Sequence record: ON568341.1
DNA from: Escherichia phage UE-S1
DNA: 64,000 bases
Reading direction: 5' to 3' (one strand)
In this document: positions 1 to 64,000 of the stretch, in pieces
How the letters are laid out: the number at the start of each line of letters is the position of its first letter
How positions within the stretch are numbered: the stretch's first letter is position 1
The notes under the pieces: model-generated
What the model was told of the DNA's origin: nothing
Databases searched by the model: none
What the model saw: only the letters and a program-made list of their open reading frames with translations
Made by a program: the position numbers and the translations under genes

Positions 1-44
1 GAGAAACATATTTCACAATCCGTCACCCAGAAGGATTTGAATTT

Positions 45-980
45 ATGATTAGTGCAAAAAACATGAATGATTTAATTATCAATAATGATATCATTAAAGG
101 TGTTTTTGTAGACCCAATGTTTTTTAACAATAACTTAGAATTGATTAATGGTAAAACAAAAACATTTGCTAAGTTAGTTGAAAAACAAAATAAAAAAGAA
201 CAACAAAAAGAAACTGTGGCAAGTCTTAAAGTTGGTGATGGTTTCACTTATCTTAAAGAAGATTACTATTACTGCGGTAAAGTACATGCAATTTGTATCA
301 AGAAAACTAAAGAATTTGCATATCCAGATAAAAGTTCAATATATCATTTAGTTTTTAATAGTACTCGTGGAACTTATGCATTGAATCAACGTTTGGATAA
401 TTACAATCTGGAACCTCGTGCACTCTTGAATAAGAAGACTACGACAGATGAAGAAATTAAACTTGCTAATGAATTTTGGCAAAGCTATAGAATAAACAGA
501 CATAACCCATTAGGTGAATCTAACATTCCAGTACTGGTACACAATAAATCATTTAAAGCAAAAGACCTTAAAATTAAATACGAAGAAATAAATGTTGATG
601 ATCTTATGAACAATGGACGTTTCAACGAAAACGTACCATTCATGACTAAAGATAATGAACAATCTTATCGCGTATTTTTTGGTGTAAGTGATAATACGAC
701 ACGTAGTTATTATGGACGTAGCGGGGATTATACTATTCATTATATTGATAAATTTGAACGCTTTAGTGCATACCCAGTTCAAATTGATGATAATGGAATT
801 ATGTCAATGGATGTTGATATTAATGAGCACACATCATTTAGTACATGGAATGGTTATCGTTCTCCATTCTTTCCACCAAATGAACGCAAAACATCAAGTA
901 CTCGTTACTATCAGGATAAACCATGTCACGTCCAATTATCAATTAGCAATCCACTTTTTATTGGAAAGTATTATCTATAA
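45..980 (+). CDS. hypothetical protein (311 aa)
   Basis: Long ORF immediately upstream of ligase in a co-directional array; no motif recognised. Confidence 0.5.
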   Translation: MISAKNMNDLIINNDIIKGVFVDPMFFNNNLELINGKTKTFAKLVEKQNKKEQQKETVASLKVGDGFTYLKEDYYYCGKVHAICIKKTKEFAYPDKSSIYHLVFNSTRGTYALNQRLDNYNLEPRALLNKKTTTDEEIKLANEFWQSYRINRHNPLGESNIPVLVHNKSFKAKDLKIKYEEINVDDLMNNGRFNENVPFMTKDNEQSYRVFFGVSDNTTRSYYGRSGDYTIHYIDKFERFSAYPVQIDDNGIMSMDVDINEHTSFSTWNGYRSPFFPPNERKTSSTRYYQDKPCHVQLSISNPLFIGKYYL

Positions 981-991
981 AGGAATATACA

Positions 992-2413
992 ATGAGCATT
1001 TTAGCAATTCTTGAAAGCATTAAAAATACTAGCAGTACTCTGGGTAAAAAAGCTATCCTTGAACAAAACAAAGATAACCAAACATTACAAAAAGTACTGA
1101 AATATACACTAGACCCTTCAATTGTAAGTGGGTATAAAAAGCTACCACAAGCTGATGATGTCTACCAACATATGACATTAGATGAAGCAATTGATAAGCT
1201 AGAATGCATTTACAAACGTGGTGTAACCGGAAATGCTGGACGTGACTTTATTGCTTCAGTACTGGGTTCTGTATCTGAAGATGATCAGGAAGTTCTACGA
1301 AGAATGCTCACTAAGAACCTTGATTGTGGTATTCAAGAAAAGAACTGCAATGATGTGTTCGGGAAAGGTTTTATCAAAGACGAACCATACATGCGTTGTT
1401 CTTTGATTGACAAAAAGACTGCAAAGAACATTAACTTCAAAGATTATGGTTATGCTATATCAGAAGTGAAAATGGATGGTCAGTACTTGAACCACGTTGT
1501 CATTAATGGTTCATTAACTTCTACATCCCGTAATGGTAAACTATACGACTTCCTGGGTTGTCGTGATGGTGAGATGGCAGGTCTTGCTCACATCATCCAA
1601 AGTAAAGATGAACGTTTTAGTAGTGGTGTAGTCTTTATGGGTGAAGGTGTAGTACTGGACAATGATGGAGAAACCATTCTCCCACGCACTACTGGCAATG
1701 GTATAATTCAGAAAGCTGGAAAAGATAGTATCAGTCAGAATGAAGCAATGCGTACTGTATTTGTTCTATGGGATGTTGTTCCATATGATGCATTTTGTGA
1801 AGGTGTATGGGATGTAAAACGTAAAGAACGTCGCGAGATCTTAGTAGATGCAATTAACGAACTCAGTAGTGATTTTGTTCGTATGGTTGGATTCCGTAAA
1901 GTTCTAAACATCAAAGAAGCATTTGAGTACAATAGTGAACTAATGAACGAAGGTGAAGAGGGTTCAGTACTGAAATGTGAAGATGGTATCTGGAAATCTC
2001 ACACTTCTCCTAAGCAATTGAAAATGAAACTTAAAATGCAATTGGACTTGCGTATTGTTGGTTTCAATGAAGGTGAAGGTAAGCGTAAAGGTAGCCTTGG
2101 TTCTTTACAACTGGAAAGTGCTTGTGGTACATTGAAAGTTAATGTAGGTACTGGAATTAAAGAGAAAGACGCAGAATGGACGTTTAAAACCATTTGGGAA
2201 AGAATGCAAGAACTCATTGGTCAAGTAGTAACCGTGCAGTGCAATGATATAGTGTATGATCAGCGTACTGGCGAACCATCACTATTTTTACCTGTGTTTA
2301 TTGAATTTAGATTTGACAAAAACACTTGTGACGACTATACTCGTATCTTAGAAATTCGTGATAGTGCTGTTGAAGTTTTTAGTAATGCTATCATAAAATC
2401 GTTAACTAACTAA
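992..2413 (+). CDS. ATP-dependent DNA ligase (T4 gp30-like)
   Basis: N-terminus KKAILEQNKDN resembles T4 ligase QKQAILEKNKDN; adenylation motif K-x-D-G (EVKMDGQY); AAGGAA RBS before ATG. Confidence 0.85.
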   Translation: MSILAILESIKNTSSTLGKKAILEQNKDNQTLQKVLKYTLDPSIVSGYKKLPQADDVYQHMTLDEAIDKLECIYKRGVTGNAGRDFIASVLGSVSEDDQEVLRRMLTKNLDCGIQEKNCNDVFGKGFIKDEPYMRCSLIDKKTAKNINFKDYGYAISEVKMDGQYLNHVVINGSLTSTSRNGKLYDFLGCRDGEMAGLAHIIQSKDERFSSGVVFMGEGVVLDNDGETILPRTTGNGIIQKAGKDSISQNEAMRTVFVLWDVVPYDAFCEGVWDVKRKERREILVDAINELSSDFVRMVGFRKVLNIKEAFEYNSELMNEGEEGSVLKCEDGIWKSHTSPKQLKMKLKMQLDLRIVGFNEGEGKRKGSLGSLQLESACGTLKVNVGTGIKEKDAEWTFKTIWERMQELIGQVVTVQCNDIVYDQRTGEPSLFLPVFIEFRFDKNTCDDYTRILEIRDSAVEVFSNAIIKSLTN

Positions 2414-2424
2414 AAAAGAATAAT

Positions 2425-3495
2425 ATGTATACTATTGATGATGAAATAATTAATAATAAATTTATTTCTGATACATACAATGCATATGATATATCTAAAA
2501 TAATTCTCAAGGAAAAGTATCCTCAATTTGATTGGGATACTATTGACCTTGAGAATTTAAAAACTGATGATTATTGTAAAAATGACATTATTGGATATAT
2601 ACAAGATAAAAAAAATATAAAATTGTATGGCATTAAATGTGAAAAATGCTCCCAAAATTACAAACTAAATGGTCTAGGGATATATTTTTCATATAAAGGA
2701 AATTTAGTTAAGGGTAAGTGTCCATGTAATTGTAGTAAGCATAAATTCTACACAAAATATCAAAATATTTTTTTGATTAATGAAAAAGCAAAAACGTTAA
2801 ATTATATTTTTTGTGGTTTTGTTGATGAGTATAAAGGTAAAAATAAAACAAAAATAAAATTATATTGTCCAAATAACAAACATGGTATATGGGATACAAC
2901 ATTAATATATAGTTTTATAGAATCAAACAATGGATGTATTAAATGTGCACATGAATCAGTCGGGTTAAGTAATAGTATAACTTTCGCAGATCATATAAAA
3001 GATTTTTTATCAACTGGTAAGTATAATAAAAATACAAAATTTTGGAAATCTAATAAGATTGACAGTAGAGGATATAATAATTATTGGTTTTGCCAATGTC
3101 CAATATGTAAAACTACAGTTGAGGCATCTACTACAAATCTTAAAAGTGGGAAAGTATCATGTTTATGTAACGGGAACACCCAGCAACAGGGATATATAAA
3201 TTTAGTACTTGACAATGATATACCAATTGCATTAAAATATGGAATAACATCTAATACAGAAGTCAGAGAAAAAACACAAAATCGCAATTCAATCTATGAT
3301 ATTGTAAACTGTGGTGTCTGGGAGTTTGAATCTTCTTTGTTATGTAAATCAGCAGAAGCGGAATGTAAAAGAACTTTCTCACCAGTACTTGAAGCTCGTG
3401 AAATGAAAGATGGATATACTGAAACTACATCACCATTAGATATTGACAAAATCATTGAAATATATGAAAATTGGGGTGGTGTGCGAATAAAATAA
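2425..3495 (+). CDS. Cys-rich hypothetical protein with three repeated Cys-cluster modules
   Basis: Clusters CEKC..CPCNC, CPNNKHG..CIKC, CQCPIC..CLCNG; likely zinc-binding. Confidence 0.5.
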   Translation: MYTIDDEIINNKFISDTYNAYDISKIILKEKYPQFDWDTIDLENLKTDDYCKNDIIGYIQDKKNIKLYGIKCEKCSQNYKLNGLGIYFSYKGNLVKGKCPCNCSKHKFYTKYQNIFLINEKAKTLNYIFCGFVDEYKGKNKTKIKLYCPNNKHGIWDTTLIYSFIESNNGCIKCAHESVGLSNSITFADHIKDFLSTGKYNKNTKFWKSNKIDSRGYNNYWFCQCPICKTTVEASTTNLKSGKVSCLCNGNTQQQGYINLVLDNDIPIALKYGITSNTEVREKTQNRNSIYDIVNCGVWEFESSLLCKSAEAECKRTFSPVLEAREMKDGYTETTSPLDIDKIIEIYENWGGVRIK

Positions 3496-3507
3496 CCGGA
3501 GGTAATT

Positions 3508-4299
3508 ATGAAATTTGTTGTAACGTCAGACGTACACGGTGGCACTGATTACCTCCATAGTGGTGATTACAGTGATACAGTACTGTTCATTGCTGGAGAC
3601 TTCGATGAAGTTAAACGCAGTCGTTACCGTACTGGTATCGAATCACTATGTAAGCAGTTCAAAAATGTAGTGCTGGTTCCTGGCAATCACGAATACTATG
3701 GTTCTAATATCCACAAAACGCATAAAGTTCTATCTGACATGCAAGATGAGATTCCCAATTTCATCTTTTTGCAAAACAAATTTGTATGGCTGGATGGGGT
3801 ACTTCTTGTTGGTAGTACTCTGTGGACAGACTTCGATAAAGGTAACTCTTTGACTAAGTTTGATGCTCGTCAAAAGATGAATGATTATAAACATATCCGT
3901 CATGGAACAACATCCGAGCCTTGGCGTAAGAAGTTGACACCAGATGATACGGAGTTCATGCATTATAAAGATAAACAATTTATTAAAAATTCTATTGACA
4001 CGGCTCGCTTTATGCATGATAATGATTTCAAGGTAATTGTGATTACACATCACGCACCAAGTTATCAAAGTGTTTCACCAAAATATAAAAATGATTCCCT
4101 GAATGGCTGTTACTGTTCAGATATGGATCAGTACATTGAAGATTTGGGTGCTGATATTTGGATTCATGGTCATGTTCATAGTAGCTTTGACTACCACATT
4201 GGTAAGACACGTATCATTTGTAATCCACGAGGCTATGAATCGTACAGTGGTGCTTGTGAGAATTTTGATTACAATCCTAAATTAGTATTTGAAATTTAA
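3508..4299 (+). CDS. calcineurin-like metallophosphoesterase
   Basis: Motifs SDVHGG, IAGDFD, PGNHEY, ITHHAPS, HGHVHSS; GGAGG RBS. Confidence 0.75.
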   Translation: MKFVVTSDVHGGTDYLHSGDYSDTVLFIAGDFDEVKRSRYRTGIESLCKQFKNVVLVPGNHEYYGSNIHKTHKVLSDMQDEIPNFIFLQNKFVWLDGVLLVGSTLWTDFDKGNSLTKFDARQKMNDYKHIRHGTTSEPWRKKLTPDDTEFMHYKDKQFIKNSIDTARFMHDNDFKVIVITHHAPSYQSVSPKYKNDSLNGCYCSDMDQYIEDLGADIWIHGHVHSSFDYHIGKTRIICNPRGYESYSGACENFDYNPKLVFEI

Positions 4300-4311
4300 T
4301 AAGAGGATATT

Positions 4312-4695
4312 GTGTCATTAATTTATTTTGAACTACCCGAATATACCAATTATCCAAGCCGAGTTATTTGCTCAATATATAGTAATGCATACCATCACTT
4401 GTTAGTGAATAGTAATAAAGCTGTGCATTATTATCGAGATAAAGAACCAATTATATTAAAGAATCGTTATGGATTTAACTCAACTGATCCTGAAGTTAAA
4501 CTCTGTGATTTATCAGGGGAAGTGTTGGTTGTAATGAAATGTGATACTAATCTTTTCCATACATACAAACTTAATCAGTACTTTATGGAAACACTTTCTA
4601 TACGTTCCCATGCTCCGATGATTAAAGTTGATTTGAATTATGTTGATGATAAATTAAAATACGATCTCATAAATTCACTTGTTTATTTGGAGTAA
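4312..4695 (+). CDS. hypothetical protein
   Basis: ORF in array, GTG start after AAGAGGA. Confidence 0.45.
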   Translation: MSLIYFELPEYTNYPSRVICSIYSNAYHHLLVNSNKAVHYYRDKEPIILKNRYGFNSTDPEVKLCDLSGEVLVVMKCDTNLFHTYKLNQYFMETLSIRSHAPMIKVDLNYVDDKLKYDLINSLVYLE

Positions 4696-4696
4696 T

Positions 4697-5101
4697 ATGA
4701 ATATACGTTCAGTACGAATATTTTCATTTGTTGATAAGAATGAAAAACACTCTTATGTGTTTGAAAATGTCAATAAGTTAAATCCTCATACAGCAAAAAT
4801 GATTGAAACAATGAAAATCTTTAGCTGGAAGATAGAAGTGTTCCATCTTAATGACGATTCTGTTTTTATATATGATGATGGATGGTATGACGGTGTGTTT
4901 TATGAGGACATTAGCACAACCTCAGATTACTACTTTCTAGTGAGTAATCCACTTTTCAGTACTAACACGTTGTTTGACATTACCATTTCAAACGCGTATG
5001 AAACAAGTCATGTTGAGTTACTTAAGTTTGATCCCGTATTATTCAATAAAGAAACAGCTTACTGGATGACTGATTTCTTTTCAAATATTCCAGTAAAATA
5101 G
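4697..5101 (+). CDS. hypothetical protein
   Basis: ORF in array; start moved to ATG at 4697 (GGAG RBS), directly after upstream stop. Confidence 0.45.
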   Translation: MNIRSVRIFSFVDKNEKHSYVFENVNKLNPHTAKMIETMKIFSWKIEVFHLNDDSVFIYDDGWYDGVFYEDISTTSDYYFLVSNPLFSTNTLFDITISNAYETSHVELLKFDPVLFNKETAYWMTDFFSNIPVK

Positions 5102-5102
5102 T

Positions 5103-5131
5103 TTGGACATTTTAAATCTTAGTGATATAAT
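5103..5131 (+). promoter_or_regulatory. sigma70-like promoter with extended -10
   Basis: TTGGAC - 17 nt - TATAAT preceded by TG; upstream of clpP. Confidence 0.5.
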
Positions 5132-5165
5132 ACTCACAACAACGAAATAATAGAGGAAATTAATA

Positions 5166-5861
5166 ATGGTTGAACAATTCAATTTTGGTGGTTATGCTAA
5201 TGGTGAAGTAAGTAACATTTCTATTCCGTATGTAGTTGAAAAAGTTAATGGTTCAGAGCGTACATATGATCTAGCATCTCGTATGATGCAAGACCGTATC
5301 ATTTTCCTTGATACTGATTTCAATGACCAGATGGCACATATCATCAAACAACAATTGGTGTGGTTAGACTCACAAGGTGATTCCCCTATTACATTCTATA
5401 TTAGTTCACCAGGTGGTTCAGTACATGCAGGTTTGGGCATCGCTGATATTGCTAAATCTTGTGTATCACCAATCCGTACTGTAGTAATGGGTTATGCAGC
5501 ATCAATGGGGTGTTATACACAATCTGTTATTGGGACTAAAGGCTTCCGTTTGGGTGGTAAACGTTCCTACTTCATGTGTCACCAAGTAAGTTCTGGTACG
5601 AAAGGTCTAATTACTGACCAGAAAATTTCACTTAAACATTCTGATGAACTGAACACGTTGCTGACGAAAGAAATCGCTGAAGCTGTTGGTGTTTCTCATG
5701 AACAACTACTGAAAGATGCAGACCGTGATTTGTGGTTGAATGCTGAAGAAGCACTCGAATATGGTGAAAAAGGATTTATCGATGGTATTATCCTTGGACC
5801 ACGCAACGAGAAAGGTCAATACCTAGTCAAGCGTCGTGGTGGTGTTGAAGAGTGGGTGTGA
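5166..5861 (+). CDS. clpP: ClpP-family serine peptidase
   Basis: Motifs SSPGGSV, GYAASMG (catalytic Ser), MCHQ (His); extended -10 promoter upstream. Confidence 0.75.
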   Translation: MVEQFNFGGYANGEVSNISIPYVVEKVNGSERTYDLASRMMQDRIIFLDTDFNDQMAHIIKQQLVWLDSQGDSPITFYISSPGGSVHAGLGIADIAKSCVSPIRTVVMGYAASMGCYTQSVIGTKGFRLGGKRSYFMCHQVSSGTKGLITDQKISLKHSDELNTLLTKEIAEAVGVSHEQLLKDADRDLWLNAEEALEYGEKGFIDGIILGPRNEKGQYLVKRRGGVEEWV

Positions 5862-5916
5862 TTTAGTGATGATTACACTTTATACCCACATTGTGTGGTA
5901 TTTCTAAGGAGCAAAA

Positions 5917-6213
5917 ATGACAAAAACTTTAGTTCGTAATAATTCAGCACAAGAGGCTGATGTTCTTGAAGATTCAGAATTCATCACTGTTGCCCTGGAA
6001 CAAATTAGTACTCAAGCATTGGCACTAAAAGATACTACACAGTCAGAAGACCTATTGGTAGGGATGGCTAATATCCTTGAACTAATGCAGGAAGTTCTAG
6101 TAAAGAACAATATTACACCAATTGATGCAGTACAATATGCTGCAAATCTACGAGCAGAATTCGGTTCATTCTGTGATAAGAAATATATCAGTACTGAAGA
6201 GGAAAAAGAATAA
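5917..6213 (+). CDS. hypothetical protein
   Basis: ORF with GGAG RBS. Confidence 0.5.
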   Translation: MTKTLVRNNSAQEADVLEDSEFITVALEQISTQALALKDTTQSEDLLVGMANILELMQEVLVKNNITPIDAVQYAANLRAEFGSFCDKKYISTEEEKE

Positions 6214-6214
6214 T

Positions 6215-6661
6215 ATGTCTAATGCACAACACAAAGAAGGTTATGACGCGTTTAAAAACAAAGTAGTTTTTAACAATGAACAGCTAAAATCACAGCACCC
6301 ACTATTCCGTCAAGGTTATCGTGCTGCACAAGCTGAAGCTATGAAGAAAAACAACGTAACATTCCCAACAACTCTGTATGATATTCCTAAACGTCCATCA
6401 GTGTTTAAAGCAGAATGGACTGACATTATGGCAGCAACTAAACGTCCTCGTTTTGCTAAACTTCACACTGATGAAGGTCGCTGGATGTTGATGGGTATTA
6501 TGAAAGCAGTCGAAAATCAATCACATAAGATTACTCGATATAAAGATGTTATTGCTATGGTTGATAAAGCATTTGATCTTGTTCTACAATATGGTTATGA
6601 CGAAGGTGTTCTAACTATTGCTGATTGTGAGCAATATCAGTACACCCCATATCAAAAATAA
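6215..6661 (+). CDS. hypothetical protein
   Basis: Track ORF 6122-6661 trimmed to internal ATG at 6215 (MSNAQHKEGY) to remove overlap with upstream ORF; terminator follows. Confidence 0.5.
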   Translation: MSNAQHKEGYDAFKNKVVFNNEQLKSQHPLFRQGYRAAQAEAMKKNNVTFPTTLYDIPKRPSVFKAEWTDIMAATKRPRFAKLHTDEGRWMLMGIMKAVENQSHKITRYKDVIAMVDKAFDLVLQYGYDEGVLTIADCEQYQYTPYQK

Positions 6662-6671
6662 TATAACAAAT

Positions 6672-6703
6672 AGGAATCCTAGTATGGGATTCCTATTTTT
6701 ATT
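6672..6703 (+). terminator. intrinsic terminator
   Basis: AGGAATCC / GGATTCCT stem then T-run. Confidence 0.7.
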
Positions 6704-6765
6704 ACTGCACGTCATCTTTTGATATAAATTTGAATACATTGTTGTTTATAATCTAGAGGGACATA

Positions 6766-7290
6766 ATGAAATACACACACCTAAGTATAGATGATACTAA
6801 TATCTGGTTAGATAACATAATCAAGACATTAGAATTAATTAAACTTACATTACAGAAATCAATTGATATTGAAACTAATATTAAACACGAAATATTAAAT
6901 TATTATCACAGAAACAAATATTGTACGTTTTTCTCTAAATTAATTTATGGATTATATGATAGTGAAGATATTTGTATCGGTTACAGTACTGGTATTTGCT
7001 TTACAATTAATGGTTTTATGAATGATTTAAATTTCCGTCTTTCAGAAGAACAGCAAAAGTTTCGTATATTTTGTGAGAATATTATCGATAAAGATGAAAT
7101 ATCATTTGTTATTGAATTAAATAGAACATGGTCTACATATGCAGATAAACCATTTGAAATTAATGAAACAGATGTGTTAAACTATATTCGAGTCATGAAA
7201 ATTCATGATTTGTGTAAAAATGCATTGTTAAGTATTGGAGCTTATAATGAAACATACGACTTGGTTGAAGATAGCAGAAGTAGTTGCTGA
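6766..7290 (+). CDS. hypothetical protein
   Basis: ORF in array; 3' end overlaps cd start. Confidence 0.45.
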   Translation: MKYTHLSIDDTNIWLDNIIKTLELIKLTLQKSIDIETNIKHEILNYYHRNKYCTFFSKLIYGLYDSEDICIGYSTGICFTINGFMNDLNFRLSEEQQKFRIFCENIIDKDEISFVIELNRTWSTYADKPFEINETDVLNYIRVMKIHDLCKNALLSIGAYNETYDLVEDSRSSC

Positions 7291-7726
7291 GGAAAGTAAA
7301 TGTATTTCACAAAAAGTTGGTTGTGTTATTGTTAAAAATAATCGAGTATTGAGTACTGGATATAACGGTACACCATCAAAGCAACCTAACTGTTGTGATG
7401 TTAATAAACATCTCGTAAACAATGGTCAATTTCAAAATTGGATTGATGAAGATGCAAAACACTTACATCACGAGTGGAGCAACATTCATGAGATTCATGC
7501 GGAAATGAATGCATTACTATATAGTTCACCACTAGAACGTCAGGGTGCAACACTTTACACCACACTTCAACCGTGCTATACTTGTTCTAAGTTAATCGCT
7601 GGTAGTGGTATTTCTCGTGTAATTTACGAAAAATCTTATCCTCGCACTCCACCAGAAGCTATTAAAGTACTGGAAGATGCTGGGATTATTGTTAATTGCA
7701 TTTATGATAAGGGTCTTGATAAATGA
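7247..7726 (+). CDS. cd: dCMP deaminase
   Basis: Zinc motifs HAEMNAL and PCYTCSKL; N-terminus aligns with T4 Cd (ESKC..VG.VI.KN.R..STGYNG). Confidence 0.8.
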   Translation: MKHTTWLKIAEVVAEESKCISQKVGCVIVKNNRVLSTGYNGTPSKQPNCCDVNKHLVNNGQFQNWIDEDAKHLHHEWSNIHEIHAEMNALLYSSPLERQGATLYTTLQPCYTCSKLIAGSGISRVIYEKSYPRTPPEAIKVLEDAGIIVNCIYDKGLDK

Positions 7727-7980
7727 CAGTAATGGTGATTATTGGTTTTTTAGTAATATTGTTATTCATTTTTATTTTATCAATGGTTGTCATTGATGAA
7801 CCTAATAGTTCTGTTAGAAATTATGAAGTTCGTTTTTCGGCACAAAACAATAAGTACTATATTGTAAACTGTGTGCATCGTAGTGAGAAAAAGGTAACTG
7901 GTAGGTTTGGATTTACAATTTATTATAAAGATCGAGTAGAAGCTGATATGATTTGTCAGAAACTTAATACAGTAGAATAA
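7723..7980 (+). CDS. small membrane protein
   Basis: Hydrophobic N-terminus IIGFLVILLFIFILSMVVI; bidirectional terminator follows. Confidence 0.45.
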   Translation: MTVMVIIGFLVILLFIFILSMVVIDEPNSSVRNYEVRFSAQNNKYYIVNCVHRSEKKVTGRFGFTIYYKDRVEADMICQKLNTVE

Positions 7981-8007
7981 AAAAAGGAGCCACATGGCTC
8001 CTTTTTT
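7981..8007. terminator. bidirectional intrinsic terminator
   Basis: A5-GGAGCC-ACAT-GGCTCC-T6. Confidence 0.7.
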
Positions 8008-8281
8008 ATGTTTTTACGTAATATGTATAGACAATTATGTAGTTTGATTTTGCGAATCATATACATAGTACAAAAACCTTCAACACTTGCTTCTTCATCT
8101 TTCAATTTAATGAAGAACGTATCATCTCTTAGATTATTAAAATATATAGTTTACAGAAAATAACTTCTCACTATTAATTTTAGCACCTGTAATTTCGATA
8201 CCATCAATAGAAAAAGGTTAATGCAATTATACTTCACGAAGGAAAGTGCATGAAAATTATCATGCACTATATTATTAAAAT

Positions 8282-10183
8282 TTACGCACTGATTGTTACA
8301 GTTGCAGTATCTGTTTTATTACCATCAGCAGTAGCCACTGTAATGACTACAGAACCTTCTTCTAGAGCAGTTACTAATCCCTCATCACTAATAGATACTT
8401 TAGTAGGTTCATCTGCACTATAAGTTACTGATTTGTTAGTTGCGTTAGATGGAAGAACTTCTGGAACTAGTTGAACTGTTTTAGTACCTGATAGTGAAAG
8501 TTCAGTAGTTTTAGGTGTTAAACTAACACTGGATACAGGAACTGGAATATTAACAGTAATAACACCTTGACCTGTTTTACCACTTCCATCAGCAGCAGTT
8601 GCGATAATGTTTGCAGTACCATTAGTTAGTGCAGTTACAATACCAGTACTAGCATCAACTTTTGCTACAGCAGGTTCACTAGAAGACCATGTTACAGATT
8701 TATTAGTTGCGTTAGATGGAAGAACTTCAGCAGCCATTGCTTGAGTTGCTTTAACAGCAGTCAATGTTTTAGTTGCTGGAGTAACATTAATAGATGCTAC
8801 AGGAACTGGAATATTAACAGTTACCACGCAAACTTTAGTAAATCCACCATCAGATGTGGTTGCTGTAATATTTGCAGTACCGTTTGCAACAGCAGTGATT
8901 AACCCAGTTGGACTTACCGTTGCGACACCCTCAGCAGAAGTAGTGTATGAAATATCTTTACGACGAGCGTTATCTGGAATAACAGATGCAGTTAATTGTT
9001 GAGTAGCACCTACCGAAGTTAGGGTTGCGGTCAACGGAGTCATATTAATACCAGTTACTGGGATCGTTACATCAATCACTGATTCAGCAGTTTTAGCACC
9101 ATCATCAGTGGTAACAGTAATAGTTGTAGTACCGTTATCAACCGAAGTTACTAGACCAGTATTACTAACTTTTGCTACGTCTGGATATGAAGAAACATAT
9201 GAAACTGCTTTATTGGATGCAGTTGCAGGAGCAACGGTTGTTTCTAATTGTTTAGTATCACCTAATGTTGAGAATGTATAAGTACTAGGAGTCATAGTGA
9301 CACCAGATACCGGTGTTTTCACAGTGATAGTAGTAGTATCAGTTTTAGCACCATCTTCGGTTGTTGCTGTAATCACCACTGTACCGTTAGCAACACCAGT
9401 TACTAGACCAGAAGTAGGGTTAACGGTTGCTACATCAGGTGTTGCTGAAGACCATGTAACGTTTTTATTAGTTGCATCATCAGGAGATACTGTAGCCGTT
9501 AATTGTTGAGTACCGCCAACGTTAATTGTTGCAGTTTTAGGAGAAACAATAACACCACTAACTGGAGTTGTTACGGTAAATGCACAAACATCGGTGAAAC
9601 CACCATCATGAGTAGTAACTGTTACATTTGCATTACCATTAGCACGGGCAATTGCTAAACCAGTTTCAGCATCAACTTCAACTATTGTTGGAGCAGAGGA
9701 ACTATAACTTACTGTTTTATCATTTGCATAATCTGGATCAATTGTAGCTGATAGCTGTTGTGTACTACCAACTTTAAGTGCTACAACTTTAGGTGAAATA
9801 ATAACACCATCAACTGGAGTAGTATAATCACGTTTAACCACACGACCATTGTTCAATTTAATAATACGACCCATATAAAGAGTAGTATATCCCTTACTAA
9901 TCCCATCATCTACATAAATCATGAATGAATTGTCTTGAACCATATTAATTGCGTCTACTGGTTTAACGGAATTTGGAATGTCGATACCACGGGTATCATA
10001 CCAACACATGGAAACTTTGTAATAGATATCACCATTATCATTTATGAGATCATAAACGTTACTGGAACGTTGACGGTTAATATATAAAGTTTCGGTTAAC
10101 ACCTTACCATCGATTTTAGCGACAGAAACTTTAATACCACCAATACCAAATGGCAATTTACCTTCACTAGATATTGCTTTCAT
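8282..10183 (-). CDS. Ig-like (Big_2-type) repeat protein, possible virion decoration protein
   Basis: Only convincing - strand gene; ~150-aa N-terminal domain then about six ~80-aa repeats (VTVTTHDGGFTDVCAFTVT, ITATTEDGAKTDTTTITV, ITVTTDDGAKTAESVIDV); AAGGAAAG RBS. Confidence 0.75.
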   Translation of the reverse strand: MKAISSEGKLPFGIGGIKVSVAKIDGKVLTETLYINRQRSSNVYDLINDNGDIYYKVSMCWYDTRGIDIPNSVKPVDAINMVQDNSFMIYVDDGISKGYTTLYMGRIIKLNNGRVVKRDYTTPVDGVIISPKVVALKVGSTQQLSATIDPDYANDKTVSYSSSAPTIVEVDAETGLAIARANGNANVTVTTHDGGFTDVCAFTVTTPVSGVIVSPKTATINVGGTQQLTATVSPDDATNKNVTWSSATPDVATVNPTSGLVTGVANGTVVITATTEDGAKTDTTTITVKTPVSGVTMTPSTYTFSTLGDTKQLETTVAPATASNKAVSYVSSYPDVAKVSNTGLVTSVDNGTTTITVTTDDGAKTAESVIDVTIPVTGINMTPLTATLTSVGATQQLTASVIPDNARRKDISYTTSAEGVATVSPTGLITAVANGTANITATTSDGGFTKVCVVTVNIPVPVASINVTPATKTLTAVKATQAMAAEVLPSNATNKSVTWSSSEPAVAKVDASTGIVTALTNGTANIIATAADGSGKTGQGVITVNIPVPVSSVSLTPKTTELSLSGTKTVQLVPEVLPSNATNKSVTYSADEPTKVSISDEGLVTALEEGSVVITVATADGNKTDTATVTISA

Positions 10184-10219
10184 ATACTTTCCTTTATAAA
10201 TTGTATTGTATTGTTATAT

Positions 10220-10227
10220 TATTTATA
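10220..10227 (-). promoter_or_regulatory. T4-late-type TATAAATA box
   Basis: TATAAATA on - strand ~37 nt upstream of the Ig-like gene start. Confidence 0.4.
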
Positions 10228-10251
10228 TTATAACAAAATTATTTTAGTATT

Positions 10252-10276
10252 AAAAAAGGAGTTCTAATGCTCCTTT
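10252..10276 (-). terminator. hairpin with T-run on - strand
   Basis: AGGAG / CTCCT stem, 8-nt loop, A6 on + strand; lies upstream of the - strand gene. Confidence 0.3.
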
Positions 10277-10493
10277 AAAATATAAAGGAACATACTGTGT
10301 AAATCTGGTTTGGTCAGGTTAATCTTTCAGAGAGAAGGAAGTAGTGAATGACATTTTATCATTAAAATCATCTCCTTATCTTTAAAATGGAATTGTAAAC
10401 TGCCTCTTAATATGATACCATAGTTCAAATGGTAAATCAATGAACTTAACAAAAAAAACTTGATACTACAGTCATAATTGTTCAGTTTTGTGC

Positions 10494-10522
10494 TTGACAT
10501 AATTAATCAATTATTGTACTAT
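10494..10522 (+). promoter_or_regulatory. sigma70-like promoter
   Basis: TTGACA - 17 nt - TACTAT in the divergent intergenic region upstream of 10558. Confidence 0.45.
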
Positions 10523-10557
10523 TAATAATGTTCCTTAACTCAAATCCGAGGTAATTA

Positions 10558-11163
10558 ATGAAACGATTATTGAAAGAGATTATACAAACCGTTGTTATAA
10601 TTGCTGCATTAAACTTTCCTGCGGCGGCAGAAGTTTCAAAAAAAGCATCTGTTTTTCTATTAAATGATCATGTTGGGTCAATTGATGGTGAACTAAATGA
10701 TAAAACTGTACAAGATGTGGAGCAGTTGTGGAAAGAAAAAAAATTTAAAATTTTAACAATTACATCACCTGGTGGTGATTTTGATGCTGGTATTAAAATG
10801 GGAAATTTTGTTAGAGACAATGGTATAAATTTAATTGTTTCTAGATATTGCAATTCAGCATGTACTGTGGTATTCTTTAGTGTGCCCCCTGAAAAGCGAT
10901 ATATGACAAATCAATCAGTACTGGGATTACATAACATTTCGATCAAAAGTAACGTTAGAGATAGGGATAATACCTTTGTATCTGTTAGACAATTATCAAC
11001 ATTTACTGAAGAAATGGCAACAAAAGTAGGATTTTTATTTACACTATATTCAGCTAATGGAATTCCACCTAGCGTTCTATATAGAGTTAGTCGTGCACGT
11101 GGTGAAGATGTTGTTATCTTAACAAAAAAAGACCTAATTCATTACGGTTCGGTAAATCCATAA
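10558..11163 (+). CDS. secreted ClpP/S49-fold protein
   Basis: Signal-peptide-like N-terminus (VVIIAALNFPAAAEV); ITSPGGDFDAG and NSACTVV..GLHN pattern parallels the ClpP motifs at 5166. Confidence 0.45.
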   Translation: MKRLLKEIIQTVVIIAALNFPAAAEVSKKASVFLLNDHVGSIDGELNDKTVQDVEQLWKEKKFKILTITSPGGDFDAGIKMGNFVRDNGINLIVSRYCNSACTVVFFSVPPEKRYMTNQSVLGLHNISIKSNVRDRDNTFVSVRQLSTFTEEMATKVGFLFTLYSANGIPPSVLYRVSRARGEDVVILTKKDLIHYGSVNP

Positions 11164-11231
11164 AAATAATTATAATAACAGGATGATTATGTTGTTCTTC
11201 CTTTGTTATTAACTATATCGGAAATATAACT

Positions 11232-11492
11232 ATGACAAACATCCAGAATTTGACGTCTATTATTTTTTATGCTACAGTGGTGATGTATACTATTGTACTT
11301 ATTTTAACAGTTTTTATTTACAAAGATTACAAAAAAGGCTTTATTAATAGCTCAACAATGAAGTTCAATTCTAAATTTGAAGCAATTATATTTTATGTTT
11401 TGACAACATCATATTTGTTGTGTATAATGTTATTAGGGTCATTGATTTATATTTTATATACAACATTATTTGCAATTGGAGCTATTTTATGA
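11232..11492 (+). CDS. small membrane protein
   Basis: Strongly hydrophobic segments; stop overlaps next start (ATGA). Confidence 0.45.
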   Translation: MTNIQNLTSIIFYATVVMYTIVLILTVFIYKDYKKGFINSSTMKFNSKFEAIIFYVLTTSYLLCIMLLGSLIYILYTTLFAIGAIL

Positions 11493-12085
11493 CATGTATT
11501 ATTGCACACACTGATGGTGTAACTTCATTTATTGCAGGGGACAAGATGGGGAGTGATGGTTTTACGAAATCAATCCAAACAGAGCCTAAAGTGTTTGAGA
11601 AAGAATTTGTAAAGATTAGTGGTGATGACGGCTTGACTCGTACAAAAGATGTTATGACAATTGGATTCACTACATCATTTCGTATGGGTCAACTGCTAAC
11701 TTATAATTTAAATTTACCAGACCAAAATTCAAATGAGACGTTTCTACAGTATTTAGTACTGAAAGTTATTCCTATTATTCGTCAAATGTTTAAAGACGAA
11801 TGGGGTGCACGTGATACAACACAAGATGTTGGTGGTGGTCAATTTATTATTTTGCACAATCATAAGATTTATGAAATTCAGGAAGATTTTTCAGTTCTCC
11901 AGGCAAAATCAAGAGTTGCATCAGTTGGTAGTGGTACATATCATGCAATTGCAGCGATGCAAGCATACATTGATCTTGAGAAAGAAACTAACGTACAACT
12001 ACATGAACGTATCAAATCCATTTTCAAAATTGTCAGTGATAATGTGTCGAGTGTAAGCGAAGAGTTTGATGTATTAAAATATTAA
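11489..12085 (+). CDS. HslV-like N-terminal-nucleophile (Thr1) peptidase
   Basis: MTCIIAHTDGVTSFIAGDKMGSDG resembles HslV N-terminus ([23 protein letters not shown]) with Thr directly after Met; VASVGSGTYHAIAAMQA resembles HslV IAIGSGGPYAQAAARA; start set at ATG 11489. Confidence 0.6.
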   Translation: MTCIIAHTDGVTSFIAGDKMGSDGFTKSIQTEPKVFEKEFVKISGDDGLTRTKDVMTIGFTTSFRMGQLLTYNLNLPDQNSNETFLQYLVLKVIPIIRQMFKDEWGARDTTQDVGGGQFIILHNHKIYEIQEDFSVLQAKSRVASVGSGTYHAIAAMQAYIDLEKETNVQLHERIKSIFKIVSDNVSSVSEEFDVLKY

Positions 12086-12100
12086 AATTATAAGAGAGAA

Positions 12101-12295
12101 ATGATGGCATACACAATTTATGAATGGATTTTGAGTTTTATTATAGTATTTTTTATGGTTGTAATTTACAATAATGCTACATGCTTATATAGAGATTTAA
12201 AATCCAATGGTTATCATGCAAACAATAATTTAATGTATGCCTATCATATTGGAATCATTCTATTATTATCAATATATTTAATTGGTTTTATATAA
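12101..12295 (+). CDS. small membrane protein
   Basis: Two hydrophobic helices. Confidence 0.4.
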   Translation: MMAYTIYEWILSFIIVFFMVVIYNNATCLYRDLKSNGYHANNNLMYAYHIGIILLLSIYLIGFI

Positions 12296-12304
12296 GGATT
12301 GCGT

Positions 12305-13057
12305 ATGATATCAGAAAAATTTATAAGTAATGAAGGAAACAAGAGATTACTTATCATCTCAGGAGCAGGTCTTTCCGTTGAAAGTGGGATGGAGCCATTT
12401 CGATTTGATGATGGCTTATGGGATACATTTAAAATTAATGACGTATGTAATATTGCAAATTTAGATACAAAATATCATGTTGTTCATTCGTTTTATAACA
12501 CACTGCGTGTTAAACTGGGTCAATGTGAACCAAATGCAATGCATTATTTTATCAAATCCTTAGAGGATCAATATGGTGATTGTTTCCTTCATATGACCTC
12601 CAACATGGATGATCTTTATACACGTATTGGTGGTAAAGAACTCAAACTTCATGGTAATTTGTGTGAAGTGATAGAAAATTATAGTATTAATGGTGATGAT
12701 TATAACATTGTTAACTGTGGTTATGAGCCATATATACCAAAACATGATGTTTTTGCTAAACCAAATGTAGTGATGATTGGTGAATATCACCGTTACGTTG
12801 ATGGTGTTCGTTTGCCAATATACGAAGAAAGAAATAATGTTTTAAAAACACTTACCGAAAACGATACTGTGATTGTTATTGGAAGTAGCGATACAGTGCT
12901 TGTGTGGTCCAGATTAGCTGCGGCATTGCCCTGTTATAGCGTTAATGTTAACATTCGCAAAAATGATAATGATTTTCTGTTCAATGAAAAAATTATCAAA
13001 CCAGCTACCAAAGCAATACATCAATTAGAGACTATAATTAAGGAACGTATGAAATGA
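12305..13057 (+). CDS. Sir2-family (sirtuin-like) NAD-dependent protein
   Basis: GAGLSVESGMEPFR (NAD-binding GAGIS..GIPDFR motif), TSNMDDL (TQNID-like), LHGNL (catalytic His), VIVIGSSDT; no Zn-binding Cys pairs; start at first ATG (track ORF begins at TTG 12299). Confidence 0.7.
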   Translation: MISEKFISNEGNKRLLIISGAGLSVESGMEPFRFDDGLWDTFKINDVCNIANLDTKYHVVHSFYNTLRVKLGQCEPNAMHYFIKSLEDQYGDCFLHMTSNMDDLYTRIGGKELKLHGNLCEVIENYSINGDDYNIVNCGYEPYIPKHDVFAKPNVVMIGEYHRYVDGVRLPIYEERNNVLKTLTENDTVIVIGSSDTVLVWSRLAAALPCYSVNVNIRKNDNDFLFNEKIIKPATKAIHQLETIIKERMK

Positions 13058-13605
13058 GTGTTAAAGAAGTTCCTTTTGGTGAATATGGTTCACGTGCCAA
13101 TTTTGTATTTTGCTATTTCTTTGCAAGAAAATGTAACCCTTACGAAAATTACGAATTGAATGATATACCAGAAGTAAATTTAGTATTACTCCAATTACGA
13201 TGGGATGGCCTTCTAGGGGGATGTGGTGGGACAGTTGAAAGTACTGATATCTCACTAGAAGATGCGTTACGTCGTGAAATTCAAGAAGAGATGGATTACA
13301 ATATTTTTGTTTCCCATCTTCGACCACTTAAAACTTTTGAAATTTATCCAGGTGCAAACAGTCATAGTTTTAGCTATGAAGTAACCTATGATGAGTTGAA
13401 ACACATTAGAGATGGATACACTAATGCTAAACATGCGAGTGCTGAAGTGGCTGGTGTAAATTTATGTCATATTTCTCGTTATTCTAAGGGACAAAATCGA
13501 GAAGCGGGATATAATAATCTTATGACTCAGAACTTCATTGGTACAGCAAAACAAGAATTGGAGTATCTGGTTCAAAAAGAAAACTTACTAATTAGTTATC
13601 TATAG
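13054..13605 (+). CDS. Nudix-like hydrolase (non-canonical box)
   Basis: GGCGGTVESTDISLEDALRREIQEEMD approximates the Nudix box with a 3-residue insertion; start overlaps Sir2 stop (ATGA). Confidence 0.45.
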   Translation: MSVKEVPFGEYGSRANFVFCYFFARKCNPYENYELNDIPEVNLVLLQLRWDGLLGGCGGTVESTDISLEDALRREIQEEMDYNIFVSHLRPLKTFEIYPGANSHSFSYEVTYDELKHIRDGYTNAKHASAEVAGVNLCHISRYSKGQNREAGYNNLMTQNFIGTAKQELEYLVQKENLLISYL

Positions 13606-13614
13606 GAGTTTAAC

Positions 13615-13935
13615 ATGTCTTACTCAATGTTTTTGGATGATATCCGTGATGCAAATCTATATTATCCAAACCAAGATATGGTGGTATGTCGTGACTTTAA
13701 AAGTGCATGTGAATATGTTATTGAAAATGGAATTCCAGCATTTGTATCATTTGACCATGACTTGGGTGATGTGAGCGAAGACGAAAAGACTGGATATTCT
13801 TTTGCTAAGTTTCTTATTGATTATATGTTTGATAATAATATTAAAGAACCGTTTGAGTACTTTGTTCACAGTAGTAATCCTGTTGGTAAAATTAATATTG
13901 AAACATACTTAAACAATGGGTTTAACGCATTATGA
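13615..13935 (+). CDS. small REC/CheY-like-fold protein (hypothetical)
   Basis: Motifs FLDDIRD, SFDHDLGD, HSSNPVG. Confidence 0.4.
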   Translation: MSYSMFLDDIRDANLYYPNQDMVVCRDFKSACEYVIENGIPAFVSFDHDLGDVSEDEKTGYSFAKFLIDYMFDNNIKEPFEYFVHSSNPVGKINIETYLNNGFNAL

Positions 13936-14234
13936 TTCAAACACACATCAAAAGTCTTATTTGTACTATTCTGTTGGGCACGGGAGTGTTTTTGTTCGGA
14001 CAATATCACGAGAATACTAAGCGTACCAACATTCACTACAATACCGCAGAAGTTGTTAGTTTAGGGCAATGTAGTGAGTCAAAATGTTCGTTTATGTACA
14101 AAACCAGCAATGGTGAAGTACGTAATGGACTATCAAGAGAACCAGTTTCAATTGGTCAACTTGTTTACCAGGAGTGCTGGGAAGAAAAGGTTCGAGGTTC
14201 CCGTTGCTATGTTGAATACGAACCAAATATGTAA
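13932..14234 (+). CDS. hypothetical protein, N-terminal TM helix
   Basis: ORF in array, ATGA overlap with upstream stop. Confidence 0.45.
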   Translation: MIQTHIKSLICTILLGTGVFLFGQYHENTKRTNIHYNTAEVVSLGQCSESKCSFMYKTSNGEVRNGLSREPVSIGQLVYQECWEEKVRGSRCYVEYEPNM

Positions 14235-14294
14235 TAATCCGAGTCAATAACATTAGTCGAGTACAAGGATGTACTCATAACTCAAGGATGTTTT

Positions 14295-15734
14295 ATGAAA
14301 AAATATACAATTGACACAAACGTACTTCTATCTGACCCTAATGCATCTATTGCGTTTGATGGTGCTGCAATCATTCTACCATTTACTGTTCTAGAAGAAT
14401 TGGATTCAATTAAGAGTCGTAGTGTGGATGTTTCACGAGATGCTCGCGTTGCTATTCGTAACATTGAAGCAATTATTGCAAATGCATCTCATGATGAAAT
14501 TAGTAGTTCTGGTGTTAATATTGCTGATGTTCATACCAATATGAATCCTGACAGCAAATTGTTTGTTATTACAAACGAAGAAGCTGAAGCACTAATTCGT
14601 ACTAAAGGTTCAAACGACAAAGTTCAAACCCTTCTCAAAAGCACTGTACCTGATGATAAAATTATTCTGGTAGCTTTAGCAACCGAATCAGTACTGGTAA
14701 CTCGTGATATCAACATGCGTATCAAAGCACTAAGTTATGGTGTCGAGGTACAAGACTATCGTCATGATATTGTTATTGGTGATAGTGATTTGATTCACAT
14801 TGGTCAACATCATATGGAAATTAATTTTTGGGATGTATATAGCAATTTAACAAATACAAATATTAAAACTGAACAAATCGGTCGTCGATTGTATCATTAC
14901 ATCCCTAAAAGCTTGATTGAGCATTTGCTTCCACAAAATCTATGTATTGGTGATTATCTATATGATGATGCTGATGTATTATTTGTATACGAAGGTCAAT
15001 CAGCCATTGAGGAAGATGATGGTACACTAACACCAGAAGATATTTTGGTATTCCAAGATATTGGTCAATCAGTAGCGTTGCGTACTAAAGTATGGGATAT
15101 TAAAGCAAAGAATATTCAGCAAGCACTTGCCATCAACAGTATTCTCGATCCTGATGTACATCTAACAGTACTACTAGGTTCGGCTGGAACTGGCAAAACA
15201 TTAGTGACGATTGCTACTGCACTAGAGTTAGTACTGGAAAAACGCAAATATGACCGTGTTGTGTTCTCAAAACCACAAGATTCACAATGGGCTGAAATTG
15301 GTTTCTTACCAGGTTCCGAAATGGAAAAAATGCTACCACATTGTGGCCCTGCACTGGATGCATTAGAATTTTTACACAAAGATGATGCCTCACCACAAGG
15401 TAGTATCGAAGAGATTCTTAAACGTAACGTGATGCAATTTAAAGCACTAAACTTTGTGCGTGGACGCTCATTCACTAATACGATTCTTGTAGTTGATGAA
15501 TTCCAAAACATTACACCTGCACAAGCAAAAACTATCTTGACACGAGCAGGATTAAACTGTAAAGTAGTGATTATGGGAAACTTAGCACAGATTGATAGCA
15601 AATTTATCAGTCCAGTAAACAGTGGTTTGACATATGTAACTGAAAAATTCAAAGATTGGAGTGGTTGCCGTATCATTGAATTAGAAGGTGTTGTTCGTTC
15701 ACCACTTGCTGAATTTGCTGAAGAAAATATGTAA
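14295..15734 (+). CDS. phoH: PIN-domain PhoH-like ATPase
   Basis: N-terminal PIN motif (IDTNVLL..PFTVLEELD); Walker A GSAGTGKT in C-terminal PhoH domain. Confidence 0.8.
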   Translation: MKKYTIDTNVLLSDPNASIAFDGAAIILPFTVLEELDSIKSRSVDVSRDARVAIRNIEAIIANASHDEISSSGVNIADVHTNMNPDSKLFVITNEEAEALIRTKGSNDKVQTLLKSTVPDDKIILVALATESVLVTRDINMRIKALSYGVEVQDYRHDIVIGDSDLIHIGQHHMEINFWDVYSNLTNTNIKTEQIGRRLYHYIPKSLIEHLLPQNLCIGDYLYDDADVLFVYEGQSAIEEDDGTLTPEDILVFQDIGQSVALRTKVWDIKAKNIQQALAINSILDPDVHLTVLLGSAGTGKTLVTIATALELVLEKRKYDRVVFSKPQDSQWAEIGFLPGSEMEKMLPHCGPALDALEFLHKDDASPQGSIEEILKRNVMQFKALNFVRGRSFTNTILVVDEFQNITPAQAKTILTRAGLNCKVVIMGNLAQIDSKFISPVNSGLTYVTEKFKDWSGCRIIELEGVVRSPLAEFAEENM

Positions 15735-15802
15735 TATAGTATGGGACGTACTGTCCCATACATGATATAATGTTGATATCATAATACAAAAGGAGATATA
15801 AA

Positions 15803-15991
15803 ATGGCTAAACAACCTAAGAAAAAAGAACCAGTAGCTAAAGTTAAAAAAGAAAAAGTTATTCAATCCAAAGAACAACGTCTGTACGAACAACGTAAGAG
15901 TGAAACACTATCTGGACTACAAGCTCTACGTAAACAAGGTATTCTAACTCGTGCACAATATCGTGAACTAGTATCTATGAAAGGCTTTTGA
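15803..15991 (+). CDS. small basic protein
   Basis: Lys-rich N-terminus; AAGGAG RBS. Confidence 0.5.
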   Translation: MAKQPKKKEPVAKVKKEKVIQSKEQRLYEQRKSETLSGLQALRKQGILTRAQYRELVSMKGF

Positions 15992-16009
15992 TTCATTTGA
16001 AGCAATATT

Positions 16010-16076
16010 ATGGAGTTCTTAATAAATACTTTTATAAGAATAATAATACTTTTTATTAAATTAAAAAGAACTCCAT
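16010..16076. repeat. 11-bp inverted repeat flanking a 45-nt AT-rich spacer
   Basis: ATGGAGTTCTT ... AAGAACTCCAT; spacer has repeated TACTTTT(T)AT. Confidence 0.5.
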
Positions 16077-16094
16077 GTGTTATTTCAGTTTTTT

Positions 16095-16122
16095 ATCCCT
16101 GTCAATTGGCAGGGATTTTTTC
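16095..16122 (+). terminator. intrinsic terminator
   Basis: ATCCCTG / CAGGGAT stem then T5. Confidence 0.7.
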
Positions 16123-16217
16123 TATCTCTATCTTGACAAAAGGTTTAAAACATGAGAACATACATTAAAGGTAGAATGACATTCCATTAGGTTATTTTTA
16201 ACTTAAAGGAGATATAT

Positions 16218-16775
16218 ATGTTTTTTGACCAAACATTTACGTTGTATCACGATTCTGGTAAAGTTGAGATTATTGATAATCTGCTACTGTACATTTCTGA
16301 GCATGAAGGGATAGACCGTTTTCATAGTAAGATGAAATTCGATTTAGCTGAATTCAACAAAAAGAATCGTGAAACTTTTTGGAAGAACCGATTCTATTAT
16401 GAAATGTTCCCAGAAAGGTTTGTTGGTTATTATCTTTGTACTGAGAAAGGTTTATTAGTATCTCCAGATTTACTTATGGGTGAATACATGGTTCTCTATA
16501 ATGAGTACTGGAAAAATAAACGCAACGCTCGTGACATTGAATGGAGACACAAGCGTTCTTATATGTACAAACACAACCACTCCCGATACAAACGTCCTAA
16601 AACTCAACAAGAGCGTCGTATGGCGTGTGCGGTACTGAAGGATGAGGGAGAACCTGATATACGTGGAAGACGTAAGATGCGTTCACTACCATCGTATTGG
16701 GACGATACCAGAACAAGACACAGTACTGGCTGGAAATACAGTACTAAGCGTAAAAAACAATACAAAGGGAGCTAA
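16218..16775 (+). CDS. hypothetical protein with basic C-terminus
   Basis: AAGGAG RBS; terminator hairpin overlaps the stop codon. Confidence 0.5.
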   Translation: MFFDQTFTLYHDSGKVEIIDNLLLYISEHEGIDRFHSKMKFDLAEFNKKNRETFWKNRFYYEMFPERFVGYYLCTEKGLLVSPDLLMGEYMVLYNEYWKNKRNARDIEWRHKRSYMYKHNHSRYKRPKTQQERRMACAVLKDEGEPDIRGRRKMRSLPSYWDDTRTRHSTGWKYSTKRKKQYKGS

Positions 16776-16790
16776 TGCTCCCTATTTTAT
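16766..16790 (+). terminator. intrinsic terminator
   Basis: AGGGAGC / GCTCCCT stem overlapping the stop codon. Confidence 0.6.
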
Positions 16791-16802
16791 AGGTTAAACT
16801 TT

Positions 16803-17972
16803 ATGAGCAAAATTAATGTTGATGTAGTTATTGGTTATATTGAAATTGAACCGTGTAGTATTGATACAATGATTGACACTCTTAATAAGTATCGTTTAGA
16901 GTACAGGGGACATATTAGTATTTCGCCCGACGGTGGTTACGGTGGATTCCATGGATACAATGTAATTTGGACCAGAGAAGAAACTGACGAAGAATATAAT
17001 ACACGAATTGAAGCTGAATCTAAAAGACGTGAAGAAATTGATCGTCAAGAAATGAAACACTTAATGAACAAGAAAATCATTAAGTTCCGAAGAGAAAGAA
17101 AAACTTCTAACATACATCAAGGATTACATGTAATGAAAAATGTAACTCAAGAAAAGATTCTGTACCTTGCAAAGTACAATGGTGGTTTCAATATCATTAG
17201 CCGTGAGTATCGTGGTAATTTGGCTAAGTTGATTGACAGCTTGTTAGAATTCGATTTCATTAAATGGGAAACTAATGAACTTTGGTATGAATATGCTGGT
17301 CAGAAATGGGAAAGTGATTATGATAATGCAACACATACCTATACTATCACCAAAGCAGGTGAAGTTCGTCTATTGATTTATCGTCTAGCATATGCTTATA
17401 AGAATCATAAAGATACTGATAAGCACCAACGTAGGATTGATGAATTACAGCAAGCACTTCAACAATATGATTTAGATATTAATAATTTCAAAGATTGTTG
17501 TTCTAAGAATGAACTTAAAGCAATTAATGATTTCAATAGTAAGACCACAAATGTTGAATTAACTGATTCTGTTGACTTAGAACTTTCACCATACAATACC
17601 AATCCTACTTGGGGAAGAACTCTTACTAATATCAATGATATTGATTTCAGCCAACCAGCACTGAATAATATGTTCCAAATGAGTTCAATGCTGGGTGCTA
17701 AAGGTTTTGATGCGTCAAGAACTGATGATTATGTTCTTCGTAAAATAAATGAAGAACTTGGTGAAATGACACTTGAAATGAACATCCGTGATGGGTTATC
17801 ATATAAAGAAGCAGGTAAAGATGGTGTCAAAGGTGAAGCTGTAGATCTTTGCATTTGTGCACTTGACATGTTCGCTTTGCAATGCGATAATATGAGTCCA
17901 GAAGAGATGGAACGTGAGTTCCTTACTTACATGAATGTTAAACTAGCCAAATGGCGTAAATCAATTCAATAG
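16803..17972 (+). CDS. hypothetical protein with C-terminal MazG-like domain
   Basis: C-terminal INEELGEMTLEM ... GEAVDLCICALDMFAL resembles MazG EExGE / ExxD motifs. Confidence 0.45.
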   Translation: MSKINVDVVIGYIEIEPCSIDTMIDTLNKYRLEYRGHISISPDGGYGGFHGYNVIWTREETDEEYNTRIEAESKRREEIDRQEMKHLMNKKIIKFRRERKTSNIHQGLHVMKNVTQEKILYLAKYNGGFNIISREYRGNLAKLIDSLLEFDFIKWETNELWYEYAGQKWESDYDNATHTYTITKAGEVRLLIYRLAYAYKNHKDTDKHQRRIDELQQALQQYDLDINNFKDCCSKNELKAINDFNSKTTNVELTDSVDLELSPYNTNPTWGRTLTNINDIDFSQPALNNMFQMSSMLGAKGFDASRTDDYVLRKINEELGEMTLEMNIRDGLSYKEAGKDGVKGEAVDLCICALDMFALQCDNMSPEEMEREFLTYMNVKLAKWRKSIQ

Positions 17973-17980
17973 GTTTTTTA

Positions 17981-18952
17981 ATGAAAACTAAAATTATTTC
18001 TGAACAAAAAATCGGCAATACTACAGTACTGAATATTGAAGTTCAAGATCTTAGTAATGTTCGTTCTCTTACTGTTTGTACTCAGAGAGATGATTTGACT
18101 GATTTTTATAACTCCGAATACATGTCAGAAGAACATTGGGATATGGGATGGTTAGACGGTAGTAGTTATATCAGTTCTCGTTATAGTTTTGGTTCTCATG
18201 AAAATATTGAACAAGTAAAAAATGAGTATATTAAACTCAGTGATACTATTGAAATGAAAGAAGAAGATTGTGTAGAACTTTTCATTTTTGAATTCGATGC
18301 AGGAAATGGTAATTCATTACTAGTAAGTAATATTGAAGAACATTTAATGTATCATGATATTGAAGATGTAGATTTTAAAAGTATTAAAAATGTTGTTCAT
18401 ATGGTTGGTGGTAGTATTACTGATGATTCAGATATCGGTCATAATATTTCACTGTGCTTAATTTCTCATCCAAAAACTCGTGGTTTTAAAGTTCCACAAG
18501 ATGAAACTTACGTGTTTGAAACTGCTGATGAAGGAATTTATCCTTGGAATGATTATGTAGAATACTATGGTCATTTCTGTTCTGATATAAAAGAACTGAA
18601 AAAAGGCGAACGATATTTTGATATGTTCCGTGCAGCACAGCGTTTAGTACTGAATAATACTGAACTATTTCCTGATCGCGGTGAAGAAAATATGATTGAT
18701 ATTATCTTCAAGAACTATGATTATGTGCAGAACATTCCTGATAATGTACATTTGGAATATGTTCACGGTTCTTCAAACAAATTCTATAATATTGAATTGA
18801 ATGTTTCAGTGTGTGAAGTAATCATTGAGTACGGTGCTATTGGTAAAACCAGTACTACCGATGGTGAAGAATTCGAAACTATTGAAGAAGCACGTAAGTT
18901 CTTCGAGAAGAAAGTAATTTCCAAAATTAAAAGTGGTTATATCCCAAAATGA
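17981..18952 (+). CDS. hypothetical protein with C-terminal WGR-like domain
   Basis: C-terminus KFYNIEL..EYGAIGKTSTTDGEEFETIEEARKFFEKKVISKIKSGY resembles WGR domain. Confidence 0.45.
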   Translation: MKTKIISEQKIGNTTVLNIEVQDLSNVRSLTVCTQRDDLTDFYNSEYMSEEHWDMGWLDGSSYISSRYSFGSHENIEQVKNEYIKLSDTIEMKEEDCVELFIFEFDAGNGNSLLVSNIEEHLMYHDIEDVDFKSIKNVVHMVGGSITDDSDIGHNISLCLISHPKTRGFKVPQDETYVFETADEGIYPWNDYVEYYGHFCSDIKELKKGERYFDMFRAAQRLVLNNTELFPDRGEENMIDIIFKNYDYVQNIPDNVHLEYVHGSSNKFYNIELNVSVCEVIIEYGAIGKTSTTDGEEFETIEEARKFFEKKVISKIKSGYIPK

Positions 18953-18962
18953 GAAAAATATC

Positions 18963-19196
18963 ATGAAAAATATATTCATTACATTAACAATATTTGTATC
19001 CATTATTCTCTGTGGTTGTGCTCCTAAAGTTGATGAGATGGATGCTGAAATCATCCGTCAAGGTTTAACAAAACTAAATCACCAAGGAACACTATACGCA
19101 TGTCATACTATGCGTCATGGGCAAGATCTTAATCTCATGTGCAGGAAGATTGTGAACCGCAAACGTCTTAATACTATTCCGAAGGATGCACAATGA
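18963..19196 (+). CDS. small secreted/lipoprotein-like protein
   Basis: MKNIFITLTIFVSIILCGC signal-like N-terminus; start taken at internal ATG. Confidence 0.4.
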   Translation: MKNIFITLTIFVSIILCGCAPKVDEMDAEIIRQGLTKLNHQGTLYACHTMRHGQDLNLMCRKIVNRKRLNTIPKDAQ

Positions 19197-19363
19197 AAGA
19201 AGTAATTGGCTACAAATGCAAAAATTGTGGCAAAGATATGGGTAAGCATTCAGTACAAGGTATGGCTTGTCCAAATCCAGGACGTGGTAATTTCAGAGGG
19301 TTCAGTACTGAAAAGTTTTATGAACCTGATTATTCAAAACCAGTAATGGGTTATAAATTATGA
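19193..19363 (+). CDS. small Cys-containing (zinc-ribbon-like) protein, 56 aa
   Basis: Not on track (<60 aa); MKEVIGYKCKNCGKDMGKHSVQGMACPN; ATGA overlaps at both ends. Confidence 0.35.
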   Translation: MKEVIGYKCKNCGKDMGKHSVQGMACPNPGRGNFRGFSTEKFYEPDYSKPVMGYKL

Positions 19364-19719
19364 GTGATTATGTGGCATTTCTTCATCGCTTTGGTGAAGC
19401 TAAAGAAAAACATATTATTCGTATGCCCGTATATGGTGAAAAAGACTGGTACAAAAGCACTATCAGTGTTGGTGCATTTCGTGACCGTGAAGCTGAATTC
19501 TTTCTGGGTAAGCAGCATGAACGAGAAGTACTTTGCTCACTTTGGCGTTTAGATGAGTGGGATAGTGAAAATTCCAGAACGGCTGAATCAATGATGGCTA
19601 TTGTTGGTATTGCGAACTATCAGCACCCATATAATCTATTACCTACATTTGAACATGCTTCTTTGTTTGACTTTTACAAAGCTGTAGGGTATGATTATAA
19701 AAAGAAACGTTACGTTTAA
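19360..19719 (+). CDS. hypothetical protein
   Basis: ORF in array. Confidence 0.5.
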   Translation: MSDYVAFLHRFGEAKEKHIIRMPVYGEKDWYKSTISVGAFRDREAEFFLGKQHEREVLCSLWRLDEWDSENSRTAESMMAIVGIANYQHPYNLLPTFEHASLFDFYKAVGYDYKKKRYV

Positions 19720-19752
19720 CATCAGTAATGTTCTTTTAAATTGGAGATTATT

Positions 19753-20367
19753 ATGACTACATCGGAAAAGTACTGGTGGATTTTGGGTCATCCTAAATTC
19801 ATAAACAAAGATATGGTTCCAGCTAGGATTGAGATAGAACCCCATGATGTGTGTCCAATGACAAATCGAATTGAAGATTTCAAAGCATTAAATACAAAGA
19901 CTCAATTTTGGGTAGAATTTCTTTCACCAATGTATATTGAGCAAGACGATGAATGGGTACAAGCACATGATTACCAATTAGATTGTGGTGGTGATACGTA
20001 TGAAGAGGCCATTGATGAATTATACAAAAATGTGCTAAAAACATATGGTGATTATACCCAACAAGAAGCTGACGATAAATTTAATAAGACCCATGCATTC
20101 AAATCTACTCAATCAATTTTTAATCCCACTAAAACTGTTTGGGAGGAACGACATAGTTGGAGTTCATGTGTAATCGATGAAGAAACCAAAGAAACAATTA
20201 TCGATGACATAAAAAATGTAAAAAATACAATAGAAGCCTTGCGTGAATTCATAAAGTCTTGTACAATAGAACAACAGAAAGAGGCAAAGATACATTTGGA
20301 GAGTGAAGAATGTAAACTTTGGGTTCTAGAGAAATCGATTGAAAAGGGTATAGACTTAGACATATGA
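19753..20367 (+). CDS. hypothetical protein
   Basis: Track ORF; start set at MTTSEK Met after GGAG. Confidence 0.45.
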   Translation: MTTSEKYWWILGHPKFINKDMVPARIEIEPHDVCPMTNRIEDFKALNTKTQFWVEFLSPMYIEQDDEWVQAHDYQLDCGGDTYEEAIDELYKNVLKTYGDYTQQEADDKFNKTHAFKSTQSIFNPTKTVWEERHSWSSCVIDEETKETIIDDIKNVKNTIEALREFIKSCTIEQQKEAKIHLESEECKLWVLEKSIEKGIDLDI

Positions 20368-20732
20368 ATAGTAAATTGGCGAAACTAATCGAAGATTTAC
20401 GCCAGATGCCGCCTATTGAACAAGTAGGAAATTACAAACGGTATCGTGTTATTGCTCGTGCACTTGATAAAAAAGGTCGAGTACTGGCAACTCGTACCAA
20501 TTCTTATACACAGACTCACCCAGTACAGAAGGGTTTCGCCATTCGTGCTGGGCGACCGCAAGGTGAGTTTCTTCATGCTGAAATTTCATGCTTACTGGCT
20601 GCTCGTGCTGATGTTCATACTTTACTGATTGCACGGATAAGTAAAGATGGAATTCCTGTTCCAGCCAAGCCTTGTGAGATTTGTACGTTGGCAATTATGG
20701 AATATGGGGTCAAAGAAATTATTCACACATGA
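20364..20732 (+). CDS. small cytidine-deaminase-fold zinc protein
   Basis: FLHAEISCLLAA and KPCEICTLA = H-A-E / P-C-x-x-C zinc-deaminase signature; second CDA-fold gene in window. Confidence 0.5.
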   Translation: MNSKLAKLIEDLRQMPPIEQVGNYKRYRVIARALDKKGRVLATRTNSYTQTHPVQKGFAIRAGRPQGEFLHAEISCLLAARADVHTLLIARISKDGIPVPAKPCEICTLAIMEYGVKEIIHT

Positions 20733-20956
20733 AAAAAATTGAACGCTACAAAAACCATACAGTTGTGGCTGAAGATGATATATTTTATTATTATATTTTC
20801 AGACCCACACACTGTTTACAAATAACGACATTTGATAATGATAATAATTTCAAAGATGTCAACTTCCATATAACAGATTTAGCTAAATATTCCAGTACTG
20901 AACACTTTAGTAATCTAGTATTTGTGTACTGTATACCAAACCCAAATAATAAGTAG
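20729..20956 (+). CDS. hypothetical protein
   Basis: ATGA overlap with upstream stop. Confidence 0.4.
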   Translation: MKKIERYKNHTVVAEDDIFYYYIFRPTHCLQITTFDNDNNFKDVNFHITDLAKYSSTEHFSNLVFVYCIPNPNNK

Positions 20957-20965
20957 GAGATTCAA

Positions 20966-21325
20966 ATGGCTAAAACAATTTCTTTAAAAAATGAAAAGGT
21001 AGGACAACGAAAAGATGGTTTCTATGGTTTTTCTTGGACTACATTATTTTTTGGACCTTTCCCTGCATTGTTCCGTGGTGACTTTATTACGTTCATCGGT
21101 GCATTTGTAATTTACTTTATCCTAAACGCAGTGTCTTTTTGGATTGTAGGTTCTATTGCCATGATCGTATGGGCATTTCTTTATAATAAGTACTACACAG
21201 TGAATCTCATCAAGAATGGGTATAAATTCAATGGTACACATGAAGAAAATGCTGAAGCTGCAATGGCTTTGCAAATTGATTTGAATAAAAACAACACAGT
21301 TGATAAAAATAAAGATCCTGAATAA
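20966..21325 (+). CDS. membrane protein
   Basis: Two long hydrophobic helices; AGGAG RBS. Confidence 0.5.
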   Translation: MAKTISLKNEKVGQRKDGFYGFSWTTLFFGPFPALFRGDFITFIGAFVIYFILNAVSFWIVGSIAMIVWAFLYNKYYTVNLIKNGYKFNGTHEENAEAAMALQIDLNKNNTVDKNKDPE

Positions 21326-21544
21326 ATGGAAAAATACGATATAATTTACGATTATTATGGTAAGGCTTATATGAAGTGTGGGCGTTATGTTGAACTATCT
21401 AATAGAGATTCAATAGATCCTCACACTATTATAACAATTCACAACTCTTACTATAAAAAAGTTACAATAGCTAATTTTGCAACATACGTAAATAATCCTT
21501 TATTTCCTTACATTATTCAGTACTACTGTCGAGTTATAAAATAA
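21326..21544 (+). CDS. hypothetical protein
   Basis: Starts directly after upstream stop. Confidence 0.4.
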   Translation: MEKYDIIYDYYGKAYMKCGRYVELSNRDSIDPHTIITIHNSYYKKVTIANFATYVNNPLFPYIIQYYCRVIK

Positions 21545-21555
21545 GGTAAAAAGAC

Positions 21556-21966
21556 ATGTTAGCCGATGATTTTATGTCTCTAAGTACCAAAATATTTGAT
21601 ATATTAGGAGATGAAATCGATTTTCATCTAAATGATGCAACTATACCGTTAGAAGATGGTGGTTATTTTTTCGCAATTGGTTATAAGTACAATGTTGATT
21701 TTTCAATTCCGATTCCTGATGGAAGTGATTACACATCATCAACATATTTTGAATTTCAGTTCAGAGGACACAAAGAGCGTTTACTAACGTACAGACGTAA
21801 AGGTAATTTCAGTAGACCAGAGATTATATTAATGGATATTGAAAAACGCATAGAAATTGCAAAGAATAATCCATTCTTCAGTTCTTATGCATTAAACCAA
21901 CTTATTGAACTATTTGATGGCTATCCAGACAGAATACGAGGGTCGTTACGTATAAATGCAGAATGA
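21556..21966 (+). CDS. hypothetical protein
   Basis: ORF in array. Confidence 0.45.
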   Translation: MLADDFMSLSTKIFDILGDEIDFHLNDATIPLEDGGYFFAIGYKYNVDFSIPIPDGSDYTSSTYFEFQFRGHKERLLTYRRKGNFSRPEIILMDIEKRIEIAKNNPFFSSYALNQLIELFDGYPDRIRGSLRINAE

Positions 21967-22141
21967 AATCTTCAAAAAAGAATACGATGGTGAAAGTCTC
22001 TATGATATTCAAAGAGACGTACATGAAGCCTTCGATTCAAGATTTAACCCATTAGCTGAACAAATCCCACAAGATGAATTTGGTTTTCAGGAAGGCACTT
22101 TCACAGTGACTATTACATGGAGTCCAGATGAGACTAGCTAA
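21956..22141 (+). CDS. small hypothetical protein
   Basis: Short ORF overlapping upstream stop. Confidence 0.35.
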   Translation: MQNEIFKKEYDGESLYDIQRDVHEAFDSRFNPLAEQIPQDEFGFQEGTFTVTITWSPDETS

Positions 22142-22243
22142 ACTTGTCATAGGGTGTAGTGCAATTGCTGCATATATGATTTTTTCACCTCCAACCAATG
22201 TATTACTGCTAATTTGGGCGGTTGTTATATTAGCAGTACTTTA

Positions 22244-22267
22244 AAAGCACCTTAGTGGTGCTTTTTA
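22244..22267 (+). terminator. intrinsic terminator
   Basis: AAGCACC / GGTGCTT stem then T5. Confidence 0.7.
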
Positions 22268-22404
22268 TATTTGTGCAAATAAAAACCAATGTGACTTTTC
22301 CTTGATATATATCAAGAGAAATAGCCTGTTCTGACGCTATAATATTGTCTGGTGATATTAAATATCTTCACCCCCAGATGATTTCAAAATACAAGGAATG
22401 TACA

Positions 22405-24210
22405 ATGCAGCTAGATAAATTATATAATGACGTAACGAATTTCCTAAATCAGAGTAATACAGATCTCACAAATGAAAATGCGAACAAAGATGCGAAGTGC
22501 GTCAATACACACAGGGATTTACTTGCAGGTATCCTATCTAAACATTATTCACAAGATGTTATCCCAAATGAACTAATGCAGTGGCATAATGATGGTTATG
22601 GACATATTCATGATTTAGACTACTATATCAGTCCATTAACCAACTGTTGCTTAGTCAACTACCCAGATATGCTAAAAAATGGATTTACTATTGGCTGTGC
22701 TAAAATTGAAGAACCAAAAAGTTTTAGTGTTGCATGTACAGTACTAACACAGATTGTACAAGCTGTAGCTAGTTCACAATACGGAGGTCAATCGTTGGCT
22801 CACATTGATGTCGGGTTGGAACCTTACGTTAAAAAGTCATGGGATAAACTATTAGAAAAACAAAAGAAATATAATCTAAGTGATGAATACATTGAAGAAG
22901 AATTACGAAAAGAAGTATACGATGGATGTCAAACATTACTTTATCAAACTAATTCAATGATTAGTACTAATGGTCAAGCTGCATTTATTTCTCTTAGTTT
23001 AGGTTTGAATACTTCCAAATTTGGTAAATTAATCACCGAACAGTACTTAAAAGTTCATGAGAATGGTTTAGGTAAAGATAAGATTACTCCAGTGTTTCCT
23101 AAAGTGATTTTCTTTTTACAAGATGGTATAAACATGAATACCAATGATTGTAATTATGACCTTAAACAGTTAGCTATGCGTTGTGCATCAAAACGAATCT
23201 ACCCAGACTTTGTTTCAGTTCCATTAAATCACAAAGTGACGGGAAGTAGTGGCACTGCTGTAACACCGATGGGCTGTCGTTCATTCTTAGGAAAATGGGA
23301 AGATTCAAATGGAAATGAACAATATAACGGTCGCTTCAATTTAGGTGTAGTTTCTATCAATTTACCACTAATTGCTCTTGAAAGTGCTACAGATGGAGAG
23401 TTTTTTGATAAGATAGATGAGCATATGAATATTGCATATCGTGCTCAGATGAACCGCGTAGAGCGTTTAAAAGGTACAAAAGCGAAACAGAATCCAATTT
23501 TGTTTATGGAAGGTGCATTAGCACGTTTAGATGCAGAAGAGACTATTGACAAGCTATTTTACAATGGTTATGCTAGTATTAGTATTGGTTATGTTGGACT
23601 TGTTGAATGTTCGGAAATCCTCACTGGTTCTATCAGTAAGGAGTTTTGTATGTCAGTACTGAATTATATGAAAGTAAAATGCGATGAGTTTAAAAAAGAA
23701 AGTAATATTGCTTTTAGTTTATATGGAACTCCAGCAGAGTCACTTTGTTATAAATTTGCACGTTGCATTGAAGCAAAGTATCCGTCTGTTCTAAAACGTA
23801 ATTATATTACAAATTCATTCCATCAACCAGTATGGGTTGAAAGTTCTGCTTTTGAAAAGTGGGATTATGAGGAAAACTTTGCTTATCTAAGCAATGGTGG
23901 TAATATTAGCTATGTCGAAACACCAAACTTAACAAACAACATTCAAGCACTTGAAACATTAATCAATTATGCCTATAAAAAAATTCCATATTTTGGAATA
24001 AACCAGCCTATAGATCATTGTCATAAATGTAATTTTGAAGGTGAATTCAGCGTCGATAAAAACGGTTTCCACTGTCCAGTTTGTAATAATAGAGATGAAA
24101 AATCTATGTCAGTTATTCGAAGAGTTAGCGGATATCTTAGTGCACCAAATAGTCGCCCATTCAATAAAGGAAAGCAAGATGAAGTGATTCAGAGAATTCG
24201 CCATTTATAA
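22405..24210 (+). CDS. nrdD: anaerobic ribonucleoside-triphosphate reductase
   Basis: Close resemblance to T4 NrdD (TDLTNENANKD, PLTNCCLV, GCRSFLG); C-terminal Zn ribbon CHKCNFEGEF..CPVCNN and glycyl-radical motif RRVSGYL; start at ATG 22405 aligning with T4 N-terminus. Confidence 0.9.
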   Translation: MQLDKLYNDVTNFLNQSNTDLTNENANKDAKCVNTHRDLLAGILSKHYSQDVIPNELMQWHNDGYGHIHDLDYYISPLTNCCLVNYPDMLKNGFTIGCAKIEEPKSFSVACTVLTQIVQAVASSQYGGQSLAHIDVGLEPYVKKSWDKLLEKQKKYNLSDEYIEEELRKEVYDGCQTLLYQTNSMISTNGQAAFISLSLGLNTSKFGKLITEQYLKVHENGLGKDKITPVFPKVIFFLQDGINMNTNDCNYDLKQLAMRCASKRIYPDFVSVPLNHKVTGSSGTAVTPMGCRSFLGKWEDSNGNEQYNGRFNLGVVSINLPLIALESATDGEFFDKIDEHMNIAYRAQMNRVERLKGTKAKQNPILFMEGALARLDAEETIDKLFYNGYASISIGYVGLVECSEILTGSISKEFCMSVLNYMKVKCDEFKKESNIAFSLYGTPAESLCYKFARCIEAKYPSVLKRNYITNSFHQPVWVESSAFEKWDYEENFAYLSNGGNISYVETPNLTNNIQALETLINYAYKKIPYFGINQPIDHCHKCNFEGEFSVDKNGFHCPVCNNRDEKSMSVIRRVSGYLSAPNSRPFNKGKQDEVIQRIRHL

Positions 24211-24286
24211 TATAGTATAACATGATTACCTCGATTTAACATAAATATTTAAAATTAAATCGAGTAAACTAATTATGAAATGAAAA

Positions 24287-24320
24287 ATGAACAAAGAATC
24301 TAATTTTTTGTTCATTTGTT
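24287..24320 (+). terminator. hairpin downstream of nrdD
   Basis: ATGAACAAA / TTTGTTCAT stem, interrupted T-run. Confidence 0.4.
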
Positions 24321-24384
24321 TATGAAATATCGTTTGATGATAGAATATTAAAAAAAACACTGAAATAAAATTAAGGAGAAATAT

Positions 24385-24744
24385 ATGTTAGAAGCTAAAC
24401 AGGTAATGTCAGGTGAACATCGTGGAACTATTTTTCTAAAAGAAGATGATGTTGTAAAAATTGTAGTATCTAAAACTTTTTCCGAAGATGATGAAGTACT
24501 ATTGAGTACTTTTGATGGTGAGGTTCTACGTGATGTACAGATCAAACATGAACCAGTAATTGAAGGTGGTCAGCATTTAAATGTAAATGTCTTATCTAAA
24601 GAACAACTCATTGATGCACAAAATAATCCAGAAAAATATCCGCAACTTACCATTCGTGTCAGTGGTTATGCTGTTCGTTTCAATTCACTAACAAAAGAAC
24701 AACAAGATGATGTAATTTCTCGTACCTTTACAAAGGAAATTTGA
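24385..24744 (+). CDS. grcA: autonomous glycyl-radical cofactor protein (GrcA/YfiD-like)
   Basis: [11 protein letters not shown] and [26 protein letters not shown] are near-identical to the E. coli GrcA / PFL C-terminal glycyl-radical domain. Confidence 0.75.
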
Positions 24745-25070
24745 TGGATTTAAAGCCAATTGTGGTTAACAAATACAAAGAACCGTATGATGTGTACATT
24801 GGTCGTGGGTCTAAATGGGGTAACCCATTTACCCATATCAATGATAAACAGACGAAAGCCGAGTTCATTGTTGCTACAAGGGAAGAATCAATCGAAAAGT
24901 TCAGAGAATACATAATTGAACGTATTTCTAATGGCGAAGTTAAAATTGATGATTTACTTGAATTAGCAGGGAAACGTCTTGGTTGTTTCTGTAAACCAAA
25001 ATCATGTCATGGTGATGTTCTCGTTGAAATAGTGAGTGCAATACTAGATGAATTACCAGACGATAATTAA
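24741..25070 (+). CDS. DUF4326-like small protein
   Basis: [11 protein letters not shown] and [14 protein letters not shown] motifs. Confidence 0.5.
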
Positions 25071-25518
25071 AGATGACCTTATTAATGGTGAGGGGGTGAG
25101 ATGTTCCCTCTTTGTTAGTGGGTGCAGTCATGGGTGTCCTGGATGCTTTAACGAAGTTGCATGGGATTACCGAAGTGGACAAGAGTTCAGTACTGAAACA
25201 ATTGATATAATTTTAGCTGAACTCAGTAAACCGTACATTAGTGGGTTATCACTACTTGGTGGAGATCCACTAATGAAAAAGAACATCGAAACAATTTTAG
25301 AACTATGTAAAATTGTAAAAGATACTTATCCAAATAAAACTATTTGGTGCTGGAGTGGGTATACTTTACAAGAGATTATGGTCAATCATGCCTCTCCAAT
25401 ACTGGAGTACATAGATGTATTGGTTGATGGTAAATTCATAGAAGCAGAAAAGAATTTAAAATTACCTTTTCGTGGTTCTAACAACCAACGAATTTTATAT
25501 AAAAATAAAGATTTTTAG
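25048..25518 (+). CDS. nrdG: anaerobic RNR activating enzyme (radical SAM)
   Basis: MNYQ..NGEGVRCSLFVSGCSHGCPGCFN aligns with T4 NrdG; Cys cluster; LLGGDPL. Confidence 0.85.
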   Translation: MNYQTIIKDDLINGEGVRCSLFVSGCSHGCPGCFNEVAWDYRSGQEFSTETIDIILAELSKPYISGLSLLGGDPLMKKNIETILELCKIVKDTYPNKTIWCWSGYTLQEIMVNHASPILEYIDVLVDGKFIEAEKNLKLPFRGSNNQRILYKNKDF

Positions 25519-25522
25519 TACA

Positions 25523-25547
25523 AAAGCACCCGTCGGGTGCTTTTTTG
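25523..25547 (+). terminator. intrinsic terminator
   Basis: GCACCC / GGGTGC stem then T6. Confidence 0.7.
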
Positions 25548-25554
25548 TTATGTA

Positions 25555-25562
25555 TATAAATA
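25555..25562 (+). promoter_or_regulatory. T4-late-type TATAAATA box
   Basis: Exact TATAAATA ~30 nt upstream of tail fibre ATG, just after the nrdG terminator. Confidence 0.45.
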
Positions 25563-25593
25563 CATTAACTAATATCTAATTTATAAGGGATAT

Positions 25594-28293
25594 ATGATGT
25601 CAAAGAAAATATATGGTGGATTAGATGTCACACATAATGTGACAGTTAATGGAAAAAGAACAATACAAGGTATTAACAAACAAGTGTTTGACGAAAATGG
25701 TAATATGGTGTTGGATACATATTCAAAAAATGAAATGAATGATATCATTGGTATGTTACCAATTTCACATTATGGTTCCATGAACTATCTACCTGCTGGG
25801 GTCGGTGGGGATTTCAATGGTGCATCAGAAAATCAGGCATATCGCAGGAATAAGGTATTATTGGAAAATGATGGAACACTCGTTCTTTTGCGTAGTGGTA
25901 CAAACGGTAGTGTTGAAGGTTTATATTATTCTTATTTGTCTAATGCATTAGCAGTTACTGATATGAGTCGTACAATTAACACAAGTCGTCAATACAAACC
26001 AGGATTCTTCGGTCCAAATCGTGTTGCACTTGGTTTATTTAACACTGATCAAAATATTATAATGGGGAGATATAAAGATATTTCAAACAACACAATTGGT
26101 ACATTCATTTCTATTACTAATGGTACACTTAATGATACATTACACACAGGTTTTTTTGTAAATCAAACTGATATATCACCTGAAGGTGGTGTTGAATATG
26201 CTATGATGGCAGAAGACGGTTCAATATATGTTTTTAATGTAATTAATGAAAATAATAAATTTGAAATAGCCATTGTTAAAGTTGTATTTAATGTGGATAA
26301 TGGTTCTTACACAGCAACCCGCATCACAGGGTGGACTACAAAAACATTTTATAATACTACTTATTCTGGGCAAAATAATATTGTGATAACTAATGCAATG
26401 ACGTCAACTAATATTGCGGATAAGCCTTATGTATTTGTTCCTCCGAATTTGTATGGTATGGGGATTTATATGACATCTATTGATTTATATGTTGCACAAC
26501 AACCAGGAACACAAAATTTTCGTTTCAGGATGAATGGTGACGCTTATTTCGCCATGCCAACATATAGTTCGCGTCCACAACACAATTATAGTTTCACGTT
26601 CGATATGAACTCAAAGCAATGTACATTAGATGCAGGTAACGATATTGGCTCCTTCCAAGCACCGTTGGTTATAACAAATACAGGTTCTGACTTAGTTGCA
26701 TCTGGTAATGTGTTGAATTTAGACCCACTATATGACCACAATGGATATAGAAACATTTATAGTTCATATTTTTATTTAAATTCTGGTGACGTGTTTTGTA
26801 CTGCATGTCCAAACTTAGCAGAGCCACTCGCTATGCAAAAAGCAAAGTTTCCTGTGCAAATAGTATATAACATGTTAAATGTTCGTGCTGTTATATCATC
26901 AAACTTCATAGGTGGTATCGTCCGACCATCATTTGGTTCAGCGGTTGGTTCATATATTAATGGCGTTGAACTACTTCCAGATAACAGTACTAAACAATAT
27001 TCACGAGCATCTGGTTCAGGTGGTTTTAGTCCGTCATATGCAGTTCATAAAAGTACTCCGAATTTTACATTTCAATCGTTATCATTGGGAACAATTCAAG
27101 GTTATGAACCCACCACTGAGCGTAAAAATGTAAGTGAAAATAACAACAATAGAATTTTCATTAGTACTGTGTCTGGGTCAACAGTTACAACTAATGGTGG
27201 TATTTTTATGGTCGGACAACGTTATTCACAATCACTGTCTTTTGATAAAAACTTAAATGGTACAGGTAGTATTAGTGTTTCGCAATCAGTTCTTGATGGG
27301 TTCAGAGACTCTGAATATGCTAAAGTTTTAAGTGATTGGAATTTATCTCCGCAAGCGGGTAAAGATATGACATTGTTTGTACCGCAACAAGCGGATATTC
27401 CAGCATTTGTCATGCTCAGTACAATAACTAATGATTTTAAAAACTACATTAGAATTGCTGAAGTTAATGTAAACACCAGAGTAGGTGAAATCAAATCGAT
27501 AACATTCAAGCGTTTAGTTCTTGAAAATAGATATGGTGATAGTTTCACACCGAATGTTGGCGGTTATATTGCACCATCATCTGTTGGTTTAACAATTTAT
27601 GATGGTGGTTCTTTTTATTTCATTGGCGGTTCAGATCCATTAACACATCCAACAATTGGTAATACAGCAACACACATATTTCGTGCATACGTAAACAAAT
27701 CATCTGCACAATTTGAGAGTTTTATTATTGATGGTATCCATGCGTACTATAATCAAGGCCGTCAATTCACTGCATTACCTGATATTGGATTTGGATATTT
27801 TGATACAATAGACTATGATAACAAAATGATTTTCCGCAAATGTGGAACTACTATTGAAGAATATAATAACTGGAAAGAACAAGGTAATCCAATCAACGTT
27901 GTTTCACAAGATGTTGCACAAGGATTTGTTGTTTATTTTACAGAAGAAACTCCAGTTATTCTTTCTGGTAAATCATTTACCTTACCAGTGTCAAATATTG
28001 ATTTAAGAACAATAAAGCCAAACCCAGCCAATACAACATTTCATGTATATGTTAAGTTAAAACAAGGATTAGTAACTTATCATATAACTACCGATGTTAT
28101 TTCAGAAACTGGGACAATTGCATATAATATATTGTGGATAGGAACAATTAGAACTAACGATATTCAAATTGTATCAATTGATATACAAAAACGTTCACGA
28201 TTGGATATTTTTGGTGCTTCACTTGAAGCGGCAGGGGTTTCGTTCCCAGTCAGCTACGGTCTACCATCACAAACAGGAACCATAAACTGGTAA
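25594..28293 (+). CDS. tail fibre protein (paralogue A, 899 aa)
   Basis: Large Ser/Thr/Asn/Gly-rich protein; paralogous to 28911-31643; conserved C-terminal module ending TGTINW; TATAAATA late-promoter-like box upstream. Confidence 0.65.
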   Translation: MMSKKIYGGLDVTHNVTVNGKRTIQGINKQVFDENGNMVLDTYSKNEMNDIIGMLPISHYGSMNYLPAGVGGDFNGASENQAYRRNKVLLENDGTLVLLRSGTNGSVEGLYYSYLSNALAVTDMSRTINTSRQYKPGFFGPNRVALGLFNTDQNIIMGRYKDISNNTIGTFISITNGTLNDTLHTGFFVNQTDISPEGGVEYAMMAEDGSIYVFNVINENNKFEIAIVKVVFNVDNGSYTATRITGWTTKTFYNTTYSGQNNIVITNAMTSTNIADKPYVFVPPNLYGMGIYMTSIDLYVAQQPGTQNFRFRMNGDAYFAMPTYSSRPQHNYSFTFDMNSKQCTLDAGNDIGSFQAPLVITNTGSDLVASGNVLNLDPLYDHNGYRNIYSSYFYLNSGDVFCTACPNLAEPLAMQKAKFPVQIVYNMLNVRAVISSNFIGGIVRPSFGSAVGSYINGVELLPDNSTKQYSRASGSGGFSPSYAVHKSTPNFTFQSLSLGTIQGYEPTTERKNVSENNNNRIFISTVSGSTVTTNGGIFMVGQRYSQSLSFDKNLNGTGSISVSQSVLDGFRDSEYAKVLSDWNLSPQAGKDMTLFVPQQADIPAFVMLSTITNDFKNYIRIAEVNVNTRVGEIKSITFKRLVLENRYGDSFTPNVGGYIAPSSVGLTIYDGGSFYFIGGSDPLTHPTIGNTATHIFRAYVNKSSAQFESFIIDGIHAYYNQGRQFTALPDIGFGYFDTIDYDNKMIFRKCGTTIEEYNNWKEQGNPINVVSQDVAQGFVVYFTEETPVILSGKSFTLPVSNIDLRTIKPNPANTTFHVYVKLKQGLVTYHITTDVISETGTIAYNILWIGTIRTNDIQIVSIDIQKRSRLDIFGASLEAAGVSFPVSYGLPSQTGTINW

Positions 28294-28304
28294 AGGATTA
28301 TACA

Positions 28305-28892
28305 ATGGCATATAAAATAAGAGCAGATCTTAAAGCAATGGAACAGGTTACAGTACAAGGTAAAAGAACTGGACTTGGTGTGTTAGGTAATAATATGACG
28401 TATTATCCAACAAATTCAGATGGGGAATGTACTTTCCCATCTATTACAAAAGATGATATTGATTTTATTGTAAATGGTTTTCCCATTACACAATATGGTG
28501 AATTATATGATAATGAAAATCTAAATATTACATCATCTGGTAACAAACTTACATTTAATAGAGAGATACCATCATTTATTGGTGGTTATCTATACAAGTT
28601 TCCGGCAGTTTCTGTTTTTGCATCACCAGTTACATCGGGAACACAGACTCAATATGTATATGCAACATTGGTTCTAGGTGAACCAATTTATAAAGTATCT
28701 CCGATACAAATGCAAGAATCTGAAATTATAATGTTTATTGGTACTATTATTGTTGGAACAAGTGGTATTACAAATATAAACATCGATAAGGTGTCAAGAT
28801 TTAGTACGTTTAGACCTAACGTTACACAAAAAGGTTCGTCATTCCCAGTTAGTTCTGGAAAACCATCCGAAACCGGTTCGATTAGTTGGTAA
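28305..28892 (+). CDS. small tail-fibre-associated protein sharing the fibre C-terminal module
   Basis: 195 aa; C-terminus (ITNINIDKVSRFSTFRP..SGKPSETGSISW) homologous to the C-termini of both flanking fibres. Confidence 0.55.
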   Translation: MAYKIRADLKAMEQVTVQGKRTGLGVLGNNMTYYPTNSDGECTFPSITKDDIDFIVNGFPITQYGELYDNENLNITSSGNKLTFNREIPSFIGGYLYKFPAVSVFASPVTSGTQTQYVYATLVLGEPIYKVSPIQMQESEIIMFIGTIIVGTSGITNINIDKVSRFSTFRPNVTQKGSSFPVSSGKPSETGSISW

Positions 28893-28910
28893 ATTAAGGA
28901 AAAGAAAAAA

Positions 28911-31643
28911 ATGTCATCAAAACGAATTATAGGAAGTGCTGAGATCCTTGGAAACTTAGCGATTGGTGGAAAATATGCAATGCGTACATTTAACGGAACT
29001 TCCCCCGATGCAAACACTGGAATAGTTAATTATCCAATATATAATAGGTCGGAAGTACAACGTATTTTAGACATGCTACCAATATCACGTATAGGAGAAA
29101 TGGATTATCTTCCATTAAACGTGAATGGCTCATATGAAGGGGCAACATCAAATTCAGATATATATCGCGTTCAACCGACTATCATTGAAGATGATGGAAC
29201 TGGTGTGGTATTACGTGCAGGTACTAATGGTAGTGAAAAAGGTTTCTATTATTCTTTCATACGAGATTTAAGAAATGTTTCTTCTTTAACTCAAGATATG
29301 GTCATTTCAACCACAAGTAAATATAAACCATCCATTCTCAGTGCTGGGGAAAGTGTTACTAGATTTATTGGTTCTAATGGGTATGAGCTTTTAGTTTCAT
29401 ATACATCGAACTTAAATTATATTTTTACGTTAACAAATGGTACATTCAATGAAACATCCCATATCCATGCTAAATTGGTTGGTACACAATTTAATACGGA
29501 TAAACCATTATATGCACATATAGTTGGGGCAAATATATTCATTTGGTGTAAAGATACAACAGTAACTAATGGTGGCATGGCATATACATTATACACCGTA
29601 TCAAAAAGTGATGTGATTAATGGCACGATGACATCTTTTGCTAAAGTTACAGGATTTTCTGGACAAACAGTTAGAAATACAAGCTATAGTTCATCAAACA
29701 ACATTCGTGTATTTGATAGTTATTTTTCCACAAATTCTGACTCGGACTCTCTATTTGTTATTAACAGTCCCGTGAATAGTGTAGAGTATATTGATTATAA
29801 TGACTATAATATCCAAGCGAATGCCAGTTCTGATAACTCTAGAATACGAGTTACTTTATATATAACACCACGTTTCAGTACACCATTGATTGTATCTCCT
29901 GTATTCGCAACAGGTATAAGTTTTGTTTATACTATTAGCTCAAAATCTATGTCATTGGACGGTAGTGCCAGAGCACCAGTTACAGTATCGTATACTAATA
30001 ATAAGTTTGTGGTTTCTAACCAGTTTGAAATTTCAATGAGTAATTTTACTGGTTCAAAGAACAGTTTATCTTCATTAGGTGATTGTGGCTCAATATGTCA
30101 AACAACAGATGGTCTAGTTTTCACTTCAAAATCCAGATGGGTTTCTGATGAGACATATGGCTTACAACTATATAAAGTTCAAGGTACACCATACGATAGT
30201 TGGGTTGCTAGTTCCCGTAAAGCAAGTGATTTAATAAACGTAAATGTTAAACCAACATACGGTTCGGCTGTAGGTGAAAACTTACTTGGTGTTAGATTCA
30301 TTGATACCAGAAAGATACTTCTTGCATGTTCAAGTACTAGCAATGGTGTAACTTATGGTTATGATAGTACTGTGTATTCTCAAATTGGGGAAAATCCAAC
30401 ACATACATATAATAGTGTTACTACTGGAAAATCTATAGAAGGGTTTGCACCTGAATCAGAACGTAAATATCTAGGTAATAGTTATGATTACAGTGCTATG
30501 ATTTCGTTAATCGCAGAAGACGGTACAGTAAGGTCTTATGGTTCATCATTTATTGAAGGAATTACCAAAGATGCAACTGGGTTACTAGATCCAGTTACAA
30601 TGACATTCTCTGGAAAATATACAATATCTGATGCTACTTTAATGGAGTTAAAACAATCTATCATTACTAGCTCTAAAATTTCTGGTACTAGTACTTCTAG
30701 AATATGCTTTTATTATGTACCTGACACTACATTCTCAAGATCTATGGCAGTCGTTTGTACATACAGCCCAACTAATAACCAAGGGTATGCTATTTTTGCT
30801 GAAGTTGATGTTGTACTTAGTGGTTCTGAAATCACAAGTGCATCAGTATATTCAACTAGATACGAAGTTGAAGATAATGTTTCTGGTATACAAAGCAATG
30901 CAATATTAAAGCGTTGCACGGGAATGACAGTTGCGAAATACACAGGGTTCAATTATCTTGGAATTGATACAATTCACCAGTTCACTGTACCTGGCGATGT
31001 TCATCAAAAAATGATGATAGCTAAAGTTAAAAATGGAGATATTAGTAGTAATCGTTATTTCACAACTTATCATGTTAATGCTAATAATAGCTTTGCTTTC
31101 CAACATGGTGCAATTCCCAATGTTGGGTTTGGGTATTATAACTTCAACATTTCAGATTTACAGACAAAAGCAGTTTTTTCTGTATTTGGTACAACTGAAG
31201 CACAAATGGATGGTTTGATTGCGGGGACTGGAGCAGTGCTGAATAATTATGTCATTGTGTCACAGGACGTTGCACAGGGTTTTAACGTATACTTCACTCG
31301 TGATGTACCAGTGTTTTTGGGTGGAATGTTTGACAGACTACCAGTTCAAAGTATAGATTTGAAAACTATTAAAACTAATCCTGCTAACAGTACTTTTTAT
31401 ATTTACATTCAAATGGATCGCAACACTGGAAAAGCGGCATACGTTATTAGTACTACCCTTCTCGATGAGACATTGACAAATGTTTATATTGGTAATATCA
31501 TCACTGGAAGTACAAGTATCACGTCGATTGATACTGAAAAGGTAACTCGCTTCTTGACCTACCGACCTAGTACCACAAAACGTGGGTCCGCAATACCTGC
31601 CAGTACTGGTGTACCATCTGGGCCTGGCTCCCGTTGGAAATAA
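28911..31643 (+). CDS. tail fibre protein (paralogue B, 910 aa)
   Basis: Shares N-terminal (MLPIS.IGEM.YLP) and C-terminal (SQDVAQGF..TIK.NPAN) blocks with 25594-28293. Confidence 0.65.
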   Translation: MSSKRIIGSAEILGNLAIGGKYAMRTFNGTSPDANTGIVNYPIYNRSEVQRILDMLPISRIGEMDYLPLNVNGSYEGATSNSDIYRVQPTIIEDDGTGVVLRAGTNGSEKGFYYSFIRDLRNVSSLTQDMVISTTSKYKPSILSAGESVTRFIGSNGYELLVSYTSNLNYIFTLTNGTFNETSHIHAKLVGTQFNTDKPLYAHIVGANIFIWCKDTTVTNGGMAYTLYTVSKSDVINGTMTSFAKVTGFSGQTVRNTSYSSSNNIRVFDSYFSTNSDSDSLFVINSPVNSVEYIDYNDYNIQANASSDNSRIRVTLYITPRFSTPLIVSPVFATGISFVYTISSKSMSLDGSARAPVTVSYTNNKFVVSNQFEISMSNFTGSKNSLSSLGDCGSICQTTDGLVFTSKSRWVSDETYGLQLYKVQGTPYDSWVASSRKASDLINVNVKPTYGSAVGENLLGVRFIDTRKILLACSSTSNGVTYGYDSTVYSQIGENPTHTYNSVTTGKSIEGFAPESERKYLGNSYDYSAMISLIAEDGTVRSYGSSFIEGITKDATGLLDPVTMTFSGKYTISDATLMELKQSIITSSKISGTSTSRICFYYVPDTTFSRSMAVVCTYSPTNNQGYAIFAEVDVVLSGSEITSASVYSTRYEVEDNVSGIQSNAILKRCTGMTVAKYTGFNYLGIDTIHQFTVPGDVHQKMMIAKVKNGDISSNRYFTTYHVNANNSFAFQHGAIPNVGFGYYNFNISDLQTKAVFSVFGTTEAQMDGLIAGTGAVLNNYVIVSQDVAQGFNVYFTRDVPVFLGGMFDRLPVQSIDLKTIKTNPANSTFYIYIQMDRNTGKAAYVISTTLLDETLTNVYIGNIITGSTSITSIDTEKVTRFLTYRPSTTKRGSAIPASTGVPSGPGSRWK

Positions 31644-31649
31644 TTTTAA

Positions 31650-31678
31650 AGCTCGTCTATTGACGGGCTTTTCTTTTG
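31650..31678 (+). terminator. intrinsic terminator
   Basis: AGCTCGTC / GACGGGCT stem (one G-U) then T-rich run. Confidence 0.6.
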
Positions 31679-31711
31679 TGTGTATAATACAAAGAAATAT
31701 AGGAGGAAATT

Positions 31712-32278
31712 ATGGTCAAATCATTACTACCACCACCAAAACGACATAAAATCAAAGAAATGAAAGAACAACGCACATTAAAGATGTACAACAACTTAGT
31801 TAAGTTACTTTGCAAAAGCCCATCACTCAAAGAAGTATTCACAACAGATGATGATCGTAATGCACTTATTGAGATGAAATATATGCTCAGTAAAATGTCC
31901 TTTTACAAATTTGTCAAAGAATACTCAACTGAACCATTCAGTCCTCGTTGGCGAGTCAAACCAAGAGAGTATTTTTTCGGTGGTTCATATACTGATATCA
32001 TTCAAGATACGGTGATAGGCGTAGAGTTCGAGATTGATTATGAGCCTAATGGTGTGGAAAACTGGCAGATTGACAAACATTTACCAAGTGAAGATGAAAT
32101 TTATGTTTATGCAAGAAAACAGACAACCTTCAGTTCAAGAATTGCTCTTAATAATTTAGATTCATTTATTATTTTCTATACACGTGTAGGTGTAGATAAA
32201 ATGGTAACTAAACTCAATGAATTATCATTACAACAAAAACAGATTAATGCATACAAAGACATTACAGATTTATACTAA
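31712..32278 (+). CDS. hypothetical protein, tandem paralogue 1 of 3
   Basis: Shares S.LK....T.DDR..L.E.KY.LSK N-terminal pattern with the next two ORFs. Confidence 0.5.
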   Translation: MVKSLLPPPKRHKIKEMKEQRTLKMYNNLVKLLCKSPSLKEVFTTDDDRNALIEMKYMLSKMSFYKFVKEYSTEPFSPRWRVKPREYFFGGSYTDIIQDTVIGVEFEIDYEPNGVENWQIDKHLPSEDEIYVYARKQTTFSSRIALNNLDSFIIFYTRVGVDKMVTKLNELSLQQKQINAYKDITDLY

Positions 32279-32284
32279 TGAGGA

Positions 32285-32806
32285 TTGGATATGTTTTTTG
32301 GACAGTTAAAAAAACCTAACAGTACTTTAATTTGGCATGAAATCATCTTTAAAATTATATCTAAAAGCTACTCACTAAAAGATATTATCAAAACAGATCA
32401 TGATCGACATGTTCTGTTAGAAGCAAAATATAAATTGAGCAAACACCCGTTACTTTCGTTAATCATTGATTACGTTAATGATTATGAATCCAGTCGTTGG
32501 CAGTGGGAAGACGGAGGTTTATTTCGTGGAAAAACATTCTACGGTGCCGAACGATATGTATTCAGTGATACAGCAAATGATGTTAAGTTTGCTATTAGAA
32601 ACTTTAACTCCAAAGAAAATGATTATCTTGAAAGTGGAGTTAAGGTGTATATAGATAATAATAGCAATGTACTTACATATGACGAATCACTAATTATGTT
32701 ACAAATAATGCGTGGAGTTGAAAGTGTAAGACACAATCTTACTAAGTTGAAAATCCAGCAAAATGATATACATAATAGACAGAAAATTAAGGGTTTATAT
32801 AAATGA
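32285..32806 (+). CDS. hypothetical protein, tandem paralogue 2 of 3
   Basis: YSLKDIIKTDHDRHVLLEAKYKLSK. Confidence 0.5.
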   Translation: MDMFFGQLKKPNSTLIWHEIIFKIISKSYSLKDIIKTDHDRHVLLEAKYKLSKHPLLSLIIDYVNDYESSRWQWEDGGLFRGKTFYGAERYVFSDTANDVKFAIRNFNSKENDYLESGVKVYIDNNSNVLTYDESLIMLQIMRGVESVRHNLTKLKIQQNDIHNRQKIKGLYK

Positions 32807-33312
32807 TTTCATTTTTCAAAAAGAAAGAAAAAGTTGATGAAACTGGATTAGAATCGTTTCTATGGACTCTTATCATTAAAAAAAGTCCATTGATGAAAGA
32901 ATATGCTATCAATGATGCTAATAGAAAAACTATCATTGAATACAAATATGAATTATCAAAATGTGATCCAATTGTTTATCACTTTGCGAAGTACTGTTCT
33001 AACAATTTATCGGATATCACTATTGAACACGAGTCAGTACCAATGAGTTTTCCTTATGGTGATTGGGTAGATACTTTTGATATTTTTGATGGTTCAAATG
33101 GTTTCAGTTTCTTTTACTCGTCAAATAAAGCAAATGTTCGTATTAAAACAGAGATAGGTTGGACACAGCATAGCTCAAATAAAGAAGATTATAATTTACT
33201 AGCTGACGTATACCGAAGTGTGAAGAATTCAAAGGATATTGATGAAAGAATTAAAAAGCAAAATCGTATTTCTTTATCACTTGAAACATACAAGTCAAAG
33301 TATGGTGGTTAA
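32803..33312 (+). CDS. hypothetical protein, tandem paralogue 3 of 3
   Basis: SPLMKEYAINDANRKTIIEYKYELSK. Confidence 0.5.
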   Translation: MISFFKKKEKVDETGLESFLWTLIIKKSPLMKEYAINDANRKTIIEYKYELSKCDPIVYHFAKYCSNNLSDITIEHESVPMSFPYGDWVDTFDIFDGSNGFSFFYSSNKANVRIKTEIGWTQHSSNKEDYNLLADVYRSVKNSKDIDERIKKQNRISLSLETYKSKYGG

Positions 33313-33314
33313 CT

Positions 33315-33716
33315 ATGACTACAGTTGATGATATCTATAGTACTATACGAAATATGAGTACAGATAGAAAAGTATTTGGTGATAAAGAAAAATCTAAGTG
33401 TTATGGTATTGATTCTTTTGATATAATTTCGTATGAGTACAACACGAATGGAAATAGTTCACTGAATATCGTCTGCCCTCGTGACCCAGAAAATAATTTT
33501 ATGTATGTTGAAATTAATAATGATGGGATGTTTTTTACAAAAGTTTTCAAAGGTGGTATTAATTACGAACCTATTGAATGTATGAATGAAGAAACTTTCT
33601 TTCAAGAAGATACAATTATCAATTTAGGTTTTAGTTTTGCGGATTATAAAACATTAGAACATGACTTTAATCGTTATTATAACGGTTTCTTAAAGGAGTT
33701 AACAATTTATCTATGA
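33315..33716 (+). CDS. hypothetical protein
   Basis: ORF in array. Confidence 0.45.
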   Translation: MTTVDDIYSTIRNMSTDRKVFGDKEKSKCYGIDSFDIISYEYNTNGNSSLNIVCPRDPENNFMYVEINNDGMFFTKVFKGGINYEPIECMNEETFFQEDTIINLGFSFADYKTLEHDFNRYYNGFLKELTIYL

Positions 33717-34945
33717 ATAACCAATATGTTGAACAAACAATAGTGAAACACTTGGCTGGGTCACAAGCCTACGGAACCAGTACGCCTGAAAGTGATACTG
33801 ATTATCGTGGTATTTTTCTTGCTAATAAAGAATTTATTCTTACGCCATTCTATAAGGTTAAAGAAGTAGCTGATAAAAATGAAGAAGATACCAAATTCTA
33901 TGAGTTAAATCAGTATTTAAAATTATACACTGAAGCCAACCCTAATATTCTGGAATCACTATGGGTTGAACCAGAACACATTGTAGAAAGTACTGAGATT
34001 TATGACTATCTTCGTTCATTTAACCAAAAACTTCTTAGTTCTAAGATTGCATTTTCATATACTGGATATGCATATAATCAGATTAAGCGTATGACAAATC
34101 ATCACGGTTGGATGGATAAAGAGCGAATTGCTGAAAAACGTTTAAATGAGATTTTAGAAGAACACCCTGTCGATGAGGTTCTTGCGTGGATGTATGATTC
34201 ATTCCCACAATATCTTGTTGAACGTTTAGATACATCTAACTTACATCCATTTAATACTAAAAAGATTGATTTTGAAAAATATATGCGTGATACGTCATTG
34301 CAGTTAGTTTCGAAAAATCCATTAAAGCAATATCATTTTGTAAGATTAGTGCATAACTACACTACTGACAAAATTCTAGATCGTGATTTCAATTTATTGA
34401 ATTTTAATAATGGCTATGAACTAATTCATTACGGAGAAAACATTTTTGCGATTATTAAAAATCCAAATGAAAGCACTATCAACGGTGATGGATCATTGCG
34501 TTATTTTTCTAAAGAGCGTAGTACTGAAGAATTGAAAACTAAACCAGAACTAATTGTCAAATTTAACGAAAAAGAATATCAGGAAAATAGTGAGAATAGA
34601 AAAAGTTATCATAAATGGAAAGAAAATCGTAATGCCAAACGTGCTATTTTAGAATCACAACACGGATACGATTGTAAACATGCTATGCACACAATCCGAC
34701 TTTTGAATAGTGCAGAAGAAGCATTACAAAGTGGAATTATTCAAGTTAAACGACCAGATGCACAAATGTTGATGGATATTCGTAATGGTAAATGGAAGTA
34801 TGAAGAAGTCTTAGAATATTTCGATGATAAAGTACAATACATTCGTGATGTTCTATATAAGAAATCAGTACTTCCCAAAAAACCTAACATCAAGTTAGCA
34901 TCGAAAATTATAATTGATATTCGAGAAATGCAATGGTATAAGTAA
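33713..34945 (+). CDS. pol-beta-superfamily nucleotidyltransferase
   Basis: N-terminal GSQAYGTSTPESDTDYRG matches the NTase-fold signature G[SG]..(9-13)..D.D; 410 aa with uncharacterised C-terminal region. Confidence 0.55.
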   Translation: MNNQYVEQTIVKHLAGSQAYGTSTPESDTDYRGIFLANKEFILTPFYKVKEVADKNEEDTKFYELNQYLKLYTEANPNILESLWVEPEHIVESTEIYDYLRSFNQKLLSSKIAFSYTGYAYNQIKRMTNHHGWMDKERIAEKRLNEILEEHPVDEVLAWMYDSFPQYLVERLDTSNLHPFNTKKIDFEKYMRDTSLQLVSKNPLKQYHFVRLVHNYTTDKILDRDFNLLNFNNGYELIHYGENIFAIIKNPNESTINGDGSLRYFSKERSTEELKTKPELIVKFNEKEYQENSENRKSYHKWKENRNAKRAILESQHGYDCKHAMHTIRLLNSAEEALQSGIIQVKRPDAQMLMDIRNGKWKYEEVLEYFDDKVQYIRDVLYKKSVLPKKPNIKLASKIIIDIREMQWYK

Positions 34946-35007
34946 TATATGGGTGTAATAGTTATAAAAATTCCATTACACACCAAATCACTTCAGTGAT
35001 TTATAAC

Positions 35008-35035
35008 TTGACATTGAAAAATAATTATGTATAAT
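35008..35035 (+). promoter_or_regulatory. sigma70-like promoter
   Basis: TTGACA - 16 nt - TATAAT; -10 abuts the terminator hairpin. Confidence 0.5.
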
Positions 35036-35037
35036 TA

Positions 35038-35065
35038 GAGAACTTCATATGGAGTTCTCTTTTTT
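35038..35065 (+). terminator. intrinsic terminator
   Basis: GAGAACT / AGTTCTC stem then T6. Confidence 0.6.
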
Positions 35066-35079
35066 ATAAGGGTGATAAA

Positions 35080-35481
35080 ATGTTAAATGAACGTATTAAA
35101 AATGCACTATATGTATTGAACCAAGAAGTTAATTCTATTCATAAAAGTACTGAGCGATATAAAGTATTACATGAAATTAGACAAGAATTGGAATCCATTA
35201 ATAAGGGAAAATGGGTTCTTGAACGCGAACGAACTATTGTTGAAAAAGCAATTGCAAAATTCATCTCGGAACGTTATGGTAAAATTTCAGAGGAAGATGT
35301 ACTAATGAACTTACATCTTTCACAAACGGAAGTGATGGAGAAATTTCATTTTGATTCATTAGACTGGTTAGAAATGATCATGGAATTGGAAGAAGAATTC
35401 AATGTAGAAGTAGATTTATATTATGAAAAACAAGAAACCAAACTATATGAACTAGCAGAACACATTAAACTAATGATGTAA
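35080..35481 (+). CDS. acyl-carrier-protein-like protein
   Basis: C-terminal FDSLDWLEMIMELEEEFNVEVD matches the ACP phosphopantetheine-attachment region (DSLD..E..M.LEEEF); ~55-aa N-terminal extension. Confidence 0.55.
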   Translation: MLNERIKNALYVLNQEVNSIHKSTERYKVLHEIRQELESINKGKWVLERERTIVEKAIAKFISERYGKISEEDVLMNLHLSQTEVMEKFHFDSLDWLEMIMELEEEFNVEVDLYYEKQETKLYELAEHIKLMM

Positions 35482-35534
35482 ACATATACCATTATATACT
35501 CTAAATAATATCATCAACCACAGGAGATATTATT

Positions 35535-35909
35535 ATGAGTATACTAGAAATAATAGTTTCAAACATTCTTATTCCATATTGGAAACCAATTTCTTTTGCA
35601 TTATTAATTAGTGGTTCAGCAATTGCGGGTTGGAAAGCTAATACTTATTATACTGGTTATCAAGAAAGTATAGAGCAACAAATAGCCAAAAAAGTTGATA
35701 TAGCACTTGATAAAATGCAACAAGAAAATACAAAAAGCTATCTTGAAACAAAAAAAATTATGGAAGATAATACAAAAGTCATTGAAACAAAGGTTCCTTA
35801 TATAGTAGAACGTGAAGTTTATAAAAATGTTTGTTTAGATGAAGATGGTGTGAAAGTACTGAATGAACTTAAACAAAATTCTAAAGCGGCAAGGAATAAA
35901 TTCAAATGA
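35535..35909 (+). CDS. i-spanin-like protein
   Basis: N-terminal TM helix (ISFALLISGSAIAGW) then charged coiled-coil-like region; overlaps next gene by ATGA. Confidence 0.5.
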   Translation: MSILEIIVSNILIPYWKPISFALLISGSAIAGWKANTYYTGYQESIEQQIAKKVDIALDKMQQENTKSYLETKKIMEDNTKVIETKVPYIVEREVYKNVCLDEDGVKVLNELKQNSKAARNKFK

Positions 35910-36214
35910 AAAAAATGTTAGTACCGTTTATTTCTTTTTTAATTATAAGTGGATGTGCAGAACAAGTAAAAGTACAATCCCCTGCACCAATTAAACAAGA
36001 AATTCTGTTAGAAAGATGTGATGATGACACACCACTACCACAAAAAATTATGATTGACCAAAACGGATTTAAAGGGTATAGTGGGAGTGAAATTCTCAAA
36101 GTTCTTACCCGTTGGGATGCAATCTATAACGAATGTGCATTGAAACATGATGCATTGATCAAAACCATTCGTGATTTACAAGGTAAAGATATTAAAATAA
36201 ATATCAAGGATTAA
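35906..36214 (+). CDS. o-spanin-like lipoprotein
   Basis: Lipobox-like FLIISGC at N-terminus; position immediately after TM/coiled-coil gene. Confidence 0.5.
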   Translation: MKKMLVPFISFLIISGCAEQVKVQSPAPIKQEILLERCDDDTPLPQKIMIDQNGFKGYSGSEILKVLTRWDAIYNECALKHDALIKTIRDLQGKDIKINIKD

Positions 36215-36215
36215 A

Positions 36216-36827
36216 ATGAACAAATATCATGTTTATTATACAACAAAGTTATCCCTTCTTGATGAATTAAATCACCGAAGTACTAAGATGAAACGTTATA
36301 CTTTAAATGGTATTACTTTTCGATATTTCCCACAAAAAGTCCTTACTTTTGTCAAGAATCCAAAATGCGTGGCATGTGGGATTGAAGCCACTGAAGTACG
36401 CATTGAACGTACATTTAGTTCTGATCCAGTTTATGGTAAACCACATTTAAATGTATATGCGGTATGTGGTCTTTATGAAGTGTTGATGACAGTTGATCAC
36501 AACCATCTGGCATCGAAGGGTGGTTGTGATTTAGAGTCAAACTTTAATACTATGTGCTCCAAATGCAATCAACTACGTTCTAATAAAACCGAAACAGTTG
36601 ATGAGTTTCTTGAGAAAGTTAAAGATCGTAATCTTCTCCAAGAACATATGAATAAATTCTTTAACGTACAAAAAAAGAAAAATAACATTGACAAGTCGAA
36701 ACTACTAGAAGAACGTAGGTTACGTCAAGAATTATGGGAAACAGACCATCTATGGCATGTTCGAGAATTTGGTCGTCATATGAAAGCTTTGAAAAAAGAA
36801 CAGAAGAAATTGAATAAACATGATTGA
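36216..36827 (+). CDS. HNH endonuclease
   Basis: VDHNHLASKGGCDLESNFNTMCSKCNQLRSN (HNH core with CxxC); CxxC also upstream (CVAC); strong terminator follows. Confidence 0.7.
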   Translation: MNKYHVYYTTKLSLLDELNHRSTKMKRYTLNGITFRYFPQKVLTFVKNPKCVACGIEATEVRIERTFSSDPVYGKPHLNVYAVCGLYEVLMTVDHNHLASKGGCDLESNFNTMCSKCNQLRSNKTETVDEFLEKVKDRNLLQEHMNKFFNVQKKKNNIDKSKLLEERRLRQELWETDHLWHVREFGRHMKALKKEQKKLNKHD

Positions 36828-36840
36828 TATGATATTATAG

Positions 36841-36868
36841 GGACTTGAGTATTCAAGTCCTTTTTTTT
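36841..36868 (+). terminator. intrinsic terminator
   Basis: GGACTTGA / TCAAGTCC stem then T8. Confidence 0.8.
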
Positions 36869-36879
36869 GGAGAAGATAA

Positions 36880-37236
36880 ATGAAATCTAAAATATTTTTA
36901 CCACAATTAATGTGGCATCTGGCAGAGTTAGATGAAGATGATGAATATACTGACTATGGTGCATGGGATGACAGTACTGAAACTTTTAAATCAGATGTAA
37001 AATATAAAATCATCTGCAATGAAAGCAAAGGGCACAGAAGGTGGACTGAAGAATTTGATCTCGTATTTCTTGACATGAGTACAAATAAGTTTTATCATTG
37101 TACTTATGAACGAGGTTTAACAGAAGATAGACCAGTACAACCATTCAGTAATGAAACGGATGGTGTTAAGTGCAATGAAGTTTCTGTAACCAGAGAAGAA
37201 ATTATTACTTATCGAACTTTGTGGAAATATTTGTAA
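36880..37236 (+). CDS. hypothetical protein
   Basis: ORF with GGAG RBS. Confidence 0.5.
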   Translation: MKSKIFLPQLMWHLAELDEDDEYTDYGAWDDSTETFKSDVKYKIICNESKGHRRWTEEFDLVFLDMSTNKFYHCTYERGLTEDRPVQPFSNETDGVKCNEVSVTREEIITYRTLWKYL

Positions 37237-37237
37237 A

Positions 37238-37636
37238 ATGCTTAAAGAATTAGATTTTTCAAACTTAGAAATTATCAGTGCTGTAAAAAACATTTCCGAT
37301 ATGGGTGATGAGAAAGCAGTTCTTGTTACTATTACTTTTGTAAAAGAAAAAGATAGCTATAGCCATTTAACGGGTATTGAAGAACTAATTCATAAAACCA
37401 ATCTTGAGAATGATGGTAAACTCATCAAGCTTCAGGCTTCCTATACGCAAAAAACGTCAAATTTTATAGACCTAAATAATGTAGTCAAGGTGGTATACAA
37501 TCATCCTGAACACACATATAGGAATACGTCAAGAAATGAAAATGTTGCTAACGATTCGAATATTATCGAAGATGTTGAATTCATAAACACAATTTTTGAT
37601 CGTTGTTCTAAGGATTTAAAAAAAGTATACATGTAA
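37238..37636 (+). CDS. hypothetical protein
   Basis: ORF in array. Confidence 0.5.
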   Translation: MLKELDFSNLEIISAVKNISDMGDEKAVLVTITFVKEKDSYSHLTGIEELIHKTNLENDGKLIKLQASYTQKTSNFIDLNNVVKVVYNHPEHTYRNTSRNENVANDSNIIEDVEFINTIFDRCSKDLKKVYM

Positions 37637-37656
37637 TGGGACATTATATGTTCCAA

Positions 37657-37665
37657 TGATATAAT
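37657..37665 (+). promoter_or_regulatory. extended -10 promoter element
   Basis: TGATATAAT at the start of the ORF-poor island. Confidence 0.4.
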
Positions 37666-37739
37666 GTATATAGAAAATGACAACGGACATTGAAAAATGG
37701 ACACTGAGAACCTACTTCTCTTGAAAATGTAAAGGATAG

Positions 37740-37856
37740 ATGAGCTTTACCGTTGTAGCGAACAGCAGAAGAAACCTGTTAGAGTACTGGCATTCAAACA
37801 AACACGATATAAGACCACGAATCACGGCGACACGGCTGTATAAAGAACTCCGATAA
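37740..37856 (+). CDS. candidate small ORF (38 aa) in island
   Basis: AAAGGA RBS 4 nt upstream of ATG; MSFTVVANSRRNLLEYWHSNKHDIRPRITATRLYKELR. Confidence 0.25.
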   Translation: MSFTVVANSRRNLLEYWHSNKHDIRPRITATRLYKELR

Positions 37857-37879
37857 GCATACAGAGAGTTCCTAGATAG

Positions 37880-38044
37880 ATGTATAAGGTTCGCACCTTA
37901 CCAGATTTGCTAAGGGAGTTCAAGAATTGCGGACGCATTTTTACAAGAAAGTTGCGTCCAAAATTTGAGAACAAGTACTACTTTGATCGAATAGAGTTAG
38001 TACTGAGTGCTGTTGATGAAAAGACCAGCGACCGTTGCATATGA
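37880..38044 (+). CDS. candidate small ORF (54 aa) in island, contains repeat copy A
   Basis: Encodes ..FTRKLRPKFENKYYF..; weak RBS; stop overlaps next ATG (ATGA). Confidence 0.25.
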   Translation: MYKVRTLPDLLREFKNCGRIFTRKLRPKFENKYYFDRIELVLSAVDEKTSDRCI

Positions 38045-38139
38045 CTGCGATAGAGAGAAACCGAGCAACCCGCTTTCGCTCTCTAATTTTTGGTACAAGA
38101 AAGATCCGTCCAAAATTTGAGAAATTCGCAATTCGATAA
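38041..38139 (+). CDS. candidate small ORF (32 aa) in island, contains repeat copy B
   Basis: Encodes ..FGTRKIRPKFEKFAIR; the repeat is in the same frame as in the 54-aa ORF. Confidence 0.25.
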   Translation: MTAIERNRATRFRSLIFGTRKIRPKFEKFAIR

Positions 38140-38161
38140 TATCCGATGCCATCATCGTCAA

Positions 38162-38186
38162 GAGAGACTTAATTGTCTCTTTTTTA
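38162..38186 (+). terminator. intrinsic terminator at end of ORF-poor island
   Basis: GAGAGAC / GTCTCT stem then T6. Confidence 0.6.
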
Positions 38187-38325
38187 TTACCTTCATTCCC
38201 CTGCGGGGGGATGTAATAGTCCTCAACAAATCCCGTCAAGTTTTTAAAGTACATTATCATTTTTAGAAGGAACTAGTTTACGAAGTAAACGCAGTGACTT
38301 CTTGAGTTACGAGAGAACGAAGTGA

Positions 38326-38754
38326 ATGAGTAACACAACGAAAATATCCGATAAATCTGAATTAACACAAATGTTATTCAAAGAATATTTTGAGTTTCAG
38401 ATAAAAGACGAACATCAATTACCACAGCAATATTTGAAAAGAATTAAAGATCCGTCAATAATTACTAAAGAAACAAATTTTTATAATAGTATTTTTGATT
38501 TCGTTAAATCAGTTCATACAACAAGACCTATTGTAGTTTTGTTTTTTGATAAATCTATTCCTTTAGTAGTTCCTGAAAATGTATTTTTTATTTCAGAAAC
38601 TGATTTAAATAACCAAAGTACTGTAAGTAGATTAAGAAATTGCTTACTTGTAGTATGTGATTCTTCATTATATAATAACAGAATACTATGGGATAGAAGT
38701 AAACGCAATGCAATTGCAGAAATGAATCCTGAAGTTACATTTATTATTAACTAA
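38326..38754 (+). CDS. hypothetical protein
   Basis: ORF in array. Confidence 0.5.
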   Translation: MSNTTKISDKSELTQMLFKEYFEFQIKDEHQLPQQYLKRIKDPSIITKETNFYNSIFDFVKSVHTTRPIVVLFFDKSIPLVVPENVFFISETDLNNQSTVSRLRNCLLVVCDSSLYNNRILWDRSKRNAIAEMNPEVTFIIN

Positions 38755-38785
38755 ATACCATATAATAACTCTAAGGAGAGATTTT

Positions 38786-39226
38786 ATGGAAAATATTGAA
38801 AATTTAAGACATGTTATGGATTTTATCATTGATACTGAAGAAGATAATGCTTATGATGAAATCTTACTAACTTTTATTGAAAATAGTTTGTTTTTAAGTT
38901 CTGCTGCACATAGCTGGCATTTACAAAGCCGTTTCTACACAAAGCATCTTCAATTGGATGAACTATACAAAGAGTTACCAGAGTACGTTGATGCATTTGT
39001 TGAGGGTATAATGAATACTCGTGGGGCATTACAGGTAGGTACTGGTAACAGTTATCGATTTACCCACATTGAGGATTGTGTTCCAATTCTTGAAGAGTAT
39101 TCTAGCCAATGTAAAGCAATTCATGCTATGCTCGAAGAGGCAGAAGACTATGGCAGTACTAACACACTAGAAGATATTATGAGTTTTGTTGATGGTGTGC
39201 TTTACAAACTTAAAGTTTTACAATAA
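38786..39226 (+). CDS. hypothetical protein
   Basis: AAGGAGAG RBS; terminator follows. Confidence 0.5.
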   Translation: MENIENLRHVMDFIIDTEEDNAYDEILLTFIENSLFLSSAAHSWHLQSRFYTKHLQLDELYKELPEYVDAFVEGIMNTRGALQVGTGNSYRFTHIEDCVPILEEYSSQCKAIHAMLEEAEDYGSTNTLEDIMSFVDGVLYKLKVLQ

Positions 39227-39233
39227 ACTATAT

Positions 39234-39262
39234 GGAGAGTCATAGTGACTCTCCTTTTCTTT
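39234..39262 (+). terminator. intrinsic terminator
   Basis: GGAGAGTCA / TGACTCTCC stem then T-rich run. Confidence 0.8.
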
Positions 39263-39272
39263 TGGAGAATAT

Positions 39273-39626
39273 ATGAGTGACTACCGAGTAACATCTGGAC
39301 TAATGGCACGTCTTACTGAAGCAGTTCCTGAAGATGATTATGAAGCTATTTCAGATCGTCTTTTTGACGCAGATTCTAAACTCCATATTACATATGATGG
39401 TGCATTGATTTACAGTACTGATATTGATATCCCTAGCTATGAATTTGAGATTTCTTTTGGTAGTAAATTAACCACTGAAGAATTCGCTCGAAAATGTGAG
39501 CGTGAAGGGTTGTGTATTGATATTAGTTCAGTTCAGCCATATACATCACTGTGGTATGATGGTGCTGATAGTCCAATGTCTACTACATCTTTAAAGGATT
39601 TTCTAAATGCAAATCAAAAAGATTAA
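39273..39626 (+). CDS. hypothetical protein
   Basis: GGAG RBS. Confidence 0.5.
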   Translation: MSDYRVTSGLMARLTEAVPEDDYEAISDRLFDADSKLHITYDGALIYSTDIDIPSYEFEISFGSKLTTEEFARKCEREGLCIDISSVQPYTSLWYDGADSPMSTTSLKDFLNANQKD

Positions 39627-39999
39627 ATTCCACCAGCATTGTTCTATACATGAATGTGATGATTGTGGTATGAACATGAGTAACATTTATACAGTTTCCT
39701 GTAAAGGATTTAAATTCACTCACGGTGAACCTGCTTATTGTTATGGCACAGAAGAAGGTGATATCGAGGTAGTTCTGAAAGAATTATTCCAATACTTGCA
39801 AAGTACTGGACATGATGTTACAATGCCCACATATTACGAAGATGATTATGACTCACATATAGAAGAAAATACATATTATAATCAATTCGTTCATGGTAAT
39901 GGTTTTATCACATACCTTCATGAGAATGGCATTGAGGTAAAAACTAAGTACACTAGTGATGATTATGAAGGTGATGACTCTATGGAGATTGAAGATTGA
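39607..39999 (+). CDS. hypothetical Cys/His-containing protein
   Basis: HQHCSIHECDDCG near N-terminus. Confidence 0.45.
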   Translation: MQIKKIKFHQHCSIHECDDCGMNMSNIYTVSCKGFKFTHGEPAYCYGTEEGDIEVVLKELFQYLQSTGHDVTMPTYYEDDYDSHIEENTYYNQFVHGNGFITYLHENGIEVKTKYTSDDYEGDDSMEIED

Positions 40000-40577
40000 A
40001 AGCAAAAGACTTAGCAGCACTGTTGATGCAGAATCCTGAAATGGAAGTGTATCATGAGCACATGCATATTAATGATATGTGTGAATCGTACTATTCACCA
40101 GAAAATGTGTCTGGAATTGAAATCACACCAAGTGGTGTATTCATCAGTACTGAATATATTGATTTCGATGACCGTCAAGAAATCAAAACTCCACACAATA
40201 AGCCCAGAATCGGAACTATCGATCTGGTATTCCATCAGGAACGTTTAGTTGAGTACGATGAAGACGATGGTTCTATGGTAACTGATGTTGAAAATGTCGT
40301 TTTTCCTTTTTATAACGCATATGAAGACCCAACTACTGGAGAAGATTTCTTCCGTGAGCTATTCGAGGATGGTCAAGTTTATGGTCAGGATGGTACTGTT
40401 TTTGTACTGGACCCTAACTATGTGCCAGATCACAATACATGGCAATTCTATACACCACAAGATGTAATGGAAGTTAAAGTACTTACGGACATTGACGAAA
40501 AATGGAATCCGGTATATACTACAATGACATATGAAGAGGCTAAAAAATACTTCATTTCTAAATTAAACATTACATAA
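39996..40577 (+). CDS. hypothetical protein
   Basis: ATGA overlap with upstream stop. Confidence 0.5.
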   Translation: MKAKDLAALLMQNPEMEVYHEHMHINDMCESYYSPENVSGIEITPSGVFISTEYIDFDDRQEIKTPHNKPRIGTIDLVFHQERLVEYDEDDGSMVTDVENVVFPFYNAYEDPTTGEDFFRELFEDGQVYGQDGTVFVLDPNYVPDHNTWQFYTPQDVMEVKVLTDIDEKWNPVYTTMTYEEAKKYFISKLNIT

Positions 40578-40597
40578 TAGTAAGGATTCATAAATTT

Positions 40598-40879
40598 ATG
40601 AAAATTGTTGCAAGTGCATGGATGAAACTGACAGATGGTACAACTGCTTTTGAAGATTATGGTTTTGTTGAAAGTGTTGATGATTTAAAGCGTTTTAAAC
40701 GTGATAACAGTGATAATGTATTTGAAATTGTATTTACATATCATCACATTTCAAACGATACTGATTATGAACATTATTACTATCATCCTGAGTTATTGGA
40801 AATCCTTGTATGTGATAATCATCATGAAATTGATGAAAATACAGCTTTGATTATGTTGAGTACCGTATCTCCGGTATAA
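40598..40879 (+). CDS. hypothetical protein
   Basis: AAGGA RBS. Confidence 0.45.
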   Translation: MKIVASAWMKLTDGTTAFEDYGFVESVDDLKRFKRDNSDNVFEIVFTYHHISNDTDYEHYYYHPELLEILVCDNHHEIDENTALIMLSTVSPV

Positions 40880-40887
40880 GGAGTAAT

Positions 40888-41367
40888 ATGTATAATCTTA
40901 TAATTATCCGAGAGCCACATTATAGTGGTGATGAATCAGTAGAGGGTGAGGTTTTAGTATATCAAAGTTATGAATACAGTGGGATTGAAACTGAATTAAT
41001 GGTTTATTTACGTGAGCATTTGTATCTGTATCGCACAGAACCCCATAAACAGTATGGGGATATAATGTTTATCGTAACGCATAATGGTACAGTTATTGAA
41101 CATGTTAATATGACAAATAACATGGATTTTCATAATTACACACAACCTACTAAACCCATAAGTAATAAATTCATTGATGTTTATAATGAATTACGTAAGA
41201 ATGTTTCCAAAAATGATGCATTCTGTACTAATATTAGGATAGAAGAAAGTAAAACAAAAAGGAATCTTATTAAAAAGTATGAGGAAGAACGTAAAAAAGA
41301 TCAGGAGATTAAACGTTTACATGAGTTAATGAAGAAATATCCAGATGAGGTTAAAAGTGGCACTTAG
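40888..41367 (+). CDS. hypothetical protein
   Basis: AGGAG RBS. Confidence 0.5.
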   Translation: MYNLIIIREPHYSGDESVEGEVLVYQSYEYSGIETELMVYLREHLYLYRTEPHKQYGDIMFIVTHNGTVIEHVNMTNNMDFHNYTQPTKPISNKFIDVYNELRKNVSKNDAFCTNIRIEESKTKRNLIKKYEEERKKDQEIKRLHELMKKYPDEVKSGT

Positions 41368-41695
41368 AGGTTCAACTCAATATAAATGCATTACTGAGAT
41401 CAGGAAGAAAGACGGAACACTAATTGACAGGCAATTAAAACAGGAGTATAAAGACCTAATAGATGTTCTACGAAATGAAAGTTTTGGTGGTAAGCGTAGA
41501 CAGAAGATTTATGAATTCATGAAGAATGGTTTGGAAATTCAAGTTAATGGTATTCATTGTACACAAACCAAAAATGATCCAGATATTTTACGTCTTTTAA
41601 AAGAGGGTAAAATAGAAATGTTTAATGTCCCTATTTCATCCTACGGCAATAGACTAAAATGTAAGCACACATACTTAAGGATGAAAAATGGGTAA
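41345..41695 (+). CDS. hypothetical protein
   Basis: Track ORF; exact start uncertain. Confidence 0.4.
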   Translation: MRLKVALRGSTQYKCITEIRKKDGTLIDRQLKQEYKDLIDVLRNESFGGKRRQKIYEFMKNGLEIQVNGIHCTQTKNDPDILRLLKEGKIEMFNVPISSYGNRLKCKHTYLRMKNG

Positions 41696-42272
41696 ATTAG
41701 TATATTACTATGGTAGTATGTCCAGTGGTAAAAGCACTCATCTTTTACAAAACGCATATAACCATAAGAAAAATGGAATGAAGGTAATTTACTTAACCAG
41801 TGCACTTGATGATCGTTATGGAACCGGAAAGATCACTTCAAGAATTGGTATTGAAGCTGATGCTGAAGTAATTCCAAAAAATGACATTAGTGTTCTTCTT
41901 AAAGTTAAAGAAACACTCAATAATGATGTTGACATTAACAGCATTTATGTTGATGAATGTCAATTTTTAAACAGAGAGCAGATTGACCATTTGGCTGATA
42001 TTGCCGATAATTATGGTGTTGATGTTTCCTGTTATGGTATTCGAACAGATTTTGAATCTAATCTATTTGAAGGTTCCCACCGACTTTTTGAAATAGCTGA
42101 TGATATACATGAACTTAAGAATGTGTGTGAGAATCAGAAGTGTGGGAAAGAAGCTACCATGAATGCACGTATTGTAGACAGTACTGAAAAAGTTTTCATT
42201 GGTGGTAACGAATCCTATAAAAGTTTGTGTAGAAAATGTTATAAAGAATATATGAGGAATAAAAATGGTTGA
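41688..42272 (+). CDS. tk: thymidine kinase
   Basis: P-loop YYGSMSSGKST; C-terminal Cys pairs (CENQKCG .. CRKCY). Confidence 0.85.
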   Translation: MGKLVYYYGSMSSGKSTHLLQNAYNHKKNGMKVIYLTSALDDRYGTGKITSRIGIEADAEVIPKNDISVLLKVKETLNNDVDINSIYVDECQFLNREQIDHLADIADNYGVDVSCYGIRTDFESNLFEGSHRLFEIADDIHELKNVCENQKCGKEATMNARIVDSTEKVFIGGNESYKSLCRKCYKEYMRNKNG

Positions 42273-42486
42273 TTCATTCATGAAACGAGTTTTAACAGAT
42301 GTTCTATCTGGATTTAAAAAAGCAACTAATATTATTTTCAGTTCAATTGTGATGGTTATTACTGTATTGACATTTTCTCTAGTGTTACATTTTGTGCCAT
42401 TCTGGTTAATCTTTATTGTATTAATTGGTCTTCTATGTGCACATGTTTATCATGTTTACAGTGAAATGTTGGATAATGACGATTAA
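42265..42486 (+). CDS. small membrane protein
   Basis: Two hydrophobic helices; terminator follows. Confidence 0.45.
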   Translation: MVDSFMKRVLTDVLSGFKKATNIIFSSIVMVITVLTFSLVLHFVPFWLIFIVLIGLLCAHVYHVYSEMLDNDD

Positions 42487-42494
42487 ATATATTT

Positions 42495-42518
42495 GACCCC
42501 ACTATGTGGGGTCTTTTT
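42495..42518 (+). terminator. intrinsic terminator
   Basis: GACCCCA / TGGGGTC stem then T5. Confidence 0.7.
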
Positions 42519-42531
42519 GAAGGTAAATTTT

Positions 42532-42975
42532 ATGTACATTGAAGTTGAAACATTCAAACGATTTATTGACATTTGTCGTCATACTAATCTTATATATTTG
42601 GGTCCAGGAGCAAACTTCAGAACTTTATCTTCAATTTTAGGATATACTGAACCATCATGCTTATATTGCGATGGGAACATGATTCATCTCACTGATGGTG
42701 ATTACAATGTTCAGTACATTTCTCAATGTGATTTGTATGTATTAAATACTCCAGAATATAATATTATTATTGAAGAACGTACTAAAGATAATTACCCAAC
42801 CCAATATGTAAGTTGGGATAGAACAGATTGCGTATATGCCACTGGTCCAGTACAGAAACCTATGAACTATCCTACTATTCATTTGAATGTTATCCATGAT
42901 GAATTGAAAGATTACTGTAACAGTATTTCAGATTCGGAAACAAAATACTTTCCTATTATATTTTATAAGGTTTAA
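42532..42975 (+). CDS. hypothetical protein
   Basis: Track ORF 42493-42975 trimmed to ATG 42532 because the terminator hairpin occupies 42495-42518. Confidence 0.45.
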   Translation: MYIEVETFKRFIDICRHTNLIYLGPGANFRTLSSILGYTEPSCLYCDGNMIHLTDGDYNVQYISQCDLYVLNTPEYNIIIEERTKDNYPTQYVSWDRTDCVYATGPVQKPMNYPTIHLNVIHDELKDYCNSISDSETKYFPIIFYKV

Positions 42976-42977
42976 TT

Positions 42978-43367
42978 ATGAGATGGCGTAAACGACATAC
43001 TAAAAGATTTAATACTATAATTAAGAAATATTATTCCCATAAGTTGGATTCAATGATTCTTCAATTAAGAAGTAGTATTTTTGACAGGCGTTATCCACAG
43101 TGTTTAGAATCGTACAGTAGGAGGCGTTCAAAGAATGAGTATCAAATATATCGTTATGATCTATCTGAATTATTTTTGAATACCCGTGTTTCTGTACCAA
43201 TTAGACTGTATTCAAGGTCTAAACGAAGTAGAATTCAAGATATTACATATGGATATCTCATGCTTGATATTGACGAATTGAATGAAAAAATGGATAGAAA
43301 CTTCAGTGCTTTATGTCTGGAAAACAATAATACCATTAAACATATCATAAAAAATTTGGATAAGTAG
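42978..43367 (+). CDS. hypothetical basic protein
   Basis: ORF in array. Confidence 0.45.
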   Translation: MRWRKRHTKRFNTIIKKYYSHKLDSMILQLRSSIFDRRYPQCLESYSRRRSKNEYQIYRYDLSELFLNTRVSVPIRLYSRSKRSRIQDITYGYLMLDIDELNEKMDRNFSALCLENNNTIKHIIKNLDK

Positions 43368-43384
43368 AAGTTTTAGTGATATAA

Positions 43385-43741
43385 TTGGAGATGAGTATGA
43401 AATATATAGATAAAGGTACAGTGGAGACACAGTACTGGAATATTCATATTGCGGGTGATATTAACACCGCAAGAGAGTACACAAGAAAGTTTGCGTTTAA
43501 AAATGGGTTTTGTGTACAATTGATTCCATGTGAATATATCTATACTGGTGGTCTTGAAAGTGGAATCTGTGCTCGTATTATTCAGTACCCACGCTTTCCT
43601 AAAGAAGAAGTGTACCTAAATCGAGATGTACTAAATTACGCTAAGGGATTAGCTGAAGAGTTGTGTCAGAAGAGTTTCACTATTGAGAGAAATAATGATA
43701 CAATTTATTATGAAAGTGATGACCCTTTACACAAGAAATAA
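43385..43741 (+). CDS. hypothetical protein
   Basis: GGAG RBS. Confidence 0.5.
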   Translation: MEMSMKYIDKGTVETQYWNIHIAGDINTAREYTRKFAFKNGFCVQLIPCEYIYTGGLESGICARIIQYPRFPKEEVYLNRDVLNYAKGLAEELCQKSFTIERNNDTIYYESDDPLHKK

Positions 43742-43752
43742 AAGGAAACTAT

Positions 43753-43884
43753 ATGAATGGACTAAAAAAGTTTGGTAAAGATTTTCTACAGTGCATCAAA
43801 TATACATATGATGCAAATCCAGAAATGACTGCGATTGTAGGTGTATTTATTGCATTAGTTGTATTAAGTTTCATTATGGGGTAA
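43753..43884 (+). CDS. small membrane protein (43 aa)
   Basis: Not on track; AAAGGAAA RBS; C-terminal TM segment TAIVGVFIALVVLSFIMG. Confidence 0.35.
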   Translation: MNGLKKFGKDFLQCIKYTYDANPEMTAIVGVFIALVVLSFIMG

Positions 43885-43887
43885 CAT

Positions 43888-44091
43888 ATGATTGAAATTA
43901 ATGCTGATATCTACTGTAGTGCTTTTCCAAATTACTTCATTTATGCATTAAGTACATTTGGTGAAACAGAAGGTGAGACGTTTGTTTTAGTAGATAATAC
44001 TACTTGGTATAAAACAAGTAATAAAATTTCTGAAGATGTTTTTGAAACATATGTTCGTATTGAAAATAAAAACATATATGTAAATTTATAG
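43888..44091 (+). CDS. small hypothetical protein
   Basis: ORF in array. Confidence 0.4.
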   Translation: MIEINADIYCSAFPNYFIYALSTFGETEGETFVLVDNTTWYKTSNKISEDVFETYVRIENKNIYVNL

Positions 44092-44098
44092 GTAAAAT

Positions 44099-44509
44099 AT
44101 GATTGAAATGGAAGGCATTCTGGTGTATGATCCAGATCGTGGAGCTATGAAAAAGAAGAAGGATTTCTGGTTAGTCCTACAACTTCCATTACAGTTGGTT
44201 AGATACTACCAGTACTTCATTCGAACTGACTTACATATTGACATTAAAGACCCACAATGGGGTGCACACGTCAGTATTGTTCGTGGGGAAGTGCCACCAA
44301 ATCCAGAGTACTGGAAGAAGTACCATGGTAAAAAAATCAAAATAAAATTTAATCCTGATATCATACAAGTGAAAGACAAAAAGAATCCAGGTTCGTTCTT
44401 TATTATAGAGTTTGATGATGAATTTATTGGTCATATTCGAAATGAATTAGGATTACAATCGAAGTTCTTACGTTATCACATTACAGTTGGTAGAACGTAC
44501 TACGATTAG
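44099..44509 (+). CDS. 2H-phosphoesterase-like protein
   Basis: Two H-x-[ST]-x motifs ~70 residues apart (HVSIV and HITVG), the arrangement typical of 2H phosphoesterases. Confidence 0.45.
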   Translation: MIEMEGILVYDPDRGAMKKKKDFWLVLQLPLQLVRYYQYFIRTDLHIDIKDPQWGAHVSIVRGEVPPNPEYWKKYHGKKIKIKFNPDIIQVKDKKNPGSFFIIEFDDEFIGHIRNELGLQSKFLRYHITVGRTYYD

Positions 44510-44527
44510 TTTAGTGGTAAATATATC

Positions 44528-44555
44528 TTGACTGAAAATAAAAATATGCTATAAT
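44528..44555 (+). promoter_or_regulatory. sigma70-like promoter with extended -10
   Basis: TTGACT - 16 nt - TATAAT preceded by TGC; upstream of lysozyme gene. Confidence 0.5.
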
Positions 44556-44673
44556 ACTTAAACACTTGAAAATAACGTTTTAGTACTGTAGAAAGTCCGA
44601 TGAGGCTTTTGCAAAATGGCCTCTTTGCCATCTTTGTGATTGCCCCGTCTTAACAATCAACAAAGGAGGCGTT

Positions 44674-45600
44674 TTGAAACAAGCGAAAAAAGCACTGAAA
44701 ACTAAAATTGCCGTAGGCGTATTAGTTTCATCAGCCCTATTCGCTGCTATTGGATTTTATGGTTTTTCACGACATGATCATGTACCATCATTAGACGAAA
44801 GTCAGGTGCATAATTTAAAACCACAGTTTACTCAAATTCAAAAGCAGGAACTTCCAGTGGTGTCAATACCGAAAGAAGTTTCAAGCAGCGAGAAACATTA
44901 TACGGTTCAACCAGGTGATAGTTATTATTCTATTGCTAAAAAGTTTAAGCCTAAAAATGTACAACTTGAAGAGTATGTTATTTTGTTGAAAAATATCAAT
45001 TTAAATGCTACACTTCATACTTCTCAGGGTATCTTTATCCCAACAAAAGAGGATTTGAAAAACATATTATTACCAGATGTGACTGTACTGTTTGATTATA
45101 CTGATCCTGAAATTGTCAATCACATCAAAGAAGCTGAAGGTTCAATTGAATTTCAGTCTAAAAATAAACGCCGTTTACTTGGTGGGCAAGTTGGTGTATC
45201 ATATCGTAATTCTAAATTTTATCCATATCGTGATGTAAAAGGTAACTACACAATTGGGTACGGACATTACCTTGGAAGGAATGCTTCAGATGCAAGTAAA
45301 TATCGCAATGGAATTACTAAATCGCAAGCACATGAACTTTTATTGTCTGATATGGAACGAATTAATAATGATTTAATTTTATTATTGAAGAAAAGAAATG
45401 CAACAAACCTTACGGTTGAACAACAAAGAATTTTATTTGAGATGGCATTTACTTTAGGTGTTGATAAATTAAACACTTTCAACAAACTATGGAAAAGTGT
45501 TGAAAATCAAAATTACAACAAGTTCAAAAAAGAAATTAAGAATTCTCTATGGTATCGACAAGTTGGAAACCGTGCAGAATTGTTGTTAAGTTCACTCTAA
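44674..45600 (+). CDS. membrane-anchored LysM-lysozyme (T4-lysozyme-fold; endolysin candidate)
   Basis: N-terminal TM/signal-anchor (IAVGVLVSSALFAAIGFYGF); LysM motif YTVQPGDSYYSIAKKF; C-terminal YTIGYGHYL .. GITK .. SLWYRQVGNRAELL resembles T4 lysozyme; TTG start after AAAGGAGG. Confidence 0.75.
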   Translation: MKQAKKALKTKIAVGVLVSSALFAAIGFYGFSRHDHVPSLDESQVHNLKPQFTQIQKQELPVVSIPKEVSSSEKHYTVQPGDSYYSIAKKFKPKNVQLEEYVILLKNINLNATLHTSQGIFIPTKEDLKNILLPDVTVLFDYTDPEIVNHIKEAEGSIEFQSKNKRRLLGGQVGVSYRNSKFYPYRDVKGNYTIGYGHYLGRNASDASKYRNGITKSQAHELLLSDMERINNDLILLLKKRNATNLTVEQQRILFEMAFTLGVDKLNTFNKLWKSVENQNYNKFKKEIKNSLWYRQVGNRAELLLSSL

Positions 45601-45617
45601 AAAAAGGAAGGTGAAAT

Positions 45618-45950
45618 ATGCTAAATCTAAATATTCAAGGCAACGTTGATATCACTCCAGCAATCCAAGATGCTATTTATAATGAAGCAAAAAGTCTGGA
45701 TAAGTACCGTACTTCTTCAGTACTAGACATTGGTGTTCATGTTAAGAAAGAGCATAAAACTCAATATGCTGTAACTTTAACTGCTGGTAGTAAATCAGTA
45801 ACTGCTGATGATGCTGATTTGTATAAAGCAATTGTTGAATCTTTTGATAAGATGGAAACTGTATTCAGTAAAGACAAAAGCATTAAATTACACCGCCGAA
45901 ACCATCCAGAACACCCCGTTCTTGATGATTTGACAGAAAACGAAGAGTAA
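45618..45950 (+). CDS. hypothetical protein
   Basis: AAGGAAGG RBS; terminator follows. Confidence 0.5.
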   Translation: MLNLNIQGNVDITPAIQDAIYNEAKSLDKYRTSSVLDIGVHVKKEHKTQYAVTLTAGSKSVTADDADLYKAIVESFDKMETVFSKDKSIKLHRRNHPEHPVLDDLTENEE

Positions 45951-45961
45951 GATAGACTAAA

Positions 45962-45990
45962 GGGACAGATTAATTCTGTCCCTTTTCTTA
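45962..45990 (+). terminator. intrinsic terminator
   Basis: GGGACAGA / TCTGTCCC stem then T-rich run. Confidence 0.8.
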
Positions 45991-46003
45991 TGGAGTTTTA
46001 ATT

Positions 46004-46399
46004 ATGAATTATTCCTGGATGGAAATTGTAAAATCTCTAATATCAACACATGATATGGACTTACCTGAACACTTAGTTATTAATAGATGGTACTATCCAT
46101 ATCCAGATAACCGTTGTGTTGGGATTGGATTTTTTATTAATGAAAAATCTCAATATATTGGATTAATTGAAGATTATACAAAAACCAACATTGCGTTCTC
46201 AATTGAGTTGAATGTAGATCACATAAAATACTACACTAATAAAATGGACGAAGACGATGGTGATGTTATAATTCCAGCAGAAATAGATGAAGCTTCATTT
46301 TTTCAGTTATCATTAATTCATGATGTATCTGATATTACTTATGATAATGTGAAAGACCTTTTTATATTGTACAATAAACTGTATAATTACTTTTTATAA
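46004..46399 (+). CDS. hypothetical protein
   Basis: ORF in array. Confidence 0.5.
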   Translation: MNYSWMEIVKSLISTHDMDLPEHLVINRWYYPYPDNRCVGIGFFINEKSQYIGLIEDYTKTNIAFSIELNVDHIKYYTNKMDEDDGDVIIPAEIDEASFFQLSLIHDVSDITYDNVKDLFILYNKLYNYFL

Positions 46400-46412
46400 C
46401 AGAGGAATTGTA

Positions 46413-46598
46413 ATGGAATATACCATATGTGTAATTGTATGTATCGTAGCCTTACTTGCAGGAGTTGGTGTGATGATTTACTGTGATGCGGAACCCAGTA
46501 CAGAAACAGGAACAACTATTGAACTTAAGCCTGGTGTTAAGGTAAATGATTCATATTGTTACGATCCACATAGTAATAAGTATGTGATTTGTCTATGA
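46413..46598 (+). CDS. small membrane protein
   Basis: N-terminal TM helix ICVIVCIVALLAGVGVMIY. Confidence 0.4.
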   Translation: MEYTICVIVCIVALLAGVGVMIYCDAEPSTETGTTIELKPGVKVNDSYCYDPHSNKYVICL

Positions 46599-47005
46599 AA
46601 AAGTTTGATATTAAACCTATGATCGATGCTATCGAAATTAAATTAAAAAATACTAAAAAGACAGATAGTACATGTTTGTTCTTTAGCTTAGATAAAATGT
46701 ATTATGAAACACACGTGTCAAGTTATGATAGAACAGGAAATCTCTTCATCCGTACTTATAACATATTTTATAGTGACGATGTTTTTATGATAGATATAAA
46801 TCTGGATGAAAGTATAGTGTTGATGTATATTGAGGATGTTCAATCAACAGAACAACGAAACGGGACTCTTCCTATTGCTGCTACAGAGGAAGAGTTTATG
46901 CAATATCAGTTCATTGATGATACCTTTGGCATTGACTTTGACACATATCAGAGTATAATGAGGGTATACGAACTTTATGAGGATTATGTGATTGGACGTT
47001 ACTAA
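46589..47005 (+). CDS. hypothetical protein, paralogue 1 of 2
   Basis: C-terminal QYQFIDDTFGIDFDTYQSIMRVYELY paralogous to next ORF. Confidence 0.5.
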   Translation: MSMKKFDIKPMIDAIEIKLKNTKKTDSTCLFFSLDKMYYETHVSSYDRTGNLFIRTYNIFYSDDVFMIDINLDESIVLMYIEDVQSTEQRNGTLPIAATEEEFMQYQFIDDTFGIDFDTYQSIMRVYELYEDYVIGRY

Positions 47006-47414
47006 AATTTCAAAATTTAATGAAACTTTAAAGTACTTTGCTGAACACGAAATCAGTACTGAAAGACGCGGTTTAATTTCATACAATCCACATCGTGTTC
47101 TGTACACTAATAATTTTCAGGGTACAGTTCGTATTAAATTTCGTAATGCACTCGAAGACAATGATGAATTGTTAATTTTACTACGAAAAAGTAAGATTGA
47201 ATTAACATACGTAACTCACGATATTGAAAGTGAGTTGATGTGGCACACGCTGTCAAAAAAAGAAGGTTCATTGCCAGTTGTTGATAATGGCCCTGAAACA
47301 CTTGATCAGTACATGTTCATTGATGATACATTTGGCATTGACTATTCTGCGTATCAATGTATACTAGCTATATACGAAAAATATTACGACCGTCTACGTG
47401 ACAGATTAATTTAA
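46992..47414 (+). CDS. hypothetical protein, paralogue 2 of 2
   Basis: C-terminal DQYMFIDDTFGIDYSAYQCILAIYEKY. Confidence 0.5.
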   Translation: MDVTKISKFNETLKYFAEHEISTERRGLISYNPHRVLYTNNFQGTVRIKFRNALEDNDELLILLRKSKIELTYVTHDIESELMWHTLSKKEGSLPVVDNGPETLDQYMFIDDTFGIDYSAYQCILAIYEKYYDRLRDRLI

Positions 47415-47425
47415 TTGGAGGCATT

Positions 47426-47548
47426 GTGATTACAGTATTAGAAGAGGATTGGGGTGTTTCAGAGCAAGGAACTGACGAATATGAATACCCAGAATATAAG
47501 ACTAAAGGCTTTTGGGAACGTTTTCGTGATTGGTTGATGGGGGAATAA
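47426..47548 (+). CDS. candidate small ORF (40 aa)
   Basis: Not on track; GTG start 5 nt after GGAGG; stop directly precedes CCA-enzyme ATG. Confidence 0.3.
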   Translation: MITVLEEDWGVSEQGTDEYEYPEYKTKGFWERFRDWLMGE

Positions 47549-47549
47549 T

Positions 47550-48662
47550 ATGAAAAAGTATTTGGTTGGCGGTTACGTCCGTGACCGTTTAATGGGTCTT
47601 CGTGCAAAAGACAAAGATTATGTCATTGTTGGTGCATCCGAATCTGATCTTAAGTACTTGCAAAGTATTGGCTATAAGCAAGTAGGTAAGGATTTCCCAG
47701 TATATCTAAGTCCAGAAGGTAATGAACACGCATTAGCCCGTACTGAGCGTAAAACTGGTACTGGATATGGTGGATTTGAAGTGGATACAAAAGGCGTAAC
47801 ACTAGAACAAGATTTGTATCGCCGTGACCTTACAATAAACAGTATCGCGTATGATCCAGTACTGCAAATTCACATCGACCCATACGGTGGAAAAGCTGAT
47901 ATCAAGAATAAAGTTCTACGCCATGTATCCGAACACTTCAAAGAAGATCCATTGCGTGTATTACGCCTGTGTCGCTTTGCAACGCGTTATTCTGATTTCT
48001 CTATACACGAGACTACTGAAGCACTTGTCATCGATATGGTAGCGTCTGGTGAGCTAAATCATCTTGTTCCAGACCGTGTTTTTGTGGAATTTGAAAAAGC
48101 ACTGTCGGAAGAAAAGCCAGCTAAGTTCCTTAAGACTCTAAGTCATTTTGGTTATTACGAAAATGTGTTTAAAACACCATTGACCAAAAAGAATTTGGAT
48201 CTCATTGATTATATTTCAGATAACTGTACTGATGTATATAAACCATATTTTCTGTGGTCTATTCTTCTAGAAAATGAAGAAGTAAATAATGACTCAGAAA
48301 TTAACGGTGCTATTAAAGTTCCTGTTAAATATGTCAAATTTAGTAATTACATCAAACTTTTCCGTGATGATATCAAAACATTCCGTAAAAAGACCCCAAA
48401 TGAAATGGGACAGTTATTACTGGATATGAATATTAAAAATAATGGAGGTGAAGAATTCCTTTATAAAGTGTTGGAATACTTCATTTTGCGAAAAGAAATT
48501 GATTTAGAACTTGAAGATCTAATTATTAAAGTTTATGATCGTTATACTGATGTTGAATTACCTGATATTCAGCAAATGGTTAAAGATGGTGAACTTGAAA
48601 CGTCAGAAATTCGTGATTTTGTTTGTGAACTCCGATGTGAAGCAATCAAGAAACTATTCTAA
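47550..48662 (+). CDS. tRNA nucleotidyltransferase (CCA-adding enzyme)
   Basis: N-terminal GGYVRDRLMG and KDKDYV match the Pol-beta head domain of CCA-adding enzymes / poly(A) polymerases. Confidence 0.7.
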   Translation: MKKYLVGGYVRDRLMGLRAKDKDYVIVGASESDLKYLQSIGYKQVGKDFPVYLSPEGNEHALARTERKTGTGYGGFEVDTKGVTLEQDLYRRDLTINSIAYDPVLQIHIDPYGGKADIKNKVLRHVSEHFKEDPLRVLRLCRFATRYSDFSIHETTEALVIDMVASGELNHLVPDRVFVEFEKALSEEKPAKFLKTLSHFGYYENVFKTPLTKKNLDLIDYISDNCTDVYKPYFLWSILLENEEVNNDSEINGAIKVPVKYVKFSNYIKLFRDDIKTFRKKTPNEMGQLLLDMNIKNNGGEEFLYKVLEYFILRKEIDLELEDLIIKVYDRYTDVELPDIQQMVKDGELETSEIRDFVCELRCEAIKKLF

Positions 48663-48770
48663 AAAACAGTGGGACAGAATACCAATAACTGATATAATTA
48701 TTAGTATCTGAACATCGATTGATGAAAAAGAGATAAGATATGCGTTATAGTTGTGGTATAATATTTTATC

Positions 48771-49172
48771 GTGATGGTCAGATACTTATCGGACATACAA
48801 CACGGACAGAAACATTGGGATTTACCTAAAGGGAAAGCAGAGGGTGAAGAAACATTCAAAGAAGCTGCTGTGCGTGAATGTTTTGAAGAGACAGGATACG
48901 AAATCGATGAAGATGATCTTCTGTTTCTTGGTGATGTATCCTATAGAAAGGGAAAAAGGTTGGTTCTTTTCTTTTATACTGCTAAAGACAAGCCTGTACC
49001 AGATGAATTAGTATGTAAAAGTACATATACTAATAGATATGGTAAGAGTCATCCAGAATTGGATAAGTTCATGTACATTGATGTGCGAGAATGTCAAAAG
49101 TATTTGACTGAACGAATGTGTAACAGTATAATAAAAGCGGTTAAAGCTTTTCAAAGAAATAAAAGGAAATAA
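48771..49172 (+). CDS. Nudix hydrolase (N-terminal strand encoded in a different frame; possible frameshift)
   Basis: Canonical Nudix box GKAEGEETFKEAAVRECFEETGYEI; a 29-codon ORF at 48740-48829 in another frame encodes MRYSCGIIFYRDGQILIGHTTRT, the expected Nudix N-terminal strand. Confidence 0.55.
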   Translation: MMVRYLSDIQHGQKHWDLPKGKAEGEETFKEAAVRECFEETGYEIDEDDLLFLGDVSYRKGKRLVLFFYTAKDKPVPDELVCKSTYTNRYGKSHPELDKFMYIDVRECQKYLTERMCNSIIKAVKAFQRNKRK

Positions 49173-49173
49173 T

Positions 49174-49422
49174 ATGAAAGTTAAAATTTATGGTCGCACG
49201 ACTGGTTGTAAATTTTGCGATACTGCAAAAGCTGTATGTGAGCAAAATAAATTTGACATGGAATTTGTAGATATTGTTACTGAAGGTATTGATGGTGCAA
49301 AGCTATCAGAAATTTGTGGTGAGCCAGTACGTCAGGTTCCTCAAATTTTTGTAAATGACATTTATGTACCTGGGGGTTGTACTGGATTTATTGAAGGACT
49401 TAAAGAAGGTCGTTGGAAATAA
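49174..49422 (+). CDS. nrdC: glutaredoxin/thioredoxin (NrdC-like)
   Basis: KIYGRTTGCKFCDTAK CxxC active site; overall resemblance to T4 NrdC (KVYG..C.YCDNAK .. PQ.F). Confidence 0.65.
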   Translation: MKVKIYGRTTGCKFCDTAKAVCEQNKFDMEFVDIVTEGIDGAKLSEICGEPVRQVPQIFVNDIYVPGGCTGFIEGLKEGRWK

Positions 49423-49664
49423 TGGATATTGAAAAAGTATCATCTCGTGCAAAACAACTAGCTGACACGTTGGGAGTAGAGTTCAAAATTCCTGATATCA
49501 CCATCGCTAAAGAAAAAGCACAGAATAAAATTAATAAGATGAAAGAATATCTATCTAAACAGGAGCAATATGATTCTGCTGTAGAATTTATTATGAAATC
49601 ATTTAGTAAAGATGATATTTTGGCATTCATCAAATATGTGAAGGTTTCTGGTAACCCTAAATAA
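49422..49664 (+). CDS. hypothetical protein
   Basis: Start overlaps upstream stop (TAATG). Confidence 0.45.
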   Translation: MDIEKVSSRAKQLADTLGVEFKIPDITIAKEKAQNKINKMKEYLSKQEQYDSAVEFIMKSFSKDDILAFIKYVKVSGNPK

Positions 49665-49694
49665 CAATGAAGAACAAAAGTTCTTCTTAACAAT

Positions 49695-49949
49695 TTGGGA
49701 GATACTATTATGCTCAGTTTTCGTGAACAATTAGCAAAAGGTCAAATTAAGACTCAAGCTCAAACTAATATTCCTAAAAAATCTGCATTTTTGGGAACAA
49801 TTACGGAAGATGGATATTGTGACTATGATGCACCAGAAGATTCATGGTATATTACAAAAGACACAAAACGTAGTAATAGACTTCACAAAAGTACAATAGC
49901 TAGAAAGCATCGAAAAGAATTGAAAAAAATTCGTTTCGGTGAAGAATAA
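49695..49949 (+). CDS. small basic protein
   Basis: GGGAGA RBS; terminator follows. Confidence 0.45.
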   Translation: MGDTIMLSFREQLAKGQIKTQAQTNIPKKSAFLGTITEDGYCDYDAPEDSWYITKDTKRSNRLHKSTIARKHRKELKKIRFGEE

Positions 49950-49963
49950 TAAAATATAAATTA

Positions 49964-49993
49964 AGGACTCTGTGTTTGGAGTCCTTTCTTTTC
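49964..49993 (+). terminator. intrinsic terminator
   Basis: AGGACTC / GAGTCCT stem then T-rich run. Confidence 0.7.
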
Positions 49994-50003
49994 GGAGAAC
50001 ATA

Positions 50004-50480
50004 ATGATACATGAGCACCGAGGTAATCTGTTTGAATTGTTCAGTACTGTAACCGATGATGAAACTGCATTGCATATTATTGCACATGGTTGCAACGCCC
50101 AAGGTAAAATGGGTTCTGGTTTTGCAAAAGAACTAAGAAATCGTTACCCAATGGCATATGATGATTATAAAGCATATGAAAAGGAAATGGGATTTCTAAG
50201 AACTGGAAAAATTGCATATTCTTCGGTAAGTGATGATTTACTTATTGCAAACTGTATTACCCAACAATTCTACGGGAATGATGGTAAAAAATATGTAAGT
50301 TATGATGCAATTGATGATATTTTCAAAGAGATAAATTACTTATGTAATATTGAACGTAGTGTTTATGTACACTTTCCGAAAATTGGAGCCGATTTGGGTG
50401 GTGGTAACTGGAACGTTATCAAAGAAATTATTGATCACAGACTGGTCAATGCAGAAAAACACTTATATATTCTAAAATAA
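50004..50480 (+). CDS. macro-domain protein (ADP-ribose binding/processing)
   Basis: HGCNAQGKMGSGFAKEL and HFPKIGADLGGGNW resemble macro-domain Gly-rich loops. Confidence 0.6.
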   Translation: MIHEHRGNLFELFSTVTDDETALHIIAHGCNAQGKMGSGFAKELRNRYPMAYDDYKAYEKEMGFLRTGKIAYSSVSDDLLIANCITQQFYGNDGKKYVSYDAIDDIFKEINYLCNIERSVYVHFPKIGADLGGGNWNVIKEIIDHRLVNAEKHLYILK

Positions 50481-50491
50481 TCAAAAAGGAC

Positions 50492-50809
50492 TTGACAAAA
50501 ATGACTATGACCGTTAAACTACTAAACATCAATAACATTGGCCCAGTACTAGCTGTTCTTCAAACTGATTCTGCTGAAGCAGTGGTAGTTAACTACCCAG
50601 CACAATTAGGTACTGATGAAAATGGTGAAATCATTCTTCGTGATTATCTAGAGTTTGTTAGTATGGAGAAAAATGTTATTTTTTATAAATCCAACATTAT
50701 TAGTGTTAGTGATGCAAACCCTGCATTAGTTGATGCTTATGTTGATGCTATTAAAGCAATCGAAGACACTCCAAAAGTTTTTGTTCCTGAGAATAAAATT
50801 ATTCTATAA
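50492..50809 (+). CDS. hypothetical protein
   Basis: ORF in array. Confidence 0.5.
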   Translation: MTKMTMTVKLLNINNIGPVLAVLQTDSAEAVVVNYPAQLGTDENGEIILRDYLEFVSMEKNVIFYKSNIISVSDANPALVDAYVDAIKAIEDTPKVFVPENKIIL

Positions 50810-50823
50810 TAGAGGTATATAAA

Positions 50824-51201
50824 ATGGCTGTTAATGACGTTAAAGTAAAAACTATTCAAGCTATCGTAGTACTGAAAGATTCAACTCCATCTCCAAAAGA
50901 ATTGGTAATGGCTGGGATGACAATGCTTCATCAATACAATCCTGAATCACCAAATTATGTTCAAGAATACGAAGCAAAGCAGTTTAAAGAACATTGGCAG
51001 TCATGGATTAAAGATAATGAAATGGAGCAAGTTGTTTATGCTGCTGATGACATTTTCGAATTAGAACAAATTGAATATCTAGCAGGTCAACAATCTGTGC
51101 CGTTGAGTATCTTCGGTAATGGTGAAGAAGTCTTAGTTCTAGGACCATTCACTGCCGATGTAATTACACACTTACTAAGTAATTGTGAAAAAATTGGCTA
51201 A
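50824..51201 (+). CDS. hypothetical protein
   Basis: ORF in array. Confidence 0.5.
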   Translation: MAVNDVKVKTIQAIVVLKDSTPSPKELVMAGMTMLHQYNPESPNYVQEYEAKQFKEHWQSWIKDNEMEQVVYAADDIFELEQIEYLAGQQSVPLSIFGNGEEVLVLGPFTADVITHLLSNCEKIG

Positions 51202-51412
51202 ATGCTTAAAATTATCAGGATACCGAAACAATACATTGATGTTAAATAATATAAAGTATTGGGTTGATCCATACTTTAATAATTCATTGTTAATGTACAG
51301 AGATAAAAGTCGAGATTTATACGGAATATATGTTACACAGTTAATATATGCTATAGATTCAGAACATTTTACTCCGTTGGTATACCTGTACTGTTTGTAT
51401 AATTCAGAATAA
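51185..51412 (+). CDS. small hypothetical protein
   Basis: ORF overlapping upstream stop. Confidence 0.35.
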   Translation: MKKLAKCLKLSGYRNNTLMLNNIKYWVDPYFNNSLLMYRDKSRDLYGIYVTQLIYAIDSEHFTPLVYLYCLYNSE

Positions 51413-51417
51413 GTATT

Positions 51418-51465
51418 AGCACCTCTAAATAATGTATATATAAACATTAATGAGGTGCTTTTTTA
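51418..51465 (+). terminator. long-loop hairpin with T-run
   Basis: AGCACCTC / GAGGTGCT stem, 26-nt AT-rich loop, T6 running into the next ATG. Confidence 0.4.
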
Positions 51466-52256
51466 TGTCTTACAATTATATGGGTGGAAATCCAGATGCT
51501 CCTAACTTTGATCATCGTGAAAAACTGAAAGATGTTATCACTCAAATGTTGGGAGCAGGTGCAGTTGAGGTAGAAATTACTGATGGTCAATTAGAAATTG
51601 CAATTGATAATGCTGTATCAAATTACAGAGCGTGGAGTTCTGCTTCTAAAGAAGAAGCTTTTTTAAATATGAAATTTTATGATTCACAATCTGTATATAT
51701 GCTCCCAACTGAAGTTGAAATAGTTAAAAAGATTTACCGCTATGGTAATGGTTATTTAAGTTCTGGGTCAGGTAACAGCGTAGACCCATTCTCATTGGCA
51801 TTCACGAATACATATCTATTGACGTCGGCTAGGAATGCAGGTGGATATGATCTAACAACTTATGATTTCAGCTTTCAATTTCAAGAATTGGTTGGTCGTA
51901 TGTTTGGACGTGAAATTATATTCCAATTTAACCCAATGACTAAGAAACTTATTATTGATCGTGATATTCGCGGTACAGAAGAAGTATTACTACATGTGTA
52001 TCATAATATTCCAGAACCATTATTGTTCCAACGTCAGCAAAGCTACCCGTGGCTTCGTGATTGGGCATTGTCTGAAGCAATGATTATGCTTGGTCGTAAC
52101 CGTGCTAAGTTTGCTAGTTTGCCTGGACCACAAGGGACATTTTCAATGGATGGTGATACATTAAGAAATGAAGGTATCCAATTACAAGAACAACTAAAAG
52201 AACAGTTGAAGCGATATAAAGATGGTGGAGAACCACTTGGAATGATTATCGGGTAA
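51465..52256 (+). CDS. hypothetical protein (possible virion/tail-associated)
   Basis: Track ORF 51450-52256 trimmed to MSYNYMGG Met; sits upstream of the tail module. Confidence 0.45.
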   Translation: MSYNYMGGNPDAPNFDHREKLKDVITQMLGAGAVEVEITDGQLEIAIDNAVSNYRAWSSASKEEAFLNMKFYDSQSVYMLPTEVEIVKKIYRYGNGYLSSGSGNSVDPFSLAFTNTYLLTSARNAGGYDLTTYDFSFQFQELVGRMFGREIIFQFNPMTKKLIIDRDIRGTEEVLLHVYHNIPEPLLFQRQQSYPWLRDWALSEAMIMLGRNRAKFASLPGPQGTFSMDGDTLRNEGIQLQEQLKEQLKRYKDGGEPLGMIIG

Positions 52257-52284
52257 ATTTTAAACATTAAAAAAAGAGTACTAT

Positions 52285-54279
52285 ATGAATAATGAAGAAT
52301 TGAAAAAACTTTTGTTGTCAAAACATATTAATTCATGGGTACATTTATACAAAGGGGACTCTCATGTGAGAGATCTCCTTTCTGTTTTTGGAATAGAACC
52401 AAAAACTGATTTCGAAATATATAAAATTCTATATATGTTCATGAATGATATAACAACAGTTCCAACTGCATATTGTGGAAAAAAAGCAAGATACAAAAAT
52501 TTTCAAAAAGGATTTTATAAATTTTGTGATGATTATGTAATTAATAAGAAAAATACGTGTAATGTATGCCATGAGATGTATTATAAAAATCGAACTAATA
52601 AAACAAAATCAACATTAATGAATATGTATGGTGTATCTAATGTATCCCAGATCCAAGAAGTAAAACAAAAGAAAGAAAAAACTAACATTGAACGTTATGG
52701 TGTCTCTACTAATTTACAGACAACAGAATCTAAAGAGAAAATCAAACAAACTAATATAGAGCGATATGGATGTGAATATCCAAATCAAAACCCTGAAATA
52801 TTCAATAAAGTAAAAGAAACAAATTTAAAAAAGTATGGTGTTGAATTCCAAAGTAAAAGAAATGAAGTAAAAGAGAAAGCCAAAAATACAAATATATTAA
52901 GATACGGAACTGAGTATTCTTTATCATCACCGACTATTCGCGAAAAAATCAATAAAACAAATCTTGAACGATATGGTGGAAACCCACTATCAAATAAAAT
53001 TATCCAAGATAAAATAAAAAACACCAACACATTGAAGTATAATTCATTTTATCCAATGAGCAATATGAGTATTCAGGAAAAAGTTCATAATACCAATGTG
53101 GAACGATATGGTGTAAAATACCCAGCCCAAAATAATTCTATCATTGAAAAAATGAAAGAAACCACAAAAAATAGATATGGTTCAGAACACTACTCACAAA
53201 CAGATGAGTATAAAGATAAAATATCACTTGCCCGTCTAGACGAAAGATATAATATAATTGTTGCAAATATTGATAAAAACTATATTCCATTATTTGAAAA
53301 TACCGATCTGATTATGAAAGTTAATACAGACGAATACCCATTTTGGTGTGAGTATTGTGATGATTTGTTTTATAGTAAGTATAAAAATCATAAAGTGAAA
53401 TGTAAGTGTCAGAAAAATAATGGTCATTCCTTGAAAGAGAAAGATTTAGTTGATTATATAAAATCATTAATACCAAATACCGAAATCATAGAAAATGACC
53501 GTTCAGTACTGAAACCTAAAGAGTTGGATGTGTATATCCCTGACCGAAATCTAGCTATTGAATTTAATGGTGTGTATTGGCATAATGATGAAAATGTCAA
53601 TTCTACTAAACACCAAGATAAGGTATTGGATTGTTTAAAACATGGGGTGAATCTTATTCACATTTATGAAGATGAATGGGATAACCCATTAACAAATAAA
53701 ATAATCAAGGAACGTTTAAAGAATAAACTTCTAGTGTCAAATAGAATTTATGCTAGAAAATGTACTGTTAGAAATATAGACAAACAAGTAAGTAATATGT
53801 TTACTAAATCACACCATATTCAAGGTGTTGCACAAGCAAGTATTCACATTGGACTTTACTATGGAAGTGAGTTGGTTGCAGTTATGACCTTTGGTAAATC
53901 AAGGTTTGATAAAAACTATGAATATGAATTAATCAGATACTGTTCATCCGGTACAGTTGTTGGTGGTGCATCAAAATTACTAAAATATTTTGAAACAGTA
54001 TATAATCCACAATCATTATTGACATATGCGGATATGGATTGGAGTAGTGGTGATCTTTATACAGTTCTAGGCTTTGAGTTTGATAGTTATACAGAACCAG
54101 GATATTTTTATTATGACCCACAAACACATGAGAGGATTTCACGTCAGAAATGTCAAAAACATAAATTGGTCAAGAAAGGTTATGATATTAACTTAACCGA
54201 GAGACAAATTTGCTGTGATGTGTTGGGATATTATAAGATTTACAACTCTGGTAATATAAAATACACAAAAAAATATTAA
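52285..54279 (+). CDS. free-standing homing-endonuclease-like protein with tandem peptide repeats and a Vsr/PD-(D/E)xK-like nuclease core
   Basis: Eight or nine tandem ~23-29-aa repeats with core TN(I/L/V)ERYG; nuclease-like block ELDVYIPDRNLAIEFNGVYWH; extra C-terminal domain (GGASKLL). Confidence 0.6.
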   Translation: MNNEELKKLLLSKHINSWVHLYKGDSHVRDLLSVFGIEPKTDFEIYKILYMFMNDITTVPTAYCGKKARYKNFQKGFYKFCDDYVINKKNTCNVCHEMYYKNRTNKTKSTLMNMYGVSNVSQIQEVKQKKEKTNIERYGVSTNLQTTESKEKIKQTNIERYGCEYPNQNPEIFNKVKETNLKKYGVEFQSKRNEVKEKAKNTNILRYGTEYSLSSPTIREKINKTNLERYGGNPLSNKIIQDKIKNTNTLKYNSFYPMSNMSIQEKVHNTNVERYGVKYPAQNNSIIEKMKETTKNRYGSEHYSQTDEYKDKISLARLDERYNIIVANIDKNYIPLFENTDLIMKVNTDEYPFWCEYCDDLFYSKYKNHKVKCKCQKNNGHSLKEKDLVDYIKSLIPNTEIIENDRSVLKPKELDVYIPDRNLAIEFNGVYWHNDENVNSTKHQDKVLDCLKHGVNLIHIYEDEWDNPLTNKIIKERLKNKLLVSNRIYARKCTVRNIDKQVSNMFTKSHHIQGVAQASIHIGLYYGSELVAVMTFGKSRFDKNYEYELIRYCSSGTVVGGASKLLKYFETVYNPQSLLTYADMDWSSGDLYTVLGFEFDSYTEPGYFYYDPQTHERISRQKCQKHKLVKKGYDINLTERQICCDVLGYYKIYNSGNIKYTKKY

Positions 54280-54286
54280 TAAAAAA

Positions 54287-54310
54287 GACTCCTATGTGGG
54301 GTCTTTTTTC
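54287..54310 (+). terminator. intrinsic terminator
   Basis: GACTCC / GGGGTC stem (one G-U) then T6; loop and 3' arm nearly identical to terminator at 42495. Confidence 0.6.
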
Positions 54311-54354
54311 TTTATCTGTGATATAATGATAATATTAATAGAAGAGAATATAAC

Positions 54355-54624
54355 ATGAATGATAATATAAATGTAATGTATAACAGATATCGTTGCGGGA
54401 AACCAACGCTTGATTATGAATCTACGGAAAAGTATTGGAAATTTATAAAAGATTCAATTGTTGATGTATTCGGTCGAGATCGTATAAATGCGTGGGCCAG
54501 TATATATCGTGATGAGCATGGAGAAACATTTTTCATTACTTATGTTTCTGTTTATAATAGTAACGAATCAATAGTTAAATTGCTTCAATGTTTGGTGGGG
54601 AAGGATTTTGTTGTATTGGAATAA
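54355..54624 (+). CDS. hypothetical protein
   Basis: ORF in array. Confidence 0.45.
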   Translation: MNDNINVMYNRYRCGKPTLDYESTEKYWKFIKDSIVDVFGRDRINAWASIYRDEHGETFFITYVSVYNSNESIVKLLQCLVGKDFVVLE

Positions 54625-54641
54625 TTTCATGGAGAAATATT

Positions 54642-55268
54642 ATGGAAAGACAAATAATCGCAATTAATGGAACAATAGGAAGTGGAAAAGATACTTTTGC
54701 AAAAACATTTATTGAAAATGGATATACAAAAATGTCATTTGCTACCAATTTAAAAGACTCAGTATCTTCTATTTTTGGGTGGGATCGTGAAATGCTTGAA
54801 GGAACGACTAAGGAAAGCCGCATGATTCGTGAAAAACCGGATAAGTACTGGTGTGAAAAATTGGGGCGTGATGATGTATCCCCTCGATGGGTATTACAAA
54901 ATTATGGTACTAATATACTACGTAAGTATTTTCATAATGATATTTGGGTATTCAGTTTAGAAAAATCTATGCAAGAAGTAAATGGAAATATCATCATCAC
55001 TGATTGTCGTTTTCCTAATGAATTAAAAATGATTAGATCTCAACATGGTACGATTATTGAAGTGCAACGTGTACTTCCACATTGGTATGGATTGGCTGCA
55101 TCTTATAATAAAGGAAATATTAAAATTAAACCAGTAGAACTTGAATCAGTACATGAATCAGAGTGGGCTTGGATTGGAATAAACAAACCTGATATAATTA
55201 TTCATAATAGCAGCACATTAGATGACTTACATCAAAAAGCAATGGCGATTATTTATTCTAATATGTAA
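54642..55268 (+). CDS. P-loop kinase, dNMP-kinase-like (T4 gp1-like)
   Basis: INGTIGSGKDTFAKTF P-loop resembles T4 dNMP kinase (LSGVKRSGKDTTADFI); start at ATG after GGAG. Confidence 0.55.
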   Translation: MERQIIAINGTIGSGKDTFAKTFIENGYTKMSFATNLKDSVSSIFGWDREMLEGTTKESRMIREKPDKYWCEKLGRDDVSPRWVLQNYGTNILRKYFHNDIWVFSLEKSMQEVNGNIIITDCRFPNELKMIRSQHGTIIEVQRVLPHWYGLAASYNKGNIKIKPVELESVHESEWAWIGINKPDIIIHNSSTLDDLHQKAMAIIYSNM

Positions 55269-55365
55269 AATATAAACAATAAAGACTTGTCATTTAGATC
55301 CTTCAATAAATAAGATTATACGAATATATAATTCGAACAACCAATTATTTTTGGAGGATTTTAAT

Positions 55366-58029
55366 ATGGCAGGAGATCTACTCTCACCTGGCGTGTCTAT
55401 CTCAGTAACTGATAACAGTATGAGTACTGCTGCTGCTCCAGGCACAGTACCACTATTTGTAATTGCTACTGCTGAAGACAAACTTGTTCCTGGTAGCAAT
55501 GCAATTGCTGTAGGAACTACTAAAGCAAATGCTGGAAAACTACAGCTTTTGACATCACAAAAAAGCTCACTTGATACCTATGGTACACCAATTTTCCAAA
55601 CGAATAACGGTTCTGTTGTTCAGGGGGATGAACTAAACGAATATGGTCTACATGCAGTATATTCTTATCTAGGGATTACTAATCGTGCATATGTAATTCG
55701 TGCTGACATTGATCTAGCACAATTAGCACCAAGTGCACAAGCCCCAACTGGTCCAGTTTCAAATGGCACTTTGTGGTTTGATACTGCACAATCACAAGTT
55801 GAGGCATATGTAGCTAAGAAAGACAGCCCTAGTAGTTTTTATGATTGGCAGCTTAAACCAGTCACTATTGTAAGTGCAGAAGAAGTTGAGGATGTAAGTT
55901 TAGTTGGTTTGAATGTTGATGATTTGGTTCTACGTTATAAACCAAGTAATGGTCAGATGCTAATGTATAAACGTTCCGCTTCTGGTTTGGTGCAAATGGA
56001 AACTTACCTATCCCCTATCAACAAAGTTCCAGTAGGCTCCACTGTGGAGAAAGGAAACATTTGGATTCGTGATGGTTATACCCAAAATGGGTCAAACTAT
56101 TTTGGCACTCGTTTTGTTATTAAACGTTATGCATCTTTAACTCAAGTTTGGAATATTGTGCCAGCATTTACTGGTAATTCATTCCAAGAAATTGAAGCGA
56201 AAAGTGGTGTTCTAAATAATAGTTATATCGCATCTCGCTTTGATGATGATAGCAAAAGTTTCTCTTTTTATATTCAAAGTGCAAAACTATCAACAATTAG
56301 TGCTCCTGCTTTGCCATTAGGTGAAACCATTATTGAACAAGCAGGTGATGATAGTTATATGATTTTCACTTATTTGAACAAATCTGTTAAAGTTCTAGCA
56401 GTACCTAATGGTGGTGTTATCAATACACAAACTATCATCAATAATCTAAATTCTAATGCTGAAGTAATTAACGATGGTTTCAAATTCAAACGTGAAACTA
56501 ATGGAGGTTTGGTTATCACCAATACTAAAGGGTATAGTTTCAAAATTACCCAAAGTGGTGATGATATTTTTGCAGCAGATGAACTACAAAAACTAACTGT
56601 AAACAGTAACAACTACTCCCAAATCAATCTTAAAAACTTCCGTGTTAGTTATGAAGTACCACGTAATATCGCAAAAGATGGTACATTATGGTATAATTTT
56701 GGAAACTCTGATAATTTAAATGTTACTTTGTATGTAGCTGATGTAGCAAACGACAAATGGGAGCTTGTTCAAGACGAAAACAAATATGTACAAGTCGATG
56801 AGCCAGCAGCAGATCGTACAATTTGGGTATGCCCTCTTTCACAAGGTATCGATGGATACGAATTCTATCGTAATGTCGATGGTGAATGGGTTAAACTTGA
56901 CAATACAGATCAAAGCACATTAAATGGTATGGTTTTCCATGACTTTAATACTCCATCAAAAGTTCCCGCTGCTGCATTGTATCAAAATGGTATGTTGGCA
57001 GTAGACTTAGGCAATACTGAAGGTGTTGTTAAGAAAATGGTTAATGGAAAATGGGAAGTTGTTAGTGGTGTAAGTATTGATGGTGCTGGTTTGTTTGGTC
57101 GTGCTGCACAACGTCAACTTGTCGTCGAAGCACTGGCAGCAGTTATTGTTGGTAATGATGAAATTCGTTCCGAATTTATTGATTTCAATCTAATTTGTGT
57201 ACCTGGTTATGTTGAAACTCTAGCTGAATGTGTAACTTTAAATACAGATCGTAAAGAAACTGCATTTATCGTAACTGACGTTCCTGCACGATTGGACCCA
57301 ACTGGTAATGGTAGTGCTGTTCAGAAATGGGCTACTAATGCTAATAATGCACCAAGTAATGGCCCAGTTGGTAGAACAACTGCATATGATTATGCAGCCC
57401 AGTATATGGGGTGGTGTCTAAGTACAAACGTAGATGGTATGGAAGTTGCTGTACCAGGAAGCACTATTGCAATGCGTACTTATGCATATAGTGATAGCGT
57501 TAGTTATGTGTGGTATCCACCTGCTGGTACAACTCGTGGCGTTGTGACTAATGCTGCAAGTACTGGTTTCATTAATAGTGAAGGTGAATATCAACCAGTT
57601 GTATACAATCAAGGCCAACGTGATGTTATGTATACAAACAACATTAACCCAATTGCAATGCGTCCGAATCGTGGCTTACTTGTGTATGGAGATAAAACGC
57701 TATCTGCTAATCAAACATCAGCACTAAGCCGCGTTAACGTCGCACGTTTAGTTGTTTATATTCGTCGTCAACTTGAAATTATTTCTGAACCATTCCTATT
57801 CCGTTTGAATACCCCAAGTACTCGTCAGGAATTCAGTGGTGTAGTTAATAGTTTTTTGGCAGAAATTGTTCAACAACAAGGTCTATATAATTTCGCAGTA
57901 GTTTGTGACGAAAGTAACAACACTTCTGAACGTATTGACCGTAATGAACTTTGGATGGATATTGCAATCCAACCAACCAAGTCTATTAACTTCATATACG
58001 TACCAATTCGTATTGAAAAGACTCAATAA
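55366..58029 (+). CDS. tail sheath protein (gp18-like)
   Basis: N-terminal LLSPGV and C-terminal RVNVARL .. VVCDESNNTSERIDRNELW .. IQPTKSINFIYV match conserved myovirus sheath termini; GGAGG RBS; terminator follows. Confidence 0.85.
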   Translation: MAGDLLSPGVSISVTDNSMSTAAAPGTVPLFVIATAEDKLVPGSNAIAVGTTKANAGKLQLLTSQKSSLDTYGTPIFQTNNGSVVQGDELNEYGLHAVYSYLGITNRAYVIRADIDLAQLAPSAQAPTGPVSNGTLWFDTAQSQVEAYVAKKDSPSSFYDWQLKPVTIVSAEEVEDVSLVGLNVDDLVLRYKPSNGQMLMYKRSASGLVQMETYLSPINKVPVGSTVEKGNIWIRDGYTQNGSNYFGTRFVIKRYASLTQVWNIVPAFTGNSFQEIEAKSGVLNNSYIASRFDDDSKSFSFYIQSAKLSTISAPALPLGETIIEQAGDDSYMIFTYLNKSVKVLAVPNGGVINTQTIINNLNSNAEVINDGFKFKRETNGGLVITNTKGYSFKITQSGDDIFAADELQKLTVNSNNYSQINLKNFRVSYEVPRNIAKDGTLWYNFGNSDNLNVTLYVADVANDKWELVQDENKYVQVDEPAADRTIWVCPLSQGIDGYEFYRNVDGEWVKLDNTDQSTLNGMVFHDFNTPSKVPAAALYQNGMLAVDLGNTEGVVKKMVNGKWEVVSGVSIDGAGLFGRAAQRQLVVEALAAVIVGNDEIRSEFIDFNLICVPGYVETLAECVTLNTDRKETAFIVTDVPARLDPTGNGSAVQKWATNANNAPSNGPVGRTTAYDYAAQYMGWCLSTNVDGMEVAVPGSTIAMRTYAYSDSVSYVWYPPAGTTRGVVTNAASTGFINSEGEYQPVVYNQGQRDVMYTNNINPIAMRPNRGLLVYGDKTLSANQTSALSRVNVARLVVYIRRQLEIISEPFLFRLNTPSTRQEFSGVVNSFLAEIVQQQGLYNFAVVCDESNNTSERIDRNELWMDIAIQPTKSINFIYVPIRIEKTQ

Positions 58030-58037
58030 AACACAAA

Positions 58038-58062
58038 GGGAACCTCGTGGTTCCCTTTTTTA
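58038..58062 (+). terminator. intrinsic terminator after sheath gene
   Basis: GGGAACC / GGTTCCC stem then T6. Confidence 0.8.
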
Positions 58063-58113
58063 TTATTTAAAATTAAATATATTATCTATTAATCACACTT
58101 TTTTGGATATATT

Positions 58114-58260
58114 ATGGAAGAAATACTCAAAAAAACATTACAAGAAGTTAGTAACACCGTATCAACACAGGCTGAATCATTATTGATATTAAAAGCATTT
58201 ATGGAGAATTTAGAACATTGTCGGTATTATTCGTGGTTATACTGTATACACAAATGGTAA
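58114..58260 (+). CDS. candidate small ORF (48 aa)
   Basis: Not on track; between sheath terminator and tube gene; weak RBS. Confidence 0.2.
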   Translation: MEEILKKTLQEVSNTVSTQAESLLILKAFMENLEHCRYYSWLYCIHKW

Positions 58261-58418
58261 ATGGTCTATTGGAATAAATTATATAGATTATAAACAAACT
58301 AAAAAATACTTGTATTGTGTTAATATAGATTGGTTCCCATGTTAATGACATACTTGAATAAAAGTATAAGTAATCGATAAATAAAATAAAGATGTCATTC
58401 CATGATAGGAGAATATAA

Positions 58419-59105
58419 ATGGCTACAATGCTTGATCGATATGGCGTGCCGCTGGCAGGTGGTGGTCGTATCTCTATGAAACAACCGAAGGCAAAATATA
58501 AATTTCGTGTCATTTTCTTTGGTTTCGGTACTAATGATGATGGTAATATGATTACACTAGACACTAATACCGTAGGTGCAGTATCGGTATCACATGAAAA
58601 CGTTACTGTTCATAGTTATAACAGTTCTGCACACTATAAAGGTAAGTACACATGGGATACTATTGAAATTGCTTTCCGTGATTCAGTTGGTAATGCTTCT
58701 GCTAAAGCACTATATAACCAAATGCGTAAAGAATTTAACTATTATAGTCAAGAATCACGTATGACCGATTCTCAATTCAAGTTCGAAATGTGGATTCAAG
58801 AACTTGATGGCTCTAATAGTGAAAATACGTCAAACCTGTTTGAAGGTACATTAAGTACTTGGGTATGTCAAGGTTGCTTTATTGAATCTAGTAACTTTGG
58901 TGATTGGGACTATTCTTCAAGTGATGCACAAGTCATTTCTATGACAGTACAACCTGATGGGTGTGCCAAGTTGGGTCCAAACGGTGAAGCATTTGGTGAT
59001 GAAGTTAGTGGTTTCGGTAATCCATCAACAGCTACTTCTATTTCTGGTGCACAAACTAATATTAGTAGCACTACACTACCAGATAGTAATTTCTATGAAA
59101 AATAA
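58419..59105 (+). CDS. tail tube-like protein (paralogue 1)
   Basis: Follows sheath; N-terminal KYGVPL..GGR.SM.QPKAKYKFRVI shared with next gene; GGAGAA RBS; terminator follows. Confidence 0.6.
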   Translation: MATMLDRYGVPLAGGGRISMKQPKAKYKFRVIFFGFGTNDDGNMITLDTNTVGAVSVSHENVTVHSYNSSAHYKGKYTWDTIEIAFRDSVGNASAKALYNQMRKEFNYYSQESRMTDSQFKFEMWIQELDGSNSENTSNLFEGTLSTWVCQGCFIESSNFGDWDYSSSDAQVISMTVQPDGCAKLGPNGEAFGDEVSGFGNPSTATSISGAQTNISSTTLPDSNFYEK

Positions 59106-59124
59106 TTTCATTTAAACTTAATAT

Positions 59125-59153
59125 AGCCTCGAATCATTTCGAGGCTTTTTTTA
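59125..59153 (+). terminator. intrinsic terminator after first tube gene
   Basis: AGCCTCGAA / TTCGAGGCT stem then T7. Confidence 0.8.
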
Positions 59154-59197
59154 TGCTAAATAAAGTATAATACCTTATAAAATAAAAAGAGGTTGCT

Positions 59198-59974
59198 ATG
59201 GCAAATAACATGATTAATAAATATGGGGTTCCTTTACCATCAGGGCGTAATAGATCTATGCTACAACCAAAAGCAAAATACAAGTTTCGTGTTATTGTAT
59301 ATAATTTCGGTACTGAAATAAATGAACGAGATCACATTGCACTTGATGTGGATAAAATAGATAGACCTACTGTCACATTTAGTACACATAAACTGTATCA
59401 ATTTACTACAAATACATCATATATTGGTAGTTATGATTGGGAACCAATCACATTATCGATCCGTGATTCGGTTGGTAACGCTTCTGCAAAAGCATTATCT
59501 AGACAGTTACAAAAACAACTTGACTTTCAGCGTAGAATAACATCAAGAAGAGTTCATGACTATGGTTCATATAAATTTGGATTAGTTATACAAATGCTTA
59601 GTGGACGTAACTCTGATGATACATTAGATAATTTGGGTAGAGATACATTAGTTGATGCATCCACCGCAGCAACAAATAATACTGGATTGGTTAATGCTGT
59701 CGATCAATTTATAGGTGGTTCGTCTTATAATAGTGCTGGTGTCATGGAATACTTTGTTTTAACGGGATGTGTTATACAAAACATAACATATGACTCTCTT
59801 GATTATAGTTCAAGTTCACCAGTTGAAATGGTAGTAACAATAAAACCAGATAACTGTATACAATTTGATAACATTGAAGAAATGTATAGTACCAGAATAA
59901 ATTCTCTTTTACCTGAAAATGTCAATCAAGGATTAGATATCATTGATCGTGTTTTTGGTAATGTTGGATTTTAA
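59198..59974 (+). CDS. tail tube-like protein (paralogue 2)
   Basis: N-terminus KYGVPLPSGRNRSMLQPKAKYKFRVI and RDSVGNASAKAL shared with 58419-59105. Confidence 0.6.
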   Translation: MANNMINKYGVPLPSGRNRSMLQPKAKYKFRVIVYNFGTEINERDHIALDVDKIDRPTVTFSTHKLYQFTTNTSYIGSYDWEPITLSIRDSVGNASAKALSRQLQKQLDFQRRITSRRVHDYGSYKFGLVIQMLSGRNSDDTLDNLGRDTLVDASTAATNNTGLVNAVDQFIGGSSYNSAGVMEYFVLTGCVIQNITYDSLDYSSSSPVEMVVTIKPDNCIQFDNIEEMYSTRINSLLPENVNQGLDIIDRVFGNVGF

Positions 59975-59985
59975 GGAGATGATGG

Positions 59986-61080
59986 ATGAGTGATTTTTTT
60001 GATTCATTTGTCAGTACTGGCACAAGTATTGTAAATGGGGTTGTTGATAATATAGAAATAGTAAAAGACCCTGCATTCAAAAACTATAATGCTGCTCAAC
60101 GTGTTTTTGGAACAGCAGGTGAAATGGGTTTTTCATTTTATAATTTACCTAAATTTAAAAATAGTTTTATAATTGAATTTGTGTTAACTCCTTTTGCAAA
60201 AAACTTTATTAAAACTCAATTACCAGACACACATACTGGTTTTGACGTTAATAATGTATCATGTTTTGTTAAAGATGTTACATTACCAAGCTTTTCATTT
60301 AATATTGAAACAGTCAATCAATATAATAAAAAACGATTAGTTACTGGAGACATAGTTTATAAACCAAGTAATGTGGTTTTTTATGATACTGTTGATGGTG
60401 CTGGGTACTTATTATTGGATGCATATAGAAAGTTTTATTATGGTGATTTCTTTGATAAAAATCCCCAATCGTACCGTAATGATGTTCTAAGTACACCTGA
60501 TAACTTTAATGGTTTGGGGGGTAACTGGGGTCGTTCCGTTATGAACAACGGTAATTATGATAACCAATACTTTTTTAAATCAATTAATATATATGAAATT
60601 GATAATGAAACATACACAGTACATAATATGATAAACGTATTCATCGAAGATGTACAGTTAGAAACTAAATCTATGGAAAGTGAAGCAGAACCGTCTGTTA
60701 TTTCTTTAACTATGAGATACGAAGCATGTAACAACTTTGGACCTGATGGATATTTGAGTATTAGTGTACCTTCAATGGAGATTGCACATTTGATTACAAA
60801 CACAGAAGGACTTGGTGTTAGTGGTTTCTTCAAATATTTTGGTGAATTGGATGATAAAACAACAGGAATAGAGACAGTTGGCAAAATTATCCGAGCAGGT
60901 ACGTCAGTTAGTGATATAATCAGTAGTGTTGATGATATATTGCGTGGGGACACTACACCTGACACTATTAGAAACATCGGGGCGGCTGTAACCAGAGGTT
61001 CTAATGCTATTGGATTTGGTAGTGTTGTGTCTGAAGCAAGTTCTAAATTTGGACTTGGTAATATACTAGGAGATTTCTAA
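59986..61080 (+). CDS. tail tube-related structural protein (paralogue 3, 364 aa)
   Basis: Shares blocks (SFIIEFVL; ISLTMRYEACNNFGPDG vs ISMTVQPDGCAKLGPNG) with the two upstream tube-like genes. Confidence 0.5.
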   Translation: MSDFFDSFVSTGTSIVNGVVDNIEIVKDPAFKNYNAAQRVFGTAGEMGFSFYNLPKFKNSFIIEFVLTPFAKNFIKTQLPDTHTGFDVNNVSCFVKDVTLPSFSFNIETVNQYNKKRLVTGDIVYKPSNVVFYDTVDGAGYLLLDAYRKFYYGDFFDKNPQSYRNDVLSTPDNFNGLGGNWGRSVMNNGNYDNQYFFKSINIYEIDNETYTVHNMINVFIEDVQLETKSMESEAEPSVISLTMRYEACNNFGPDGYLSISVPSMEIAHLITNTEGLGVSGFFKYFGELDDKTTGIETVGKIIRAGTSVSDIISSVDDILRGDTTPDTIRNIGAAVTRGSNAIGFGSVVSEASSKFGLGNILGDF

Positions 61081-61152
61081 CACACATTTCGTGGAATATT
61101 GAAATGTTTAGAATTAAATATTGTTAAATTAATAAAATCAAAAGGTATATAA

Positions 61153-62163
<1,011 letters not shown>

Positions 62164-62192
62164 CTAAAACATCTATTTAATGGAGTTATTAA

Positions 62193-62729
62193 ATGAACAA
62201 GCTACAACAAATTCTAACACAAAATAAGCCTGTATATGAATATCGTGTCAAATTTGCATTTGAGCCTAGTGCTGAACAATTGAGTAAAGTAACGCAACGT
62301 CTTGTTGATCGTTATGATGCTTTTGAAGTTGGTGCGTTAAAGAAAACAATTTTTATGGAAAAACCACTAGATTTTTATGAACTTGATTGTGGTGAAATTT
62401 GGATGTTTGATTTTAAATGCAATCGTGGTGTACAGTCTAATGTACTAATGTATGAAATTGGAAACCTTCTATCTGTCACCGAAGCACTTATTCGTGTTCG
62501 TAATAAAGATGAACCTCGTCAAATTGAAATGACTGATTTGGAAGATGATATTGATTTTGATGATATCGATGAACCAATTATCGGGGTGGATTTTGGGAAA
62601 CCAGAAGACAGTTATGATTTAGCAGGACAAGAACGTGCTGATACAGCAGTTTCTGATGCAATTGATGCATTTAAAAAAGACAATAAATACTCTCAATATA
62701 TGAGTGCTGGTTTTGGTAAAAAGGATTAA
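62193..62729 (+). CDS. hypothetical protein
   Basis: GGAG RBS. Confidence 0.5.
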   Translation: MNKLQQILTQNKPVYEYRVKFAFEPSAEQLSKVTQRLVDRYDAFEVGALKKTIFMEKPLDFYELDCGEIWMFDFKCNRGVQSNVLMYEIGNLLSVTEALIRVRNKDEPRQIEMTDLEDDIDFDDIDEPIIGVDFGKPEDSYDLAGQERADTAVSDAIDAFKKDNKYSQYMSAGFGKKD

Positions 62730-62732
62730 CAC

Positions 62733-63284
62733 ATGAGTATACTTAATGAAATGTTAGACTATGATGACAAAGAGTTAAACGAGGCTCGCCCATATAGTCG
62801 TTCACAAAGTGCTATTGATAGTGCTAAAGGTAAAGTGAAAGGTTTTTTTGGTAGTGGGCAAATTGAACAAGGTGCACAAGAAGTTGGTGCTGAAGCGAAC
62901 AAGTTGTGGGCTGAGTTTAAACGATATGTAGGCCGCAAATATGGAAAAGCACAGCCAACCGTACCTTATGCTGATGTTGCACAGTTTTTTAAAGGGAACA
63001 ATCTTGATATTAAATACTTGGGTAATAATACACGTCGTTCTTTTACACCAAAAGATGTAGGTACTGCTTTATTAAACGCTGCTCGTGATCTAATGAATGA
63101 CTATCGTGACCAACAAGGCGAGGAAGAACGTTCTGAACCACAACAGTCACAGCGTACTGCACCAGAACAGCAAGAACAGCCAGCACAACAAGAACAACCA
63201 AAAGCACAAGGTTCCAGTATCCCTGATGCTCTACAAAAATTAAGTCCAGAGCAACGCGACCAACTGTTACGTATGCTTTCTTAA
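62733..63284 (+). CDS. hypothetical protein with Gln/Glu-rich low-complexity C-terminus
   Basis: QQSQRTAPEQQEQPAQQEQPKAQ. Confidence 0.5.
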   Translation: MSILNEMLDYDDKELNEARPYSRSQSAIDSAKGKVKGFFGSGQIEQGAQEVGAEANKLWAEFKRYVGRKYGKAQPTVPYADVAQFFKGNNLDIKYLGNNTRRSFTPKDVGTALLNAARDLMNDYRDQQGEEERSEPQQSQRTAPEQQEQPAQQEQPKAQGSSIPDALQKLSPEQRDQLLRMLS

Positions 63285-63298
63285 GGAGAATCAACGCA

Positions 63299-64000
63299 TG
63301 GATAATTTTTTCAGTACTGAAACTGTCACCGTTCCTAATGGTTATGTATATACGTCACATACTGGTGCAAAATATGTATTTCTTGAAGGATTCTGGTTTA
63401 ATGACAGCAACATGTTAATGGTAGACCCTAGAAAATACCCATCCATGTACGCAAGTGCTCGTCAACAAATTGTCGAGCATAATCTAGCCTCAAATGAATA
63501 TAAGATTGGTAAAAAATATATTGTTGAAGGTAAAGAGTGTACATTTATTGGTGAAAACCGTTTCAAAACAAAAGATGGAATTCTGCTGTCTGAAAGTGAA
63601 ATCATCACAGAATTAATGGCAGATGATCATCGTGTATATAACGTTTCAAAAGAAACACTCCAAAAAGAATGGAATGCATTAAAATTTTACATTCTTCCTC
63701 CCTATGCTGATGATATATCAATTCCAGCAGGTATGGAAATTAGTGGTTTTAAGTTTGTTCCAAAGAATCACCGTTTTGTCGATATGAAATCAGGCAGACC
63801 AGTTGATCCAGCAATGACCCGCAAGCTATCCGATGAAGGCATACGTATTGCTCGTCAGTTAGCTTCAAAAAACAAACTAATTCCAATCAAATCAACTTTA
63901 GTTCAAGGTAATACACGTTGTGAGTGGAATGGTAAAGACTTTTGCGATAACGATGGTAATGTGGTAATTCCAGAACAAAATGCACATGCAATTATTAAGG
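63299..64000 (+). CDS. hypothetical protein (5' part; ORF runs off window end)
   Basis: ATG after AAGGAGAA; open to end of window. Confidence 0.4.

Follow-up and report, generated by a model that had tools for sequence, protein, structure and literature searches.

A minus-strand gene in the window, the 64-kb stretch of DNA analysed here, encodes a 633-amino-acid protein that is likely to be a late-expressed decoration or adhesin, of the non-essential type, on the virion surface of a Rak2-like jumbo coliphage. The window itself is that of an Asteriusvirus-like (Rak2-like) jumbo coliphage. The protein consists of an N-terminal domain of about 122 aa (N-domain), followed by six Big_2 Ig-like domains, and its gene lies behind a promoter box of the T4 late type.

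Gene structure and genomic setting

The gene and its promoter region are arranged as follows.

8282-10183, minus strand: complete CDS, 633 aa plus stop, ATG start (from the ORF list)
9818-10183, minus strand: N-domain, aa 1-122, family-defining, putative virion-anchoring module
8285-9817, minus strand: array of six Big_2 units, boundaries taken from conserved P-V-x-G/PVPV linkers
9566-9817, minus strand: Big_2 unit, aa 123-206
9314-9565, minus strand: Big_2 unit, aa 207-290
9062-9313, minus strand: Big_2 unit, aa 291-374
8810-9061, minus strand: Big_2 unit, aa 375-458
8546-8809, minus strand: Big_2 unit, aa 459-546
8285-8545, minus strand: Big_2 unit, aa 547-633
10187-10195, minus strand: ribosome-binding site AAAGGAAAG, read off the sequence, its GGA about 7 nt before the ATG
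10220-10227, minus strand: T4-late-type promoter box TATAAATA, a sequence motif 36 nt upstream of the ATG (10183)
10494-10522, plus strand: sigma70-like promoter TTGACA-17-TACTAT, from a consensus scan only, 36 nt before the ATG (10558) of a protease-like gene

The first-pass annotation had described a 633-aa minus-strand ORF with about six Big_2-like repeats after an N-terminal domain, and this description proved exact. The HMM search that it had suggested as a check gave six stretches matching Pfam Big_2 (PF02368; E=6.5e-92, 302 bits against a cutoff of 22.8), which puts the protein above the gathering score for Big_2 repeat proteins, and PHROG 215, 'structural protein with Ig domain', was matched with E=1e-137. 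The six units are 34-54% identical to one another, and the repeats are therefore old. The C-terminal end is an ordinary Big_2 unit.

Eight other minus-strand ORFs of at least 90 aa are present in the window, seven of which lie within or largely overlap longer plus-strand ORFs; the earlier statement that this is the only convincing minus-strand gene is thus true at that length cutoff. A possible second minus-strand gene at 49400-49693 was rejected because the gap is filled by three small plus-strand ORFs, one of them glutaredoxin-like. The gene had also been placed among plus-strand early genes. That is correct locally, the neighbours encoding dCMP deaminase, ClpP-like and HslV-like proteases, Sir2, Nudix, PhoH and NrdD, but the plus strand also carries the late structural genes for the sheath (55351-58029) and the tube (58419-61080). 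No tRNAs were found in the 64-kb window.

A late-type promoter box

The T4-late-type box, which had been estimated to lie about 37 nt upstream of the start codon, is present at 10220-10227 and provides a perfect TATAAATA, the -10 element that, without a -35 element, characterises a T4-type late unit. In the 64 kb, 13 copies of TATAAATA would be expected and 3 are present; for ATAAATA the expectation is 46.5 and the count 13 (about 3.6-fold depleted). With late-type motifs depleted 3.6- to 4.3-fold, the motif cannot be put down to chance in AT-rich DNA. Of the 13 ATAAATA copies, seven precede an ORF start on their own strand by 19-50 nt; ATAAATA is found in position before the sheath gene (55351) and a tube gene (58419), and CTAAATA stands 42 nt before the second tube gene (59198). 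One other perfect TATAAATA is in position (25555), before an 899-aa ORF whose product shares 83% identity with gp323c, a virion protein of phAPEC6.

The box is identical and placed in the same way in ph0011 and A4_464, and orthologues in CBB, Yen9-04 (g094c), BF and EJP2 have ATAAATA 32-52 nt upstream of the ATG; ATAAATA is absent upstream of the PBECO4-type orthologue. For the orthologue CBB_112, the authors of the CBB study list a late-type promoter, Porf_112, with the sequence ATAAATATTAATAT, and they also report a gp55-like sigma factor, CBB_244 (PMC5259590). A phage sigma factor has been reported for phAPEC6 as well (PMC7247149). Publications on phAPEC6, CBB, RaK2, Sharanji and 121Q contain no transcriptome of a Rak2-like coliphage, and the PA5oct RNA-seq publication has none of the late-promoter terms that were looked for; neither it nor the Sharanji and RaK2 papers supplied usable transcript or promoter data. 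The divergent promoter region that had been suggested on the other side was recovered as the sigma70-like element at 10494-10522, a match to consensus only, in a region that is 90-93% identical in A4 and ph0011.

The N-domain defines a family

The N-domain has no Pfam family; it matches PHROG 33171 (E=6e-15) and belongs to the family PHROG 33171/10468. A word-indexed protein search with this domain returned only two near-identical fragments, and exhaustive HMMER (phmmer) was needed to recover the family, which then comprised 58 clusters. The domain starts at residue 1-13 in 54 of these, two of the others being N-truncated and two probably false hits. C-termini range from nothing up to 1859 aa, with Big_2 present in 27 of the 53 members scanned. 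Residues I4, P11, G16, A22, Q38-R39-S40, D45-L46 and F87 are invariant or nearly so in the alignment. With a homologous domain of about 120 aa at its extreme N-terminus, the window protein is a member of this Rak2-like family.

A structural model of aa 1-126 was built from a multiple sequence alignment, single-sequence AF2 of aa 1-206 having been unusable (pLDDT 32.6). In a comparison with BFVD, the Yen9-04 orthologue and further members of the family scored TM 0.8, and CBB 0.63. Against the PDB, no chain was a detectable match to the N-domain in sequence or fold: sequence searches returned only hits with E>0.5 and spurious repeat matches to engineered OspA, no stretch of which was significant alone, and no solved structural relative was recognised. 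The fold also gave no detectable match to a known capsid- or tail-binding module, and the putative anchoring role is drawn from architecture and from presence in virions.

A conserved slot with a variable array

An opposite-strand gene with the same N-domain adjoins the dCMP deaminase (cd) block in the window and in each of the five Rak2-like lineages examined: Asteriusvirus, Alcyoneusvirus, Mimasvirus, one Eneladusvirus (fHe-Yen9-04) and Salmonella phage Munch. The layout matches in ph0011, A4, PBECO4, G17, phAPEC6, RaK2, CBB, Yen9-04, Munch and EJP2; in Serratia phage BF, the second Eneladusvirus examined, the copy retrieved is located elsewhere and has no cd in its vicinity. Ig-bearing orthologues are ph0011 WAE77065 (890 aa), A4_464 (722 aa), CBB_112, RaK2 gp496, fHe-Yen9-04 g095c/g094c and Munch_133, and Ig-less ones are PBECO4 gp098, 121Q gp471 and phAPEC6 gp347. 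The number of Big_2 units is 0 in PBECO4 and phAPEC6, 1 in RaK2 and CBB, 6 in the window, 7 in A4 and 9 in ph0011.

At the nucleotide level the window gene is 93.5% identical to its ph0011 homologue and 82% identical to that of A4, and it therefore represents a new allele or species-level variant. Its differences from these two genes are whole-domain indels: ph0011 has three extra units and A4 one, and unit order is swapped between A4 and ph0011. Alignment of these genes shows that whole domains are gained, lost and shuffled, and that array length changes with them.

The first-pass annotation had supposed that the gene was acquired as a cassette. This was not upheld, since the slot next to cd is conserved across lineages and composition gives no sign of foreign origin. 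Overall GC of the array is 0.40 against about 0.30, but the excess comes only from codon positions 1-2; GC3 is 0.12 against 0.17-0.28 in the neighbours, so that the array is more AT-biased than its surroundings and carries no foreign compositional signature.

Terminator, hairpins and decayed paralogues

Both flanks of the gene contain structured elements and remnants of related genes.

7980-8007, both strands: bidirectional intrinsic terminator AAAAAAGGAGCC-ACAT-GGCTCCTTTTTT (dG -17 to -19 kcal/mol, z about -6 and a U-run on both strands)
8013-8217, minus strand: pseudogene, the decayed remains of another N-domain paralogue like A4_463 (124 aa in A4), from tblastn, blastn and HMM
8245-8268, minus strand: conserved hairpin without a U-tract, 14 nt after the stop codon (dG -13.3 kcal/mol, z=-6.0)
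10252-10276, minus strand: weak hairpin resembling a terminator, with a U-run, next to the late promoter on its upstream side (dG -7.3 kcal/mol, z=-2.9)
10289-10363, minus strand: relic of about 75 bp of a giant N-domain paralogue deleted from this genome, from tblastn with A4_465

The bidirectional terminator, previously given as 7981-8007, is common to the convergent plus-strand cd operon and the minus-strand unit, and the homologous site carries a terminator annotation in G17 (ARNOLD). A hairpin past the stop codon had also been noted; it exists, but its position is corrected from 8239-8261 to 8245-8268. Having no U-tract, it is not a canonical terminator, and it probably serves intercistronic stability, processing or attenuation instead of ending the unit. 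The same hairpin recurs in ph0011 and also between A4_464 and the intact downstream paralogue A4_463.

The 275 bp between stop codon and terminator are a decayed paralogue and not a plain 3' UTR, a point overlooked in the first-pass annotation. In tblastn with A4_463, aa 82-122 aligned at 8135-8013 (83% identity) and aa 12-37 at 8217-8140 (62%), blastn revealed a 134-bp internal deletion relative to A4, and the N-domain HMM matched 7959-8150 (E=7e-11). On the upstream side, the relic at 10289-10363 is 68% identical to A4_465 over 25 aa, and 419 bp present in A4 at this site are absent from the window. A4_465 and A4_466 match the N-terminal part of the 1859-aa protein P0023, and on the metagenomic contig L012 the giant gene is intact and immediately precedes the Ig-array orthologue. 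The hairpin at 10252-10276 is the relic terminator of the upstream paralogue and/or an insulator, and it is kept in A4 with a compensatory stem (GGAGTC-TTCG-GACTCC). As judged from these alignments, the locus is a birth-and-death hotspot for paralogues with a common anchor.

Homologues in virions and the placement of the protein

Two homologues have been detected by mass spectrometry in purified virions. The phAPEC6 protein gp347, which consists of the N-domain only, was identified by ESI-MS/MS with 8 peptides and 75.2% coverage (PMC7247149, Table 1), and CBB_112 by 4 peptides and 24.3% coverage (PMC5259590, Table 4). The value for gp347 tops the phAPEC6 proteome table, where the major capsid protein (MCP) reached 74.9% and the sheath 68% (PMC7247149), MS coverage not being stoichiometry. 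These homologues have 0 and 1 Ig unit, respectively, and their N-domains are only 27-38% identical to that of the window protein. Since homologues made of the N-domain alone are abundant in purified virions, this domain is the part expected to bind the particle. The first-pass proposal of a late-expressed, Ig-bearing accessory protein of the virion is therefore supported by the late-type box, by the orthologues in virions, by Porf_112 of CBB and by the motif, at the same distance, before the sheath and tube genes.

For location, we consider the capsid surface about an even prospect, the tail surface a distinctly smaller one, and any other site smaller again. On the capsid, candidate sites include the decoration densities, unassigned to date, that lie at hexon centres and between capsomers in 121Q (PMC5646251) and phAPEC6 (PMC7247149). 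The phiKp24 capsid, which is of a different lineage and built from MCP alone, was considered as a guide and set aside as uninformative. Were the protein a tail-surface decoration, the N-domain would attach to the sheath, the collar or the edge of the baseplate, with the Ig rod as part of the 'hairy' tail whiskers. This is a possibility that we hold to be real though rather unlikely: 121Q, phAPEC6 and CBB show fibres and 'decoration proteins' at defined tail levels (PMC5646251, PMC7247149, PMC5259590), and databases name relatives 'major tail protein'. However, that label goes back to nothing more than a Big_2 match with lambda gpV, in the C-terminal domain of the latter (CBB supplement); phAPEC6, 121Q and PBECO4 have hairy tails but a single N-domain gene without an array; and the MS coverage of gp347, as high as that of MCP, is somewhat easier to reconcile with a copy number on the capsid scale. 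Taken literally, the label would make the protein a major tail tube protein that, like lambda gpV or T5 pb6, carries an Ig extension at its C-terminus. The RefSeq names of the RaK2, K64-1 and CBB orthologues point the same way, as do 'major tail protein' families among the PHROG hits and tube proteins, T5 pb6 included, among the PDB sequence hits. This reading is effectively refuted, as the N-terminal part does not have the tail-tube fold and the real tube genes are elsewhere in the window.

A role as primary receptor-binding protein or component of the tail fibre network, setting host range, seems improbable. Array length does differ between phages isolated on different E. coli strains, and some PHROG hits are labelled tail fibre, but PBECO4-type phages infect E. 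coli with an Ig-less orthologue, the gene is far from the baseplate and fibre genes, and the 633-aa protein has no trimerisation domain, beta-helix, depolymerase or distinct tip domain. Paralogues, moreover, decay freely, which suggests dispensability. We regard it as very improbable that the protein is absent from the virion altogether and acts as a secreted or cell-surface adhesin or decoy, with a coincidental promoter-like box. The gene does sit among metabolic and early-type genes; against this, no signal peptide is evident in the 633-aa sequence, orthologues are found in virions of two genera, and the late-type motif is strongly depleted and otherwise stands before structural genes.

Discussion

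If the 633-aa protein is a late virion-surface decoration or adhesin, transcription by host RNA polymerase bearing a gp55-like late sigma factor of the phage would begin at the TATAAATA box, and the transcript would cover the CDS, the conserved hairpin and the dead downstream paralogue before ending at the bidirectional terminator. The N-domain would bind the particle, a step for which support is good, and the six Big_2 domains would stand out from it as a flexible rod some 20-25 nm long. By analogy, this rod probably mediates weak, reversible adhesion to cell-surface glycans, mucus or biofilm matrix. The adhesion idea comes from what is reportedly established knowledge of phage Ig-like domains, namely that of Fraser in 2006 and of T4 Hoc.

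A broader reading, which we put forward tentatively and think rather doubtful as it stands, is that the N-domain is a previously uncharacterised, universal virion-docking module of Rak2-like phages, with a fixed site on the particle and interchangeable cargo, and that the cd slot is a surface-display island. Such a module would have structural relatives in Agrobacterium phage Atu_ph07, and its fold looks like tandem small SH3-like barrels with a conserved N-terminal arm. A candidate site is the hexon-centre 'fibre-anchoring' or the inter-capsomer density of the T=28 capsid of 121Q/phAPEC6, and the cargo could be nothing, 1-9 Big_2 units or 'hairs' of >1800 aa. If this were true, the cd-adjacent slot would be a dedicated, rapidly evolving display island that explains part of the 'hairy' morphology, and the module a natural display scaffold.

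Ig-like accessory proteins under late promoters are common, and the find itself will not surprise a phage specialist. For annotation, 'major tail protein' is a widespread mislabel of the N-domain family, produced by the Big_2 match with lambda gpV, and the flanking sequences are decayed paralogues rather than UTR or promoter DNA. Incorporation into jumbo-phage virions probably requires no more than a compact N-terminal module, which across relatives carries anything from no beta-sandwich domain to more than 15. The family offers a concrete candidate for the unassigned capsid decoration densities of 121Q and phAPEC6, and an N-domain protein could serve as a scaffold for phage display on very large capsids.

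The closest counterparts are the Rak2-like orthologues, which have in common with the window gene the N-domain, the opposite-strand slot beside cd, in most cases the late-type box, and Big_2 arrays; the window gene differs in having six Ig units and in the decay of both flanking paralogues. T4 Hoc has three Ig-like domains and a C-terminal capsid-binding domain, and is a decoration of the dispensable type thought to mediate weak adhesion. The 633-aa protein would resemble Hoc in being such a decoration and in displaying Ig-like domains away from the particle, and it has the same T4-type late promoter logic, but its polarity is reversed, with the anchor N-terminal, and its Ig subtype is Big_2. 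By sequence it is not a member of the T4 Hoc family: no T4 or RB49 Hoc chain was among the PDB sequence hits at E<=1e-3, and the single hit to a 'Hoc-like protein ORF90' (7x30) covers only Ig units (aa 209-378). The term 'Hoc-like' used in the first-pass annotation can thus be kept as a functional analogy, not as a statement of homology. With lambda gpV and T5 pb6 the protein has the C-terminal Big_2 family in common, although its N-terminal part is not a tube fold. T5 pb10 has an N-terminal capsid-binding domain and a C-terminal Ig-like domain, and is present in one copy at each hexamer centre. Like pb10, the 633-aa protein would be an accessory, late virion-surface protein with an N-terminal anchor and C-terminal Ig display, in this case of six Big_2 units rather than one Ig domain.

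Architecture and conservation of the Ig gene

The window derives from a jumbo coliphage of the Rak2-like group, genus Asteriusvirus. Over conserved stretches its nucleotide identity is about 89–94% with ph0011 and about 89% with both 121Q and phAPEC6. The Ig-repeat gene on the minus strand reported in the first-pass annotation was confirmed: the 633-aa open reading frame (8282..10183) is intact and contains six Big_2 domains (Pfam, E=6.5e-92). The first ~122 aa (the N-domain) had no match in Pfam but matched PHROG 33171, 'virion structural protein'. Conserved P-V-x-G/PVPV linkers set the boundaries of the six units, at aa 123-206, 207-290, 291-374, 375-458, 459-546 and 547-633. Pairwise identity among units is only 34-54%, indicating old repeats and no recent tandem duplication. 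Compared with this array, ph0011 carries three additional units and A4 one, and two units are in swapped order between A4 and ph0011.

In the phages tabulated, a gene beginning with the N-domain adjoins the dCMP deaminase (cd) block on the opposite strand.

Genes at the cd-adjacent slot in relatives
ph0011: 890 aa
A4: 722 aa, with two flanking paralogues
PBECO4, G17 and phAPEC6: 125 aa, N-domain only
RaK2: gp496, 212 aa
CBB: CBB_112, 218 aa
Yersinia phage fHe-Yen9-04: two tandem copies
Salmonella phage Munch: CPT_Munch_133, 224 aa
EJP2: EJP02_118 beside cd, EJP02_120 one gene beyond

121Q, outside this comparison, has a single N-domain gene (gp471), and the copy fetched from Serratia phage BF sits in a different context. 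By this comparison the Ig gene is ancestral to the Rak2-like group. Overall GC in the region peaks in the Ig array (8285-9817, minus strand), yet its third codon positions are extremely AT-biased. GC3 of the array is 0.12, compared with 0.17-0.28 for other genes, neighbours and the sheath included; the higher overall GC therefore reflects amino-acid composition and gives no sign of foreign origin. The earlier proposal that the gene was acquired as a cassette is not upheld, given this composition and an ancestral slot. GenBank already contains orthologues, some of them labelled structural, and for CBB a late promoter had been predicted earlier; the window adds a six-unit allele from a genome that is new at species level.

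Decayed paralogues flank the Ig gene

Relics and hairpins around the Ig gene
8013-8217, minus: decayed N-domain paralogue of the A4_463 type (tblastn, N-domain HMM)
8245-8268, minus: hairpin 3' of the Ig gene stop codon (-13.3 kcal/mol, z=-6)
10252-10276: weak hairpin with a U-run
10289-10363, minus: relic (about 75 bp) of a giant third paralogue, upstream of the Ig gene

The 275 bp that separate the Ig gene stop codon from the downstream terminator are what remains of a second paralogue, whose intact A4 counterpart is A4_463 (124 aa). A tblastn search of the window with A4_463 recovered two segments, aa 82-122 (83% identity) and aa 12-37 (62%), the N-domain HMM matched this stretch with E=7e-11, and a 134-bp internal deletion is present relative to A4. 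The same remnant occurs in ph0011. No U-tract was found at the 8245-8268 hairpin, and in A4 a hairpin of this type lies between the Ig gene and intact A4_463, which marks it as intercistronic; the unit does not end there.

In metagenomic contig L012 (SRR23924980) the giant paralogue is an intact gene for 1859 aa whose N-domain begins at residue 1. Four ORFs (874, 713, 84 and 680 aa; all but the 84-aa one encode beta-repeat proteins) come next, and the Ig-array orthologue directly after these, together an opposite-strand island of >13 kb in the same slot (L012 6993-19639). The 10252-10276 hairpin, conserved in A4 with a compensatory stem, is probably the giant paralogue's old terminator. The two pseudogene relics are a modestly new finding, as is the status of the cd-adjacent slot as a hotspot. 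A second palindromic, bidirectional terminator-like hairpin (6668-6698, stem 12-14 bp) lies between plus-strand genes upstream of the cd block.

A predicted late-type promoter precedes the Ig gene

Transcription and translation signals, and genes considered with them
10220-10227, minus: late-type box TATAAATA, 36 nt 5' of the Ig gene ATG
about 7 nt 5' of the Ig gene ATG, minus: GGA ribosome-binding site
7980-8007, both strands: terminator, a perfect palindrome with an A-run and a T-run
10494-10522, plus: sigma70-like promoter of the divergent plus-strand gene
25555, 55306, 58377, 59156, 62156, 62683, plus: [AC]TAAATA/TATAAATA boxes
25594-28293 and 28911-31643, plus: two paralogous ~900-aa proteins (PHROG 3573) among nucleotide-metabolism genes
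58419-61080, plus: three consecutive tail-tube-family genes (228, 258 and 364 aa) downstream of the sheath

Both the full box (3 copies observed, 13 expected) and its core ATAAATA (13 observed, 46.5 expected, a 3.6-fold depletion) are depleted in the window; the box is therefore no artefact of AT-richness. Of the 13 ATAAATA copies, seven fall 19-50 nt 5' of a same-strand ORF start; the tail sheath gene (55351), one tail-tube gene (58419) and a further pair in the 3' structural block (62193 and 62733) are among the genes so preceded. A related sequence, CTAAATA, lies 42 nt 5' of the second tube gene (59198), which is a paralogue of the first (PHROG 4542); each of the two has [AC]TAAATA at about this distance. 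This distribution amounts to a usable, if predicted, late-promoter map for the phage. The sole other perfect box in position (25555) lies 32 nt 5' of the 899-aa ORF at 25594-28293, which shares 83% identity with gp323c, found by MS in phAPEC6 virions (PMC7247149), and is a predicted further late structural gene inside an 'early' neighbourhood.

ATAAATA is conserved 32-52 nt 5' of the ATG in ph0011, A4_464 (the A4 Ig-array orthologue), CBB, Yen9-04 g094c, BF and both EJP2 copies, and is missing upstream of the N-domain gene in PBECO4 and G17. The 7980-8007 terminator has a folding energy of -17 to -19 kcal/mol on either strand, and the homologous site was marked as a terminator by G17's annotators. 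Elsewhere, a perfect sigma70 consensus (TTGACA-17-TATAAT, 12/12; 11400-11428, plus) lies at the start of an HslV-like peptidase ORF (11420-12085), and a 664-aa HNH or homing-endonuclease-like ORF (52285-54279, plus; PHROG 3339/559) lies two genes upstream of the tail sheath.

The N-domain as a probable docking module

An exhaustive HMMER search found 58 representative clusters with the N-domain, which starts at residue 1-13 in 54 (two others are N-truncated and two probably false). Family proteins range from 102 to 1859 aa; Big_2 occurs in 27 of the 53 members scanned, and Big_1 or Invasin_D3 in others. The N-domain would thus be the constant anchor of a family displaying 0 to >15 domains, also a modestly new point. 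This family has PHROG entries and no Pfam family.

An AF2 model from a 42-sequence alignment was confident (pLDDT 88.9, pTM 0.82) and predicts short beta-strands and a single helix. Significant BFVD matches were Rak2-like orthologues (TM about 0.8) and, at greater distance, proteins from Agrobacterium phage Atu_ph07 and from uncultured phages that are themselves uncharacterised, so the fold offers no clue to function. Residues I4, P11 and G16 of the N-terminal arm are among the most conserved, and within the folded part of the monomer model confidence is lowest for residues 1-10 (mean pLDDT 69), features compatible with a partner-binding segment.

Homologues provide the direct evidence for a place in the particle. 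In purified phAPEC6 virions gp347, an N-domain alone, gave 8 peptides and 75.2% coverage, a coverage exceeding that of every other protein in the 62-entry table (MCP 74.9%, sheath 68.0%; PMC7247149). CBB_112, an N-domain with one Big_2, was detected with 4 peptides; the CBB authors listed its promoter Porf_112, ATAAATATTAATAT, among late promoters upstream of structural genes and reported a gp55-like sigma factor (PMC5259590). Since an N-domain-only protein enters virions, we infer that the N-domain docks on the particle and the Big_2 rod is displayed as cargo. By analogy with phage Ig-like domains generally, the rod may serve adhesion, a role likewise suggested for gp496 by the RaK2 authors. 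Action as the primary receptor-binding protein is unlikely: PBECO4-type phages do without any Ig array, the C-terminus is just another Big_2 unit, and paralogues are freely lost to decay.

As to location, the T=28 capsids of 121Q and phAPEC6 bear unassigned decoration densities, both in the spaces between capsomers and at the centre of every hexon, and fibres occur on head and tail (PMC5646251, PMC7247149). The very high coverage of gp347 fits a high-copy site, coverage not being stoichiometry. The label 'major tail protein' comes from a Big_2 match to the lambda gpV C-terminal domain and was rejected: PDB matches to tube proteins span Ig units only, no similarity could be detected between the N-domain and solved tail-tube proteins, and three true tube-family genes adjoin the sheath in the window. 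Correcting this label is a modestly new point.

Comparison with known systems

The 633-aa protein belongs to the Big_2 superfamily and the Rak2-like N-domain family only. The first-pass annotation had proposed a likeness to late, Hoc-like capsid-decoration or accessory adhesin proteins; the box and the virion homologues support the late virion assignment, and the likeness to Hoc holds as analogy only. Domain polarity is reversed relative to T4 Hoc, and neither T4 nor RB49 Hoc was among the PDB sequence matches (E<=1e-3), which places the protein outside the T4 Hoc family. In function, it may be grouped by analogy with Ig-bearing accessory virion proteins such as Hoc and pb10.

Follow-up and report, generated by a model that had tools for sequence, protein, structure and literature searches.

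We describe a gene of Escherichia phage UE-S1, located at 11489-12085 of the 64-kb stretch of its DNA that was analysed as a whole (the window), whose product we take, with a probability of about three in four, to be a compact hydrolase of the proteasome family (MEROPS T1-type) that probably belongs with the AAH proteasome homologues, not with HslV, and that would act independently of HslU. Its assignment to the proteasome/HslV-type N-terminal-threonine hydrolases is well supported by family profiles and by the predicted structure. It is a gene of an ordinary kind, from a family already known and catalogued, whose orthologues bear annotations as HslV-family or ClpYQ-like.

Genomic setting and translation start

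DNA around the peptidase gene is 94% identical to that of Escherichia phage ph0011 and 84-86% identical to that of 121Q, PBECO4 and other members of Asteriusvirus, a group of jumbo myoviruses of ~350 kb, across which orthologues of the peptidase retain 77-98% identity. The product agrees at every residue with the deposited UE-S1 protein UTS53792.1 ('hypothetical protein UES1_425'), and the product of the ClpP-like ORF at 10558-11163 is 100% identical to UES1_423. Orthologues of the peptidase carry the RefSeq label 'peptidase HslV family', and the combination of three protease genes in this region is not new, having been labelled (ClpP-like, ClpP-like, ClpYQ-like) in the 121Q record of 2014. 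A phage HslV without HslU has likewise been remarked on in a paper on another jumbo phage (PMC7823757). Papers on Sharanji, phAPEC6 and UE-S1 make no mention of the peptidase gene, and where experiments on proteasome-like or HslV-like phage proteins were sought in the literature, only mentions in catalogues or annotations came up. Features of the locus are collected in Table 1.

Table 1. Coordinates of the peptidase gene, its neighbours and related features (positions in the window unless a locus is given)
Feature	Position	Strand	Basis or remark
ClpP-family serine protease	5166..5861	+	Pfam CLP_protease, intact Ser-His-Asp triad
ClpP-fold protein, 201 aa, N-terminal signal peptide or anchor	10558..11163	+	PHROG_26024, weak ClpP similarity, model
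Small membrane protein gene, 86 aa	11232..11492	+	TGA overlaps the peptidase ATG as ATGA
Perfect sigma-70 consensus, TTGACA-17 nt-TATAAT	11400..11428	+	inside the 86-aa ORF, 60 nt before the peptidase ATG
Shine-Dalgarno GGAG	11478..11481	+	read from sequence; 7 nt 5' of ATG 11489
Thr1 (Ntn) hydrolase gene, proteasome-like, 198 aa, without propeptide	11489..12085	+	sequence, PHROG_1040, profiles, model
Two-segment hydrophobic ORF, 64 aa	12101..12295	+	directly 3' of the peptidase gene
Sir2-family gene	12299-13057	+	downstream neighbour
Nudt16-like Nudix gene	13054-13605	+	4-nt overlap with the Sir2-family gene
PIN-PhoH fusion	14295-15734		after the Sir2 and Nudix genes
Second perfect sigma-70 consensus	35008-35035	+	spacers of both sites 16-17 nt
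121Q gp581, ClpA-like double-AAA+, 762 aa	L091:15358-17646		outside the window; domains AAA, AAA_lid_9, AAA_2, ClpB_D2-small
121Q gp48, ClpS adaptor	L086:34461-35006		outside the window

The peptidase ORF opens with an ATG at 11489 and its stop codon ends at 12085; its translation contains MTCIIAHTDGVTSFIAGDKMGSDG...VASVGSGTYHAIAAMQA, the HslV-like N-terminus and later block to which an earlier note on this DNA had drawn attention, both of which are present as described. The Shine-Dalgarno sequence supports the start at 11489, as do the N-termini of the family: MT begins 117 of 120 homologues and 254 of 266 family members (MTC in 243 of the 266), and among the 150 matches listed from an exhaustive profile search most have their first residue aligned with profile position 1. 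The one upstream start that would bury the threonine, given as a Met at 11420 in the earlier note, proves to be an in-frame GTG, not ATG, and is ruled out by the family N-termini, the Shine-Dalgarno site and the overlapping upstream ORF. Judged from the sequence, the true start is 11489.

Translational coupling to the gene for a small membrane protein directly upstream, which had also been suggested, agrees with the ATGA overlap and with the two strongly hydrophobic segments of the 86-aa product; in 121Q the counterpart is gp474, and the 4-nt overlap is kept. This membrane protein was considered as a family-wide partner of the peptidase and rejected, since the homologue in a T5-like phage is preceded by an unrelated membrane protein; the products of the genes upstream of the homologues in Geobacillus virus E3 and in an Aeromonas phage are not hydrophobic. 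The two perfect sigma-70 sites in the window compare with 0.14 expected from shuffles. The site in front of the peptidase gene matches at 9 of 12 positions in 121Q; as it is not conserved there, the predicted promoter was set aside and no argument is built on it.

Active site, conservation and predicted fold

By the breadth of its homology, the ORF is far from chance: 324 homologues were found at E<=1e-3 in a word-indexed search, and the exhaustive profile search matched 9,293 cluster representatives (~9,300 clusters at 50% identity). The 198-aa sequence taken alone has no match in Pfam or PDB, so that the relationship is visible solely by profiles and structure. PF00227 is matched at E <= 0.01 by 10 of 59 family members. 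PHROG_1040 ('peptidase HslV family') is matched at E 2e-21, and the family profile searched against PDB retrieves HslV with the best score (E 2.6e-9), BPH (2e-5) and 20S beta subunits (~1e-4), a similarity to Ntn-hydrolases whose absence in profile searches the earlier note had named as refuting its reading. Alignment of this profile with E. coli HslV by hhalign extends over the full length at 97% probability, with T1, D17 and K33 in register.

Across 59 diverse homologues, once aligned, D18 and K34 never vary, and T2, C3, G59, G147/G149 and the block T61-T62-S63-F64-R65-M66-G-Q68-L69-L70 are invariant or nearly so. The predicted catalytic set consists of Thr2 (Thr1 after Met removal), Asp18 (Asp17) and Lys34 (Lys33), with Gly59 at the oxyanion position and G147-S148-G149 as further predicted elements of the site; removal of Met1 thus puts the conserved residues on the exact proteasome numbering of Thr1, Asp17 and Lys33. 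The proposal that the product is an Ntn-hydrolase whose nucleophile is exposed by loss of Met1 is borne out by these residues, by the profiles and by Foldseek. At an overall identity of ~30%, the N-terminus MTCI(I/V) and the motif (Y/F)TTSFRMGQLL near the oxyanion Gly are near-invariant across phages and bacteria, which suggests a tightly constrained substrate pocket.

The AF2 single-chain model is confident (pLDDT 93.7, pTM 0.90) and has the alpha-beta-beta-alpha sandwich of proteasome beta-type subunits. Structure prediction had been proposed as a check on the similarity to HslV, and Foldseek does place HslV first by E-value (1.4e-10); the best TM-scores (0.71-0.77) are those of BPH. Helices are modelled at 64-73, 85-105, 150-167 and 171-185, followed by a terminal strand at 193-197. 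The 'pore loop' occupies residues 106-118 and links H2 (85-105) to the strand at 119-123; it is 13 residues long in 42 of the 59 sequences, and its mean net charge is -0.9. The jumbo-phage (Asteriusvirus) subgroup carries, after the Lys33 strand, a confidently modelled hairpin extension of ~14 residues (residues ~38-55) that is missing from most family members. The place of this extension (S3/S4) was flagged by Fuchs et al. as the one that bears the substrate lid of connectase (PMC8665760). Taken together, the alignment and the model establish, at the level of prediction, that the proteasome-type site is intact and lies at the N-terminus of the mature protein, that a propeptide is lacking, and that the fold is like that of ring formers, with both helix pairs.

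Relationship to HslV and prospects of an HslU partnership

With HslV the peptidase shares the fold, the Thr1/Asp17/Lys33/GSG site and a nucleophile bared by plain removal of Met, and HslV is the family's best sequence-profile match. Four comparative tests nevertheless indicate that it is not an HslV orthologue: equivalog scores, interface residues, the pore loop, and the distribution of the family in Actinobacteria. Against the NCBIfam HslV equivalogs TIGR03692 and NF003964 (cut-offs 137 and 157.75 bits) it scores 17.1 bits, where the E. coli HslV control reaches 303.8 and 288.2. In the remote alignment with HslV (~16% identity), the positions of K28, R35, R83, R86 and R89 are occupied in the family by I/V, F, F/L, N/G/E and A/G, respectively; K28, R35 and R83 of HslV are presumably HslU-contact or pore residues. 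The positions of K80 and K90 are mostly basic: the latter is K/R, and at the former 47 of the 59 sequences have R or K. For R86, R89 and K90 of HslV a role of this kind is documented in PMC5777263, and for K80 in PMC6429459. The pore loop of HslV is described as 'merely a short linker', as opposed to the long loop of the unfoldase-independent BPH (PMC5777263), and the 13-residue loop of the peptidase differs from it accordingly. HslV itself is recorded neither in Actinobacteria nor in phages (PMC8665760, Table 1).

Used as a tblastn query, E. coli HslU revealed no HslU-like ORF in the 64-kb window; its single match in the whole genome of 121Q was the Walker-A region of the ClpA-like gene, so that no hslU gene lies beside the peptidase gene or elsewhere in the genome, as searched in 121Q. 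Among phage records the same query matched 4 Escherichia records, against at least 20 Asteriusvirus Escherichia records that have the peptidase; HslU-like genes do occur in other jumbo phages (Erwinia, Salmonella), and no Asteriusvirus is among the 40 records listed for this search. The host, E. coli, has HslU. The description of the gene as a phage HslV without HslU therefore stands in its second part, for the window and for 121Q, and falls in its first, given 17 bits against cut-offs of 137 and 158. The further suggestion that the phage hijacks host HslU is disfavoured: the interface and basic pore residues of HslV are not conserved, the model is structurally at least as close to BPH, and the family is at home in Actinobacteria. 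As far as alignment and model can tell, the peptidase shows no sign of HslU use, and the evidence argues against the hijack.

Affiliation and distribution of the family

Cellular members of the family were found at 220 loci, mostly in Streptomyces, Actinoplanes and Polyangiaceae (Myxococcota), with others in Asanoa, Dehalococcoidia and a few alpha- and beta-proteobacteria (Gluconacetobacter, Paraburkholderia). Phage members comprise 197 records, which include T5-like Epseptimavirus as well as Vibrio, Aeromonas, Geobacillus E3 and Moorella phages. HslV and BPH are sister families of this very large one, which occurs in many tailed phages, Actinobacteria, Myxococcota and others.

Most probably it corresponds to AAH, a phage-borne group I proteasome homologue with no detectable AAA+ partner (Fuchs, Alva and Lupas 2021; PMC8665760), to which we match it by description, that is, by size, secondary-structure elements and taxonomic distribution. 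Both have compact subunits of ~180-200 aa without a propeptide, helices H1-H4, no C-terminal S12/H5 and the Thr1/Asp17/Lys33 triad, and the peptidase has no large insertions, in keeping with group I architecture; the hairpin extension after the Lys33 strand, which the Asteriusvirus subgroup adds, is a minor departure from it. In both, Actinobacteria hold the largest share of the cellular members, further ones come from proteobacteria and other groups, and numerous phages carry the gene; no AAA+ partner is known for either. The AAH representative WP_035979212 (KEGG OC.661151) is absent among the listed cluster members of the cellular homologues.

Two other proteasome homologues were compared. 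On the evidence of the model, the peptidase resembles the unfoldase-independent BPH (PDB 5OVS/5OVU) in structure no less than it does HslV, and it shares with BPH a long pore loop of the 13-residue type; this loop is mildly acidic here, in place of the Asp/Glu run of BPH, and the family profile scores BPH below HslV. In vitro, BPH left standard substrates uncleaved (PMC5777263), so that even the term 'protease' is presumptive for the phage protein. PPH, the other main family in phages, is, like the peptidase, a phage-borne group I proteasome homologue, but its ~140 residues and its lack of helix H2 (PMC8665760) do not fit a protein of 198 residues with a clear H2 at 85-105, and PPH was rejected as its family.

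Two features of individual members may be mentioned. Several Streptomyces members (L036, L044, L065, L068) appear to start at TTG followed by Thr, LTVIVGL being read as fMet-T-V-I-V-G, and these start calls are those of the deposited proteins (exact look-up). Aeromonas phage 2L372X has two tandem 'peptidase HslV family' genes (L084:4001-4552 and the next, across the record origin) near PhoH, and two such genes have been reported for the Salmonella jumbo phage pSal-SNUABM-04 (PMC7823757); paralogous pairs of this kind could form hetero-oligomeric rings.

The ClpP-like genes

The earlier note had placed a canonical ClpP at 5166-5861, and the product indeed matches Pfam CLP_protease at E 3.9e-41 (141 bits; cut-off 20.2), shares 37% identity with E. 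coli ClpP and keeps Ser, His and Asp in alignment with S111, H136 and D185. Its score against the NCBIfam ClpP equivalog, 151 against a cut-off of 308.6, marks it as a divergent member. A role as head-maturation protease, as its PHROG label has it, is unlikely, and the label was rejected on the grounds that in 121Q the prohead protease, T4 gp21-like, is a gene of its own (gp601) and that ClpA-like and ClpS genes occur there as well. Besides 121Q, ph0011 and all other Asteriusvirus genomes checked have the ClpA-like gene, which lies ~79 kb from the peptidase gene in 121Q and ph0011. At the position of the ClpP-docking loop of ClpA, gp581 has 'SIGMSG' (IGM), where E. coli ClpA has IGL. Going by sequence, the ClpA-like unfoldase and ClpS adaptor encoded in close relatives (121Q, ph0011) could be the partners of this ClpP, and the three may possibly constitute a complete Clp set in Asteriusvirus.

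The second ClpP-like ORF, at 10558-11163, conforms to its earlier description as signal-peptide-bearing: its N-terminus is a hydrophobic helix, after which comes ...NFPAAA|EV. Its sequence similarity to ClpP is weak (E 0.008 and E 2e-4); the model is of moderate confidence (pLDDT 69.7), and its top PDB matches are all ClpP. The small family to which it belongs is restricted to Asteriusvirus-like phages and has as invariants TSPGGDFD, CNS(A/S)C (Ser100) and GLHN (His125). This ORF probably encodes an exported serine hydrolase of ClpP fold, as modelled, and not a cytoplasmic chamber protease. The notion of three self-compartmentalising proteases without partners has to be qualified, as the ClpP has candidate phage partners and the other ClpP-fold product is predicted to be exported.

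Neighbouring genes

The 64-aa hydrophobic ORF directly downstream of the peptidase gene is kept in 121Q (L001:13338-13532), where it lies unannotated in the interval between gp475 and gp476. Beyond it, the phage Sir2 gene beside a Nudix hydrolase may have a bearing on NAD/ADP-ribose metabolism in infection. A 633-aa protein with six Big_2 Ig-like repeats is encoded at 8282-10183 on the minus strand; its syntenic counterpart in 121Q, gp471 ('structural protein; Ig domain'), has just 125 aa, so that the repeat array appears much expanded in UE-S1. A 356-aa ORF containing a pair of CapR homology domains (PF21817), at 2425-3495 on the plus strand, lies between genes for DNA ligase and a metallophosphoesterase and looks like an inserted gene, since these two are adjacent in 121Q.

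In the T5-like Salmonella phage fuchur (L083:2164-4579) the gene order is RNR, DHFR, ThyA, the unrelated membrane protein, peptidase and RNase H, and in Geobacillus virus E3 (L085:1761-4582) the peptidase gene follows ThyA and DHFR; in these two very distant phages a proteasome-like gene thus occurs just 3' of thymidylate synthase and dihydrofolate reductase. A dCMP deaminase gene is located in the window at 7235-7726, ~4 kb upstream of the peptidase gene. Proximity to genes of nucleotide metabolism could be a coincidence within such modules, and the neighbourhoods in other phages offer no functional clue to the peptidase.

Discussion

The properties predicted for the phage enzyme are most easily reconciled with a proteasome-type hydrolase that needs no HslU. 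It would be made without a propeptide, and host methionine aminopeptidase would take off Met1, so that the free alpha-amino and hydroxyl groups of Thr1 would form, with Asp17, Lys33, a backbone Gly and the G-S-G loop, the classical proteasome site. Its subunits would most likely assemble into stacked rings like those of HslV or BPH, with the active sites inside, and during infection would cleave polypeptides of the host or the phage, unfolded or specific ones, with no need of HslU, by themselves or together with another factor. The H2-S7 pore loop and the jumbo-phage hairpin extension are candidates for shaping the access of substrates.

An improbable alternative is that the peptidase is a functional substitute for HslV, whose hexameric rings dock the C-terminal tails of host HslU and redirect this unfoldase to substrates chosen by the phage. 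It would account for HslV being the best match by both sequence profile and Foldseek E-value, for the basic residue at the K80 position in 47 of 59 sequences, and for a phage that has no HslU of its own (121Q searched) in a host that does. It is at odds with a score of 17 bits against equivalog cut-offs of 137 and 158, with the lack of conservation at the K28, R35, R83, R86 and R89 positions, and with a long pore loop unlike the short linker of HslV (PMC5777263). Nor does it sit well with a family that thrives in Actinobacteria, which lack HslVU (PMC8665760, Table 1), that occurs in phages of hosts as diverse as Geobacillus and Moorella, and for the likes of which no co-occurring AAA+ partner is found (Fuchs et al.; PMC8665760). 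A partner closer at hand would be the phage ClpA-like AAA+ unfoldase, with which the peptidase, alone or in competition with the phage ClpP, would make up a hybrid ATP-dependent protease. All Asteriusvirus genomes checked encode the 762-aa protein, 121Q has ClpS in addition, and no other partner for the peptidase is obvious; yet the two genes are ~79 kb apart in 121Q and ph0011, the IGM at the docking-loop position points to ClpP as the partner, and the neighbourhoods of the peptidase gene in T5-like, Vibrio and Aeromonas phages show no Clp ATPase. We know of no proteasome-fold protease that docks Clp ATPases, and consider such a hybrid very improbable indeed.

Different in kind is the suggestion of a specific amide-bond enzyme (an amidase, a transpeptidase or a processing peptidase, for example) that would work as a small oligomer or a monomer on a single substrate, in the manner of connectase, a member of the same superfamily. 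The rigid MTCI(I/V) and (Y/F)TTSFRMGQLL motifs suggest a constrained, specific site, and 4 of the 59 members weakly match the Pfam model of the connectase N-terminal domain; the inactivity of BPH on generic substrates (PMC5777263) and the warning of Fuchs et al. that ring formation may not extend to all of the new homologues (PMC8665760) point in the same direction. The specific enzyme appears to us distinctly unlikely. A narrower version of the preferred reading, itself rather unlikely, would have the peptidase serve as an unfoldase-independent mini-proteasome that is used early against particular host proteins (e.g. those of defence or stress), with the hairpin and pore loop as its substrate gate; under this version the gene, which sits between those for small membrane proteins, may have its own strong sigma-70 promoter. 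If true, the peptidase would become the first viral proteasome homologue with a functional role.

For the UE-S1 record, the gain is that UES1_425 may be called a proteasome-like Thr1 peptidase in place of a 'hypothetical protein'. The hijack of HslU would be of interest if true, and the present evidence argues against it. Viral proteasome homologues have been catalogued, and the UE-S1 locus adds nothing unexpected to them. The family is large, its active site is rigidly conserved, and its coliphage members are easy to work with, so that the gene of an Asteriusvirus or Epseptimavirus offers a convenient entry point to the role of a stand-alone proteasome-like enzyme in bacteria.

Follow-up and report, generated by a model that had tools for sequence, protein, structure and literature searches.

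The sirtuin, Nudix and cREC (cyclic-phosphate-processing receiver) genes of Escherichia phage UE-S1 belong to a conserved phage gene set centered on NAD+ and ADP-ribose, of which UE-S1 carries the Asteriusvirus copy. The set is genuine, with Pfam and PHROG E-values far beyond chance, and the locus is already known, being annotated in sister phages and discussed in print. As for its role, the reading that we favor, tentatively and at somewhat less than an even chance, is NAD+-dependent processing of damaged RNA ends, countering host ribonuclease toxins; Iyer et al. (2021, 2022) independently reached the RNA-repair prediction.

A conserved operon in a jumbo coliphage

The window analyzed here is a 64,000-nucleotide stretch of UE-S1 (ON568341.1), a jumbo coliphage of the Asteriusvirus (121Q/PBECO4) type. 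The sirtuin (hereafter Sir2), Nudix and cREC reading frames all lie on the plus strand, where an earlier note on this DNA had placed them, among the following features:

11400..11428, plus strand: promoter-like site, a perfect sigma-70 consensus (TTGACA-17-TATAAT, 12/12 matches) upstream of the HslV-like gene
11489..12085, plus strand: HslV-like peptidase gene (phrog_1040, 2.1e-21), equivalent to gp475 of 121Q
12101..12295, plus strand: 64-aa ORF, confined to the 121Q group, whose two hydrophobic segments may make it a small membrane protein
12305..13057, plus strand: zinc-less, class-III-derived sirtuin of 250 aa (Pfam SIR2, 7e-20; phrog_2162, 2.5e-78)
13054..13605, plus strand: NUDT16/X29-type Nudix hydrolase of 183 aa (Pfam Nudt16-like, 1e-18; NUDIX, 1e-6; phrog_9999, 5e-90)
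13615..13935, plus strand: cREC protein of 106 aa (Pfam cREC_REC, 1.5e-22; PHROG, 2e-30)
13932..14234, plus strand: 100-aa protein with an N-terminal hydrophobic segment (phrog_14661 "membrane protein", 1.2e-42)
14295..15734, plus strand: PIN-PhoH (PhoH2-type) predicted RNA helicase/nuclease (Pfam PhoH, 1.6e-42; PIN_4, 4e-20)
16095..16116, plus strand: terminator-like hairpin of 9 bp with 5 GC pairs, followed by TTTTTT

Sir2 and Nudix overlap in an ATGA at 13054-13057, which bears out the coupling and the single operon that the earlier note had proposed, and a second ATGA (13932-13935) joins cREC to the gene for the 100-aa protein. Given these overlaps, and with promoter-like and terminator-like sites bracketing the genes, the sirtuin, Nudix, cREC, small membrane protein and PIN-PhoH appear to form one operon; the last two of these are a continuation that the earlier note had not described. 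The promoter-like site is the sole perfect match to TTGACA-17-TATAAT within the 64 kb, and sites at most one mismatch from the sigma-70 consensus number 9, all on the plus strand, against 2.1 expected (none of 100 shuffles reaches 9). Judged by its sequence, it is a candidate start for the transcription unit, of host type; the fetched stretch of 121Q holds no perfect match. The hairpin is the strongest terminator-like site between 10 and 16.5 kb and a candidate end of the same unit.

The gene set is not uniform in its conservation. The HslV-like gene, first after the promoter-like site, is not a conserved member of the module, and in other jumbo relatives its slot holds NAMPT, NMNAT and Acb1. 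The 64-aa ORF, in which hydrophobicity peaks above 2.0 at either end (Kyte-Doolittle scale, 19-residue windows), has no family match among Pfam and PHROG profiles; it is open and conserved in 121Q, though unannotated there, and is absent from the other loci, and its 10 synonymous and 9 nonsynonymous codon changes relative to 121Q are weak coding evidence. Homologues of the 100-aa membrane protein hold the same position in five other loci (L003, L004, L009, L010 and L013) and are found in 8 of the 36 sirtuin clusters of the census described below, making it a conserved member of the jumbo-phage module. PIN-PhoH, the last conserved gene, keeps its position in L008, L009, L010, CBB and the jumbo clusters of the census. 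The window also encodes an RlaP "RNA repair pathway" nucleotidyltransferase and a CCA-adding enzyme.

In 121Q the orthologues are annotated as gp476 (Sir2), gp477 (nudix hydrolase), gp478 (hypothetical), gp479 (membrane protein) and gp480 (PhoH-like), and the gene order is identical in 121Q, ph0011, PBECO4 and other Asteriusvirus genomes, at 90-92% nucleotide identity over the region and 94-96% identity for the Sir2 protein. Sir2 and Nudix were thus already labeled, and gp478, the cREC protein, is called hypothetical in most Asteriusvirus records. The ratios of synonymous to nonsynonymous codon changes relative to 121Q are 78:14 for Sir2, 23:3 for Nudix and 3:1 for cREC, an excess that indicates purifying selection on all 3 genes. 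Farther afield, relatives whose sirtuins are no more than 42-46% identical still have the order Sir2, Nudt16-like, cREC, small membrane protein, PIN-PhoH.

Section 3.7.3 of Iyer et al. 2022 (Iyer, Burroughs, Anantharaman and Aravind; Viruses 14:1977) describes a neighborhood of type-1 phage sirtuin, Nudix, cREC and PIN genes, predicts that it serves NAD+-dependent RNA repair, and includes a 2H phosphoesterase in the scheme. UE-S1 matches this arrangement in gene order and in operon, with a sirtuin of the zinc-less clade, Nudix, cREC and, as the PIN protein, PIN-PhoH, but has no linked 2H gene, keeps Nudix and cREC as separate genes, and adds the conserved 100-aa membrane protein. In relatives, the 2H protein is a member of the anti-CBASS family Acb1 (3e-18 and 1e-15, which exceeds the Pfam cut-off); the text of that section does not say so. 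Neither in the 64-kb window nor in the fetched parts of 121Q (200-205 kb excluded) is there a homologue of this 2H/Acb1 gene; the same holds for NAMPT and NMNAT in the window and fetched parts, and neither is annotated anywhere in 121Q. The UE-S1 module is therefore pared down: it is missing the Acb1-type 2H gene that relatives carry, as well as their NAMPT and NMNAT, the phage pair of NARP2 NAD+ reconstitution. Beyond this reduced variant of a module already annotated and discussed, the UE-S1 window adds nothing new.

The zinc-less sirtuin

The mechanical Sir2 reading frame opens at TTG 12299 and gives 252 aa; translation likely begins at ATG 12305, 6 nt past an AAGGA ribosome-binding site, giving 250 aa in agreement with the 121Q annotation. 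The protein matches Pfam SIR2 (PF02146) at 72.1 bits (cut-off 24, E 7e-20) over 178 of 180 profile positions, and its GAGLSVESG...FR, TSNMDDL, LHGNL and VIGSS motifs align with GAGISAESG...FR, TQNIDNL, MHGEL and AIGTS of CobB, the sirtuin of the host E. coli. G20-A21-G22, S27-G28, F32-R33, N100, D102 and H116-G117 are all present, match their CobB equivalents, and are invariant or nearly so across the clade. CobB is also the best phmmer match (6.9e-22, with 30% identity over 241 aa), the likeness being much closer in the N-terminal half. The AF2 model (pLDDT 84.8, pTM 0.84) has the Rossmann and small domain fold, and the top 50 Foldseek matches are all sirtuins, CobB first and then Sir2Af1/2 and SIRT5 (TM 0.72-0.81 to CobB, Sir2Af1 and SIRT5). 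The earlier note had conceded that structure might place the 252-aa product in another Rossmann family; it sits among true sirtuins, and the note's motif-only family calls (a sirtuin without zinc cysteines, a Nudix and a REC-like protein) agree with the Pfam profiles and the structure search.

Zinc binding is usual for sirtuins, yet it is not what defines the Pfam SIR2 family. CobB has a CxxC pair; Sir2 and the phage homologues compared with it (9 or 10, from 5 lineages) have none, and so the four-cysteine zinc ribbon is absent. In its place the AF2 model puts a beta-rich small module, and the remodeled small domain carries the clade-specific motifs VCNI, GY..P and a conserved Trp. "Minimal Sir2", the term used in the earlier note, is thus not supported: the protein has 250 aa against the 242 of CobB-S, and the ribbon is replaced.

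CobB, SIRT5 and Sir2Af1 are NAD+-dependent protein lysine deacylases, with which Sir2 shares its fold and its NAD-binding and catalytic residues, and the main rival to RNA-end processing starts from this likeness. A CobB-like deacylase would strip proteins of the host or the phage of acetyl, succinyl or lipoyl groups (activating acetyl-CoA synthetase, for example), with Nudix and cREC clearing O-acyl-ADP-ribose and the ADP-ribose being cut to AMP and ribose phosphate. We rate this as possible but doubtful. The nearest relatives in sequence and in structure (TM about 0.8) are all protein deacylases, the complete deacylase catalytic set is kept, most clade members retain the class III Y-x-x-R motif, by which acidic acyl groups are recognized, public records annotate Sir2 in this way, and adjoining NAMPT/NMNAT would recycle nicotinamide here also. 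Moreover, ADP-ribose and its conjugates are known substrates of Nudix enzymes, NUDT16 included. A deacylase role was also argued by Skliros et al. 2016 for the zinc-less KVP40-type phage sirtuin, whose loss of zinc they noted.

Other features of the protein may fit a deacylase less well. Most other phage members of the clade keep Y-N-x-R-R, as CobB does; in UE-S1 the invariant Y64 is followed at +3 by Leu (Y64-N-T-L67), and the invariant Arg, R68, is shifted by one to +4. The best score against the NCBIfam CobB equivalog and subfamily models is 92.3 bits, where the cut-offs run from 221 to 395, and the zinc module, which helps to form the peptide-binding cleft, is remodeled across the whole clade. 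Unlike those of class III sirtuins, the genomic partners of Sir2 are RNA and ADP-ribose enzymes. A deacylase role explains neither why RNA ligase, kinase, HAD-SAK and PIN-PhoH genes repeatedly adjoin the sirtuin in several lineages nor why cREC, an aspartyl phosphoesterase, stands in place of a Macro domain or an esterase. There is no Macro-domain gene in the operon, and the sole Macro-like gene (50004-50480), about 37 kb off, scores below the Pfam cut-off; the adjacent Macro gene of SirTM-type sirtuin operons is thus missing.

The earlier note had likened the protein to the effectors of Thoeris, DSR and SIR2-HerA, and many prokaryotic Sir2 domains are indeed NADase effectors. A phage-borne enzyme of this kind would provide superinfection exclusion or abortive infection through NAD+ depletion, like ThsA, DSR or SIR2-HerA. 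We consider this very improbable. The PADLOC defense models give no Sir2 match at E <=0.1, no defense-type Sir2 is found among the top 50 Foldseek matches, and no sensor or partner (SLOG, HerA, pAgo or a large terminal domain) is fused to or adjoins Sir2, a single-domain protein of 250 aa. In addition, NAD+-synthesis genes adjoin the sirtuin in relatives, and it recurs, conserved, across about 1,000 records of virulent-type phages. By sequence and model alike, the protein appears to resemble CobB and the class III deacylases and not the defense-type NADases, and the analogy is not supported.

Nudix, cREC and the neighborhoods of the clade

The Nudix protein matches PF22327 (NUDT16-like) at 68.3 bits (cut-off 27), and NUDT16 structures top its PDB sequence search (2.3e-12). 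It belongs to the same subfamily as the NUDT16/X29 decapping and ADP-ribose enzymes and has the same variant box, with G-x5-E, a 4-residue insertion and RE-x2-EE, invariant in 7 homologues. The phage protein differs in that the G-U at the canonical box end is replaced by D-Y in UE-S1, and in being fused to cREC in some relatives (CBB, L003 and L004). The earlier note's "degenerate Nudix box" is apt for a variant, but not in the sense of an inactive one, for the box is an intact NUDT16/X29 variant with invariant glutamates. The fusions imply that Nudix and cREC would act consecutively on one substrate.

The 106-aa protein, noted earlier for its SFDHDLGD and HSSNPVG motifs, proves to be a member of a named family, cREC (PF20274; 80.5 bits, cut-off 27, E 1.5e-22), in which these motifs correspond to two invariant blocks, FDHDL and HSxNPxG. 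Its receiver fold is truncated to four strands and carries D8, D9, D47, H48, D49, S86 and N88, and its acidic pocket consists of Asp-Asp after strand 1, Asp after strand 3 and Ser/Thr after strand 4. By analogy with receiver and HAD enzymes, such an Asp-Asp...Asp...Ser pocket suggests phosphoryl-transfer chemistry and would be better suited to an ADP-ribose product that bears a phosphate than to one that bears an acyl group. A phosphodiesterase activity was predicted by Iyer et al. (2021, 2022), and no experimental paper on cREC activity was found in the literature searched. In the small sample of loci examined, no histidine kinase is found next to cREC; its partners are Sir2, Nudix, Rnl1, Rnl2, P-loop kinases and a metallophosphoesterase. 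RNA ligases are the commonest of these, and cREC adjoins Rnl2, Rnl1, kinase and metallophosphoesterase genes even where there is no sirtuin nearby.

The zinc-less sirtuin clade comprises 987 records in the phage collection, from virulent-type groups (T5-, rV5- and KVP40-like and jumbo phages). The census took in 36 nonredundant sirtuin clusters with 7-kb neighborhoods, with no null model for gene clustering in phage early regions. An RNA end-healing or sealing enzyme (cREC, Rnl1, a PNK-type kinase or a HAD-SAK phosphatase) lies within 7 kb in 18 clusters and is lacking in the other 18. The sirtuin-Nudix-cREC-PIN arrangement is found in 8/36, NAMPT in 13/36, NAMPT and NMNAT together next to Sir2 in 8/36, and a 2H/Acb1 gene in 7/36, all of jumbo type. 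Vequintavirinae have the order Rnl1, cREC, (AAA_33 kinase), Sir2, and T5-like phages have Sir2 followed by a HAD_SAK_2 "Swiss-army-knife RNA repair" phosphatase; some lineages carry the sirtuin without a NUDT16-type Nudix. The Vequintavirinae set looks like a split version of T4 Pnkp and Rnl1, in which cREC would replace the HAD phosphatase domain of Pnkp. That the same sirtuin clade stands beside differing RNA end-healing and sealing enzymes in unrelated lineages supports RNA-end processing.

All jumbo-type sirtuin clusters except the 121Q type have NAMPT, an NMNAT-Nudix and an Acb1-family 2H gene upstream of the sirtuin. Together with the Nudix-cREC fusions, this makes the NAD+/ADP-ribose theme of the earlier note a reasonable one. 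It also speaks for a signaling alternative, in which Nudix and cREC destroy ADP-ribose-derived messengers (Thoeris-type gcADPR and its kin) or cyclic nucleotides from within an anti-defense island, and the sirtuin either turns NAD+ into a decoy or regulator or modifies a defense protein of the host. Cleavage of the pyrophosphate linkage in ADP-ribose is a known activity of NUDT16-type enzymes. Processing of cADPr-type signals by cREC and Nudix was proposed by Iyer et al. 2021. Nonetheless, we think it improbable. UE-S1 has no NAMPT, NMNAT or Acb1 and yet keeps Sir2, Nudix, cREC and PIN-PhoH, so that the core is independent of them; the commonest partners of cREC are RNA ligases and not signaling components; the known anti-Thoeris proteins in the literature searched are sponges, no Nudix or cREC enzyme being reported among them; and neither the sirtuin nor PIN-PhoH has a clear role in signal degradation. 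The counter-defense role suggested in the earlier note thus holds only insofar as RNA repair is itself counter-defense, or else as this minority alternative.

Proposed NAD+-dependent processing of RNA ends

The chemistry that we infer for RNA-end processing is modeled on the Tpt1/KptA pathway (Tpt1, a 2H cyclic phosphodiesterase and a Macro Appr-1''-p phosphatase). A metal-independent host RNase would leave a 2',3'-cyclic phosphate on RNA, and cREC (plus the 2H enzyme in relatives) would open it to a monoester. The sirtuin would then spend NAD+ to strip the phosphate off the RNA, as Tpt1/KptA does: a phosphate oxygen would attack C1'' of NAD+ with departure of nicotinamide, and the 2''-OH of ADP-ribose, activated by the conserved His116, would attack the phosphate to yield ADP-ribose 1'',2''-cyclic phosphate, a two-step chemistry that would parallel the sirtuin deacylation mechanism. 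Nudix and cREC would degrade this product to AMP and phosphoribose, relatives would recycle nicotinamide with phage NAMPT/NMNAT, UE-S1 relying on its host, and the RNA would be sealed by a T4-type Rnl1 such as the one encoded by the close relative 121Q. As proposed, the 2 pathways have in common the spending of NAD+ to remove an RNA phosphate, the ADP-ribose cyclic phosphate by-product and its clearance by phosphoesterases. They differ in that Tpt1 has an ADP-ribosyltransferase fold and is not homologous to the Rossmann-fold phage sirtuin, and in that Nudix and cREC would do the clean-up performed by 2H and Macro enzymes in the Tpt1/KptA pathway.

RNA-end processing is supported by the Nudix-cREC fusions, the 18/36 partner count, the association of cREC with ligases, the RlaP and CCA-adding enzymes of the window, and the genuine T4-type Rnl1 and Pnkp that 121Q encodes about 15 kb upstream, just outside the region equivalent to the window. 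Several points count against it. Sir2 is closest in sequence and fold to bona fide protein deacylases, and we know of no sirtuin that acts on RNA. T4-type repair of tRNA by Pnkp and Rnl1 needs neither NAD+ nor a sirtuin and leaves no 2'-phosphate, and hence a Tpt1-like step is not obviously needed in UE-S1; the distance of Rnl1 and Pnkp, outside the operon, is a further difficulty. PIN nucleases require metal and leave no cyclic phosphates. UE-S1 lacks the 2H gene of the published scheme, and in relatives the membership of 2H in the anti-CBASS Acb1 family points away from RNA repair. Furthermore, 18 clusters have no RNA-repair partner within 7 kb, and the census has no null model.

A related possibility is that the module handles RNA 5' caps, with the Nudix stripping NAD or ADP-ribose caps or a 5'-adenylyl group (AppRNA), PIN-PhoH degrading or remodeling RNA, and the sirtuin using NAD+ or NAD-capped RNA. 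The Nudix does fall in a decapping subfamily (Nudt16-like, 1e-18; X29/NUDT16, 2e-12) and its gene shares an operon with that of a predicted RNA helicase/nuclease; removal of metabolite caps is known for mammalian NUDT16, and Tpt1 is able to make 5'-phospho-ADP-ribose caps. But the case is pure analogy, cREC would have no obvious role, and the lineages that have the sirtuin without a NUDT16-type Nudix are left unexplained; we regard this role as quite unlikely.

With regard to the sirtuin of the RNA-end processing scheme, it is a speculative proposal, already made in print and on balance an unlikely one, that the protein is no deacylase at all and is instead an NAD+ enzyme that removes or ADP-ribosylates phosphate on damaged RNA, Nudix and cREC destroying the ADP-ribose cyclic phosphate. 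The neighborhood census, the fusions and the phosphoesterase partner support an RNA-directed sirtuin without proving it. Phage sirtuins have been termed enigmatic since the KVP40 and T5 genomes, and the literature searched holds no biochemical study of any of them. If the RNA-repair prediction is true, it would mean a new reaction for the sirtuin superfamily, a first activity for the cREC family, and, in Nudix-cREC, a new way to destroy ADP-ribose cyclic phosphate. A gene found in about 1,000 phage records, those of T5-like phages included, would thereby gain a function, and an NAD+-consuming repair pathway would help to explain the phage NAD+ salvage genes that adjoin the sirtuin. The question bears on how phages survive ribonuclease-based and NAD+-depleting defenses.

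Layout of the operon

We tentatively favour the reading that the sirtuin of this phage and the genes that follow it use up NAD+ to process damaged RNA ends. The interval 12101-13935 holds four ORFs, all on the plus strand, and the membrane protein and PIN-PhoH genes come after them.

Genes of the sirtuin module (window coordinates)
12101-12295, plus strand: 64-aa hydrophobic ORF, open in the sister phage 121Q too
12305-13057, plus strand: sirtuin, 250 aa, Pfam SIR2
13054-13605, plus strand: Nudix hydrolase, Pfam Nudt16-like
13615-13935, plus strand: REC-like (cREC) protein, Pfam cREC_REC
13932-14234, plus strand: 100-aa membrane protein, phrog_14661 "membrane protein"
14295-15734, plus strand: PIN-PhoH protein, Pfam PhoH and PIN_4

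The mechanical ORF of the sirtuin runs from TTG 12299; the ATG at 12305, 6 nt past an AAGGA ribosome-binding site, gives the same 250 aa as the 121Q annotation. The ATGA overlap that the earlier note claimed for the Sir2 and Nudix genes is present at 13054-13057, and a second (13932-13935) couples the REC-like gene to that of the 100-aa protein. A promoter-like TTGACA-17-TATAAT site at 11400-11428, the sole perfect match in the 64 kb, and a terminator-like hairpin at 16095-16116, the strongest of the region, flank an HslV-like peptidase gene, the 64-aa ORF and the genes for Sir2, Nudix, cREC, membrane protein and PIN-PhoH; from the peptidase gene to PIN-PhoH, these are presumably co-transcribed. 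A consensus scan of the whole window found nine sigma-70-like sites with at most one mismatch (2313, 3995, 11400, 17863, 31473, 31660, 37070, 41424 and 49104), all on the plus strand, against 2.1 expected from shuffles, which suggests early or middle transcription by host RNA polymerase across much of the region.

The surroundings have features of their own. In the 7 kb ahead of the sirtuin gene lie three protease-like genes: a ClpP gene with a clear match (5166-5861, 3.9e-41), a divergent ClpP/NfeD-like gene (10558-11163, phrog_26024 "protease") and the HslV-like peptidase gene (11489-12085). Elsewhere in its genome 121Q is annotated with ClpS-like and ClpA-like genes, and the ClpP-, HslV-, ClpS- and ClpA-like genes make up a proteolysis repertoire of unusual richness for a phage. 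Further upstream stand three consecutive genes, whose products are an ATP-dependent DNA ligase (992-2413), a protein with a CapR-homology domain (2425-3495) and a metallophosphoesterase of calcineurin-like type (3508-4299); in the relative L010 a CapR-domain gene comes after PIN-PhoH. The only large minus-strand gene in that part of the window (8282-10183) encodes a 633-aa protein with six or more Big_2 Ig-like repeats, and at the orthologous place in the 121Q genome is a far shorter "virion structural protein; Ig domain". Two kb downstream of the terminator-like site, a 323-aa protein (17981-18952) ends in a C-terminal WGR domain (1e-10), the remainder giving no family match. WGR domains are mainly familiar from poly(ADP-ribose) polymerases.

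Protein families and the zinc-less sirtuin

The sirtuin, Nudix and REC-like identities, first called from motifs, were all correct, since the Pfam and PHROG matches agree. Well over the curated Pfam cut-offs, the sirtuin matches SIR2 (7e-20), the Nudix protein Nudt16-like (1e-18) and the general NUDIX family (1e-6), the REC-like protein cREC_REC, "cyclic-phosphate processing receiver domain" (1.5e-22), and the PIN-PhoH protein PhoH (1.6e-42) and PIN_4 (4e-20). The PHROG assignments are phrog_2162 Sir2 (2.5e-78), phrog_9999 nudix (5e-90), phrog_1479, a function-unassigned family, for cREC (2e-30), and phrog_14661 for the 100-aa protein (1e-42). Compared with 121Q, synonymous against non-synonymous changed codons number 78:14 for Sir2, 23:3 for Nudix, 3:1 for cREC and 12:6 for the membrane protein, which shows that all four are under purifying selection; the 64-aa ORF, with its frame intact, stands at 10:9 and is thus less secure as a gene.

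The best solved sequence relative of the sirtuin is E. coli CobB (6.9e-22), with 30% identity to CobB-S over 241 residues, mostly in the N-terminal NAD-binding half; NCBIfam CobB models match it with scores far under their cut-offs. An AlphaFold model built on an alignment with 22 homologues reached pLDDT 84.8 and pTM 0.84, and the structure search proposed in the earlier note returned true, classical sirtuins (CobB, Sir2Af1/2, SIRT5, Sir2Tm) for all 50 best Foldseek matches, with TM values reaching 0.81. Defence-type Sir2 NADases were missing from those 50. As a check of defence-system membership, PADLOC matched neither Sir2 nor cREC, and its Nudix match was weak and short. The analogy once drawn to Sir2 effectors of bacterial defence was therefore wrong, and a defence-type NADase is a very improbable identity for this protein.

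Zinc-ribbon cysteines are missing, as had been read from the sequence: the CxxC pair present in CobB is absent from all 10 phage sirtuins examined, which come from five lineages (jumbo, Mydovirus, rV5-like, T5-like plus Phapecoctavirus, and KVP40-like). These ten have common motifs absent from CobB, and they score 168-240 bits against the jumbo-clade profile, compared with 123 bits for CobB. Judged by HMM scores, pairwise identities and motifs in common, they appear to make up a coherent phage clade that lacks zinc and descends from class III sirtuins; the clade numbers 987 phage records. Its catalytic set is invariant or nearly so (GAG, S27-G28, F32-R33, N100, D102, H116-G117). Two relatives, P0011 and P0014 (L010:7001-7738), carry GNG where the NAD-binding motif is otherwise GAG, and YH or YD replaces the F-R of their cofactor loop. 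Both still sit within a complete NAMPT, Sir2, Nudix, cREC and PIN-PhoH module; they may be variants that are inactive or have an altered cofactor.

Zinc loss was already noted in KVP40-type phage sirtuins, for which protein deacetylation was proposed (Skliros et al. 2016). Plain CobB-like protein deacylation, with the O-acyl-ADP-ribose cleared by Nudix and cREC, is the main rival, and the deacylase-like look of the sirtuin counts against RNA-end processing; the active site of cREC is of a phosphoryl-transfer type, better matched to an ADP-ribose product with a phosphate than to one with an acyl group, which favours RNA-end processing, and we regard deacylation as somewhat unlikely.

The Nudix family call was right; the box that the earlier note took for degenerate is better called the NUDT16/X29 variant (G-x5-E, a four-residue insertion, RE-x2-EE). 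NUDT16/X29 is the closest relative (2e-12), and all Nudix-box glutamates are invariant in seven homologues. RNA cap metabolism, on NAD caps or AppRNA, is a quite improbable role for the module. The cREC protein is a truncated receiver with four strands, lacking both a fifth strand and a conserved lysine; its acidic pocket (D8, D9, D47 and S86) is retained, and it has R11, H48, D49, H85 and N88 as additional invariant residues.

Neighbourhoods in other phages

The core gene order is kept in metagenomic relatives with 46-58% sirtuin identity, with upstream additions of NAMPT, with or without NMNAT-Nudix, and a 2H gene in the jumbo relative L009. In phage CBB and two IMG/VR jumbo contigs, Nudix and cREC are one fusion protein with a linker of about 8 residues, and the existence of such fusions favours RNA-end processing. 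So does the fact that, across phages, sirtuin and cREC genes are both associated with genes for RNA ligase, kinase and RNA phosphatase. The rV5-like phage FV3 has an Rnl1-type ligase, a divergent cREC and Sir2; Klebsiella phage DP has Rnl1, cREC, an AAA_33 kinase, a small ORF, Sir2 and DNA ligase, with NAMPT and PRPP synthetase upstream; in T5-like Spc35, HAD_SAK_2 directly follows Sir2; and at the P0027 locus Sir2 is followed by a 108-aa protein that has no family assignment. Away from sirtuins, a T4-like contig has a cREC gene overlapping that of an Rnl2-type ligase, with Rnl1, kinase and metallophosphoesterase close by, and a bacterial distant cREC gene adjoins a metallophosphoesterase; two further distant cREC neighbourhoods (L027 and L029) gave no informative partners.

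A scan of viral contigs yielded 4 loci with a single cREC protein as query and 80 with a sirtuin alignment; the 80 IMG/VR loci fell into 36 sirtuin clusters at 75% identity. A partner that heals or seals RNA ends (cREC, Rnl1, PNK-type kinase or HAD-SAK) lies within 7 kb in 18 of the 36, NAMPT in 13, NMNAT-Nudix in 8 and an Acb1-type 2H gene in 7, and an ATP-dependent DNA ligase adjoins the sirtuin in 8, all counts being descriptive because there is no null model. The full jumbo core (Nudt16-like, cREC, membrane protein, PIN-PhoH) is within 7 kb in 8 clusters. Throughout the census the Nudt16 and cREC labels are merged, since fused proteins entered the second-round profiles, so that fused and separate genes are not told apart, and the label PIN_PhoH also catches plain PhoH in T5-like phages. 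Half of the clusters thus have no RNA-repair neighbour, which is counted against RNA-end processing.

Among jumbo-type clusters, only the 121Q type lacks NAMPT, NMNAT-Nudix and the 2H gene; our phage instead has ClpP-like and HslV-like genes upstream of its sirtuin gene. By Pfam, the relatives' 2H falls in the Acb1 family of anti-CBASS phosphodiesterases (3e-18 and 1e-15) and matches the general 2'-5' RNA ligase family only weakly; it is found at L009:6622-7059, at L013:6273-6719 (CBB_118, annotated "structural protein") and also in the jumbo loci L003 and L004. It is therefore weaker as evidence for RNA repair. The upstream flank of 2H, NAMPT and NMNAT-Nudix in these relatives looks like a counter-defence island, and the family of the 2H hints that the jumbo locus is in part such an island. 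Within it, the module might destroy ADP-ribose-derived or cyclic-nucleotide immune signals, a role that we consider improbable.

Proposed RNA-end processing

The NAD+/ADP-ribose theme of the earlier note was right. In the RNA-end processing that we tentatively favour, the sirtuin would move ADP-ribose onto an RNA phosphate and then free ADP-ribose cyclic phosphate via His116; cREC would open cyclic phosphates on RNA, on the by-product or on both, Nudix would cleave the ADP-ribose pyrophosphate, and PIN-PhoH would unwind or trim RNA. Also counted against it are that 2'-phosphate removal is not needed in T4-type repair, that cyclic ends are not made by PIN nucleases and that the ligase is outside the operon. 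A genuine T4-type Rnl1 (gp438, 201797-202939, RNA_lig_T4_1 and T4_Rnl1_C) and Pnkp (gp443, 204036-204968, AAA_33 kinase and HAD_PNKP) are found within 201.8-205.0 kb of 121Q (region L024), about 15-18 kb upstream of Sir2, and the equivalent position is just beyond the 5' end of the window. BLASTP with the FV3 and DP ligases fails to detect gp438, the sequences being too diverged.

Other genes of the window related to RNA or ADP-ribose
33713-34945: RlaP nucleotidyltransferase, 410 aa, Pfam RlaP "RNA repair pathway DNA polymerase beta family", 2.9e-16
47550-48662: CCA-adding/poly(A) polymerase-type nucleotidyltransferase
48771-49172: second, small Nudix, NudE-like
50004-50480: Macro-like gene, match 9e-4, under the Pfam cut-off

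The stretch 47550-50480 forms another group of genes connected with RNA and ADP-ribose; the 121Q orthologue of the Macro-like protein is "Appr-1-p processing" in RefSeq, and a glutaredoxin is annotated in 121Q between the small Nudix and Macro genes.

The module is not new, because it is annotated in sister phages and both its neighbourhood and a proposed mechanism are in the literature. At the DNA level the region shares 90-92% identity with Asteriusvirus jumbo coliphages, among them ph0011, 121Q and PBECO4. In the records of these phages the first two genes are already labelled "Sir2 (NAD-dependent deacetylase)" and "nudix hydrolase", and the third is usually "hypothetical". The cREC domain has been named and predicted to process cyclic phosphates or cADPr (Iyer et al. 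2021, Viruses 13:63). A sirtuin neighbourhood with Nudix, cREC and PIN genes has been described, as have a T4-like RNA ligase, cREC and kinase beside sirtuins of rV5/Mydo-type phages and a Swiss-army-knife HAD phosphatase beside those of T5 type, with the sirtuin proposed to act like KptA/Tpt1 on RNA 2'-phosphates (Iyer et al. 2022, Viruses 14:1977). No experimental test of these RNA-repair predictions for sirtuin and cREC was found in the literature searched; the "NARP3" paper was dropped as evidence on phage sirtuins because its Sir2 is a host defence. What the window itself adds is only a reduced variant of the known module.

In Vequintavirinae (Klebsiella phage DP, L016, 4056-6774; FV3, L011, 4707-6759) the order is Rnl1, cREC and a standalone AAA_33 kinase. 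This looks like a split T4 Pnkp with cREC in place of the HAD phosphatase domain and, if true, would give cREC its simplest function, that of an enzyme healing RNA 3' ends or cyclic phosphates.
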